The translations under genes were made by a program, and so were the position numbers. A DNA stretch of 64,000 bases from Phaeosaccion multiseriatum (lineage: Eukaryota > Protista > Ochrophyta, other classes): contig OZ218961.1 of assembly GCA_965112735.1 (NCBI GenBank), positions 620,001 through 684,000 of the forward strand, given 5' to 3'. Shown here piece by piece: positions 1 through 64,000 of the stretch (positions within the stretch are counted from its first letter, which is position 1; every line of letters starts with the position of its first letter). The notes below the pieces were generated by a model. It was not told the DNA's origin, made no database searches, and saw only the letters and a list, made by a program, of their open reading frames with translations.

Positions 1-9
1 TGTTTTCAG

Positions 10-2040
10 TTTCTCGGGCAAGCGCAGTCTCGAGGCGCAGCGCATTATCGACGCCATTCAGGTATATGGGTAGGGAGGGAGGGGGGATGGCAGTGAATGT
101 ATTTGGGTGTGGGTTGTCCAACAGCAGGCCTCTCCTCCAAGCCCACGCCCCCCCCGCCCGCCTATGTCTACCTCCCCCTGCCACCCCGGGACTGCAGGGC
201 CGAGAGTGGGGGCTCATGCTTCTGGACGAGGTGCACGTGGTTCCCGCCAAGATGTTTCGTAAGGTACGTGGGGGTACGTACGGAACTACGTAAGGAAAAA
301 AGGGGGGGGGGGGTGACCAAGCTTCGGACAGTCCACTCTGCAAGACCCCATGGACCGGGGATTTCGCATGCCCCTCCCTGCGTCCTGACACCCCCTCCCC
401 TCCCTGTGTCCTGACACCAACTGCTGCGTCTGATTCCGCTGCTCTGGTGTTATTCCCTCCCTCCCTCCCCCTCCTCCCCCTCCCTCCGTCCCTCCGTCCC
501 TCCCTCCCTCCCTACCTCTCTCCAGGTGCTGGGTGTGGTGAACGCTCACTGCAAACTCGGCCTCACCGCCACTCTGGTGCGTGAAGACGATCTCATCTCG
601 GATTTGAACTTCCTCATTGGCCCTAAGCTCTATGAGGCGAATTGGATGGACCTCACCCAAGCAGGTGCGTGCGGTTTGAGTTTGAGTTTGGAGGTGGAGT
701 TTTCTTTCGTTCCTCCCTCCCTCCCTCCCTCCCTCCCTCCCTCCCTCCCTCCCTCCCTCCCCCCCTCTCACCCGCCCTCCTTCCCTCCCTCCCTCCCTCC
801 CTCCCTCCCTCCCTCCCTCCCTCCCTCCCTCCCTCCCCCCCTCCCTCCTCCCCCAGGCTACCTGGCCAATGTGCAGTGTGTAGAGGCGTGGTGCCCAATG
901 ACGGCAGAGTTTTACAGCGAGTACTTGAAGGAGGGCACGACAACGCGTTGGAGAGAGCTGCTGTACGTGATGAATCCCAACAAGTTTCGCACGGCAGAGT
1001 TTCTCATCAACTTTCACAAGCAGCGCCACGACAAGATCATCCTCTTTGCCGACAATGTGTTCGCCCTCAAGGTAAGAAGAAGTTACAGGAACAAGTACCT
1101 AGTAAGAAGAAGTTACAGGAACAAGTACCTAGTAAGAAGAAGTTACAGTAACAAGTACCTAGTAAGAAGAAGAACTTAGGAAGAAGAAGTCACAGGAACA
1201 AGTGCCTAGTAAGAAGAAGTTACAGTAACAAGTAAGTACCTAGTAGGAACAAGTATGTGTTTTGTGGGGTGGGATGAGGAATTGGATTTCTCTTTCTCTC
1301 ACTGCCTACCTGCCTGTCTGCCTGGCTGCCTGCCGCTGTGGCACTGGAATCACAGGTGTACAGCCAACTGCTCAAGATCCCCTATATCTACGGAGAGACG
1401 CCCCACGGCGAGCGAGAGCGCATCCTTAGCATGTTCCGCGTGTCAAAGGCGGGACTCGACTGCATTGGCCTTAGTAAGGTAAGATCCCTCTTAAGATGAA
1501 GATGAGGTCTCAAGAGTACGACCAATATATATATATATAATATATATATATATATATTATATATATATGTATATATATATTTATGTGTGTGTAATATCCT
1601 CCGCCTTTGCCTTCTCTCCGACTCTCCATCTCTCTCTATCTCTCGCTTCCCTTCTCTCCCTCCTTCTTCCACACTTTTGCTCTCTCCACTCCCCTGATAG
1701 CGAAGCGAAGCTTTGTGTTCACCGCCTCCTCGCTGCTGTGCCATCGTGTCTTCTTCTGACAGTTACCTTTCGTGCGGTTCTTGTCTCCTCTCTCCCTGTC
1801 TCTCTGTCTCTCACACACACAAGCTTCTCTCTCCCTCGCTCTTTCTTTCTCACTCACTCCTTCTCTCCTCCCCTATCTCTCGACCTCTCTCCCTCCCTCC
1901 CTCCCTCCCTCCCTCCCTCCCTCCCTCCCTCCCTCCCTCCCTCCCTCCCTCCCTCCACCCTCTCCCTTGTGCCAGGTGGGCGACACTTCCATTGATATTC
2001 CCGAGGCCAACGTCATCGTGCAGGTGAGACGCACACACGT

Positions 2041-2072
<32 letters not shown>

Positions 2073-3813
2073 GCGCGCGCGCATAGCAGGCTAGACTGCA
2101 TCAGCCTACTCCTTATGGACTCACCCAAGCGCCATCCTGCTGCTTGCTCCCTCCCCTTGTCTTGTGCCGCAGGTGTCGAGTCACTTCGGCAGTCGAAGGC
2201 AAGAGGCGCAGCGCCTAGGAAGGATCCTAAGGCCCAAGGTACGCGCCGTTCGGTGTAGCACAGTCATTACTCACACATTCTGTGGTTCCTCCCTCCTCCT
2301 CCTCCTCCTCCTCCTCCTCCTCCTCCTCCTCCTCCTCTTCCTCCTCCTCCTCCTCCTCCTCCTCCTCCTCCTCCTCCTCCTCCTCCTCCTCCCTTCTCCT
2401 CCTCCTCCTCCTCCTCCTCCTCCTCCTCCTCTTCCTCCTCCTCCTCCTCCTCCTCCTCCTCCTCTTCCTCCTCCCTCCTCCTCCTCCTCCTCCTCCTCCT
2501 CCTCCTCCTCTCCCTCCTCCCTTCTCCTCCTCCTCCTCCTCCTTCTTCTTCTTCTTCTTCTTCTTCTTCTTCTTCTTCTTCTTCTTCTTCTTCTTCTTCT
2601 TCTTCTTCTTCTTCTTCTTCTTCTTCTTCTTCTTCTTCTTCTTCCTCTCTATACACCACACATACTCTGTTTTGTCTTGCCTTCTCGTGGGCACAGGAGA
2701 GAGGAAGAGAGGCGTGGATGGGGAGGGAGGGCGGGAGGGAATGAAGGATGGCAGTGGATGGGAAGGGAGGGAGAGAGGGAGGGAGGGCGGTGTACTTGCT
2801 CTGCTCTAGTCATAAGGCCCCACTCAATCGAAAGCGTGAACCAACGAGAAGCCCATCCACACGTCCACCCCCTCCCACCTCTCACCTTCTCACGCCATTT
2901 GACGCCGGTCATGCTCAGTTCCAGCCGTGGCACCCCACCCCACCACCCACTGTCCTGACACCCACCCACCCCCTGTCCTGACACCCCGCACCAGTTGGAC
3001 ACGGACGTGGCTGACGGTTTCAACGCCTTCTTCTACACTCTCGTGAGCACAGACACTGCGGAGATGCACTTCTCGGCAAAGAGGCAGCAGTACTTAGTGG
3101 ACCAGGGATACACGTACAAGGTAAGGTACCAGTGTCAGGACAGAGGGGGTGGGGGGTGTCAGGGAAGTGGGTGGGTGGATGTCAGGAGAGAGAGAGGCCG
3201 TGTCAGGACAGTGAGGCTGAGTGTGAGGACGGTGGGTGAGTCTCAGGACAGTGAGTGGGTGGATGGGTGTGTGGAGTTGGGTCCCTCGTTCACCAACGGC
3301 ACACTCTCTGCTGACCCTGCTGACCCCTTCCCCCCCCCCCTCCCTCCCTCCCTTCCTCCCTCCCTCCCTCCTCCCTTCTTTCCACTCTCCCCTCCTCCCC
3401 CTCTCCCCTTTATTATACTCTCAAAAAAGGTGGTGACTGATTTGGTGGACAATGCCCAGCAAGATGGAGCCCTCATGACAAAGAAGGCGGAGATGCTTCT
3501 CCTCCGCGACATGCTCAACGCGGATTATGCTTCCATGATGGCGGAGGAGGAGAATGCGCTCAAGCGAGCAGAAGCCGACCAAATCGAACAGAACGGACCG
3601 GGAGGAGGAGGGGGCGGAGGGAAGCCGAAGGTCAAGAGGAAGGTCGGCAACATCAACAATCTGTCGGGGGGGGCAGGAACGAGGTATCTGGAGTACAGTA
3701 CCGGGGGGGGAGGGAAGGGGGGTGGAAAGGGGTCCTCCTCCTCTAGCAGCAACAAGCCGCAGCATGCGTTGTTTAAGAAGCGGTTCCTTAAAGTGCAGAG
3801 TAAGCCCTCCTGA
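10..3813 (+). CDS. XPB: TFIIH DNA helicase/translocase XPB (ERCC3/Ssl2), 3' part; 5' end lies outside the window. Exons about 10-61, 198-263, 526-664, 857-1071, 1356-1478, 1976-2023, 2173-2238, 2995-3120, 3430-3813
   Basis: The spliced translation contains XPB motifs [10 protein letters not shown] (DEVH box), [52 protein letters not shown] and [26 protein letters not shown]. All joins are GT-AG and in frame. Confidence 0.96.
1072..1253 (+). repeat. 30-bp tandem repeat (GTAAGAAGAAGTTACAGGAACAAGTACCTA) starting at an XPB intron donor
   Basis: Three near-perfect copies from 1072, then degenerate copies. Confidence 0.9.
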
Positions 3814-3817
3814 GGAG

Positions 3818-3907
3818 TTACGTATGTACCTTACGTACGGGTTGCACTAGGCCCTCCTGAGTTGGTCCTGACACCTCACTGGAGCACATACGTAGGTACA
3901 TACGTAA
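3818..3907 (+). other. 14-bp perfect inverted repeat just after the XPB stop codon
   Basis: TTACGTATGTACCT (3818-3831) is the reverse complement of AGGTACATACGTAA (3894-3907). Confidence 0.75.
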
Positions 3908-4238
3908 GAGTCAGACCTGAACCAGACGCCTCGTACTGGGAGCAGCACGTACGTATGTTCCTTACGTAAGTAGATACCTACGTATTTGCCGGACCTACCC
4001 AAACCCTCTACTCTGCGGGCAGAGGTTGTGAACTGTTGAGGAGGGAGGACGGCGAGAAGAGCAGCAGTAAGCTAAGGAACAGGAGCGTAAGCGGCAGGAG
4101 CAGTAGGTGCTGATACAGCAGCCGCAGGAGAGGGAGGGAACAATCGAGCAACGCCACCCGCGCCGCCGCTGCTCTTTTCGGGTGCCGGAGCGACGAAGCT
4201 GAGCCTCTCTCGCTCTCGCTCTCTCTCTCTTTCTTTCT

Positions 4239-4278
<40 letters not shown>

Positions 4279-5249
4279 TCGCTCTTTCTCGCTCTCTCTC
4301 TTCGCTCTCTCTCTTTCTTCTCTCGCTCTCTCTCTCTTTCTTTCTTCTCTCGCTCTCTCTCTTCGCTCTCTCGCTCTCTCTCTCTCTCACTCTCTCGCTC
4401 TTTCTCGCTCTCTCTCTTCGCCTCTCTCTCGCTCTCTCTCTCTGTGTGTGTGTACACACTGTATCGAGTGCAATGCGAAACAGCCAAAGCAAGCATGCCA
4501 AGCAAACATTGGCCGTGTGTTGTGTGTCCAGTAACGAACCAAAATACTGGCATCTCCCCTCCAATTTTGATTTAATTAACAACTAAATCGAATTATTATA
4601 TTAATTTTAAAGTATATCATCAGAGCCTCTAAAGGTCTCTCTCTATCTCTCTCGTAAGTATAAGTCAGTGCGGGGCTACTCAGGGTGTCGGCCTTGCACC
4701 ATCGACTGCCATCCTTTTCTCGCGCCCCCAGCCCCCCACCTCCCCTCTCCTTCCCCTCGTTGCTTGTGCGTTGGTTTGCTTCGCTTCGCTCTAATTCTAA
4801 AACGGCAAAAACAAAGCATATGCCTAACCGCCAAAGCATAATCGATTCTGAACCCCTCCACCCACCCGACGGTCACGACAGGGCGTAAAAACAAGTTGAT
4901 GCCATGGCATACCCCGTCCTTCCTGTTCGCGCTCCCTTCCCACTGCTGCTTTCCCTCCCTCCCTCCCTCCCTCCCTCTCTCTACCCAACCCGTCCCCCTC
5001 CTTGCCCACCTTCACTCGGTTGTGTACGTGGACATGGAGGGAAGCGGAAATGACCCATATGACCCATACGTAATCTTACGTACCCCTCCCCCCCCCCGTG
5101 TTGCGCCTCTATACAGTAACGGCAATCAGGACAAGAGGTGACTTGCTTGGTAAACCCTCTTGCCATGTATAATATGCCTCTAAATGACCACTGCCCCCCC
5201 AGAGCTCTCGCCCTCGCTCGCGTACCTGAGCCTGAGCCTTACATAAGCG

Positions 5250-7547
5250 TTACATAAGCGTACACGTGCACCCAGGAGCAGCAGCACGAGCCTCCGCAGC
5301 AACCATTGGTGGTCCGTCCTCAGGAACTGGTGCCAACTCTCGGTCATGGGCGGCGCTGCTGCTGTGGTTGTCACGCCGTCGAGCGCCACTGAGCGAAGAG
5401 TCCTTCCTATCGTCCTCCGGCACACTCACATTGGAAAGCTGCCTCGCTCTCTTGGTCTCGGAAGGCGAGTGACTAAATGCCCTCCCCTTGAGCCCCATCT
5501 CAGCGGGGCCCTGAAACGCTCGAAACACCCGCTCGAAGGAAGGGCGCTCCTTCGGGTCCCCACTCGCGCAGTCCACAAGTATGCTCCGTACACTCTCAAT
5601 GCCCCTCCAGCAAGGCGCGATGCCTCCGGAGGCATCTGTCATCAACCGAGCGTTACACGGATGGTCGAGAGGGCTGGTTTTGGTCTCCGCGGCCTGCACC
5701 ACATCGTGAAAGCCTGCTCCCTTCCAAACCTCTCGGCCGGAGAAGAGCGACATCATCACCAAGCCAAAGGAGTACGTGTCTACGGTAACGCCATAAGGCT
5801 CGTTAAGCAACACTTCCGGCGCCATGTACCGCGCGGTTCCCGTGGCGCCCGTCATTCTGTAAGCAGTGCCCTTTTCACTAGGCAGGTGCTTGGCCAAGCC
5901 AAAGTCTCCAATCTTGGCGTTGAGGTACGCGTCGACAAAGACATTGGAGGGTTTGAGGTCTCGGTGTATGATGGGCGGGGTGGCGCCGTGCAAGAAGCAA
6001 ATACCCTGTGCGATTTGCTCCGCGAGGGAGGCCTTGTCAATGCGACTCAAGCGCCTACAAGCCCGAGAAGCAGCACCATGAACACCCCCCACAGCGGCAG
6101 CAGGAGCAGCCGCACCACCTACCCCAGTAGCGAGAGCAGCAGCAGCAGTAGTAGTGACTCCTCCTTCGTCTTCGCTGTTCTCATCCATCAAGTCCTGTAA
6201 GGTACCTCCGCTCATCAACTCCATAATACACATGAGTCCGAGGTTAGGACAGTAAGACGCCCCCAGGAAGAGCACGATGCGGGGGTGGCGTAAGCTCGCC
6301 AAGAGCTCAATCTCCTTGGCGAGGTCGGACAAGGCTTCCTCGAGAGAGGCGTCTTGGTCTTCGCTCTCTTGCTGGGAGGAAGAGCTGTCACCATCGCCAC
6401 CACCACCACCTCCACCACCAACGCCGCGATCACCGCCGCCGCCGCCGTCGCCGCCAATGAAAGCCTTTCCAGACAAGCGTGAGAGCGTCTTGACGGCAAC
6501 TGGCAGCTGTCTCCACGTGCTCATGTACACACTGCCCATGCCCCCCTGGGCAAAGGGTTCGTTGGGCATGCCCGGCAAAATCTCTCCTGGGCTGAGGAGC
6601 CACCCCCCCTCCCTGCCCGAGTCTAGGAGCTGCTGCAGGCAGAGCTGCCCTCGGGTGAAGTCCCCCACGAGGCCTAACTGCAAGTCTTCGTCGACCACAG
6701 AGCTGATGGCTCGACAAAGCTCCTCTTCCACGTAGAGCATACGATTCATGCGCGAAGTGCACGCACGGAACCAGTCCAGCGCTCCCATGCCCAGACCGGC
6801 CGCGGAGCCCCCCTGAGCCACTATTGTTTTGACTCTGTGGCACTCTTCCGACTGCGATATGAAAGAATCGCATTGGGGCCGGAGTTGGCCAGAGATGAAG
6901 CCCGTGAAGGCCCGGGCCAGCCCATCCTGTCTGCTTATGAGGGACTTTACCTTGGCCACCACTTTGGGGTCGGTCTCCACTCTGCCTGCTGCCAGCGCGC
7001 CCCCTATCAGCGCCCTCTCCTGGCCGATGCTCTCCTTCAGGCGGAGGAAGCACACGTATCCATCAAACGGTTGCTGCTGCTTCTCATGCTTCTCCTCCTT
7101 CTCCGACTGCAGCTGTGACTGCTGCTGCTGCTGCTGCTGCTGGTGGTGCTCCTCCTTCTGCTTCTGCTGCCCCTTGAGCGCCCCCACGATGCTGCCTACC
7201 TTAGCTAAACAGACATTGAGCAGGCTTGTGTAGAAGTCACACGCCTCGTAGTAGCTCGCCTTGCCCCCGTCCATTATCTCCCTCTGCGCCTTGATCTTCT
7301 CCAGCGGTATAACGGCCTGCAGGAAGGCGCCGCTCCTGCCCGCCCATCTCGTCTCCGTGTACGCCCGCTGCGTGTCGAGCAGCTCCACACCAGTGCCCTG
7401 CCCGCTCCCCACATGGATCGAGGTGAGGCCCCTCTCCTTTTGGAGCTCGTGTATCGCGCCGCCCAGGCACATGAGCTGCGAGGCAGGCTCCCCATCCTTG
7501 ATGCTCCGGTCTTCCCTCATCCCCCCTTTATGCTCCCCATTCCTCAT
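5250..7547 (-). CDS. NIT (nitrate/nitrite-sensing) domain fused to a TKL/Raf-like protein kinase; single exon, 765 aa
   Basis: The N-terminal half has NIT-like motifs IHELQKERG..S....S, L.TQRAYTE, FLRLKESIGQERA and WFRACTSRMNRMLYVE. The C-terminal half has an intact kinase: GGMGSVY, VAVK, LRHPRIVLFLG, HRDLKPSN, DFG, GTARYMAPE, DTYSFG, P.ERPSF. Confidence 0.88.
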   Translation of the reverse strand: MRNGEHKGGMREDRSIKDGEPASQLMCLGGAIHELQKERGLTSIHVGSGQGTGVELLDTQRAYTETRWAGRSGAFLQAVIPLEKIKAQREIMDGGKASYYEACDFYTSLLNVCLAKVGSIVGALKGQQKQKEEHHQQQQQQQQSQLQSEKEEKHEKQQQPFDGYVCFLRLKESIGQERALIGGALAAGRVETDPKVVAKVKSLISRQDGLARAFTGFISGQLRPQCDSFISQSEECHRVKTIVAQGGSAAGLGMGALDWFRACTSRMNRMLYVEEELCRAISSVVDEDLQLGLVGDFTRGQLCLQQLLDSGREGGWLLSPGEILPGMPNEPFAQGGMGSVYMSTWRQLPVAVKTLSRLSGKAFIGGDGGGGGDRGVGGGGGGGGDGDSSSSQQESEDQDASLEEALSDLAKEIELLASLRHPRIVLFLGASYCPNLGLMCIMELMSGGTLQDLMDENSEDEGGVTTTAAAALATGVGGAAAPAAAVGGVHGAASRACRRLSRIDKASLAEQIAQGICFLHGATPPIIHRDLKPSNVFVDAYLNAKIGDFGLAKHLPSEKGTAYRMTGATGTARYMAPEVLLNEPYGVTVDTYSFGLVMMSLFSGREVWKGAGFHDVVQAAETKTSPLDHPCNARLMTDASGGIAPCWRGIESVRSILVDCASGDPKERPSFERVFRAFQGPAEMGLKGRAFSHSPSETKRARQLSNVSVPEDDRKDSSLSGARRRDNHSSSAAHDRELAPVPEDGPPMVAAEARAAAPGCTCTLM

Positions 7548-7682
7548 AAACGCCGGCCTTCCCTCTCATCGATGAAGGGAAAGATCACGAATGCGCGTCA
7601 AGTGCGCGTGGAAGGCCTCCTCATCCAGCTAGAGAGTCACAGATGGTTCTGCTGCTGCTGCTCCTACCGCGGAACCTACCCG

Positions 7683-8684
7683 ATGGTATCGACTGGCGGT
7701 GTTGCCAGTGCTGCTGCTACTGCTTCAGAGGAAGGAGTGGATGGGCTGCTCTTTGAAGCTTGCCATGAGGTCTTGGCAAAGCTCGAGCTGTTCCGCATTG
7801 TCTTGGGATACACTGGCAAGGGGCACTTCTGCTTCGTGGCAAGTGCGAGTAAGCAATGGAAGGCCAGATACATGGCTCTGTATCCAGCAGTAGAGACAGC
7901 CTATTCATCTGTGGTCAGCTCTGTGGAGTGCTTGAACTGGGCGACAAGTCAGCAGCGCCTCGAGCTAAGCGCCAAGCTCTTCAAGGCGGCTGCCCGGCAT
8001 GGAGATGTCGAGGTATGCAAGGCCCTCCATAGCAAGGACTGTCCTTGGAATGAGCGTGGCATGAACATGTGTCACGCAGCAGCGTTCAACAGGAAGCATG
8101 GTCTGAGCGTACTGAAGTGGCTACGCTCGGAGGACCTTCCTGGCAAGGAGCCGTGCCCATGGTACGATGACGGCAGCGTCATGAGCGGTATGGCCGCAGA
8201 GGAAGGGCAATTGGAGATGCTCAAGTGGCTCATGTCGGACGACGGCAACGCACAAGTTGATTCCGGATCTTGGGCCGACGCATGTGAAGGTGGGCATGTT
8301 CCCGTCGTGGCATGGCTTTTCGAGCATCGTCCCACGAGAGCCTTGCTGGGAGAGAATGAAGACGGCGAGTGGCGCCGTGGGGCTTTCTGTGCGGCCCGAG
8401 GCGGCCGCCTCGAGGTACTGCAGTTCCTCCACGCCAATGCTCGTGACCTCTGCGATTGGAATGCTGAGGTGTGTTTCAACGCAGTCGCACACGGCAAGAG
8501 CCTTGCGGTGCTGAAGTGGCTCCGGTCGGAGGAAGTGCAGTGCGAGTGGGACGAAGAATCGTGCCCGCAGGTCATCAGGGACAGTGTGTTCGAATATGAG
8601 GGATGGGACATCGACGCCAAAGCCTTTGAAGAGATGAAGGAGTGGGTGCACGCCAATGGGCGCCCCTGCGACTGCCAGGACTGA
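7683..8684 (+). CDS. F-box-like/ankyrin-like repeat protein, family copy 1 (start could be 7572)
   Basis: Repeats AARHGDVEVCKAL..KDCPW, AAEEGQLEMLKWL, ACEGGHVPVVAWL and AARGGRLEVLQFL. Clearly paralogous to five other copies in the window. Confidence 0.85.
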   Translation: MVSTGGVASAAATASEEGVDGLLFEACHEVLAKLELFRIVLGYTGKGHFCFVASASKQWKARYMALYPAVETAYSSVVSSVECLNWATSQQRLELSAKLFKAAARHGDVEVCKALHSKDCPWNERGMNMCHAAAFNRKHGLSVLKWLRSEDLPGKEPCPWYDDGSVMSGMAAEEGQLEMLKWLMSDDGNAQVDSGSWADACEGGHVPVVAWLFEHRPTRALLGENEDGEWRRGAFCAARGGRLEVLQFLHANARDLCDWNAEVCFNAVAHGKSLAVLKWLRSEEVQCEWDEESCPQVIRDSVFEYEGWDIDAKAFEEMKEWVHANGRPCDCQD

Positions 8685-8750
8685 GAGGAAAATAACCTAC
8701 TGGCCTCTGACGGATAGATAGGTAGGTAGATAGATAGAGTTAGAGAAATG

Positions 8751-8799
<49 letters not shown>

Positions 8800-9094
8800 G
8801 GAGATGGTAAAGAGTGCGACAGTGCTTTGACCTGGCTGCCTTCCAGCGTGCTGGAGGGCATTCCGACTGCGCGTAAGTAAGCACAGGTCAGTGGATAGAT
8901 AGCTGGGTGGACGGACGTGACTCGACTCGCGTGGAGGCGCTGTAGAGAGGGATGGTTTGACATGCGCTCTATGGTGAACACACACATGGTCTCTGTGCAT
9001 ACAGCTGGTGGCATGTTCGTGGGAGGGAAAGGCCTTGTGGTGTCCGGCTGGTGGGCGGTCAGTAGACAGAGGGGTAGTCCGACCGTAATAATGG

Positions 9095-9163
<69 letters not shown>

Positions 9164-9349
9164 GAGATGTGACGAAGAGACGTGCCCCGCCAGGAGTGAT
9201 GGAGAGTGAAGGAAAAAGGGGGAGAGGGGGAGGGCGACAAAAAAAATTCAGTTTCTTGGCCCCGCCCTCACTTCATCTCCTTTTCCTGTTTTGTGGCGCC
9301 TGTGACCAACTCGAGGGGAACGCTTGACGCTCAGGCACGTACAGATAGC

Positions 9350-10860
9350 ATGGCAGGATCTGTACGTGAGCGAGCCATGTTGCTCTGCTTTGTGGCCTTG
9401 TCGCTCGTTTGTCATCTCTGTGCATTTAGTTTTGGGGGCACTGGGCCTCCTGTTGGCCGTCGTCAAGCGGCGTCGACGTTCCTAGCAGCCGCCCGAGGAG
9501 GGGGGGGCTTTGGAAAGGCAACGTCTTCGGGTGCGAGTAAGAAGTCGGGCAGCAAGAAGAAAACGAAAGCTCCCTCTGCGCCCTTGTACACTCTGGACGA
9601 TGGGCCGAGCATCGAAAAGTACCTCAGCCCCCGTCTGTTTGAAGACCCAGCTATTCTCAAAGGCGTGGGCGATAAGCTGCGGGCTGGTGAGATTGTGGTA
9701 CTTCGCGACGCCTTTGTGCCCAAGTTTGCCGAAGCCATGTACGAGGAATTACACTCGACGGATTCGTGGTCGCTGAATGAGGACTACATGCCGGATGGCT
9801 ATCATTTCCGACACTTTAACGTTTACGACAAGAAGGACTTCTCGCCCCTCTTCTTGTCCGCCAATGAGGTCTTTGACTCGGACGAGACCAAGGCATTTCT
9901 GACAAAGCTGACGGGCCGCGACTGCTCTGGTGCCTCGGTTGGCGCACCAAGCTACTATGGCGCAGGAGACCATTCCTTACCGCACACCGATCACATTGGG
10001 CAGCGGTCGGTGGCTTATATTTGGCATTTGAGCAAGAATTGGAAGCCGGAATGGGGTGGCGGGCTCTACTGGGCTCAAGAACCGCTCGCCAATGCCTACC
10101 TGCACGCGAGCTTCAACACGCTGGTGCTGTTTTCCGTCACGCCGCAATCGGTACGTAGTAGGAGGAAGGGGGAGGAGGTGGTGGTGGAGGAGGAGGCGGA
10201 GGAGGAGGAGGAGGAGGAGGAGGAGGAGGAGGAGGAGGAGGCGGAGGAGGAGGAGGAGGAGGAGCAGGAGGAGGAGGAGGGGCAGGAGGAAGGGAGAGGA
10301 GGAGGTGGTGGAGGAGGAGGAGGAGGAGGAGGAGGAGGAGGAGCGGGAGGGAGGAGGTTCCGTTCCCGAATGCTTTTGCTTACGTATACACACAGGCACA
10401 GTGTCATGTAGTTCCATACCTCAGTCACTCCCCCCTCACTCGGGACTGACCACACCACTTGGCACACCCGTATCCCTCGCATCTACCTACACCTGTCGCG
10501 CCATCGTTTGGGTCCATTGCCTCCGATTCCGCCATCAATCAAACACAAACCCATCAACGCCAACAGGCACACTTTGTCACCACGGTGAGCCCTCGTGCTA
10601 AGGAGAAGCGCTTGGCCTACAACGGCTGGTGGCACTCCTCCTGGGTGCCCACCGCGAGCGACCCGCTCGAGGACATGCTGGCCACCCCAGAGCAGCGGCT
10701 AACGCTGACACACGCACAGATTATGGCCATCCAAGACTTGCTGGACGACCCTTGGGCGCCCCGTATTCAGCCGCCCGAGCGGCAGGAGAAGATTGCCGAG
10801 CTTCGGACGAAGATTATGGAGGAGCTGTATCCTGCGATGAGATCGCCACCTGTCGTGTAA
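9350..10860 (+). CDS. 2OG-Fe(II) oxygenase (P4H/Ofd1-like fold) with an N-terminal signal-type presequence; exons 9350-10150 and 10567-10860
   Basis: HTD (HxD), VAYIWHLSKNWKPEWGGGL, FNTLVLFSV, distal His (SAHFV) and KRLAYNGW. One GT-AG intron contains a (GGA)n tract. Confidence 0.85.
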
Positions 10861-11118
10861 CGGTTTATTGGATGGATGGATGGATGTATGGATGGTACTT
10901 CACGGCCTCGAGATGAGGTCAAGTGGACAGGAATAGAGGTCCGACCCCATGGTGTGGTGATTCATGATTGTGGATGGTGCTGGATGGGTGGGTGGGGCAG
11001 TGTATATATTATTCTTTTCGTTTATATCTATATATATATATATATTATATATATATATATATTTGGGCAGCTGAAATGTTCTCTCAATCCCGATGCCCCA
11101 GCCCCGCGAGAAGCTTAC

Positions 11119-11178
<60 letters not shown>

Positions 11179-12272
11179 CTCCTCCTCTCCCCTTCCCTTC
11201 CTCCTTCTCCGCACTCGGATGGATCTCTTCCTCTTGAAGCGGTGATAAGTGACAGTGCTTTGGGAGCTTCCAAATGGCGTGAGTGCTGATGGTGGTGGTG
11301 GTGGTGGTGGTGGTGGATGCGGGGAAAGGGCCGGAGGAGGGTGCTGATGCTGCTGCTGCTTCTTTAGCCCCACTGCGCTTTGAGCCAAAGAGGGAAGTGG
11401 GAAGGGCCCGTCTTTTTATCTTACGGGAATCAACCTCCAAGACTTTTGCGCCGTAACTGCGTGAAGCGGAAGTGGGCCATATATTTATATTATATATACA
11501 TACACACACACACACATATATATATATATGTATATATATATGTATATATGTATGTATGGGCCATATATTTATATCATATATGTATATATACGTATATATA
11601 CGTATATATACCAGCGTGGAGCTCTCACACACACTGGATCGATCGATCCATCCGAGGCTCTTAGGCAAGGCTGCAACCGTTACCGCCCAGGAGGAGCAGG
11701 GGATGACGATGATGGTGATGAGGAGGAGGAGGAGGAGGAGGGGGAGGAGGAGGAGGAGGAGGAGGAGGAGGAGGAGGAGGAGGAGGAAGAGGAGGAGGAG
11801 GAGGAGGAGGAGGAGGAGGAGGAGGAGGAGGAGGAGGAGGAGGAGGAGGAGGAAGAGGAGGAGGAGGAGGAGGAGGAGGAGAAGAAGAAGAAGAAGCACA
11901 GGGGGGAGTATGTGAATGCTTGAGGAGAGCATGGTGGTGGTGGAATGAGAAGACGAGTGGTGGCTTAGTGTGCGCGTGTCTCGCCTTTGAATCTCGACCT
12001 CGAGACAGTTTGATCACTAGGTCAAACCCCCTCAGCAGGCGCAAAAGAAAGAGCTCTGCTGAGCTGCTGCTGACCCAAAAAGCACTATGTAATGTTATAT
12101 AGCCCCAACCCTTTGACAACAAAGCGCAGTTAGCAACAATGCTCAGTTCTTTTAGTTGCGACTGGTGCCCCTCTTTCTGTCCTGTCCTGGTCTTTCTTCC
12201 TCTTTCTCTCTCTGTCTTCTGTGCCGCAAGCCCCCCCCCCTCTCTCCTACTGCGTGTGTGTATGTGAGTGTA

Positions 12273-12310
<38 letters not shown>

Positions 12311-12381
12311 TGTGTATGTGTGTGTGTGTATGTGTGTGTGTATGTGTGTGTGTGTGTATGTGTGTGTGTGTGTATGTGTGT

Positions 12382-12420
<39 letters not shown>

Positions 12421-12467
12421 TGTGTGTGTGCGTGACCACTCTCCTGCTTGGCGTGCTTGCAATAGTC

Positions 12468-30945
<18,478 letters not shown>

Positions 30946-31943
30946 CCTCTGCGCAGCTCAATACTCACAGCCCCTTGCTCCGCCCCTTGCTTGACGGTAG
31001 AAAGGTGCCCCGACCCAACAACGCTGCGGCAAATCCCCTGATTAGCACGTAGGAGACCACCTTCTGTCGCTGCTACCATTGTAAGCGCCGAGCTTCAGCG
31101 ATCGAGTATGCGACCTTGGGTCCTCATTTTGCTCATCTCCTGATGCTGCCAAGCGCAGGTGCACCACAGCAGCGACAGCACAGCCACCGTCAGAAAGACT
31201 CCCAGCGCCAGGTTTCCCCGCTCTGCCTCCACTGCTAGAAGACTACTAAGGAGCGGGAAGAGAGGATGGATCTTGGCTCCCCGCCTGAACCGTTGGGGCT
31301 AAGAAATTGGAGGCGGTATTTTTGGCCATAAGTCAATAAGTGTGCCATACAATTGTACGACACTTCATTTTTCTCCCCTCATACATGTACTCGATCATAC
31401 CAACAGCTCCACCATCACCACCATGCTGTCATTTACTTTTAAGAGCCCTTGGTGTAGGGGAATTGACAGGAAAAGACTCGGGGCAAGTTCTGTTCACTAC
31501 AGTAGAGAAGCAAATCTTGAAGGGAAGGAAAGAAGAGAGGAGCAAGATGAGGAAGTGGTGTATTATTTGTAAATGCTGCCCCCCCCCCCCCCCCCCGAAT
31601 CACCCAGCACCACCTCCAGCACCCCCTACATGTCTCCAATAACACAAAACGTAACGTCTCTCTCCGAATCATCCTCATCCTGCTGGTGGGGAAAGCGGAT
31701 AGCGGCCGGGAGGCACCACACGAGGGTAGGAGCTGTTCCATTCAGAGCTGTCCCTCCCTCTGGTTAGGAGCGTCTCCCCTAGAACTCCGTGTGACTTACG
31801 CCTCTCTCCACCACCCTTCGCAGCGAGCCAACCACGGCCATCCACCCAGACGTCCACTGACCGGTGCTTACTTACTGACTTACTGGCAGATCCTCCCAAT
31901 CAGACAGTACGCATGAGGCAGCTCCACACCAGCAAGCTTGTCA

Positions 31944-32972
31944 TCAATCCTGGCAGTTGCAGGGGTGCCCATTGGCGTGCACCCACTGCTTGATGTCCTC
32001 AAAGGTTTGGTCGTCGATTCCCCATTCCGCACCGCCACCATACTCTTCTTCGTACACTCTGTCCCTGATGACCTGTGGGCACGACCTTTCGCCCCACGCG
32101 CACTGCACTTCCTCCGATCGGAGCCACTTCAGCACAGCAAGGCTCATACCCTCCATGACTGCACGACAGCAGATGTCCGCATCCCAATCGCAGAGGTGGC
32201 GAGCATTGGCGTGGAGGAACTGCAGTACCTCGAGGCGGCCCTCTGCCGCTGCAATTGAAGCCCCACCGCGCCAATCTCCGCCTGCATTCTCCTCCAGCAA
32301 GGCCCTCGTGGGAGGATGTTCGAGAAGCCATGCCACGACGGGGATATGCCCACCGAGACAAGCGTCGTCCCAAGATGCAGCCTCAAATGCTGCATTGCCG
32401 TCCTCCGATAGCAACCACTTGAGCATCTCCAAGTGCCCTTCCCAAGCTGCCTCGCCACTCACGGAGGAGCCGTTGCCGTACCATGGGCACTGCTCCTTGT
32501 CGGGAAGGTCCTCTGAGCGCAGCCACTTGAGCACACTCAAACCATTCCTTCTGTTATGCCTTGTCTCAGAGCAAACCCATTCATCCCAGGGACAGTCCTT
32601 GCCATGGAGGGCCTTGCATACCTCGACGTCTCCGTGCCGGGCAGCGGCCTTGAAGAGCCCCACACTTAGCTCGAGGCCCTGCTGACTTGTCGCCCAGGTC
32701 ATACACTCCACCGAGCCAACCACGGATGAATAGGCTGTCACCGCTGCTGGATACAAAGCGGCATAGCGGGCCTTCCACTGCTTACTCACACGTGCCACGA
32801 AGCAGAAGTGCCCCTTTCCCAAGACCCCTAAGATGACGCGGAACAGTTCGGGCTTTGCCAAGGCCTCGTGACAAGCTTCAAATGATGGCATACTCCCTCC
32901 TCCTGCTGCGCATGAAGCAGCAGCAGAACTGGCACCACCATCCGTCGCTGCTGCTGCTGAAGACCGTCTCAT
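31944..32972 (-). CDS. F-box-like/ankyrin-like repeat protein, family copy 2
   Basis: Same motifs, from FEACHEALAKPELFRVIL to WVHANGHPCNCQD; first in-frame ATG at 32972. Confidence 0.85.
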   Translation of the reverse strand: MRRSSAAAATDGGASSAAASCAAGGGSMPSFEACHEALAKPELFRVILGVLGKGHFCFVARVSKQWKARYAALYPAAVTAYSSVVGSVECMTWATSQQGLELSVGLFKAAARHGDVEVCKALHGKDCPWDEWVCSETRHNRRNGLSVLKWLRSEDLPDKEQCPWYGNGSSVSGEAAWEGHLEMLKWLLSEDGNAAFEAASWDDACLGGHIPVVAWLLEHPPTRALLEENAGGDWRGGASIAAAEGRLEVLQFLHANARHLCDWDADICCRAVMEGMSLAVLKWLRSEEVQCAWGERSCPQVIRDRVYEEEYGGGAEWGIDDQTFEDIKQWVHANGHPCNCQD

Positions 32973-33469
32973 CCTCCTCCCATGTGTATGTTCACGCCCC
33001 ACTGTCCCTGTGCCCCAATGCCCTTCCCCGCTGCAATCTCGTATCCATTGCGTGCTCAGCCAGATGAAACTTTGGAAATGGAAAGGGGGGAAATGCAGCA
33101 GCCAGGAGAGGGAGCAGCAGCATCAGCAGCATCAGCCAGCAACAGCAGCAGTGGTAAGAGAAAGCAGAGGCAGGGAGAAGAAGACAGATGAGCCGGCGTG
33201 GGAGGGAAGTCAGCAGCTGTGAGGCCACAGAAGGGGAAAGGGTGTCCTTCAGCCAACTTTTTCCACAAAATGAAAAATGTGAGCACTCACGCTAGAGAGA
33301 ACTTACCAGCAGCAGCAAGAAGAATAAGAGCTTTCTTCCCCTGCCTGTTTCTGTCAGTATCTCCCCCTGCTGGATGCTGTATGGGCATTTTTTCTTTCCT
33401 TCGAATCAATCAACCTCGTACTGTAAGAATTACGTAACATTTTTTATTCCCCCCCCCCCCCTCGGTTAT

Positions 33470-33632
33470 CTGATTACTGATTATGTTTACATTACGGCCG
33501 GCGCAGCCGGCCTGATTACTGATTATGGCCGGCGCCAGCCGGGTCTGATTACTGATTATGACCGGCGCCAGCCGGCCTGATTACTGATTATTGGTGGTGC
33601 CAGCCGGCCTGATTACTGATTATGGCCGGCGC
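33470..33632. repeat. Five copies of CTGATTACTGATTAT separated by GC-rich hairpin-forming linkers (about 32-bp period)
   Basis: Core at 33470, 33512, 33545, 33577 and 33609; linker consensus GGCCGGC-GCCA-GCCGGCC. Confidence 0.9.
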
Positions 33633-34095
33633 ACACTGTAACCTTGTCCAGGGTCGACAAGGGCAGGCAGTGACGACCCTTCCCGGAACAGCTCTCAGTA
33701 GCCACCTAGTGGCCTACCGCTCACTCCAAGTTCTTGGATGAACAAATGTCGAGGCGTGTAGTATCGAGCCCCTCGGGTGGCCCTGAGAAGCGAAGCCTTC
33801 TTCAAGATAGCGTCACTCGACTGCTGACAGCAATGCACCCCTCTAATGTGATCCCATGAAGCCAACCAAACCCCCACTGCCACTGACCGAGCCCTTGACA
33901 GTAACAAATGTACGATAGTGGCACTGGATGCATGTCACCTCATGTATCACGACGCGTCAACAGCCGTATTTGAGTGCCTCTCACCACTCCTCTTCACCAC
34001 TCTCAGGCGTTTCATTGCAGTACTCAGTACTCAATGAATAACTCCTCCTCGTCCTCCACCCCCTCCCCTCGTCCACCTCAAGGCCCTCACACACG

Positions 34096-35259
34096 TCAGC
34101 GGGGAGCTTGCATCTTCCCCCCCACAGAAAGTCGCTCCAGACCTGCAGGAAGATCCGATAGGGGCTGCGTGTACCTCCTCCCCAGGTTCAGAGTCCGAAG
34201 AGAGGCAGGAAGTGTCAGTGGTTGATTGAACTGAGAGCACATTGCAAAAGACACCCCTCGTAGCAATGAGGGAAGGGCTAAGGGGTGATCAAACTGCTCG
34301 CCCATGTATAGCTCCTCCAGAGAGCTGGGCAGACGCACATCAGCCTGATCGAACAAATCGCCACAGGTAATCTTCCTTAGCGAAGAGGGAAGAGGTGTGC
34401 ACTGGTTATACTCGCACCCGAAACAGACCTCCTGAAGCGACGAGGGAAGGGCATTGGCCTGATTGTAGTCCCAGCCAAAGGTCACCTCCTGAAGATTACC
34501 GGGAAAGGTTGTATCCTCTTGATTGAACGAGTCTCCGAAGACAATCGTACGCAGTAATGGAGGGAGTTTGAGAGGCCGATTGAAGCTGGAGCACCCATGG
34601 AAGGTCAACTCCCGTAAGTTTGGCGGGAGCTTCACATCCCCCTCAAAAGCTTCCCCAAAATGCACGCTCTCCAGCCAGTCAGGAAGAGCCACCTCAGGTG
34701 CGTTGAAGTAGTGCCCCAGGCAAACACGCTTCACCGAGGGAGGGAGCACTCTCAGTGCGTCCTGGACAAGGGCAATGTCTGCCGTCTTCGCTTCATCAGA
34801 CGGCGCGGGATACTGTTGAGTGCGCCCCAGCGTTACTGCGGTGACGCGGAAGCCACGAATATCCGCCCCCCGTCCCTGTCGGCGCTTCTTCTCTCCTCCC
34901 TCCTGGGCGCAGCCTTGGATCCTTTGTTCTCCTACAAAAAAATCGGGTACAAGCTCCTGGTGCTGCTCCTCCTGCTGTTGCTGCCCCCCAGCCATGGTAG
35001 GAGTCTCTGGGGCCATGTGTGGGAGTCTATGCTCAAGCTGAAGATGCTGCTGCAGCTGGTGCTCGAGCATCCCAAGTACTCGCTGCTGGACAGCTTGAGG
35101 CATGTCACCGTGTATGGAAAGCCGCCGCCCGGCTACAAGATCCACCTCTCTACAGAGCCCCCACAGGCTCTGGCCACAGCCATTGCGCAGGCCCTGATCA
35201 CAGAGGTTGCATGCAACTATCTTCAGCAGCTCTAGCCCCTTGTCTACACAACCTTGCAT
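34096..35259 (-). CDS. FNIP-repeat (leucine-rich-repeat-like) protein, single exon
   Basis: About ten roughly 22-aa repeats of the form FNQP...LP.SL..L.FG.. (e.g. FNRPLKLPPLLRTIVFGDS, YNQANALPSSLQEVCFGCE, FNQPLTLPASLRTLNLGRR). Confidence 0.88.
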   Translation of the reverse strand: MQGCVDKGLELLKIVACNLCDQGLRNGCGQSLWGLCREVDLVAGRRLSIHGDMPQAVQQRVLGMLEHQLQQHLQLEHRLPHMAPETPTMAGGQQQQEEQHQELVPDFFVGEQRIQGCAQEGGEKKRRQGRGADIRGFRVTAVTLGRTQQYPAPSDEAKTADIALVQDALRVLPPSVKRVCLGHYFNAPEVALPDWLESVHFGEAFEGDVKLPPNLRELTFHGCSSFNRPLKLPPLLRTIVFGDSFNQEDTTFPGNLQEVTFGWDYNQANALPSSLQEVCFGCEYNQCTPLPSSLRKITCGDLFDQADVRLPSSLEELYMGEQFDHPLALPSLLRGVSFAMCSQFNQPLTLPASLRTLNLGRRYTQPLSDLPAGLERLSVGGKMQAPR

Positions 35260-35512
35260 CCTTCACATTATTATTTTTTCCTTTTTTCTGTTCAAGGTCG
35301 AAAAAAAGGCCCTGTCCTAGGCAAGGCCCCCGGGGGATTTGCAAGAGCTGGGACCGCCTGGAGTCCCCCACCGATCTCCGTGTGTCCCTCTCCTTGCGCT
35401 TCTCCCACCCGCGACGACCCAACTCGAGTGATATACACATAGTGTTGGTTTACGGGAAGCTCGCCCGGTCTTGTACAACAGCCAGACTTCATTAGCACAA
35501 CCTGAGAATCAG

Positions 35513-36527
35513 ATGGGAGATGTTGTAGCTGCTGCGACGCCGGCGGCAGCAGAGGCTGTGGTGGAGCTGAAGGTGAAGGTGGAGGTGGAGGTGAAGGTGG
35601 AGGAGGCAAAGGTGGCGGGAGAGGCGGCCGTGGTGGAAAGTGCAGCACCTGCGGCGGATGTCAAGAGTGAGGAGGAGCCCTCGCCGGAGCTGATGGAGAA
35701 GATCACCAAGCTGCTGGAGTTTTACTTCGGCAACGCCAACTTTCGCAGAGATAGATTCCTCAAGTCCGAGGCTGCAAAGGACCCGAAGGTGAGAGGCCAG
35801 GGTCTGTAGTTCTCTCGCTCTCTCCCTCTTCTCTCTCGCTCTCACCCTCTCTTCCCTTCACCTCTCTCCCCCTCCTCTCGCTCTCACTCACTCTTCCCTC
35901 CGCCATTCTCCCGCTCTACACCCCCCCCCCTCTCCGAATCCCTATCCCCGCCTCCCCTCTCATTTTCGCTCTCTCCTGTCCGTCCCTCTCCATGTCGGAA
36001 TCTCTCTGTGTCTGTCTGTCGGTCGGCCCGTCTGTCTCACCCACTCCACGACGTACGATCCTGCTACCACATCTCCTCTCTCCCCCCCTAATGTGTTTCC
36101 ACAGGGCATGGTAGCTATCAAGGTGCTGCTAACCTTTAACAAGCTGAAGTCATTCACCACGAACGCTGCCACAGTGGCAGCAGCAGCCGAGGCCAGCGCT
36201 GCTTTGACCGTCAGCGAAGACAAAGCCAAGATAGGTCGGGCCACCCCTTTACCCGAGACAGACGACAGCGACGACCGAACCGTCTTCGTGCGAGGCTTGG
36301 GCAACGACCCCAAGAAGGTCACCATTGATGCAGTGATAGAGCTCTTTAAGGACTGTGGCACTGTGGCTCTCGTCAGGCTACATCGCCACAGCAAGGTGAG
36401 AGCCCCGAGAGAGCGAGACGGGAGGAAGAGTCGTGTGGTTGTGTGGGTGTTGCGTGAATCATGTCTGCGTGTCCTGTGGTGCTGTGTCAATTGCTCTCTT
36501 CTCACTCTTCTCTTCTCTTTCTTTCTG

Positions 36528-36572
<45 letters not shown>

Positions 36573-37356
36573 TTCTCTTGTCCCCCTCACTCTCCCGCTC
36601 TCTCCCCCGTCTCTTTCCTTCTGGCTCTGGGCGGGGCAGAGCGACCACGGGGGAAGCCACGACAAAGAGGGAAAGCTTAAGGGCTCATGTTATATTGAGT
36701 TTGAGACCAAGGAGGGTGCGGCGGCCGCGGTGGCGGGCAAGGACGACATCAAGTGGCACGGGAAGAAGCTGGACAAAATCGAGTCTCTCGCAGATCACAA
36801 GAAGGAAGCTGCGGAGAGGGAGGCCGAGTATAAGAAGAAGGTAGCGGAGAAAGAGGAGAAGAAGAAGAGTGCAGCAGCAGAAGGAGGAGGAGATGGGGTC
36901 AAGAAGGAAGGCGGGGAGGAAGGAGGAGCAGCAGTAGAAGGAGCAGCAGCGGAGACCAAGGACCCCGTCTTTGAGAAGGGAAATCTCGTAGCCTTTGCTG
37001 GGTGCGGGAAGGAATCGAGCTGGAAGGATATCAAAGAGACACTGGGCAAGTTCGGTAAGGTGGGCTTCGTGCAGTACACGGACGGAGACGATAAGGGCAT
37101 TGTGCGGATGAACAGCCCAGAGGATGCCAAGGTGATGGTGGAAGGTGTGGCCAAGGCGGAGGAGGGGCTCACAATTGGGGGCGAGAAGGTGACTGTGAGT
37201 ATTGTCGAAGGAGACGCGGAGATGGAGTTCTACAGGGCGCGTGACTTGGCCAAAGCAGCCTCTGGGGATCGGGATCATCGAGGAGGGGCCCAGAAGAGGC
37301 GGGGAGGGGGAGGGGGAGGGCGAGGGAGGGGAAACAAGAGGCAGAAGACCGGATGA
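35513..37356 (+). CDS. SSB: La protein (SSB): La motif + RRM1 + RRM2; exons 35513-35788, 36105-36395, 36640-37356
   Basis: La motif KITKLLEFYFGNANFRRDRFL..GMVAIKVLLTFNKLK; RRM1 RTVFVRGL and KGSCYIEF; second RRM WKDIKETLGKFGKVGFVQY..GIVRM; basic RG-rich tail. Confidence 0.92.
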
Positions 37357-37706
37357 TGGGAAGAGAGAGGGAGAGAGTGGGAGGTGGAAGGGAAAGGGGG
37401 CGGGGGAGGACAAAAGACCTTGCCACGAGGTTAGTTTTTGTAGGTTCAGGATAGCAGACGAGGTCTCCCACCGGTCTTCTTTTTTTTTTTGGGTGGAAGA
37501 GACGCAGCGAGACTGTGTGACTGGCCAGCGTAGGGTAGGGCAGGAAGAAGGTGGTGGTGTGTTGGCTCTGCTGCCCGCCGATATGATGCTCAGCAAAGGT
37601 TAACAGCGCTCATACTCTTGTTATTGGTGTCCCCCATCTCGCCCTGTGTGGCACACTCACAGCACTCACTGCTGTGGAGCTCAAGCACATCGAGCGAGGA
37701 GGGTAG

Positions 37707-37742
<36 letters not shown>

Positions 37743-38211
37743 CTTTGGAGCTATCCTTCCAGGGAGGTGCGTCTCCCTTACCCGCACTTATGCTATGCAA
37801 CTCTCCAGGCTGCCAACGAGTGGACGCTGATGCCTTTCCTCGGGCACCCCCTCAGGCCACCGTTGACGGCCCTCCATCTTCTTCACTCAATATCAGTCAG
37901 ACAGGCCATCGAAGGTGTTTTACTCCCTCGCTCAATCAATCTCAGTCCGACACTGCTCGCTATCTGCCTTGATTGACGCCTGCCACGAGTATGAGAGCAT
38001 CCATACAAAACGAGAGTGATATCCCAATGTGACTGCATATCTACGCCTTCTCTCGTCGAAGCGAGCCAACCCCAGCAGTCCATGCAGCTGTCCACTGACC
38101 TGGGCGTTTCCCCACAGCATTCTGCCAGTAAGCCAGCCAAAGCACTGCCGCACTCTGTATCATCTGCTTCCTCTCTCTCTATCTATCTCTCTCTGTCTCT
38201 CTCTCTCTCTC

Positions 38212-39270
38212 TCAGTCCTGGCAGTTGCAGGGATGCCCATTGGCATGCACCCACTGCTTTATCTCTTCAAAGACTTTGGCGTCGATGTCCCACTCCTGAT
38301 CTTCCAACACGCTGTCCCTGATGACCTGTGGGCACGACTTTTCGTCCCACGCACACTGCACTTCCTCCGATCGGAGCCATTTCAGCGCAAGACCCTCACC
38401 GTACATGACTGCCAACAGACAGACCTCCTGGTCCCAACTACAGAGGTGGCGAGCATTGGTGTGGAGGAGCTGCAGTACCTCCACCTGACCTCCGAGGGCA
38501 GCGTGTTCAGCCGCACTGCGCCAACTGTCGTACTCACAATGTGGATTCTCTTCCAGCACGGCTCTCGTGGGAGGATACTCGAGAAGCCATTTCACGACGG
38601 GGACATGCCCGCTTGCACATGCGGAAGCCCAACAGCAGAGCTTAAATTCTGGGCCTACAACGTCCGACAACAGCCACTTGAGCATCTCCAAGTGCCCTGT
38701 TGTTGCCGCCTGCGTACACATGACGGAGCCGTTACCGTACCATGGGCACTGCTCCTTGTCGGGAAGGTTCTCCGAGCGCAGCCACTTCAGTATGCTCAGG
38801 CCATGCTTGCTGTTACGCGCTGTTGCGTGAATCACTTCTTCACCCCAGGGACAGTCCTTGCCATGGAGGGCCTTGCATACCTCTACATCACCGTACCGAG
38901 CAGCGGCCTTGAAGAGCCCCACACTTAGCTCGAGGCCCTGCTGACTCGTCACCCAATTCACGCACTCCACTGAGCTGACCACAGACGAGAACGCTGTCTC
39001 CACTGCTGGATACAAAGCGGTGTAGCTGGCCTTCCACTCCTCACACACACTTACCACGAAGCAGAAATGCCCCTTTCCATCGTGCTCCAAGATGGCGCTG
39101 AGCAGCTCGGGCTGTGCCAACACCTCGTGGCAAGCTTCAAAGCGCAGCGCATTCCTTCCTTGATTTGAAGCAGTAGAGCTGCCACCACCACGAGTCGCTG
39201 CTGCTGCTAGAGGCCGTATCCTCCTCCTTCTTCCCCCCTGCTGCGTAGACTCACGCAACCCGATATTCAT
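38212..39270 (-). CDS. F-box-like/ankyrin-like repeat protein, family copy 3
   Basis: Same family motifs; ATG at 39270, TGA at 38212-38214. Confidence 0.85.
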   Translation of the reverse strand: MNIGLRESTQQGGRRRRIRPLAAAATRGGGSSTASNQGRNALRFEACHEVLAQPELLSAILEHDGKGHFCFVVSVCEEWKASYTALYPAVETAFSSVVSSVECVNWVTSQQGLELSVGLFKAAARYGDVEVCKALHGKDCPWGEEVIHATARNSKHGLSILKWLRSENLPDKEQCPWYGNGSVMCTQAATTGHLEMLKWLLSDVVGPEFKLCCWASACASGHVPVVKWLLEYPPTRAVLEENPHCEYDSWRSAAEHAALGGQVEVLQLLHTNARHLCSWDQEVCLLAVMYGEGLALKWLRSEEVQCAWDEKSCPQVIRDSVLEDQEWDIDAKVFEEIKQWVHANGHPCNCQD

Positions 39271-39695
39271 TTGAAAGTTTGAAAGTGGCAAGCAAGCTCA
39301 AGCAAGTTCGCGGCCTCCTCATCCAGAGTCACAAATGGTTGTAACGTACTCCCCCCCCCTTTTTTTTCCCTTGTGACTTCGATTACTTGCATTATATTAT
39401 ACAATGGGGTTACTTCCAACAGGGGCAGAGGGGCAGGAAGGCCCCAATGTCTGCCGTGCTGGACACAAACTAGTACAGATTGTGGAAGCCAAGGCCTACC
39501 CACCCACCCATGCACACACGCACACACGCACGCACGCACACACTCCCTCTCCTCCCTCGCTAAACCAGGTCTACTCAACGCAACAACGAATAGCCACTCC
39601 ATGAAAGGCGTTACAGTTACAGCAGTGAGAAATAGCGACCAACTCCCCGCATCAAAACTTTTATGAAACTTTCACTCCAACTCAAACCCCAACCC

Positions 39696-41533
39696 TCAGT
39701 CGGCCGAGGCGCCGTCCTTCTCCTGGTAGAAGGGATGGTCGGTGTAACCCTCGGCGCCCCCCCCGTACCAAGTTGCCACGCTGGAGGTGGGGTTCAGAGG
39801 CCACCCATTTCTGAAACGCTCGGGAAGGTCTGGGTTGTCAAGGTAGTGCCGACCGAAGGTGATCATGTCACAGGCTCCACTGCCCACTGCACCGTCGGCC
39901 GCATCCTTGTTGTATCCTGTGCTGCCCATCAGCACTCCCTTGAACAAAACTCGGGCGTCGCAGAGTGTAAAGACGGGGCACTTCCCGTGGTAGCCGAAGC
40001 CGAGGCCGTCCATCACGTGCACGTAGCCAATGCCCAGGGCCTCGCACTGGGCAATGCTGTACTTGAAGGTTTCGGTGTTGTCTTCCGACCCCATGCCGTT
40101 GAACACTCCGTTGGGGCTGAAACGCACGCCCACGTGCGTCTTGTCATACACCTCCGACACCGCCGTGAGCACCTCCCCCAACAGCCGGAAGCGGTTCTCG
40201 TTGCTGCCTCCATAGTTGTCGGTACGTGTATTGGAACAGCTCTGCAGGAACTGGTCCAGGAGATACCCGTTGGCCGCGTGGACCTCCACCATGTCAAACC
40301 CGGCGCGCTTGGCCCTCTCCGCCGCCTGCTTGTACGACTCCACCACTCCGGGCAGCTCCGACAGCTCCAGAGCGCGGGGCACCTCGTGATCGGCGTGCTC
40401 TCCCCCCTCCGCATGTACGTAGCCCCCCTCGATGGCGATGGCACTGGGTCCTACGATACTCTCACCCTCCGGCATGTAGGAGCTGTGCGAGGCGCGTCCA
40501 GTGTGCCAGAGCTGGCAGCAGATCAGCCCGCCCTTGTCATGCACGGCGTCCACCACCTTCCATGGAGGAGGGAGGGAAGGGGAGGATATCAGGGGAGAGA
40601 AGGGGAGCGCGAAATTCATATTGCTTGGGCTTGGGCTCGCCCGCCGGGGGTGGCGATCGGGTGGCCGGCGCCATTTTCAAACTACACCAACGGGGGAGGG
40701 GGGAGGTGGCGCCTCTTTCAAAACCCTGCACGATGGGTAAGGGGAAGGGGAAGAAGGAGAAGCCCCGCAAAACCAGGGAACAAAAAGATGCCTACAATGC
40801 AAGATTACAGAGGCATACGAAGACCTGCCCGACCTGCAAGAAGAGAAAGACGGTTGCGTACAAGCAACAGTGCTGGAAGTGCTCCGACCCCGAAAAGGAA
40901 TCGTCGCGTGCGCTCTGCCCAGGGCGGACGGCTGAGGGATGCCCTTACCTTCTTCCACGCCTCGCACTGCTCCTCCGTCTCAATGCCGGCCGACCCTGAC
41001 CACCCGTGCCCATGAGGGGAGAAGGATGTTGCCTCCGTGATGACGAGTCCTCCGCTGGAGCGCTGGGTGTAGTACTCAACCATGAGGTCGTTGGGGACAC
41101 GCGTGGGCCCGGCGCGCCCTGCGATTGGTGGATTGGTTTGATGATTGCACGGTGGTTCAGAGAGGGAAGGAGTACGAGAACAAAGGAGAAGTGAGAGAGT
41201 GTTCAGAGGGGGGAGAGAGGGACGAATGCACAGAGAAGAAGAGGAAGGAGGCGGAAGAAGGAAGAAGAAAAAAGGAAGGAAGAAGAAGAAAAAAAGGAAT
41301 GAGAGGAAGAGAAAGACGAGGAATCGAGAAGGCCGAGGAAAGAAGGAGAAGGGCAAGGGGTGCAGGCAGAATGGGGAGGATAGACACACCCAAACCCACC
41401 AACACGTACCCACCCACCACTAACCTCGAGTCAGCGGCGCCAGCACAACCCTGTTCTTGAAAGTGAGGCCCTTCGGCCGGCCTTCCAGGGGCTTCATCAG
41501 GTTGTCGGGCGAGCGCACTGGTCCAAGTTCCAT
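39696..41533 (-). CDS. Old Yellow Enzyme (NADH:flavin oxidoreductase, NemA/OPR-like); exons 41533-41425, 41118-40949, 40556-39696
   Basis: KNRVVLAPLTRGRA, YYTQRSSGGLVITEAT, QLWHTGRASH, catalytic HAANGYLLDQFL, RTDNYGGSNENRFR, FGRHYLDNPDLPERF, GYTDHPF. Confidence 0.94.
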
Positions 41534-42541
41534 AGTTGTCACACGCTTGTCGAATGAGGAAGCTGCTAATAGGGTAGATTGTGAGAAGACAAGATGGGAT
41601 GAATGAAAAAGGGAGGAAGGATTGCGGAAGGATGCAATATCGAATGGCCCGCCACAGAAAGTCGAGGTATCGTCCTCCAAAGCTTCAAAAAGGGAAACCC
41701 AAACTATAAAACCCCTCGGGGACGCCAAGACAAGAGAGCGCAAAACAACGAGTTGGGTGCAAAAGGAAGACGAGAGAGGAGGTGAGCGATGGAAAAACGG
41801 GGTGGTGTGCGCTTAGTATGGACACGTGGAGGAAGGGAGGTGTGCGGTGGACTTGGTCGGCGGAGAGTCTTTGATCGTGTTGATCTGTTCGATTTGCATG
41901 AACCCAACGACTCGGTCTTTCTCGGTTATATGGATGCTTATATATGGAGAGAGAGAGAGACACTGAGAGTCTTTACTGGAGATCGAAGAGTGTGTCTGTG
42001 TCTACTTGCAGACGCTGTTGTGGAGGACGGGGTGGAAGAAGAAGGGATACATGCCAGGTTTCCCTCTTTCGAATCCATGATCCTCTTTCTCCTGTAGTAG
42101 CCGGGACGGGTGCGCTCACTGCCCCATAACACAACACCCACACGCCCCACCCCATTCATTACTATTGCCATTCCACAACTCTCCTCTGTACTACTCTCAT
42201 GTGCACTGAGGGGAGTGATGGGGCGTATTACGAGGCAACCTTGCGGGGGGGGGGGAGGGCGGGAGGCAGCAGCAGCCTAGCTCATGTAGTCTTGTGCAGA
42301 TCAGTAGCCAAGCCCCATCCCTCGTTCTTGATCCCATTTGCCTCACCCCATCACGTCTTCTCCAAGCCATTTCCGACTCGTTTTTGACCTCGCCCCCCTC
42401 CCCCCCCCACCTCTTTTCTCCTTCTCCCTCCCTTCCATGCATCCTTCTTCTCTCACTATATCAGCAGCAGGTGTCCATAGCACCATCGCAGCGCAGAGCT
42501 CCATAGTACCAGTTATAGTTAAGCAGCTGTTGTCAAGCACC

Positions 42542-44818
42542 ATGGCCCCCTCTCGGGCGGCGACCGCGGCATCGCTTGTGCTGGCGGTGCTCTTCTTATC
42601 AAGCAGCAGTACCTGTTGCCTCGCTTTCACCGCCATCCGCCCCCATCATGTCATCACCTCCTCCTCCTCCTTTGTGAGGCCAGCAACAGCAGCAGCCGCA
42701 ACAGCGCGGTCAATAGGCAGACCTCTGTCGTTAGCAGCATCAGCGGGGTCGTCGTCTCGATTGGGGATGCAAATGGCAGCTGAAGGAGGGAAGAAGAAGG
42801 GTAAGACCAGCGAAGCAATAGACAGAGTGTGGAGCAGGGGACGAATAAATCAATGCTCAATTCTTCAGTCCTTGCCCTTGTCATCACCTCGGGGGCAAGG
42901 TTGCATGAAGGCGTGTGTGGAGGAGTGTGTGTAGCGAGGGTTAGGCGTGTAGGGGTCAGCAGTCACCAGGACAGGGCCACTTGTTGTGGGGCTTCTGAGC
43001 TGGGCTGTTGCATTCCCCTCCCTTTGGACTACACGCTAACTCATTCCTTGTCTTTATCCTCTCCTCCACCTCCTCCTGCTCCTCCTCCTCCTGCTCCTCC
43101 TCATCCGCCACACACACGCACGCACACACACACACACACCACCCTCAGTCGTCGTTCTGGGCGGCGATGGTTTCTGTGGTTGGCCTACTTGCCTGCATCT
43201 CTCCGACGCCGGCCACGACGTGGTGATGGTGGATAACCTCAGTCGGAGGAAGATCGACGTGGAGCTTGGCTGCGAGTCTCTCACCCCCATTACTTCGCCG
43301 CAGACCAGAGTCAAGGTGAGTTAGTCAGCCAAGGGAGTGAGTGCGAATGTGGGATGAGGGATGAGTGATGAGGGGGGGGCGGGTGGGGGGGGAGAGGATG
43401 GTGCGAGTGTGAGAACGCGAGGTTGAGAGGAGAGTTTGTCTCTCTATCTGTCCGTCTGTCGTGTCTCCCTTCCATGCAGGCACCTCGAACCGAACCCACA
43501 CCCCAATGCAACACTCGTTGCAATCAATTAATGAATGGCCTTCTCCCCCCTCTCTTCCACCCCCCCCTCCCACCTCTCCCTCCCTCCTTCCCCTCTCCTT
43601 TCTGTACCACCAACAGGTGTGGAAGGAGATCTCAGGGAAGGACATCAAGTTCGAGAATATCGACTGCTCAAAGGAGTACGACCTTCTGCTGCAGTTGTTG
43701 CAGAGGGAGAAGCCCGACACGGTCATTCACTTCGCAGAGCAGAGAGCCGCGCCGTACAGCCAGAAGGGGCCGAGGGAGAAGAGGTGAGGGGGTTGGTGAT
43801 ACGGAGCGTGGGAGGGGAAGGAGAGGGAGGAGGGTGGGAAGGGAGAGAGAAGAGGGAGGGGGAGGGGAGGGGGGTGAGTGGAGGGGAGAGAGGGGGAGGG
43901 AAAGGAGGGGGCGGGGGGGTAGAGTGGGGAAGGGGAGAAGTAGGTGAGGCGGTGGATTGGAGAGACGACAACGGGTCAGAGGGAAGGACAGGAGGAGAGG
44001 AGAGAAGAGAAGAAGTGGTGGAGGAGAGTAGAGATACGAAAAAGGGTGAGATTTGGGAAGCCAGGCACATTTGAGGTCGTCGGTCGGTCCCGTCCGTACT
44101 ATATGGCTTCTGACCCCGTGTGAATGTGTGTTGTTGCATGTCTGCCTCTCCCCCCCTCTCTCCTCCCCTCCCTCCCCCAGATACACGGTAGACAACAACC
44201 TTGGAGGGACGCACAACCTGCTCGTGGCCATTGTAGAGTCGGGCCTCGACATTCACGTCGTGCATTTGGTGAGCGAGTTCGATACCTGCGACCGCCTTAA
44301 CAAACAACGGCTCCGACCGCAACGCCAACCCCACCCGCAACCTCAGCCTCAACTCCCACCCTCATCTCTAACCTCCTCCCTCCCTCCTTCCCCTCCCCTC
44401 CCCTCTCTCCCTCCCCCCTTCCCCAACCCCTCACTCCCCAGGGCACCATGGGTGTTTACGGCTACGGCAACAGCGGCGGCGAGATCCCCGAGGGGTACAT
44501 TGACGTCCTCCTCCCTGGTGACCGCCCCCAGCGCATCCTCCACCCTGCCTACCCCGGCTCTGTCTACCACACCACCAAGTGCCTCGATGCGCTGCTGTTC
44601 CAGTTCTACTCTAAGAATGACGGTATTAGAGTCACTGATCTGCACCAGGTGGGTGTAGTATGTCAATGAGTGGGTGGGTGCGGGTGTAGGTTAGAGGTGG
44701 GGGTGGGTGGCAGGGGATCGGGGGAGTATCTAGGTGGTAGTACTCAGTGCTCTTCGCTCTTGCGATCTCTCCCCCTCTCCGCCTTGACCCTCTTTCTACC
44801 CCTAACCTAACACACATA

Positions 44819-44860
<42 letters not shown>

Positions 44861-46893
44861 CACACCACTCCCTCCCTCCCTCCCTCCCCACCCACTTTGT
44901 ATCTGTCGGCTGTCGTCGCCAGGGCATTGTGTGGGGCACCAACACGCCTCAAACGCAGCGGGACGAGAGGCTCGTCAATAGGTTTGACTATGATGGGGAC
45001 TACGGAACGGTACGTTGCCTTGTCTTTGTACGTACGCATGTAGACAAGGAGGGGAGGAGGAGGAGCAGGACAAGGAGCAGGACAAGGAGCAGGACACAGG
45101 AGGAAGACGAGGAGGACACGGAGGAGGGGGGGGGGGAGCAGGAGGAGGAGAGGAGGAGGAGCAGCAGGAGGAGGAGGGGTTTTTGAGGAAGACATTCCTA
45201 ACGCCCCCCACCACCGCACAGCACCACAGAGCAGAGCAGAGAGGTTGGGTATTCCCTCCACCCCCAACTTGGACCACTTGGCTGGGGTCTGTGTTGCGGT
45301 ATGGCGCATAGCGTACTTGGCAGGAGGGGGCCGTGCTCTCGCTCTCGCTCTCTCTTTCTTTCTTTCTGTCGGCCCTCTCTCTCTCTCTATCTCTCTCTCT
45401 GTGTGTGTGTGTCTCCTGCTTCCTTTTCCCTGACCCTCGGACTCTCTCTCTGTGTGCCTCTCGCTCTGTCTCCCTTCCCCTTCTCCCACATGCGCTCTGT
45501 GCCCCCCCACCCCCTCCTTCTCCATCTCCATCCCCCCTCCCCCCCTCCTTCTTCCTCCCTCAGGTGCTGAACCGCTTCCTCATGCAAGCAGCAATGCAGA
45601 TCCCTATGACTGTGTACGGTACAGGAGGACAGACACGCGGTTTTATCCACGTGACGGACACCGCGTCCTGCGTGGAGAAGGCGGTGATGAACCCCCCTGA
45701 GGCCGGCGCAGGGGTTGAGATCTTCAACCAGGTAACGTCACGGGTAACGTCACGGGTAACGTCACGGGGTGACAAGTGTGTGGTCATTGACATGCTGTGT
45801 ATCGAAGCACCCTTCTCTCCTGTCCATATCCTTTTTTCTTTTCCCAACCTTTTTATATAATAACTGGGATGACACCGTTTCTTTCCTCTCCCTTCGTATG
45901 ATGTAGATACTGGGATGACACCTTTCCTTTGCTGTCCTTGCGTCTTTCCCGTACCCGGTACCCGTCCTCCTCTCTTCCTTTCCGTGCGTGCTTGCTCTCC
46001 ACTCTCTTCCTGTCTTTCCTCTCTTACCTGCGTGCCCGTATGCATGTGGCGTATGTGTGTATCCACTCACACATTCACAGGTGGCGGAGACGCATCGAGT
46101 GCGGGACCTTGCCCAGCTCATCAGCGATAAGACCAAGTGAGTTTGGGTTTAGGTTAGGACGTGGGAGGGGAATTCTGGGGAACAACAACGCAGTATATGC
46201 CGTACGCCGGACGAAATCAGGAGGGCCAAAGTACCACGAAACGAACGGACGGACGAGTGATAAGATGAAAGAGTTAAACTCTCATCTCTCATTCTCTCAT
46301 CTCTACTCCTTACTGACTCTAATGTGAACTCTTTTGCCTCCCCCCCTCCAACCCCCAACTTTAGTGTGCCTCTAAATTTCATTAGCAACCCGCGGAACGA
46401 GGCCAGCGAGAACGAGCTGGACGTGAAGAACGAAAAGTTCGGTAACCTTGGGGTCAACTTCAAGTCGCTGGACGACGCCTTACTGGAGGAAGTACAGGAC
46501 ATTGCACAAAAGTATCAGCACAGGGCCAATGTTGAGCTTGTGTACCCGCAGAGCTACTGGAACAAGAACCGTGTACAGGCCGCAGAGGTGAGTGAGAGTG
46601 AATTGAGAGGGAGAGCGGGGGGATGGATGGCAGTGGATGGGGGACAGGGGTAGGGGTGGTGGGTGGGTTGGAGCCTGGAAGATGAAGCCCGAGGGCGGGA
46701 GTGGTGAGTTGCTCAAAACCCTACCTATTCATTTACACGCTCTCCTTTCCCCCCATGTGACTATTTGTGGTGCGCCTCGGCTCGGCTCTTCGCCCTACTT
46801 ACCTTCGTACGTAACATTACGTGCGTGTAGACGGGGGTGGAGAAGGACGAGCAGCAGCGACTCTTTGTGGACGTCAAGGCGGGCGTCCAATAA
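42542..46893 (+). CDS. SQD1: UDP-sulfoquinovose synthase, plastid-targeted; exons 42542-42800, 43149-43315, 43617-43783, 44181-44268, 44442-44648, 44923-45009, 45564-45731, 46081-46136, 46365-46587, 46831-46893
   Basis: VLGGDGFCGWPT.LHLS, HFAEQRAAPYS, HLGTMGVYGY, YHTTK (YxxxK), TDLHQGIVWG, RFDYDGDYGTVLNRF, NPRNEA. The signal peptide ends CLA-F and is followed by a Ser/Ala/Arg-rich transit-like region. Confidence 0.95.
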
Positions 46894-47924
46894 GGCAATG
46901 AGGCTTGATGACGACTGGCGACGACTGTGGCGTGGGGATGGATACCTTCGTGAATCGCGCTGCTTGCATTGAGCGAAGCGGAGGGGAGGGGAGAGAGAGA
47001 ACAATCAATCGTATTGTCAGCAGAAGCAGTGTGGTGGTGGGGTATGGAGGGGGGCATAGGACAGACAGAGAGTTATGGGCCGATGCAAGGCGGAGGAGGA
47101 GGACACGGTTCACAGCAGCAGCTGGTGATACAGCAGGTGATAGACCCGGTATACAAGCGCAGGGGGGGGGGAATGGCGGTACAGCAGATATGTTGGAGAG
47201 AGAGAGAGAGAGAGACAAGTACATTTATGTACGATTTACGATTGAGGGAGAAGGATCGAGGGCGGGCGGAGGGAGTGGAAGTGGGAACGAATAGAAGGGC
47301 TTGTATTTGAGAAGTGGTTGGTTGGTCGGTGTTGGACACCCACCTCTCTCCTCTGTTCCCACCCGATCCTCGGCAGTTGGTGATACGGCAGCGAAGCGCT
47401 CCATTCTTCTCGAGGGCGGTGTCTCGGGAGGCCGGGTAAGGGGATGGATGGCAGTGGATGTGGGAGGGGGCAGGAGGGGTTTAGAACGGGCGCTTGCCAT
47501 CGCCACCATTATCATCAACACCACCACCACCAGGAGCAGCTGCTGCAGCTGTAGCGTCGTTCCCTGGAAGTCGTCGTCTGGAGGGGAAGGGAGACTCTCG
47601 CGACAACTCTGTTGACACGACTTTACTTTTCTCACAGCGTACCTTACTTTGCCTGCGTTGATAATGAAACTCGTCTTTAATTTACTTCCAGAATGATGAT
47701 ATTATCTACGTAGAGCATCACTGCAGGCCACACTTCGATTGCAATGGATTTTGGTGCCCGCGCTCGTCTGTGAATTTCAGCTCGCTAGGTGGTTCCATTT
47801 GGCAAGCTTCGGATCATCACATAAGGAGTGGGAGAGCGCGGAAGTAGGGCTTTCGCTGCGGCTCCGGTGTGTGGGAGCTGCTGCGCTGCTGCCGCGCTCC
47901 GCCGGGGAAGCCTTCCCCAGGAGC

Positions 47925-50474
47925 ATGGGGTGGCTTTGTTGTGCGCGGAGTGCGAGCACTACCCACACCTTGCACAGGCAGTGGAGGTTCATCTTCGCCT
48001 CTCTCTTGCTGCTCCTCAACATCCTTCGGTTTCCCTCCTGGTCTGGCGGCAACAGTGATATTGTCAGCAGTAGCAGCAGCAGCAGCAGCAGCGGCGGCGG
48101 CGGCGGCGACAGTGGCAGTGGCAATGAAGGGAAAAGCAGGAGCAGCCGTCGGGGAGGAGCGAGCGGCGTATTAGTGGTACTGGCAGCAAAGACAGGAGGA
48201 TCCGTGGGTGGGGTTCGTAGTGCTAGGCTCCGTAACAACAAGGACGGCAATGGAGACGACAGCAAGAGGCGCGGTATCGGCTTCTTCACGGGGGGGCGCC
48301 TTGGCGGAAGCAACCTCCCCCGGGTGACAGTGGACGAGGAGATTGAGTCCGAGGACGAAGGGATTCGAGAGAGGAAGAGAGGGGGCTGGACGCTGTTTGA
48401 CGGGGATACGGATCCTGGTGAGTGGTTGTTCAGTGGGTGTTGTGAGGCTTGTCTCGTGTCTCTCTCTTCCCTCACCATCGTCGGTGGTTTTTTATGGTAC
48501 TCGAGAAGCAAGAAGCATCCAGCCGCGGCCGCTGCCGCTGCCGCTGTGCCCTCTTCATGATATACACTCCGCTTGCAGAGCTCACGGTCGGTCTCTGAGC
48601 ACCGCCACTAAGCCTCTTCCACGTGTCTCCTTCGCTGAGGCGGGTTGGAGGCGGCGCACTGCCTTCCACTCTCTTCGTACACTTCGTACACCCCCCATCC
48701 CTGCTTCTCCTTTCCATCTGAGCCTGCTTTGTCCTCTCTCTGCCCTGGCCCACACGATGGCCCCTGTCCCCATCCCCTCCCCCCGCCTCTCCCCTCTCTC
48801 TTCATCACTTCCCTCCTCACCTCTTCCTCGCCACCAAAACAACGGGATACGACACGACAAAACAGTCGTCAGCGTGATCAACAGCGTCAAGGACCTCTTC
48901 CCCAACATTCGCTTTTCATACGACCCTTCTTCTACATTAAAGATCCGTAAACGCTTCTTCCCACTCAAGACGGTGCTCACTCTCGGTGCCGATTACAACA
49001 CCAACCTGGGAGTTTGGCAGTTTCGGAGCTCATGGGAAGACAGCATCATCGGCGGGAGGTAAGAAAAAAAGACGCGTATTGCCTAGTGGGTGGACCTGGG
49101 GGCCTAGGGGTGGGAGGGGGGGGGGGGTGGGGGAGCAGCAGCAGCAGCAGCAGCAGGAGGAGGAGGAGGAGGAGGAGGAGGAGGAGGAGGAGGAGGAGGA
49201 GGAGGAGGAGGAGGAGGAGGAGGAGGAGGAGGAGGAGGAGGAGGAGGAGGGGGAGGAGGAGGAGGAGGAGGAGGTGGTGGTGGTGGAGGAGAAGGAGGTG
49301 GTGGTGGTCCAGGGGGCCTAGGTGTGGAAGGTGGTGAAGGAGGGGGGGGGGAGGGAGGAGCAGTAGGAGGAAGTGCTGCCTCCGTCAGTCAAGGGAAGGG
49401 GAGGTGGACAGACATTCTCTCTGCTGCCATCTTGATTGGCATCACTCACTCCACCGCTCCCCTCACCCTCCGTCCTCCGTCCTGTGCATCATATCGTGGT
49501 GCTGGTCCTCTCTCCCCCCCCCTCTCTCTTCTCTTTCCCTTTCTCCCTCCCTCTCTCTCTCTCTTCTCTTTCCCTTTCTCCCTCCCTCTCTCTCTCTCTC
49601 TCTCTCCCTCTCTCTCCCCTCCCCCCACCCCCCAACCCCTCTCTCTCCCTCACGGCCTCTTCCCGTTGCACTGTCTTGCCAGACTGACGATAGCAGGGCG
49701 TGAGTTGATGCTCACAAAAAGTTGGTTGGTGAAGCTCATGGATAGCGAGGACATGGTAACCAGGCTTAAGTTCAGAGCAGCGCTCAATAGCGAGGATTGG
49801 ACGGCGTATGCCAAGTTTGGCTTTAGGACCGAACGGATATCCCCCTTGAATGTTCGGGTGAGTGAGTGAGTGAGTGAGTGAGTGGGTGAGTGAGTGAGTG
49901 AGTGAGTGAGTGGGGTGAGTGAGTGAGTGGGTGAGTGAGTGAGTGAGTGAGTGAGCGAAAAAGTGTGTGAGGGAGTTAGTGAGCGAGGAAGGAGACGGGA
50001 ACCACAGAGGCAGAGACTGGCCTCTGCGAGAGTGAGGGTCTCACCTGTCTGCCGCTCTCTCCCTCTCTTTCTCACTCTCCCCGTCCCCCCTACCCCCACC
50101 CACTCCTTTGTCTCCCGTTCTCCCTCGACCCACCTTTGCTCCACCCCATCCATTCTTCACCTCTCTGTTCCGTTCCACTCTCCTCCTGCCCCGCTTTGCT
50201 CTCTACCTCCTCTGCCCTCTACCGTGTGCCTTCCTTCCTTTCTCCTCTCCTCTCCTCCCCTCCTCTTGTCCATGAGCAGGAAGGCTTCTCTCTCTGCAAA
50301 CGGGTCCCTCTTGACATGGGTGGCCATGCCAAGCTTGAGGTAGTGTCGAGGATTGCTCTCCCTGAGCCGGAGATTCAGTTTTCCACGGATGGAGACAGCA
50401 ACAAGGGTGTATTGGTGGGTATGGGGGATGTGCATGTGGGCATCGACGAGCTCAACGTCCTGCTCGAGTACTGA
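47925..50474 (+). CDS. Uncharacterised protein with a hydrophobic N-terminus and a beta-strand-rich C-terminal domain; exons 47925-48417, 48866-49058, 49683-49857, 50280-50474
   Basis: Four exons join in frame through GT-AG into a complex, protein-like sequence ending ...GMGDVHVGIDELNVLLEY*. The start codon is uncertain. Confidence 0.7.
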
Positions 50475-51220
50475 GTACTGATGGTTGATCGATGAGGTTG
50501 AGGAGGTCAACCTCAACCTCTTTACTCGAGTACTGAGCGATCGACACTGCTCAAATCGATGGACACTGCTTGAGTGAGTGCACGTATTGATGGATTGATC
50601 TATGGAGGTAACCTCCGGTCGTTAGAGTAGAGATTGTGATCGATGGACACTGCTTGAGTGAGTGCATGTACTGATGGACCACTGGTACTCGTGTACTGAT
50701 GGATTGATCTGTGGAGGATAGGCTCCTGCTGTTAGAGTAGAGAGTAGTGATCGATCGGCACTGCTCGAGGGGAGTGAGACATGATGACATGTCGCCACTG
50801 CTCGAGTGAGTAGTGATGAAGGATGCGTTACCAAGCTCATCCTCTGCTGCCGTGTACTTCTATTCTAGTTCGGAGTTGAGTTGGAGGAGATGGTTGGTGT
50901 GCCCATTTCTCTAAGTCGGGGCCGTGCCACCCCCTTACTCGCAGTCAACACAGAACCCCGCTTTCTGATCAGTGATGGAGCGGTAGGTTGGTAGGTACTT
51001 GTAGTAGGTGGAAAGTAAGATTACGTAAGGGAGGCAGAAGCTCTGCACGGCTCGTGGGCTTCCAATCGAAATCGTATATCGTGTGTATAGGACCACACCA
51101 TAGGACCACACCACGAAGGTTATAAATAGAGCATCATAACATAACAATCATCACCATTGGAAGCGAAATCGCATCGCCCCCCTGGTAATCCTCTGCAGTT
51201 AGTTTACAGCAGCACTCCTG

Positions 51221-54200
51221 CTATGCGGCACCACCACCACCCCCAACAGCAACACCTTCACCACCACCACCACCACCACCACCAGCAGCAGCAGCAGCAG
51301 CTGCACCACCACGACCACCAACAGCAGCATCACCATCACCACCATCAACAACAGCAACACCAGCAGAGGGCATGATCACCTGTCCGAGGCCCAGTTCCTG
51401 CAAGGTGTGCTGTAGAGTCCCCATACCCTCGCTGATGGAGTCGTTGAAATCCGAGGGTTCAAGCCCGCCGTCGCCAGCTGAAGGAAGCAGCATTTGCGCA
51501 GCGAAGGACGACACCCCCACGTGCTTCGCGAACTGCTCAAGGCTCCGCTCTTGACCAAGTCCGAAGGGTTCTAATGGGGTGCTCCTCGTAGACAACACAT
51601 CTCCTCCTCCTCTTCCTCCTCCTCCTCCTCCTCCTCCTCCTCCTCCTCCTCCTCCTCCTCCTCCTCCTCCTCCTCCTCCTCCTCCTCCTCCTCCTCCTCC
51701 TTCGTCTGCCTCATCCGCCTCTGCCCTTTCTCTCCCCGCTCCTCCTCCTCCTCCTGCTGCTGCTGCTGCTGCTGCTGTGGCTACTGCTGCTCCTGTATCA
51801 CCAACTGCTGCGGTCTGGTCGCCTTCCATTCCCAGCATCAGACGAATCCTCGCCAGGCCCAACGCCTTCGCCCTCTCCTTCTCCTCGTCCTTGTGCTGGC
51901 GAAAGCTCGGGCGGTGAGAGCGAGTCCACAGATGATAGAGCACCGCCTGAGGAGGGGAAAAGGTGTCAAATCCATGAGTGTAAAGGCGTGCCGCCATGGA
52001 GATCTCCTCGCCGAAAAACACGTGCCGAAGTTGGGGGTCGTACCCAACTTGAAGCAGCATGGCGCTGGTGCTGAAGCTGAAGCCACTGGCCCAGAGAGGA
52101 GACCGAATAGGCACCTTCCACACCTTCTTTAGCAGTCGTCCTCTCTGCCGCAGCATTCCATCCCCACCACCTTCACCACCCCCACCACCACCACCACCAA
52201 ACCCCGTTGGACAGAGCAAGGTGGTTCGCGTTTCCCCGCAGGGTATGCGGTGGGGAAGCTCATAGCCCGAGGGGTAGCACGTCAGCACGGGCTTGTCACT
52301 GGGACAGACCTCCAGGGTGGCAATGAGGTATGTGTCCCAGCCGGGGCGGAAACGCATGTGCGAGTCAATCTGCAAAAAGTAGTCCTCCCCTGCCCAGAGA
52401 GATTGCGCCACGTGTCGCGCCCAGCAAGGGCCGGCGGCCTCTCGGGCGCTCATTCGGAGCAGGCGTATTTGCTTCCGGTACTTCGCTGGAAGCCTCTCCC
52501 CCTCCCTCCCCTCCTCCGACCCCAACCCGGCTTCAGCTCCAGCAGCGGCAGCGATACCACTATTACCGTCAGCTGCCATCTTCGGCTCTAACGGGTCGCC
52601 CTCGCCCTGCCACACCAGACCCACGACCAAGCGATTGGGGTACTGCGCCCGGTGGAACATGTCAATGATGGTGGGCAAGGTCTCCGAGTCGAGGTAGGCC
52701 GCAATGGACACAAAGATGGTCCTTTGCTTGCTCTGCTCCTCGTCGTGGTGCTGACTCTTGGGTACCCGCAGGGGGCGCACTTTGGCCCGGGTGTCGTTAT
52801 GTGGGTCCACCACTGCTGCTGTATCACCAACGCCACTACATGTACTGCTGCTGCTGGCGATGCTCCCGTTCCTCCCCCCACTGCTGCCCCCATCACCACT
52901 TAAACACGCAGCACGGGAAACCATCGCCTCTGCCTGCTGACACTCTCCCTCCTGCTGCTTCTGTGAAGGTTTCCGAAGAGGATGGGCGACTCCAATACCG
53001 CTGCCGCTGCTACAATTACTACCACCACCACCACCACCACCCCCACCACCACTTCTGCCACCACTCACAGCTACTGGTGCTCCGTAGAACCAAGTGGTTA
53101 GCGCCATTCGTGGACGGAACGCGGGAAGCACCTCGTGCTCGACGAATTCGCTACGGAACATGACGATACGTCCCCCCTTGGGCTCCACATCCCACACACG
53201 GCCGCCGCCGGAGCCTCCGTCGCCAGACACTCCCCCCCGCAGATGTAAGCGAAGACAGCCCCCGTCGCTGGGCTGCCAGTCGGAGTTGAGGTAGCAGAGA
53301 ACGGTAAGCTTACGTACTAGTTGGGTCCTCGTCTTCCTGTCCTCTGTACCACCAACATGAGAGGCTCTGTCGTCGTCGCCAGCAGCGGCTCTCCCCAACA
53401 ACGTTCCTTCCCCACCGCCCCCTCCCATAACGATTGCCAGAGCAGCGAGCGCCAGGGACGAAGACGAAGACGAAGAAGAGGAGGCAGCTGCTGCTGCTGT
53501 GTGTGCAGGCCCCTCCCTGCTTGGGGAAACGGCTCCTCCACTAACGGAAGGAGGAGAAGCATCTAGGTGCCTTACGTATCCGCTGCCCCCCCCTGGGTAG
53601 TAGGCCAGCTGAGATGACGTCACCTCCGTCAGTCGGAGCTCTTCTCTGAGCCTCTGCACCGCGACTGCTGTATCACCAACTGGTGATGCTGCTCCTGAGG
53701 CGGCTGATCCCTCGCCTTCCGTCTCTTCCTCCTCCTCCTCCTCCTCCTCCTCCTCCTCCTCCTCCTCCTCCTGGTGCTGCTGCTGAGCTTGCTGCTCCTG
53801 TTCCCACCCCTCTCGAGTAGAGGTCTCCGCACCGGCGTGCTCCCCAAGCAGTCCACTTAGAAGACCTTGGCGGATCGCCTCCACCGCCATAGGAAGCACG
53901 CCCGTGCCCTTTCCCGCCCACAGAATAAAGTCTCCTCGGTGCTTGTCGTCCGCCCAAGCCGTCAGCCCTTTGCCCATGCCTGCTGCGCGGAGTTTGCCTT
54001 GGGCGTGACAGGTCTCAGTGGCTTCTTTCGCGGCTGAGATGGCATCGGCTGGAAGCAGGCCGTCGATCACAATGGCTCCTGGTCCGCCTGCCTCCCACGC
54101 AGCATCGCTGAGCGAGAAGGCATGGTCTGGAGAAAGATGAGGGAGGAAGGGCAGGGGCCCTCCTCCTCCTTCTCCTCCTCCTCCTCTTCCTCCACGTCCT

Positions 54201-54310
54201 CCACGTCCTCCACCCCTGTCTCCGTCTTTTGCGGCCCCGTCCTCTTCTCCTGGTGGCGCTACCTGTGGGGGTGGTGGTGGTTCATTCTCAACAGCCCCAA
54301 AGTGTTGCAT
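51221..54310 (-). CDS. Bifunctional EGLN/PhyA-type prolyl 4-hydroxylase fused to Skp1 hydroxyproline GlcNAc-transferase (Gnt1, GT60); single coding exon
   Basis: P4H part: RGDFILW, YYPGGGSGYVRHLD, RKLTVLCYLN..W...GGCLRL, VEPKGGRIVMFRS..EHEVLP..RMALTTW. Gnt1 part: TIFVSIAAYLD, GPCWARH, YFLQIDSHMRF..GWD, KPVLTCYP, FFGEEISMAARLYTHG, YHLW, GLGQERSL. First in-frame ATG at 54310. Confidence 0.92.
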   Translation of the reverse strand: MQHFGAVENEPPPPPQVAPPGEEDGAAKDGDRGGGRGGRGGRGGGGEGGGGPLPFLPHLSPDHAFSLSDAAWEAGGPGAIVIDGLLPADAISAAKEATETCHAQGKLRAAGMGKGLTAWADDKHRGDFILWAGKGTGVLPMAVEAIRQGLLSGLLGEHAGAETSTREGWEQEQQAQQQHQEEEEEEEEEEEEEEEETEGEGSAASGAASPVGDTAVAVQRLREELRLTEVTSSQLAYYPGGGSGYVRHLDASPPSVSGGAVSPSREGPAHTAAAAASSSSSSSSSLALAALAIVMGGGGGEGTLLGRAAAGDDDRASHVGGTEDRKTRTQLVRKLTVLCYLNSDWQPSDGGCLRLHLRGGVSGDGGSGGGRVWDVEPKGGRIVMFRSEFVEHEVLPAFRPRMALTTWFYGAPVAVSGGRSGGGGGGGGGGSNCSSGSGIGVAHPLRKPSQKQQEGECQQAEAMVSRAACLSGDGGSSGGRNGSIASSSSTCSGVGDTAAVVDPHNDTRAKVRPLRVPKSQHHDEEQSKQRTIFVSIAAYLDSETLPTIIDMFHRAQYPNRLVVGLVWQGEGDPLEPKMAADGNSGIAAAAGAEAGLGSEEGREGERLPAKYRKQIRLLRMSAREAAGPCWARHVAQSLWAGEDYFLQIDSHMRFRPGWDTYLIATLEVCPSDKPVLTCYPSGYELPHRIPCGETRTTLLCPTGFGGGGGGGGEGGGDGMLRQRGRLLKKVWKVPIRSPLWASGFSFSTSAMLLQVGYDPQLRHVFFGEEISMAARLYTHGFDTFSPPQAVLYHLWTRSHRPSFRQHKDEEKERAKALGLARIRLMLGMEGDQTAAVGDTGAAVATAAAAAAAGGGGGAGRERAEADEADEGGGGGGGGGGGGGGGGGGGGGGGGGGGGGRGGGDVLSTRSTPLEPFGLGQERSLEQFAKHVGVSSFAAQMLLPSAGDGGLEPSDFNDSISEGMGTLQHTLQELGLGQVIMPSAGVAVVDGGDGDAAVGGRGGAAAAAAAGGGGGGGGEGVAVGGGGGAA

Positions 54311-54871
54311 TCGCCTCCCCAAGATGTCTGTATCATGGACTGAGGACGAGCGACAGTAGTAACAAGGAAACAAGGGGGGAGGGGGGAAGGTTTAGGCGCA
54401 CGAATGCCAATAAAGGGGGGCAAAACTCCTCCCACAGCGCACAACGCCTTGATACAACAAAATCAAAGGCACATCGAGATCTTGTTCTCTTTGTCGTGCT
54501 CTTCTGGCAGTAGGCACGTACCCGCTGCAGCAGAAGAATGGGAGCGTACTCCTTCTCCTCCTTTTCTGTACTTCTAAACCACTGCACTGCTGGATGGCGC
54601 TCGTTGATTGTCCCGTTCTTCCCTCTCTCGGGAGTGTTTGTTGTTTAGGGGGGGGGGGGGGGATTTAAAAGAGAGGCTGGATTCGGTGGGGAAAATGGAT
54701 GCCAATAAGGAGAAGGAGAACAGGAGAAAAGCGAGGAGGACCAACAGTGACAAGGGAGAGGAAATGAGGAAAATGGAAAGGCATTTGTGAACTCTGATCT
54801 CTGATCTCTCTCATTTCTTTTTCTTTCGGTGAGACATTACTTTTAGACAATTTCTGCCAACTTAGCGCCCC

Positions 54872-55942
54872 TCAGTCCTGGCAGTTGCAGGGATGCCCAT
54901 TGGCGTGCACCCACTGCTTGATCTCCTCAAAGGTTTTGGCGTCGACGTCCCATTCGTCTTCGCCGCTCAATTCTTGATACACTCTGTCCCTGATGAGCTG
55001 TGGGCACGACTGTTCGTCCCACTCACACTGCACTTCCTCCGATCTGAGCCATTTCAGCACAGCAAGGCTCTTACCGTGCATGACTGCCCACAGACAGACC
55101 TTCTCATCCCAATCACAGAGGTGGCGAGCATTGGCGTGGAGGAACTGCAGCACCTCGAGGCGGCCCTCTACAGCTCTACGGCCCTCTACAGCTGCATTAC
55201 AAGCCCCCCAGCGCCACTCGTCATAATCATTCTCTTCCAGCAAGGCTCTCGTGGGAGGATGCTCGAGAAGCCATTCCATGACAGGGATATGCCCACCCCA
55301 ACATGCTTCCGCCCAACACCGCTCACCAAATGGTACATGACCCTCCGATAGCAACCACTAGAGCATCTCCAAGTGCCCTTCCGCAGCTGCCTCGCCACTC
55401 ACGGAGGAGCCGTCACCGTACCCTGGGCACTGCTCCTTGTCGGGAAGGTCCTCCGAGCGCAGCCACTTCAGTACGCTCAGGCCATGCTTTCTGTTCTGCG
55501 CTGTTGCGTGAATCACTCTTTCACCCCAGGGACAGTCCTTGCCATGGAGGGCCTTGCATACCTCGACATCACCGTACCGAGCAGCGGCCTTGAAGAGCTT
55601 GGCGCTTAGCTCGAGGCCCTGCTGACTTGTCGCCCAGTTCAAGCACTCCACGGAGCTGACCACAGATGAGTATGCTGTCTTCACTGCTGGATACAAAGCG
55701 CTGTAGCTGGCCTTCCACTGCTTCCTCACACCTGCCACGAAGCAGTAGTGCCCCTTTCCCACGTGCTCCAAGACAACGTTGAGAAGCTCGAGCTGCGCCA
55801 AGACCTCATGGCACGCTTCAAAGAGCAGCCCATTGTCTACTTGGTCGAAAACCCCCTCAGTCGCTGCTGCTACTGGAGACCGTCTCATCCGCCTTCTTTG
55901 TGTAGACTCACGCGCCCCGCCACTCGCAAGTCCCGACGCCAT
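54872..55942 (-). pseudogene. F-box-like/ankyrin-like family copy 4, interrupted by an in-frame TAG
   Basis: TAG at 55358-55360 where the paralogues have AAG (EML-K-WL). It also carries an 18-bp internal duplication (AVEGRR-AVEGRL). Confidence 0.8.
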
Positions 55943-56760
55943 TCTTCTCCGCTGCAACCTCGAGTCCACTGGGCTTTGAAATGACACCTTGGAGAATGGG
56001 ACAGATGGGAGTAGCTACCATGTACGATGAATACTCGTTCTTGCTGCCCCGATACAGCACTCTGTTGGGAACCGATGAGCTTCTGCGGAAGGGGACAGCA
56101 GCAGCCACAGCAGGAGGAGCAGACACGCGAGAGCGGAGTGGTGAAAAGTCGGATGAGTGGGCATGGAGGGGAGTTTATGAGAAGGGAAACACTACTGGAA
56201 AGCACTCGGGTTGGGGAGCGGGACTATCTCCATGGGTCAAAGCCACCGTCCGACAGGAGGCACGCACCCGCTGTAGGAGAAGGATAGAGCCGCTTCTTTC
56301 TTCTCCTTCTCTGCTGTTTTTTGTTTTTTTGGCCTGTCTTTTCCAGGCCAGACCCTCCCACTCCATCTGTGACTCCGGATGAGGACGACGGGAACTTTGT
56401 TTTCTGCGCCGAAAGGGATAGAACCTAGACCCTCAGACTCATTGGTAACTGTAAATAATCTTGCAGAATTACTGTGTCGGTAGGCATCTCAAAGGGCTAC
56501 ACGAAGAGCTATACAGTAGCGCTTCTCCCAGCGTCATTTTCCTGAGCTCGTCCAGAAATTTATTGGTTCATAGTATAAACTTCGTGGTAAAATAAGGGCC
56601 TTTCGTGGGGGGGTTCAGCTCCTCGAGGCAAGACAGCCAACGGCCGTCCATGCAGCTGTCCCCGTACTGTACGTACTGGCCGTCGCTCCATAGCACTCAG
56701 AAAGACAAGCCAAAGCACTGTCTGCCCCATTTCTTCTTCTCTCTGCCAACTTAGCGCCCC

Positions 56761-57786
56761 TCAGTCCTGGCAGTTGCAGGGATGCCCATTGGCGTGCACC
56801 CACTGCTTAATCTCTTCAAACGTTTTGGCGTCGATGTCCCATTCGTCTTCTTCGCCGCGGAACAATGCTGGATACACTCTGTCCCTGATGACCTGTGGAC
56901 ACGACTCTTCGTCCCACGCACACTGCACTTCCTCCGATCGGAGCCATTTCAGCATAGCAAGACTCTTGCCGAACATGACTGCATGCCAACAGACCTTCTC
57001 ATTCCAATCACAGAGGTGGCGAGCATTGGCGTGGAGGAACCACAGCACCTCGAGGCGGCCCTCTACAGCTGCATGGCAAGCCCCATCGCGCCACTCGCCG
57101 TCTTCATTTTCTTCCAGGAAGGCTCTCGTGGGAGGATGCTCGAGAAGCCATTCCACGACAGGGATATACCCACCCCAACATGCTTCCGCCCAACACTGCT
57201 CATCAAATGGTACATGTACATGACCCTCCGATAGCAACCACTTGAGCATCTCCAAGTGCCCTGTTCTTGCCGCCTCGCCACTCACGGAGGAGCCGTTACC
57301 GTACCATGGGCACTGCTCCTTGTCGGGAAGGTCCTCCAAGCGCAGCCACTTCAGTACGCTCAGGCCATGCTCTCTGTTCTGCGCTGTTGCGTGAATCACT
57401 CCTCCACCCCAGGGACAGTCCTTGCCATGGAGGGCCTTGCATACCTCGACATCACCGTACCGAGCAGCGGCCTGGAAGAGCACCACACTTAGCTCGAGGC
57501 CCTGCTGACTTGTCGCCCAGTTCAAGCACTCCACAGAGCTGACCACAGATGAGTATGCTGTCTTCACTGCTGGATACAAAGCGGTGTAGCTGGCCTTCCA
57601 CTGCCTCCTCACACCTGCCACGAAGCAGAAGTGCCCCTTTCCCACGTGCTCCAAAACGACGTTGAGAAGCTCGAGCTGTGCCAAGACCTCATGGCAAGCT
57701 TCAAAGAGCAGCCCATTGTCTACTTGGTCAGAAGCAGGAGCACTGGAACTACCATCAGTCGCTGCTGCTACTCGAGACCGTCTCAT
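56761..57786 (-). CDS. F-box-like/ankyrin-like repeat protein, family copy 5
   Basis: Intact ORF; first in-frame ATG at 57786. Confidence 0.85.
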   Translation of the reverse strand: MRRSRVAAATDGSSSAPASDQVDNGLLFEACHEVLAQLELLNVVLEHVGKGHFCFVAGVRRQWKASYTALYPAVKTAYSSVVSSVECLNWATSQQGLELSVVLFQAAARYGDVEVCKALHGKDCPWGGGVIHATAQNREHGLSVLKWLRLEDLPDKEQCPWYGNGSSVSGEAARTGHLEMLKWLLSEGHVHVPFDEQCWAEACWGGYIPVVEWLLEHPPTRAFLEENEDGEWRDGACHAAVEGRLEVLWFLHANARHLCDWNEKVCWHAVMFGKSLAMLKWLRSEEVQCAWDEESCPQVIRDRVYPALFRGEEDEWDIDAKTFEEIKQWVHANGHPCNCQD

Positions 57787-58859
57787 CCGCCTTCTTTGTG
57801 TAGACTCACGCGCCCCGCCACTCGCAAGTCCCGACGCCCTTCTTCTCCGCTGCAACCTCGAGTCCAGTGGGCTTTGAAATGACAAGCCTGAGAATGGGAC
57901 AGATGGGAGTTACTGCCCTTGTACGATGAATACTCGTTCTTGCTGCCCCGATACAGCACTCTGTTAGGAACCGATGAGCTTCTGCGGAAGGGGACAGCAG
58001 CAGCCACAGTAGGAGGAGTAGACACGCGAAAGCGGAGTGGTGAAAAGTCGGATGAGTGGGCATGGAGGGGAGTTTATGAGAAGGGAAACACTACTGGAAA
58101 GCACTCGGGTTGGGGAGCGGGACTATCTCCATGGGTCAAAGCCACCGTCCGACAGGAGGCACGCACCCGCTGTAGGAGAAGGATAGAGCCGCTTCTTTCT
58201 TCTCCTTCTCTGCTGTTTTTTTGCCTGTCTTTTTCCCACGGGCCAGACCCTCCCACTCCATCTGTGACTCCGGATGAGGAGGACGGGAACTTTGTTTTCT
58301 GCGATTTTTGATTTTTCTTTTCTTGATGGCACTTAAGGGTCTCCAACTCTCCTTTACATACTCTCCTTCATGAGACAGTTTTGGCTACGCGTCCCAGGTA
58401 ATAATAAGGAGTGCAACAAGACCCTCAGACTCATTGGTAACAGTAGTGGCACTGCACTACAACTGTACATTACCACCCCATTTTCTTCTCTTAACACTCG
58501 ATTTGCGAAAGAATCGCCCAAATCGTCCGTTTTGTCGCGCGGGACAAGGGGGAGTGCTTTTGCAGAATTACTGTGTCGGTAGGCATCTCAAAGGGCTACA
58601 CGAAGAGCTATACAGTAGCGCTTCTCCCAGCGTCATTTTCCTGAGCTCGTCCAGAAATTTATTGGTTCATAGTATAAACTTCGTGGTAAAATAAGGGCCT
58701 TTCGTGGGGGGGTTCAGCTCCTCGAGGCAAGACAGCCAACGGCCGTCCATACAGCTGTCCCCGTACTGTACGTACTGGCCGTCGCCCCATAGCACTCAGA
58801 AAGACAAGCCAAAGCACTGTCTGCCCCATTTCTTCTTCTCTCTGCCAACTTAGCGCCCC

Positions 58860-59894
58860 TCAGTCCTGGCAGTTGCAGGGATGCCCATTGGCGTGCACCC
58901 ACTGCTTAATCTCCTCAAAGGTTTTGGCGTCGACGTCCCATTCATCTTCGCCGCTCAATTCTGGATACACTCTGTCCCTGATGACCTGTGGGCACGACTG
59001 TTCGTCCCACTCACACTGCACTTCCTCCGATCTGAGCCATTTCAGCACAGCAAGGCTCTTACCGTGCATGACTGCCCACAGACAGACATTCTCATCCCAA
59101 TCACAGAGGTGGCGAGCATTGGCGTGGAGGAACTGCAGCACCTCGAGGCGGCCCTCTACAGCTGCATTACAAGCCCCCCAGCGCCACTCGTCATAATCAT
59201 TCTCTTCCAGCAAGGCTCTCGTGGGAGGATGCTCGAGAAGCCATTCCATGACAGGGATATGCCCACCCCAACATGCTTCCGCCCAACACCGCTCACCAAA
59301 TGGTACATGACCCTCCGATAGCAACCACTTGAGCATCTCCAAGTGCCCTTCCGCAGCTGCCTCGCCACTCACGGAGGAGCCGTTACCGTCCCATGGGCAC
59401 AGCTCCTTGTCCCATGGGCACTGCTCCTTGTCGGGAAGGTCCTCCGAGCGCAGCCACTTCAGTACGCTCAGGCCATGCTTGCTGTTACGCGCTGTAACGT
59501 GAATCACTCTTTCACCCCAGGGACAGTCCTTGCCATGGAGGGCCTTGCATACCTCGACATCACCGTACCGAGCAGCGGCCTTGAAGAGCTTGACACTCAG
59601 CTCGAGGCCCTGCTGACTTGTCGCCCAGTTCACGCACTCCAATGAGCTGACCACAGACGAGAACGCTGTCTCCACTGCTGGATACAAAGCGGTGTAGCTG
59701 GCCTTCCACTCCTTGCTCACACCGGCCACGAAGCAGAAGTGCCCCTTTCCCAAGCGCTCCAAGATGGCACGAAGCAGCTCGAGATTCTCCAGGGCCTCAT
59801 GGCAAGCTTCAAAGAGCAGCCCATTGTCTACTTGGTCAGAAGCAGGAGCACTGGAACTACCATCAGTCGCTGCTGCTACTGGAGACCGTCTCAT
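58860..59894 (-). CDS. F-box-like/ankyrin-like repeat protein, family copy 6
   Basis: Intact ORF; first in-frame ATG at 59894; 18-bp duplication giving CPWDKELCPWD. Confidence 0.85.
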   Translation of the reverse strand: MRRSPVAAATDGSSSAPASDQVDNGLLFEACHEALENLELLRAILERLGKGHFCFVAGVSKEWKASYTALYPAVETAFSSVVSSLECVNWATSQQGLELSVKLFKAAARYGDVEVCKALHGKDCPWGERVIHVTARNSKHGLSVLKWLRSEDLPDKEQCPWDKELCPWDGNGSSVSGEAAAEGHLEMLKWLLSEGHVPFGERCWAEACWGGHIPVMEWLLEHPPTRALLEENDYDEWRWGACNAAVEGRLEVLQFLHANARHLCDWDENVCLWAVMHGKSLAVLKWLRSEEVQCEWDEQSCPQVIRDRVYPELSGEDEWDVDAKTFEEIKQWVHANGHPCNCQD

Positions 59895-60406
59895 CCGCCT
59901 TCTTTGTGTAGACTCACGCGCCCCGCCACTCGCAAGTCCCGACGCCCTTCTTCTCCGCTGCAACCTCGAGTCCCGTGGGCTTTGGATGGGGGGACAGATG
60001 GAGTAGCTACCATGTACGATGAATACTCGTTTCTTGCTGCCCCGATACAGCACTCTGCTAGGAACCGATGAGCTTCTGCGGAAGGGCACAGCAGCAGCCA
60101 CAGTAGGAGGACTAGACACGCGAAAGCGGAGTGGTGAAAAGTCGGATGAGTGGGCGTGGAGGGGAGGCGAGATACTGGAAAGCAGGAAGCGATTGGGGGG
60201 GGGGGGGCGATACTTCAGGTCAAAGTCACCCGAGAGCAGAGGTACGCACCCGCTGTGATAGGACTCCTGGACGTGTGTTTGTAAATACGATCGTATTTAT
60301 CCCAATCAGAGAGAGAGAAAGAGAATGACAGGTGACAGATGTGAATTGGTGTGGATGAGGAGGCCACTGATTGCGATTAGGGAAGAGCCTCTTAGTACAA
60401 CCATAG

Positions 60407-61042
60407 ATGGCACTTGTGGTATGCTGGGTACTGGGTATCCCGATGGTATTGGGGTGGATCCACAGAGGAGCCGCGTTCAGCACAGCTGCAGCAGGAACAG
60501 CAGCAGGACAAGTAGGAATTGCAGCACGTGTGACGCGCAACCCCTCTTGGGCGTTGTCCGGACATAACAACGGCGATGGCGGAGGAGGAGAAGTTGCTAC
60601 CGCCTTATTTGGTACCAGGAGGCTATTTGTTGGAGCTGCGGCGACCGGAGCCTTGGCCTTGGATGTCGCGTTTCTGGCCTGTGCCAACAGAGACGACCAA
60701 GCCATTCGAGAGAGAAAGGAGAGGCTCTTCGAGGCCCTCGTAGGATCTAGGTGAGGGGATCTGGACACCACTCATTCACGACTTAGAGAGAGAGACACCA
60801 CTGAGCCACGGTTGAGGTTGGAGAGGGCGGGGTGAGCATCTTGCATTCATTGTGACGGCTTCCTTCCCCCCTCCTCTCCCCCCTCTTCGTCGCTCACTCA
60901 GCTCTATCCTAGAGGTGGGCATCGGTGGCCAACCGCTGACAGGGGCCATCTCCACCAACTTTGCCTTCTACCCTCCCGGCTCGAGGGTCACCGGGCTGGA
61001 CCCGTCACTTCTAGTCCCGGACCACCAACAACAGCAGCAAAA

Positions 61043-61073
<31 letters not shown>

Positions 61074-62799
61074 TCAACTAGTATAGAAGGGAGGCCCACG
61101 CAGCAGACCATGCTGCCTTTGGCCGGTGTCCTGACCAGCACTCAAACCAACACCCGCCCGAGCGAGCTCTTGAAGGCAGCAGAGGCCCAGGCTGGAGAGA
61201 AGGGGTTGCTCTTCACAGGGGTGGGAGGGGTTCTCGAGGCACTGCCTTTCCCAGATGCCTCCTTCGACGGTAAGATCTGCTCCCTTCCTTCCTTCCTTCC
61301 TTCCTTCCTTGCTTGCTTGCTTGCTTGTTTGCTTGCTCCCTGGAGGGCGTGAGATGTGTGTAATGTGAGTGAACTGGAAGAGAAGGGGGCCGTCAGTCAA
61401 GGAAGGGCGGTGGTGGGCCTTTGGGCCGTCTGGATGGGGGGGGGGCAGCAGGAGCAAGAAAAGTTGCCGACTTTGGTCCGCCACTATCGGCGCCGGAACA
61501 CTACGCTTCGCAGGAAGGTTCCGTGTCAGAAGTAGCCACTGTGAGCCCCTCCTTCACCTCCTCCTTCTCCTCAGCCCCCCCATTCACTCCTTCTAACAGT
61601 CTCTCCTTCCCTCCCCCCCCCCCCACCTCCCTCCCTCCTTCAGCGGTGGTGTGCACTCTGACGCTGTGCACCGTGCAAGACCAAGACAAGGCCCTCTCAG
61701 AGGTACGCCATGTATTCAGCTTCATTGACTTCTCTAGCCCTTATCAACATGTCGTACCCGTCAAGATAATCGACCGATCGCTTCGGTGGATCACTCATAT
61801 TCATCTTTGGCTATTAAGCTATTGCATGCGGCTGGGGCTGTACACGCACACGCACACGCACACACACGCATGCTCTGTATATCTCTCTCTCTTTCACACA
61901 CACACGTGCACACGCACACGCTCACGCTCACACGCACATACACACTCCCTGTGGTTTCTTTCCCTTCCTCCATCCACTGCCATCTTCCACTGCCCATATG
62001 CCTCCTCCCACAGGTGGCACGTGTGCTCCGGTCTGGGGGAAAGTTCGTCTTTATGGAGCACATCGCTGCGGCGCCCCCGAGGGAGGAGGAACCCCGGGGG
62101 GAGGGAAGTAGCAGTGACGCCCCGGGAGAGGGCAGGAGCACAAGTTGGTGGCAGCAGCGCTTCGGTCTGTACTCTCAGCAGCAGCTGCTTGAGCCTCTGC
62201 AGGAGACACTGGCAGGGGGGTGCCATCTTACGCGGCGCACGGATAAGGTAATGGGGTTTCGGGGGGAGGGAGGGAGGGGGGGATGGGGGGAGGGAGGGAG
62301 GGGGGGAGGGAGGGAGGGAGGGAGGCAGGGAGGGATGGAGGAAGGAAGGGAGGGAGGAAGGAAGGGAGGGAGGGAGGAAGGAAGGGAGGGAGGGAGGGAA
62401 GGAGGGAGGGACGGAGGTAGGGAGGAAGGGAGGGAGGGAGGGAGGGAGGGAGGAATGTAGGGATGGGAGGAGAGGGGTGGGGAGACCAGGGAGGGAGAGA
62501 CCATGAGGGTGTGCATGTGTGTCATTTGAGTGTGTGTGTTTCCCACGACACCTCTTGGCAGAACATCTTGACATGAGTGAAATGGTCTCAACCCCCACCC
62601 CGGCTACCTACCTCCCTCCCTTCCCCCCCTGCCCCCCCCCCCCTCCTACCCCACCCCTTCTCCCCAGGCCATCATAGACCGCTGTAAGGAGGAGGGGCCT
62701 TCTCCTCGCCTGTTCTCAAGGTTGCAGACACTCGAGTACTTCTCCGTTGGGTCGCGCTGGCCGGCTTCCCGCCAAATCTCCGGAGTGGCCATCAAATGA
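60407..62799 (+). CDS. Class I SAM-dependent methyltransferase (type 11/METTL7-like); exons 60407-60750, 60902-61269, 61644-61702, 62014-62247, 62668-62799
   Basis: ILEVGIG (motif I), VTGLDP, EALPFPDASFDAVVCTLTLCTV.D..KALSEVARVLRSGGKFVFMEH, GGCHLTRRT. Confidence 0.9.
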
Positions 62800-63235
62800 G
62801 GCGGATCTTTCCATCCACGACCTTTCCACGAACGTTCCACCACCGTTGTTGTACGACCGTTCTTCCCGCCAAAGAATCTTCTCGGATGTGGAACAAGAAG
62901 GTGCAAATGTTCCATCTCTGCTCTTCTCCCCTTTGACCCTCGGTGGATGGATGGTGGGGGGTGGATGGTAGTGGATGGATGGGAGGGAGCGTATCGGTAT
63001 CGATGCATCATCGACTCTGTTGTGTGTTGTTCTCTCCTCTGGTTGGGCTCTCTCTCTCTCTCTCTCACCATGCTGTGGCAGGAAAGAGAGGAAGCCTGAA
63101 GCCTTGAGACGGGGAAAGGAAAGGGAAGGAAGTACACTACTCTCCTCTGGCCTCTTGTTCCCCCCGAGTTGTTTCAAAGAGAGTTTTCTCTCCCTTCTCT
63201 CTCTGAAAGAGGAGGAGAGAGTTGAAAGGAATCTC

Positions 63236-63355
63236 GAACCGAAACGTCCAATGTCGAGGAGCACCGAACCGAAACGTCCAATGTCGAGGAGCACCGAACC
63301 GAAACGTCCAATGTCGAGGAGCACCGAACCGAAACGTCCAATATCGAGGGGCACC
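63236..63355. repeat. 30-bp tandem repeat x4 (GAACCGAAACGTCCAATGTCGAGGAGCACC)
   Basis: Three identical copies and one variant. Confidence 0.93.
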
Positions 63356-63542
63356 CAACGGCAGCATTTGCCTGCTTGCTGGCGATGTGCTGGCGACTGT
63401 TTTTGCGACTTGTTGGAGCAGGCCGTCGGAAATGAATCACCAACCTTCAGATGGTCGAGCAGGGATGGGGGGAGGGAAGGGAGCCGGCCTGCACAGCAGC
63501 GCTGGTCTATCTCGAGCATTCACGTCCAGCGTTGCCAGCCGT

Positions 63543-63707
63543 CCAGTCAGTCGGTGAGTCTGTCAGGCAGGCACGTGGTCAGTCAGTCTGTCAGGCAGGT
63601 AGGCAGTCAGTCAGTCAGTCAGGCAGGCAGGCAGTAAGTCAGTCAGTCAGTCAGTCAGGCAGTCAGGCAGTCAGCCAGGCAGTCAGCCAGGCAGTCAGTC
63701 AGTCAGT
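63543..63707. repeat. Degenerate (CAGT/CAGG)n tract
   Basis: Direct sequence. Confidence 0.85.
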
Positions 63708-64000
63708 TCGAGAACCAGTGGTCCGGGCACAAAACTGAAACTGAACCTGGAGCTGCAGAGAGGAGGATAATAGGCAAAGAGCGATTTCGCCCCAGGGGGG
63801 GGGAGGGCTGTGCTGCTGCTGTGGTGGTGCTGCGCTGCTGCTGCTGCCGCCGACGACACTTGCGGCACACTTGTGGCTGGCCCCATTGCAGGACGGCTCA
63901 ATAGATGGGAGTGAGTGAGGAGCCCCCTTGTTCTCAATGGGAAAGACGAGAGAGGGAAGCTCACTGTGTACAATTTAGTACTTTTGTTATACAGAGAAGC

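Follow-up and report, generated by a model that had tools for sequence, protein, structure and literature searches.

A candidate nitrate/nitrite-sensing NIT-domain kinase in the alga Phaeosaccion multiseriatum

A single reading frame in Phaeosaccion multiseriatum joins one complete NIT domain to a TKL kinase that is catalytically complete by its motifs, and this combination makes the gene a fair candidate for a one-component nitrate/nitrite-sensing kinase, given that the arginines of the ligand pocket are conserved. It lies in a stretch of 64,000 nucleotides (assembly GCA_965112735.1, contig OZ218961.1, forward-strand positions 620,001 to 684,000; hereafter the window, whose own numbering is used throughout). 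The explanation that we judge probable, with appreciable room for others, is that the product is a cytosolic NIT–Raf/CTR1-like kinase that responds to nitrate or nitrite and is probably tethered to a membrane by its tail. Plants sense nitrate via NRT1.1 and NLP7, and nitrate perception in marine phytoplankton is largely unknown; in the literature searched, the only algal nitrate-sensing proposals concern NIT genes. It is hard to imagine a much simpler sensor than a cytosolic nitrate/nitrite-binding fold with a kinase coupled straight to it, and were any such protein proved biochemically, oceanographers would gain a molecular marker for nitrate perception. Since the idea was already published in 2022, the value of this locus is that of a very divergent, compact, single-exon test case and not that of a discovery.

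One gene encoding both domains

The gene occupies 5250..7547 on the reverse strand as an uninterrupted, ATG-started frame of 765 codons ending in a stop codon at 5250-5252, as the initial annotation had read it. Because an in-frame TGA (7566-7568, reverse strand) lies six codons upstream of the ATG, the N-terminus is fixed. Contigs from four DNA-type runs of one sample agree with this reading: they recover 4992-7106 and 7177-7770 without differences or joints and are interrupted solely at the CAG repeat at 7107-7176, and in each of three runs one contig (4992-7106) bridges both domains with zero differences. An exact-sequence look-up of the protein gave no match, and tblastn across the window matched only the frame itself, with no further NIT or paralogous kinase copies.

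The nearest relatives of the NIT part are all bacterial, which is what contamination, or a chimera of a bacterial NIT gene with an algal kinase, might be expected to produce. Such an origin is effectively refuted by the single contig spanning both domains in each of three runs, and we give it next to no credence. The kinase is moreover of eukaryotic TKL type, the flanking XPB exons and ankyrin repeats are eukaryotic, the GC content is continuous with the surroundings, and identity to bacterial proteins is only ∼25–31 per cent. The locus is an authentic gene from the nucleus of a eukaryotic alga.

Judged from the open frame alone, the gene is apparently intronless. Neighboring genes do contain introns (XPB is split over several open reading frames), and three inserts within the frame, residues 118-163, 361-400 and 455-500, are all predicted to be disordered or are modeled with low confidence; both observations would suit a locus that is not expressed as read, either because the gene is silent or decaying or because the inserts are in-frame introns. 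Yet the frame stays open for 2.3 kb in DNA of ∼59 per cent GC with all its catalytic and family-invariant residues intact, the inserts occupy loops, where extra sequence is commonly tolerated in kinases and helical sensors, the recurrent intron-associated motif of this genome is absent from 5250-7547, and a CaaX-like box stands exactly at the stop codon. We consider it rather unlikely that the gene is silent or interrupted in this way.

The NIT domain and its putative ligand

The Pfam NIT profile (PF08376, length 239) matches with an E-value of 4.9e-24 and a score of 86.5 bits, the cutoff being 24.9, confirming the domain that the initial annotation had recognized from motifs. Profile positions 3-104 correspond to residues 32-117 and positions 123-234 to residues 164-277, a whole-length match and hence one complete NIT domain. 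The two NIT-type signatures described earlier are real (HELQKERG at 33-40, QR..TE at 60-65, KE..GQERA at 171-179 and WF...T.R at 259-266), but they mark the two halves of one domain. Either half alone exceeds the Pfam cutoff; a reading as two separate NIT domains was rejected because the halves map to consecutive parts of a single profile.

The first four-helix-bundle half, with the HELQKERG motif, is encoded at 7197..7454 on the reverse strand, and in an alignment to NasR its R39 (codon 7431-7433) is the equivalent of R50. The second half (6717..7058, reverse strand) contains K171-E172, G175, E177-R178 and W259, and in the same alignment E177/R178 (R178 codon at 7014-7016) correspond to E175/R176. 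These NasR residues are the proposed nitrate pocket (PMC7496416). Compared with 70 NIT domains, the protein keeps all six invariant columns and 27 of the 35 that are at least 80 per cent conserved, and the invariant columns of the resulting 71-sequence alignment include R39, E177 and R178. Between the halves lies a low-complexity, Q/E-rich insert of 46 residues (118-163; 7059..7196, reverse strand) that includes the CAG repeat and that, at lower confidence, lengthens the helix 4/5 hairpin in the model.

An AlphaFold (AF2) model of the NIT part (pLDDT 89.6, pTM 0.88) is all-helical, and the predicted fold is built from a pair of four-helix bundles, as it is in NasR (4AKK). Foldseek returned 4AKK as the only significant match (E 2.8e-5, TMq 0.64), and VIA-align superposed the model on it with a Z-score of 26.1 and an rmsd of 2.9 Å over 244 residues, the next entry scoring 12.7; the superposition on NasR suggested in the initial annotation thus agrees with the profile match. 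NasR was the sole NIT entry among the fold-search matches, and no ligand-bound NIT structure was found there.

There is some reason to consider a different ligand. The remaining VIA-align matches were citrate, malate, amino-acid and aromatic-acid receptors, and four-helix-bundle sensors as a class bind ligands of this diversity. Identity of the NIT part to other NIT domains reaches only 20–31 per cent, substitutions occur in eight of the 35 strongly conserved columns (K240 in place of Arg, L271 of Lys and Q50 of Gly among them), and the Q/E-rich insert is unusual. It is therefore conceivable, at something like one chance among several, that a real gene with an active kinase has a NIT domain that binds some other small anion or metabolite, or that acts solely as a helical module for dimerization or autoinhibition. 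Set against this, no invariant residue is lost, the two pocket arginines and the KE...ER motif being among those kept; nitrate/nitrite binding has been measured in the NIT domains assayed to date (PMC12358799); and pelagophyte NIT genes respond to nitrate (PMC9481584; PMC12054182).

Nitric oxide, also put forward in the initial annotation, is a far weaker proposition. Its one source of encouragement is speculation on NO binding in the literature on animal NIT-guanylyl cyclases (PMC7400543), whereas Pfam identifies NIT and kinase domains only, nothing in the protein resembles a haem-binding or H-NOX element, and the predicted pocket is an arginine-lined anion site. We regard an NO sensor as very improbable.

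The kinase, its linker and a possible lipid anchor

The C-terminal catalytic region (residues ∼316-680; 5508..6602, reverse strand) is recognized by Pfam as Pkinase (E 1.1e-36) and PK_Tyr_Ser-Thr (E 5.4e-35), and the initial annotation's call of a catalytically complete TKL kinase holds. All catalytic motifs are present: AQGGMGSV at 333, VAVK with K353, the alpha-C E412, HRDLKPSN at 528, DFG at 548, APE at 576, DTYSFG at 590 and DPKERP at 664. The first glycine of the Gly-loop is replaced by alanine, which is a tolerated variant. The best PDB relatives are CTR1 (E 9.4e-28) followed by PBL2 and RIPK3, with an EDR1-domain kinase among the best database matches and STY-like proteins also recovered, and because the closest solved relative is CTR1, the assignment to the TKL (CTR1/Raf-like) Ser/Thr kinases is supported. 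Two disordered low-complexity inserts interrupt the domain, one Gly-rich (361-400) and one Ala/Gly-rich (455-500). Plant Raf-like MAPKKKs (CTR1/EDR1/STY) are the closest relatives of the kinase domain and have the TKL signatures HRDLKPSN and DxYSFG in common with it, but the regulatory sequence at their N-terminal end is of an unrelated kind with no NIT domain.

A linker of ∼20 residues (∼295-315; 6603..6665, reverse strand) runs from the last NIT helix to the kinase N-lobe and is modeled with low confidence. In a full-length AF2 model built on a block-diagonal alignment, residues 289-346 have pLDDT below 50 and the packing of the NIT domain against the kinase is not resolved.

The initial annotation had described the protein as soluble, with neither signal peptide nor transmembrane helix. 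The second part stands: a simple hydropathy scan detected no transmembrane helix, the top Kyte-Doolittle 19-mer (1.78) being the beta4-beta5 core of the kinase, and the N-terminus is acidic and charged, unlike a signal or transit peptide. A transmembrane receptor was rejected on the same scan. The word "soluble" may nevertheless be wrong, because the C-terminus is CaaX-like. The tail (residues 683-765; 5253..5501, reverse strand) is disordered in the model and ends GCTCTLM, its last four residues CTLM (5253-5264, reverse strand) forming a CaaX-like prenylation motif with a second cysteine two residues upstream. By the CaaX rule, a flexible tail should close with four residues of the pattern Cys-aliphatic-aliphatic-X, and threonine is permissive at the a1 position. 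The protein may consequently be lipid-anchored rather than soluble.

In the proposed mechanism, nitrate and/or nitrite would bind between the two bundles at R39/E177/R178 and shift the last NIT helix, altering kinase activity, probably through relief of autoinhibition or changed dimerization, comparable to the action of NIT on ANTAR in NasR. The kinase would then phosphorylate downstream targets that adjust nitrogen acquisition, and the disordered tail with its CTLM end would probably be farnesylated, anchoring the protein on the cytosolic side of a membrane.

Relatives, known systems and neighboring genes

Several known systems reuse parts of this design. NasR of Klebsiella oxytoca, a NIT-ANTAR antiterminator responsive to nitrate and nitrite, has a like sensor fold with the conserved R50 and E175/R176, and it shares the cytosolic one-component arrangement in which NIT controls a C-terminal output domain. 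It differs in having an RNA-binding ANTAR output, where the present protein has a kinase and, by Pfam, no ANTAR domain; identity is ∼20 per cent, and the Q/E-rich hairpin insert is extra here. The nearest relatives of the NIT part are bacterial NIT chemoreceptors (25–31 per cent identical), in which a periplasmic NIT domain lies between transmembrane helices and feeds a HAMP/MCP output, unlike the cytosolic, kinase-fused domain considered here. For two such receptors, listed as PscN (Pectobacterium atrosepticum) and Dd15070 (Dickeya dadantii), the NIT domain in isolation binds nitrate and nitrite with KD values of 2–47 µM (table in PMC12358799). Animal NIT-guanylyl cyclases of placozoans, molluscs and others are likewise a eukaryotic reuse of a bacterial-type NIT domain with the two conserved arginines, but they are receptors in the membrane whose NIT domain is extracellular and whose output is a cyclase (PMC7400543).

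Closest in layout are two NIT plus protein-kinase genes of Pelagomonas calceolata, for which intracellular nitrate/nitrite sensing via phosphorylation was inferred and expression was measured against nitrate (Guerin et al. 2022; PMC9481584). Both in the ocean and in culture, these genes are responsive to the supply of nitrate (PMC9481584; 2025 culture study, PMC12054182), and ∼60 homologues of the P. calceolata NIT genes, in three subfamilies, were reported from pelagophytes and dictyochophytes by a criterion of BLASTP E<1e-5 over more than 100 amino acids (PMC9481584). Compared by description only, the NIT-kinases of P. calceolata, pelagophytes and dictyochophytes have the same transmembrane-free arrangement of an N-terminal NIT domain and a Ser/Thr/Tyr-type kinase, those of P. 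calceolata have the same proposed role, and both they and the present protein occur in marine algae; the descriptions of the P. calceolata family make no mention of a Q/E insert or a CaaX-like end, both present here. By its layout, the gene belongs to the algal NIT-kinase class noted in pelagophytes and dictyochophytes. The initial annotation had known of no characterized NIT-kinase architecture. The layout has been in print since 2022, and the statement survives as regards biochemistry: in the literature searched, no biochemical characterization of a NIT-kinase was found, nor any ligand-binding or kinase data for a eukaryotic NIT protein. The earlier proposal of a candidate nitrate/nitrite-sensing kinase is accordingly upheld by the domain call and the pocket residues, while the architecture is not undescribed and the protein may not be soluble.

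Within that class, sequence comparison places this copy as very divergent. An exhaustive phmmer search of 1.84 billion representatives, with residues 1-300 as query, yielded 544 matches; the best is 31 per cent identical, the top ones are bacterial multi-NIT chemoreceptors, and a kinase is absent from all of the best 150 of the 544. Because those 150 include no NIT-kinase, the gene is probably not a close orthologue of the P. calceolata genes. Other searches recovered each domain by itself: a word-index search with the NIT part found five bacterial proteins, the full-length query found generic TKL kinases only (28–35 per cent identity), and a JGI metagenome scan found four bacterial-like loci (24–26 per cent identity). 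In the ESM Atlas, shape search with the full-length model returned generic kinases only and the NIT part as sole query retrieved nothing but bacterial NIT clusters (scores below 0.9); a eukaryotic NIT plus Pkinase cluster with a score of 0.99, labeled mostly Haptophyta, serves as a lead only.

The kinase-free best 150 NIT matches and the haptophyte label of the sole look-alike cluster would both be explained by a bolder reading, which we think improbable: a second eukaryotic NIT-kinase lineage, independent of or anciently split from the pelagophyte/dictyochophyte family, in which a farnesyl-tethered primary nitrate/nitrite receptor feeds a Raf-like cascade. The tether might then lie, for example, beside nitrate transporters or a nitrate-storing vacuole, and such a protein, if real, would give phytoplankton their first direct anion-receptor kinase for nitrogen status.

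The genes adjoining the NIT-kinase (XPB and ankyrin repeats) are unrelated to nitrogen assimilation. For a 1050-aa P4H-GlcNAc-transferase reading frame, a homology search gave no match at E<=1e-20, and in the ESM Atlas its most frequent label was Chlorophyta. The ankyrin-repeat gene (7686..8684, forward strand) is divergently oriented and not part of the sensor, and because its likely ATG lies ∼140 bp from that of the NIT-kinase, the two genes may share a promoter region.

Sensor, linker, kinase and tail

The single open frame at 5250..7547 (minus strand; ATG start and 765 aa in the ORF listing) carries a NIT domain (PF08376, E 4.9e-24 by Pfam), confirming the family assignment of the initial annotation. 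That annotation had read two NIT-type signatures; both are NIT sequence, but in a piecewise Pfam scan residues 32–117 correspond to profile positions 3–104 and residues 164–277 to positions 123–234, and because each piece matches a different part of the profile, the signatures correspond to two pseudo-symmetric halves that together make up one domain. The pieces separately exceed the gathering score and flank a 46-residue Q/E-rich insert (118–163). In an alignment of ORF residues 16–300 to 70 homologous NIT segments taken from the exhaustive search, all six invariant columns were found to be kept (R39, K171, E172, E177, R178 and W259), as were 27 of the 35 columns conserved at least 80 per cent. 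In a phmmer alignment to NasR, the nitrate/nitrite-responsive antiterminator of Klebsiella oxytoca, R39 falls on R50 and E177/R178 on E175/R176, a pair that Goodson et al. (2020, PMC7496416) predict to make up the nitrate pocket. The two interface arginines are those singled out in animal NIT domains (PMC7400543). For two bacterial chemoreceptors, NIT domains studied in isolation have KD values of 2–47 µM for nitrate and nitrite (table in PMC12358799).

AlphaFold2, run on the same alignment, predicts an all-helical NIT part (mean pLDDT 89.6, pTM 0.88) whose sole significant PDB match by Foldseek is NasR (4AKK; E 2.8e-5, probability 1.00, TMq 0.64). The anticipated superposition on NasR was borne out for this predicted structure (VIA-align Z 26.1, rmsd 2.9 Å over 244 residues), and the next entry, at Z 12.7, is a generic four-helix-bundle chemoreceptor domain.

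The C-terminal part matches Pkinase (E 1.1e-36) and PK_Tyr_Ser-Thr (E 5.4e-35) in Pfam, and the catalytic elements are all present (AQGGMGSV, K353, E412, HRDLKPSN, DFG, APE, DTYSFG and DPKERP), in agreement with the catalytically complete TKL kinase described earlier. The nearest solved relatives of the domain are CTR1 (E 9.4e-28), PBL2 and RIPK3, and on these motifs and matches it is a TKL, Raf-like Ser/Thr kinase. Two low-complexity inserts within it, one Gly-rich (361–400) and one Ala/Gly-rich (455–500), are predicted to be disordered.

Hydropathy peaks in the kinase β4–β5 core (highest Kyte–Doolittle 19-residue window, 1.78), no other segment in that scan approaches membrane-helix hydropathy, and the charged, acidic N-terminus (MRNGEHKGGMREDRSIKDGE...) does not resemble a signal or transit peptide; the proposed lack of a signal peptide or transmembrane helix is thus supported. 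The protein ends in ...GCTCTLM, however, and CTLM presumably satisfies the CaaX farnesylation rule (Cys, a permissive a1, an aliphatic a2 and X = Met), with a second Cys slightly N-terminal of it. Disorder is predicted for the final ~80 residues, which resemble the tails of lipid-anchored signalling proteins. Given this tail and the CaaX-like end, the earlier description of the protein as soluble needs qualifying: we take it to be cytosolic, with a possible membrane tether.

The layout shown is a NIT sensor of NasR type whose pocket is intact, a ~20-residue linker, an intact Raf-like kinase, and a disordered tail that has a CaaX-like end; any packing of the two domains in the full-length model is tentative, as residues 289–346 have pLDDT <50.

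Gene model and relatives

An in-frame TGA lies six codons 5' of the ATG (7566–7568, minus strand), and a divergent ankyrin-repeat gene (7686–8684, plus strand; ORF 7413–8684) likely starts at ~7686, only ~140 bp away, leaving no space for additional 5' exons. Four runs of a single sample, which behave as DNA, yielded contigs that cover 4992–7106 and 7177–7770 with no substitutions, indels or joints and are interrupted solely at a CAG repeat (7107–7176); a single contig crosses the NIT/kinase junction. An assembly artefact is thus excluded for the open frame. Local GC is 54–62 per cent. The gene is putatively intronless and may be expressed, and the locus is almost certainly a genuine, intact NIT–TKL kinase gene.

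No close relative was found by word-index, exhaustive phmmer or JGI metagenome searches, and by sequence the gene is very divergent. The word-index search matched the NIT part to five proteins, all bacterial; a full-length query retrieved only generic TKL kinases (28–35 per cent identity), and the JGI scan returned four bacterial-like loci (24–26 per cent). Exhaustive phmmer over 1.84 billion cluster representatives yielded 544 matches to residues 1–300, the best at 31 per cent identity (E 3e-25). The top ten, when scanned, were bacterial-type proteins holding NIT domains in tandem, two or three in each, and eight of them also having a methyl-accepting chemotaxis signalling domain, and a local phmmer search with the kinase domain found a kinase in none of the best 150 of the 544. 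By language-model features in the ESM Atlas, the protein adjoins a 56-member eukaryotic cluster (score 0.99, 235/256 features; representative 738 aa) in which all members carry Pkinase and 84 per cent carry NIT, those with a taxon record being mostly Haptophyta. This match, a lead and not an alignment, shows that the NIT and kinase architecture recurs in eukaryotic plankton.

Precedent and a possible mechanism

Pelagomonas calceolata has three NIT genes, in one of which the NIT domain is flanked by two transmembrane helices; 60 homologues were confined to Pelagophyceae, Dictyochophyceae and one putative cryptophyte transcriptome, and Tara metatranscriptomes showed up-regulation of one kinase-type gene in waters rich in nitrate (Guérin et al. 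2022, PMC9481584). The description is repeated in a 2025 culture transcriptome study (PMC12054182). The nitrate-sensing hypothesis of the initial annotation is therefore one already published for NIT-kinase genes; its claim that the architecture is uncharacterised stands for biochemistry, as no such study was found in the literature searched on NIT domains, phytoplankton, eukaryotes and protein kinases. The gene is a further member of an algal kind known in silico and by expression and, in that literature, biochemically uncharacterised. Though the idea is not new, an apparently single-exon gene with a ~280-residue sensor offers a clean test case for how phytoplankton sense nitrate.

In NasR the NIT domain keeps the output domain autoinhibited and nitrate relieves this (PMC7496416). 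By analogy, an anion would bind between the two NIT bundles and shift the last NIT helix (residues ~256–285, or further, according to which model is used), which could change dimerisation or kinase activity; phosphorylation of the kinase's targets would follow. That the protein actually responds to nitrate or nitrite is somewhat more probable than not.

Neighbourhood of the gene

No nitrogen-assimilation gene occurs among the 20 long ORFs scanned in the window, which contains neither a second NIT copy nor a paralogous kinase copy. An XPB/ERCC3 gene (2164–3813, plus strand) ends ~1.4 kb away from the NIT-kinase 3' end; its two ORF pieces are consecutive parts of the C-terminal helicase profile (130–155 and 157–197), an arrangement that indicates one or more putative introns. 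A 2OG-Fe(II) oxygenase lies at 9206–10411 (plus strand). The gene pair is bordered by long purine/pyrimidine microsatellites (4008–4582 and 8740–9327). One tract, rich in GA, yields (ERE)n/(SL)n ORFs, and a CAT/ATG-type trinucleotide tract gives stretches of ~30 His or ~30 Met according to the strand read.

A tandem array at 15519–16109 comprises ~28 copies of a 21–22-bp unit containing CCATCCACTGCCAT, which is also dispersed in many copies (e.g. 18201–18289, 21139–21329 and 27882–27988). Allowing up to 2 mismatches, the window has 61 matches versus 0.73 expected; the minus strand carries nearly all of them, and none is inside the NIT-kinase ORF.

Five ankyrin-repeat ORFs of similar size occur on both strands (7413–8684, 31944–33002, 38212–39291, 56761–57885 and 58860–60119), and the family looks locally expanded. 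A 387-aa FNIP-repeat ORF lies at 34096–35259 (minus strand; PF05725, E 3.3e-30). At 51221–54373 (minus strand) a prolyl-hydroxylase-type 2OG-Fe(II) domain (residues ~347–430) and a GlcNAc glycosyltransferase domain (PF11397, 552–860, E 1.9e-64) are joined in a single 1050-aa ORF, a pairing reminiscent of a Skp1 hydroxylation/glycosylation pathway. The word-index search returned no homologue of it at E<=1e-20; a 50-member eukaryotic Atlas cluster carries the same fusion.

Follow-up and report, generated by a model that had tools for sequence, protein, structure and literature searches.

A 5' leader and splice-donor junction of an ankyrin-repeat gene family lies upstream of a predicted Skp1-modifying enzyme gene

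In the window (the whole stretch of DNA analysed, 64,000 nucleotides), the PhyA-Gnt1 gene is preceded by a 66-nt piece of non-coding DNA that is almost certainly homologous, through duplication, to the 5' leader and splice donor of an ankyrin-repeat gene family represented next to it. We put the probability that PhyA-Gnt1 actually splices from this piece at roughly 0.55, judging from sequence features. The arrangement looks like a by-product of ordinary gene duplication, possibly reused as a 5' exon, and not like a dedicated Skp1 module.

Results

PhyA-Gnt1 and the three ankyrin genes adjacent to it are all on the minus strand, as the preliminary description had stated. A single open frame of PhyA-Gnt1 holds both a 2OG-Fe(II) oxygenase domain (Pfam 2OG-FeII_Oxy_3, PF13640, 1.5e-15, residues 347-430) and a GT60-type GlcNAc transferase domain (Pfam PF11397, 1.9e-64, residues 552-860), the latter with positions 1-316 of the profile matched as one unbroken piece. 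The bifunctional domain set is thus predicted to lie in one polypeptide, and we regard the product as a putative Skp1-modifying enzyme combining a prolyl hydroxylase with a GlcNAc transferase. The gene and its candidate leader are as follows.

51221..54310, minus strand: PhyA-Gnt1 coding sequence, one exon that starts at the first ATG (54310-54308) and ends with the stop; 1050-aa open frame
54311..54339, minus strand: putative 5'-UTR part of PhyA-Gnt1 exon 2, proposed from the sequence
54340..54521, minus strand: putative PhyA-Gnt1 5'-UTR intron, 182 nt, with donor GTACGT (G 54521) and a polypyrimidine-CAG acceptor ending at 54340, read from the sequence
54522..54575, minus strand: stretch with homology to the ankyrin family's non-coding exon 1, at the 3' end of that exon (alignment and profile)

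The homologous tract extends overall over 54503-54568 (nhmmer envelope 54496-54575). These 66 nt cover the end of exon 1 and run ~19 nt into the intron, where they fit the intron-start motif GGTRMGTGCCTNCTNCCRGA; no similarity to the family introns was found in the remainder of the putative PhyA-Gnt1 intron. The piece has the orientation of PhyA-Gnt1 and lies 211 nt upstream of its start codon. An out-of-frame ATG (54336-54334) lies in the putative 5'-UTR of exon 2; splicing to a second candidate acceptor, which ends at 54328, would exclude it.

The three local ankyrin genes are recent tandem duplicates. They are listed here together with a dispersed copy of the same family from elsewhere in the window.

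54872..55987, minus strand: ankyrin copy 1, with an in-frame TAG (55355-55357) and a short internal duplication (ORFs 54872-55354 and 55358-55987; Pfam Ank_4)
55988..56267, minus strand: 5'-UTR intron of copy 1, 280 nt, GTGCGT…AG (junction kept among paralogs)
56268..56360, minus strand: non-coding leader exon of copy 1, putative extent (alignment)
56361..56398, minus strand: promoter-proximal motif of copy 1, GGCCTCCTCATCCRGAGTCACAGATGG type (nhmmer E = 2.4e-8)
56761..57885, minus strand: ankyrin copy 2, intact ORF (ORF, Pfam)
57888..58166, minus strand: 5'-UTR intron of copy 2, 279 nt (sequence, donor position)
58167..58293, minus strand: leader exon and promoter-proximal motif of copy 2 (motif at 58255-58293, E = 4.3e-9)
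58860..60119, minus strand: ankyrin copy 3, frame open to 60119, 7-codon duplication (ORF, Pfam)
59980..60258, minus strand: 5'-UTR intron of copy 3, tentative, with donor G at 60249 and a diverged exon-1 junction at 60240-60258 (3 mismatches; sequence)
31944..33558, minus strand: dispersed family copy (ORF 31944-33002) that has a leader and a donor of its own, CTG/GTAAGT with G at 33306 (profile, Pfam)

Copies 1 and 2 are 87% identical, with one TAG; because of this in-frame TAG and the short internal duplication, copy 1 is probably a pseudogene or reflects a sequencing error. The canonical start codon of the family is lost in all three local copies: it is replaced by CTG in copy 2 (first in-frame ATG 57786-57784), and its position reads CGG in copy 3 (first family-type in-frame ATG 59894-59892). 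Copy 3 also has a weak match to the promoter motif at 60352-60367. On the minus strand the donors read CAGCGG/GTACGT before PhyA-Gnt1 (G 54521) and CAGCGG/GTGCGT before copies 1 and 2 (56267, 58166), and polypyrimidine-AG acceptors end at 54340, 55988 and 57888. The donors of the form CAGCGG/GT[AG]CGTG, the three acceptors and the CTG/GTAAGT near 33306 had all been noticed earlier, and each was found in its place.

It had also been noticed by eye that 54512-54568 matches sites upstream of the ankyrin copies at about 44/57 nt. Global alignment with 56258-56313 reproduces exactly this figure (44/57 columns identical), and 56258-56313 is itself identical to 58157-58212, upstream of the next ankyrin copy. 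The latter identity is trivial, since the copies belong to tandem units of 1.9-2.1 kb that are 93-99% identical; the only informative similarity is the one between the ankyrin leader and the region upstream of PhyA-Gnt1. Its best local alignment (54503-54568, 66 columns) scores 32, a value reached by none of 1000 dinucleotide-preserving shuffles (mean 11.7, sd 1.4, maximum 21), which was the control proposed with the original observation. BLAST gives 30/37 identities without gaps. The 19-mer AGGCACGYACCCGCTGYAG has four matches in the window against a chance expectation of 0.10, all at the sites first pointed out; the fourth, a partial match originally placed near 60241-60257, is at 60240-60258 with 3 mismatches. 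The 67-Mb genome as a whole contains three exact copies of this 19-mer, all at this locus, and the junction is otherwise bound to one ankyrin subfamily; the genome searches with the junction motifs speak against its being common upstream of many unrelated genes.

A profile built exclusively from the leaders of non-local family members also matches upstream of PhyA-Gnt1 (54506-54568, E = 0.0069 in 128 kb), and it does not pick up the local ankyrin trio. The PhyA-Gnt1 piece predates the local tandem array and is no less close to the leaders of distant family members than to those beside it.

The family is very large, clustered and fast-evolving: the genome of this alga holds at least 113 matches to it (378 candidates), with the highest density on this contig and six copies within the window; its dN/dS is 0.37-0.64 at dS of 0.28-0.41. 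Its members are ankyrin-repeat proteins: Ank_4 and Ank_2 exceed the Pfam cut-offs not only in copies 2 and 3 but also in the other copies of the window, and the repeat region is modelled by AlphaFold at pLDDT 85-97, with Foldseek matches to ankyrin-repeat proteins. The closest match in the protein collection, which holds neither this species nor close relatives of it, is 34% identical.

One subfamily, centred on the contig of this window (C12), has a common 5' architecture: a promoter-proximal motif, a non-coding exon 1 of ~100-150 nt, the donor junction, a 5'-UTR intron of 180-330 nt and a conserved polypyrimidine-AG acceptor ~20 nt before the ATG. The junction consensus is …GCKG/GTRMGTGCCT…, or more fully …TTCTGCTG..GCKG/GTRMGTGCCTNCT..CCRGA. 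When the upstream regions of 12 paralogs are aligned with MAFFT, both GT and AG prove to be kept, while the intron varies in length and interior, including CT microsatellites; the donor occurs as GTAAGT, GTGAGT, GTACGT or GTGCGT. Considering that the GT is invariant, that the intron length varies and that the acceptor stays ~20 nt before the ATG, we take this to be a genuine 5'-UTR splice donor, and the family pattern to be that of a cis-spliced leader exon.

The element is a 5' feature of the genes and keeps a conserved distance from the ATG. GCKGGTRMGTGCCTVCT has 21 exact matches in the genome, 18 of them on C12; 17 of these 18 precede an ankyrin ORF by ~250-320 nt, and the remaining one is the PhyA-Gnt1 site. 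The intron-start motif has 25 genome matches and none in the reversed control, and the PhyA-Gnt1 site is the only one adjoining a gene with a recognised non-ankyrin domain. A third junction variant, GGTAAGTGCCTACTCCC, agrees with the PhyA-Gnt1 site at 15/17 bases. The promoter-proximal motif (27-36 nt at the ankyrin copies) has 38 genome matches in its GGCCTCCTCATCCRGAGTCACAGATGG form and none in the control.

Discussion

We believe that a rearrangement or duplication in this family-dense region would have placed a family 5' exon with its donor before PhyA-Gnt1; the direction may also have been the reverse, with the founder of the subfamily copying the PhyA-Gnt1 leader. PhyA-Gnt1 would today use the piece as a non-coding first exon, 54522 being spliced to the acceptor at 54340 or at 54328. 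Such use is favoured by the common strand, the intact GT within GTACGT, the strong polypyrimidine-CAG acceptor 29 nt before the ATG (a geometry like that of the family) and the sense strand upstream of the donor, which is free of ATG for 264 nt. What is retained is a short tract with sharp ends and the donor at its centre; neutral flanks at a dS of ~0.3-0.4 should still align, yet they do not, which points to true breakpoints bracketing the donor. Against such use stand the restriction of the homology to 66 nt, the out-of-frame ATG that the acceptor at 54340 would leave 23 nt upstream of the start codon, and the promoter-proximal motif of the ankyrin copies, which nhmmer did not detect upstream of the PhyA-Gnt1 leader.

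The main rival is that the piece is dead: the remnant of a decayed or deleted fourth ankyrin unit, or a stray 5' fragment, with PhyA-Gnt1 transcribed from its own promoter and unspliced at this place. This is quite possible, although we do not expect it. Non-functional debris of the 5' structure does occur, since detached fragments exist elsewhere; a solo piece on contig C4 (L065; 252 nt, 93% identical to a C12 unit) is followed by no ankyrin ORF. Family copies abound in the region and some are broken, as the stop in copy 1 and the lost start codons attest, and the undetected promoter motif suits a relic as well. Moreover, the donor-flanking core is the best conserved part of the family structure, so a relic would stay recognisable longest precisely there. 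What a relic would leave to coincidence is the agreement in strand, the intact GT at a fitting distance from a strong acceptor before the ATG, and the ATG-free upstream strand; its flanks, too, should have remained alignable.

The preliminary description went further and proposed that unrelated coding sequences share one promoter and one non-coding first exon, forming a co-regulated module of a Skp1 modifier and Skp1-binding F-box-like receptors, with one leader possibly being spliced to different coding sequences. The homology of leader and donor, at the exon-1/intron junction, holds. The single promoter and first exon do not, because every gene has its own copy, and the promoter motif is undetected upstream of PhyA-Gnt1; neither a shared promoter nor cross-gene splicing is required. 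The module is likewise needless: a family of at least 113 matches, densest on this contig and with six copies in the window, makes the adjacency with PhyA-Gnt1 expected by chance, and the junction recurs in ~25 other genes of the family that lie far from PhyA-Gnt1. The local copies, for their part, are without the canonical ATG, and one contains a stop.

As for the receptors, no family member appears among the 13 matches of a genome scan with PF00646, Pfam finds no F-box at E <= 0.1 in the ankyrin copies of the window, and a profile search against PDB sequences found no F-box protein. Sub-threshold matches to PF00646 occur in 3/28 family N-termini (best E = 0.041), the F-box being the most frequent Pfam match of this kind, and one N-terminus matches PF12937 at 0.2; the curated Pfam thresholds of these two profiles are not reached. 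On the other hand, hhalign aligns the family N-terminus with ten F-boxes of this genome (P = 7.7e-5, 62% probability, 35 columns) in the expected F-box register (ELLxxVMxxVGxGHFxFVAxVSKEWK), and F-box and F-box+Ank clusters, with scores of 0.80-0.82, are among the weak neighbours in the Atlas, which range over 0.80-0.83. AlphaFold models the N-terminus as a low-confidence region (pLDDT 50-68), and Foldseek returns only ankyrin-repeat proteins. An F-box identity of the family is thus weakly suggested by these profiles. That PhyA-Gnt1 shares a junction otherwise restricted to this ankyrin subfamily would suit a module, protist F-box proteins with ankyrin repeats are known (PMC9485057), and Skp1 glycosylation alters the set of F-box proteins on Skp1 (PMC11570480). 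On balance we consider a co-regulated Skp1 module improbable.

It is tempting to propose that the donor-spanning element of ~35-66 nt is a cis-regulatory switch, for example a donor-sequestering hairpin or the target of a bound factor, through which removal of the 5'-UTR intron would be controlled; we give this little credence. If true, the switch would couple the Skp1-modifying enzyme to ~25 F-box-like ankyrin receptors, an oxygen-linked SCF regulon wired via a shared leader.

It is hardly credible that the element serves the upstream ankyrin gene as a 3'-UTR or termination signal and is present near PhyA-Gnt1 only via copy 1. Each array element does lie 350-700 nt downstream of the stop of the preceding copy. 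However, arrays have one element per gene, with one at the 5'-most gene and none after the 3'-most; in dispersed single copies, 31944-33002 for example, it is found only upstream; the spacing between element and ATG is conserved; and the tandem-unit homology past copy 1 ends ~20-65 nt after the stop codon, well before the element. Chance, or CT-rich low complexity combined with a generic donor consensus, might be suspected from the CT-rich distal part of the 57-nt alignment and is rejected by the shuffles, the confinement of the 19-mer to this locus and the motif control.

Comparison with known systems

In the protocadherin and UGT1A clusters alternative first exons are spliced to common exons. 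The tandem units described here resemble them in that every unit has a promoter and a first exon of its own, but the logic is reversed: it is the first exons that are alike and the coding exons that differ, with a separate acceptor for every first exon a few hundred bases off.

Spliced-leader trans-splicing, found in kinetoplastids, dinoflagellates and nematodes, likewise supplies many mRNAs with a related short leader ending at a GT donor. Here, in contrast, the leader copies are in cis, 180-330 nt upstream of each gene, differ between subgroups and are confined to one gene subfamily and PhyA-Gnt1. Rfam gives no match at the gathering threshold over 54000-61000 and thus no SL-RNA-like family; on these grounds we reject this mechanism.

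In the Skp1 hydroxylation/glycosylation pathway PhyA acts first and Gnt1 second, and Pythium ultimum has both as a fusion (van der Wel et al. 2019, Glycobiology 29:705, as cited in PMC11570480). The PhyA-Gnt1 frame of this genome likewise holds both catalytic domains. Its links to these ankyrin genes are its position and the 66-nt piece. The ankyrin family recalls expanded F-box receptor families in being large, clustered and fast-evolving and in its N-terminal helical segment, which is F-box-like by profile; it differs in that this segment falls below the Pfam F-box thresholds and mostly has no leading Leu-Pro.

Formation of chimeric 5'-UTRs by segmental duplication or rearrangement, in which a 5' non-coding exon and promoter are recruited or duplicated before another gene, is described for young chimeric genes and retrogenes. 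No poly(A) tract was found after the PhyA-Gnt1 stop, so there is no sign of retroposition. The piece before PhyA-Gnt1 departs from that pattern in its length of 66 nt without the family promoter motif, its use as an exon being putative; it conforms in that a short non-coding exon and donor, derived from a gene family, precede an unrelated coding sequence in the same orientation, with a usable acceptor.

Results

The surveyed genome is eukaryotic, 67 Mb on 22 contigs. The genes at issue lie in the window as follows.

51221-54373, minus strand: PhyA-Gnt1 open frame, 1050 aa, first ATG at 54310, with 2OG-Fe(II) oxygenase and PF11397 GlcNAc-transferase domains
54872-55987, minus strand: ankyrin copy 1, ankyrin-repeat ORF in a tandem unit
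56761-57885, minus strand: ankyrin copy 2, ankyrin-repeat ORF in a tandem unit
58860-60119, minus strand: ankyrin copy 3, ankyrin-repeat ORF in a tandem unit

Both enzymatic domains fall in one open frame, and the first gene is therefore a PhyA-Gnt1 fusion. Its CDS (51221-54310) is a single uninterrupted 3.1-kb exon. Elsewhere in the genome PF11397 glycosyltransferases are found at four more loci (contigs C3, C4, C8 and C10); the match to each of these breaks into two or three parts, suggesting interruption by introns. The three tandem ankyrin units are 1.9-2.1 kb each and 93-99% identical across long stretches.

The shared leader segment

The preliminary description claimed that a segment upstream of PhyA-Gnt1 is homologous to the leaders of the ankyrin copies. 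This observation holds exactly: 54512-54568 and 56258-56313 agree in 44 of 57 columns, and the latter segment is identical to 58157-58212. As tandem duplicates, the ankyrin copies are trivially identical to one another; the informative part is the match upstream of PhyA-Gnt1. There, the 66 columns at 54503-54568 score 32, as against a mean of 11.7 (sd 1.4, maximum 21) in 1000 dinucleotide shuffles, and BLAST aligns 30 of 37 positions of the shared piece ungapped. Within the window, the 19-mer core is matched four times (0.10 expected), each time at a leader site claimed earlier; its exact matches in the whole genome number only three. The proposed splice sites are present as well. On the coding strand the donors read CAGCGG/GTACGT (54521) and CAGCGG/GTGCGT (56267, 58166), with CTG/GTAAGT at 33306, and polypyrimidine-AG acceptors end at 54340, 55988 and 57888. 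The homology is real and statistically solid.

Distribution of the 5' structure

A six-frame genome search with copy 2 gave 113 scored matches among 378 candidates, mostly on C12 (the contig of the window), C8 and C16. The window holds six family copies, including 7413-8684 (plus), 31944-33002 (minus) and 38212-39291 (minus); since the family is so dense, it is unremarkable for any gene in this stretch of C12 to have an ankyrin neighbour. Between ankyrin copies there are also two ordinary neighbours, an FNIP-repeat ORF (3.3e-30) at 34096-35259 (minus) and an ORF with RRM_3 and RRM_1 at 36433-37356 (plus).

Paralogs at 65-70% protein identity begin with the canonical METRLQRRR. When their upstream regions are aligned, the end of exon 1 and the donor are conserved, as is a polypyrimidine-AAG/CAG about 20 nt before the ATG, while the intron varies in length and content; CT microsatellites are frequent in the 5'-UTR introns of leader-bearing paralogs. 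The junction (slash) occurs in three variants.

Commonest variant: …TTCTGCTGGCGCTG/GTAAGTGCCTGCTACCGGA
Local trio: …TTCTCCTACAGCGG/GTGCGTGCCTCCTGTCGGA
Third variant: …/GTAAGTGCCTACTCCC

The degenerate junction GCKGGTRMGTGCCTVCT has 21 exact matches in the genome, 18 of them on C12. Of these 18, seventeen precede an ankyrin ORF by 250-320 nt and the last is the PhyA-Gnt1 site, which argues against a junction motif common upstream of many unrelated genes. The intron-side motif GGTRMGTGCCTNCTNCCRGA gave 25 genome matches versus none in the reversed control, and the third variant adds a few more. Arrays carry a single element per gene, which is present at the 5'-most gene and absent after the 3'-most one; the element is therefore a 5'-side feature, and the same pattern rules out a 3'-UTR signal. 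The leader is recognisable in only part of the family: 31 of the 40 upstream regions sampled, chiefly those of more distant members on C8 and C16, show none. For annotation, this means that the ankyrin subfamily carries a non-coding exon 1 and a 5'-UTR intron.

A further motif, GGCCTCCTCATCCAGAGTCACAGATGG, lies 100-150 nt upstream of leader donors. It is 27-36 nt long, sharply bounded, and matches the genome 38 times versus none in the reversed control. Besides loci L067-L083, it occurs in the window as follows.

56361-56398, minus strand: GGCCTCCTCATCCAGAGTCACAGATGG motif
58255-58293, minus strand: GGCCTCCTCATCCAGAGTCACAGATGG motif
39301-39341, plus strand: GGCCTCCTCATCCAGAGTCACAGATGG motif
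7613-7650, plus strand: GGCCTCCTCATCCAGAGTCACAGATGG motif

Unrelated genes (bromodomain, SARAF, CRAL-TRIO) also carry the motif, 50-150 nt before their ATGs, and for this reason we consider it a candidate promoter-proximal or transcription-start element in general use in this alga. Its reading as coding sequence on the opposite strand ('PSVTLDEEAAK') was rejected, as it shows neither codon periodicity nor a continuing ORF.

The ankyrin copy at 7413-8684 has no GTAAGTGC donor, no intron and no METRLQ N-terminus, and its promoter motif runs straight into TTCTGCTGCTGCTG (7600-7760, plus); this 5' structure is a collapsed, intron-less variant.

Origin and probable use of the PhyA-Gnt1 piece

The PhyA-Gnt1 site, …TTCTTCTGCTGCAGCGG/GTACGTGCCTACTGCCAGA, has no mismatch to either degenerate motif (GCKGGTRMGTGCCTVCT, GGTRMGTGCCTNCTNCCRGA) and is the sole motif site adjoining a gene with a recognised non-ankyrin domain. 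It combines CAGCGG, as in the local copies, with TTCTGCTG, as in the common variant, and GTGCCTACT.CC, as in the third variant. A profile built from non-local leaders only has its best non-self match in the window at 54506-54568 (E = 0.007) and misses the leaders of the local trio. The piece therefore did not spill over recently from the array next to it; it belongs to the same leader lineage, as an older member.

Four junctions stand against three ankyrin ORFs, and the fourth occupies the leader place of a further unit, facing PhyA-Gnt1. The homology of the tandem units after copy 1 stops 20-65 nt beyond its stop codon. As a whole-genome DNA query, the 561 nt upstream of PhyA-Gnt1 found only itself; beyond the piece, 54300-54860 matches nothing in the genome, so that the homology has sharp limits.

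We believe, with a probability of roughly 0.55, that the piece is in use, so that PhyA-Gnt1 would splice from the ankyrin-type leader donor to the acceptor before its ATG. The piece and the gene have the same orientation, and the donor keeps its GT within a favourable context. Downstream, 182 nt from the donor, follows a strong acceptor that leaves 29 nt to the ATG, as in the family geometry; use of a second candidate acceptor, at 54328, would additionally eliminate an out-of-frame ATG. The 264 nt of sense strand upstream of the donor are free of ATG. The surviving tract is short and donor-centred, though neutral flanks should still align at the silent divergence of the family.

It is possible, though less likely, that the piece is a dead relic which PhyA-Gnt1 does not use. 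The GGCCTCCTCATCCAGAGTCACAGATGG motif was not detected upstream of the PhyA-Gnt1 leader, and detached 5' structures exist elsewhere. On C4, a solo 252-nt fragment (L065:642-892, C4:3515141-3515391) comprises promoter motif, exon 1, donor and intron start; its identity to a C12 unit is 93%, and no ankyrin ORF follows. On C11 (L066, 917500-921800, minus), a complete family-type set of promoter motif, leader, GTAAGTGCCTACTCCC donor and family-like intron is followed by a low-complexity non-ankyrin ORF (MASMVVRR…), which may itself be a second non-ankyrin gene behind a family leader. The intact donor, the acceptor at family distance and the donor-centred conservation argue for use.

A hairpin is predicted at the PhyA-Gnt1 donor (54490-54545, minus; CTTCTG…GCAG…CTGC CAGAAG; -23.2 kcal/mol, z = -2.15), with one compensatory pair, GCAG/CTGC versus ACAG/CTGT in the local ankyrin copies. 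A conserved donor hairpin is not robust, because the leader variants pair in different registers; among them only the PhyA copy folds better than shuffles. An Rfam search of 54000-61000 gave nothing at the gathering threshold.

As to origin, derivation of the piece by duplication or rearrangement is close to certain. The transfer could equally have been the reverse, with the founder of the subfamily copying the PhyA-Gnt1 leader, since the leader is limited to the C12 subfamily. Retroposition into an ankyrin intron is unsupported because neither ankyrin-unit remnants nor a poly(A) tract follow the PhyA-Gnt1 stop.

State of the ankyrin genes

In all three local copies the canonical family ATG (METRLQ…) is replaced by CTG, GTG or CGG.

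55940-55990, minus strand: lost canonical start codon
57840-57890, minus strand: lost canonical start codon
59940-59990, minus strand: lost canonical start codon

A new in-frame ATG (MRRS…), common to the trio, lies about 33 codons further on, at a position occupied by Leu in other subgroups; for annotation, the start codon of the three copies has shifted to it. The dispersed copy at 31944-33002 retains the old ATG, yet out of frame. Copy 1 has an in-frame TAG (55355-55357) and a short duplication; in copy 3 seven codons are duplicated, with DKEQCPW repeated (59400-59425). The TAG and the duplications point to rapid turnover or pseudogenisation inside the array, and the three copies look less than healthy.

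Pairwise dN/dS in the family is 0.37-0.64; dS is 0.08-0.13 inside the trio, rising to 0.28-0.41 when the trio is compared with other C12 subgroups. In a word-index protein search with copy 2 the best identity was 34% (Chrysoparadoxa, Phytophthora), with no closer relative. The C-terminal tail W-V-H-x-N-G-H-P-C-x-C (e.g., 56764-56810, minus) is invariant in 26 aligned paralogs, including the Chrysoparadoxa protein (34% identity), and its His/Cys pattern could be a candidate metal binder.

Discussion

The best explanation of the homology is that a proliferating gene family produced it as an ordinary by-product, possibly with 5'-exon capture at PhyA-Gnt1. The preliminary description proposed a dedicated, co-regulated Skp1 module; this is not supported; nothing here ties PhyA-Gnt1 to these three ankyrin genes in particular.

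As to the F-box-like character ascribed to the ankyrin proteins, hhalign of the family N-terminus against ten F-boxes of the same genome aligned 35 columns in the expected register (P = 7.7e-5, 62% probability). Pfam found no F-box in the ankyrin copies of the window and sub-threshold matches in 3 of 28 N-terminal segments of the family; a genome scan with PF00646 gave 13 F-boxes, none in the family. A profile search of PDB sequences with the family N-terminus returned no F-box protein. The AlphaFold N-terminus has a pLDDT of 50-68 (56 in the N-terminus-only model), too low to inform; Foldseek with the full-length model returned ankyrin-repeat proteins only, and the Atlas comparison was not decisive on F-box identity. 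F-box-likeness of the family is therefore plausible: of these comparisons only hhalign is suggestive, and Pfam, the PDB profile and the models do not establish it.

If PhyA-Gnt1 truly splices from an ankyrin-derived leader, the gene would provide a clear-cut example of 5'-exon capture in a stramenopile-like alga, and would illustrate how a fast-duplicating family scatters usable promoter and exon pieces along a chromosome. The analysis supplies the exact predicted junction coordinates on the minus strand: 54522 to 54339 or 54327 for PhyA-Gnt1, 56268 to 55987 for ankyrin copy 1 and 58167 to 57887 for copy 2. Elsewhere among protists, F-box proteins with ankyrin repeats occur and glycosylation of Skp1 affects its F-box partners (PMC9485057, PMC11570480); Pythium, too, has a PhyA-Gnt1 fusion (van der Wel et al. 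2019, as cited in PMC11570480).
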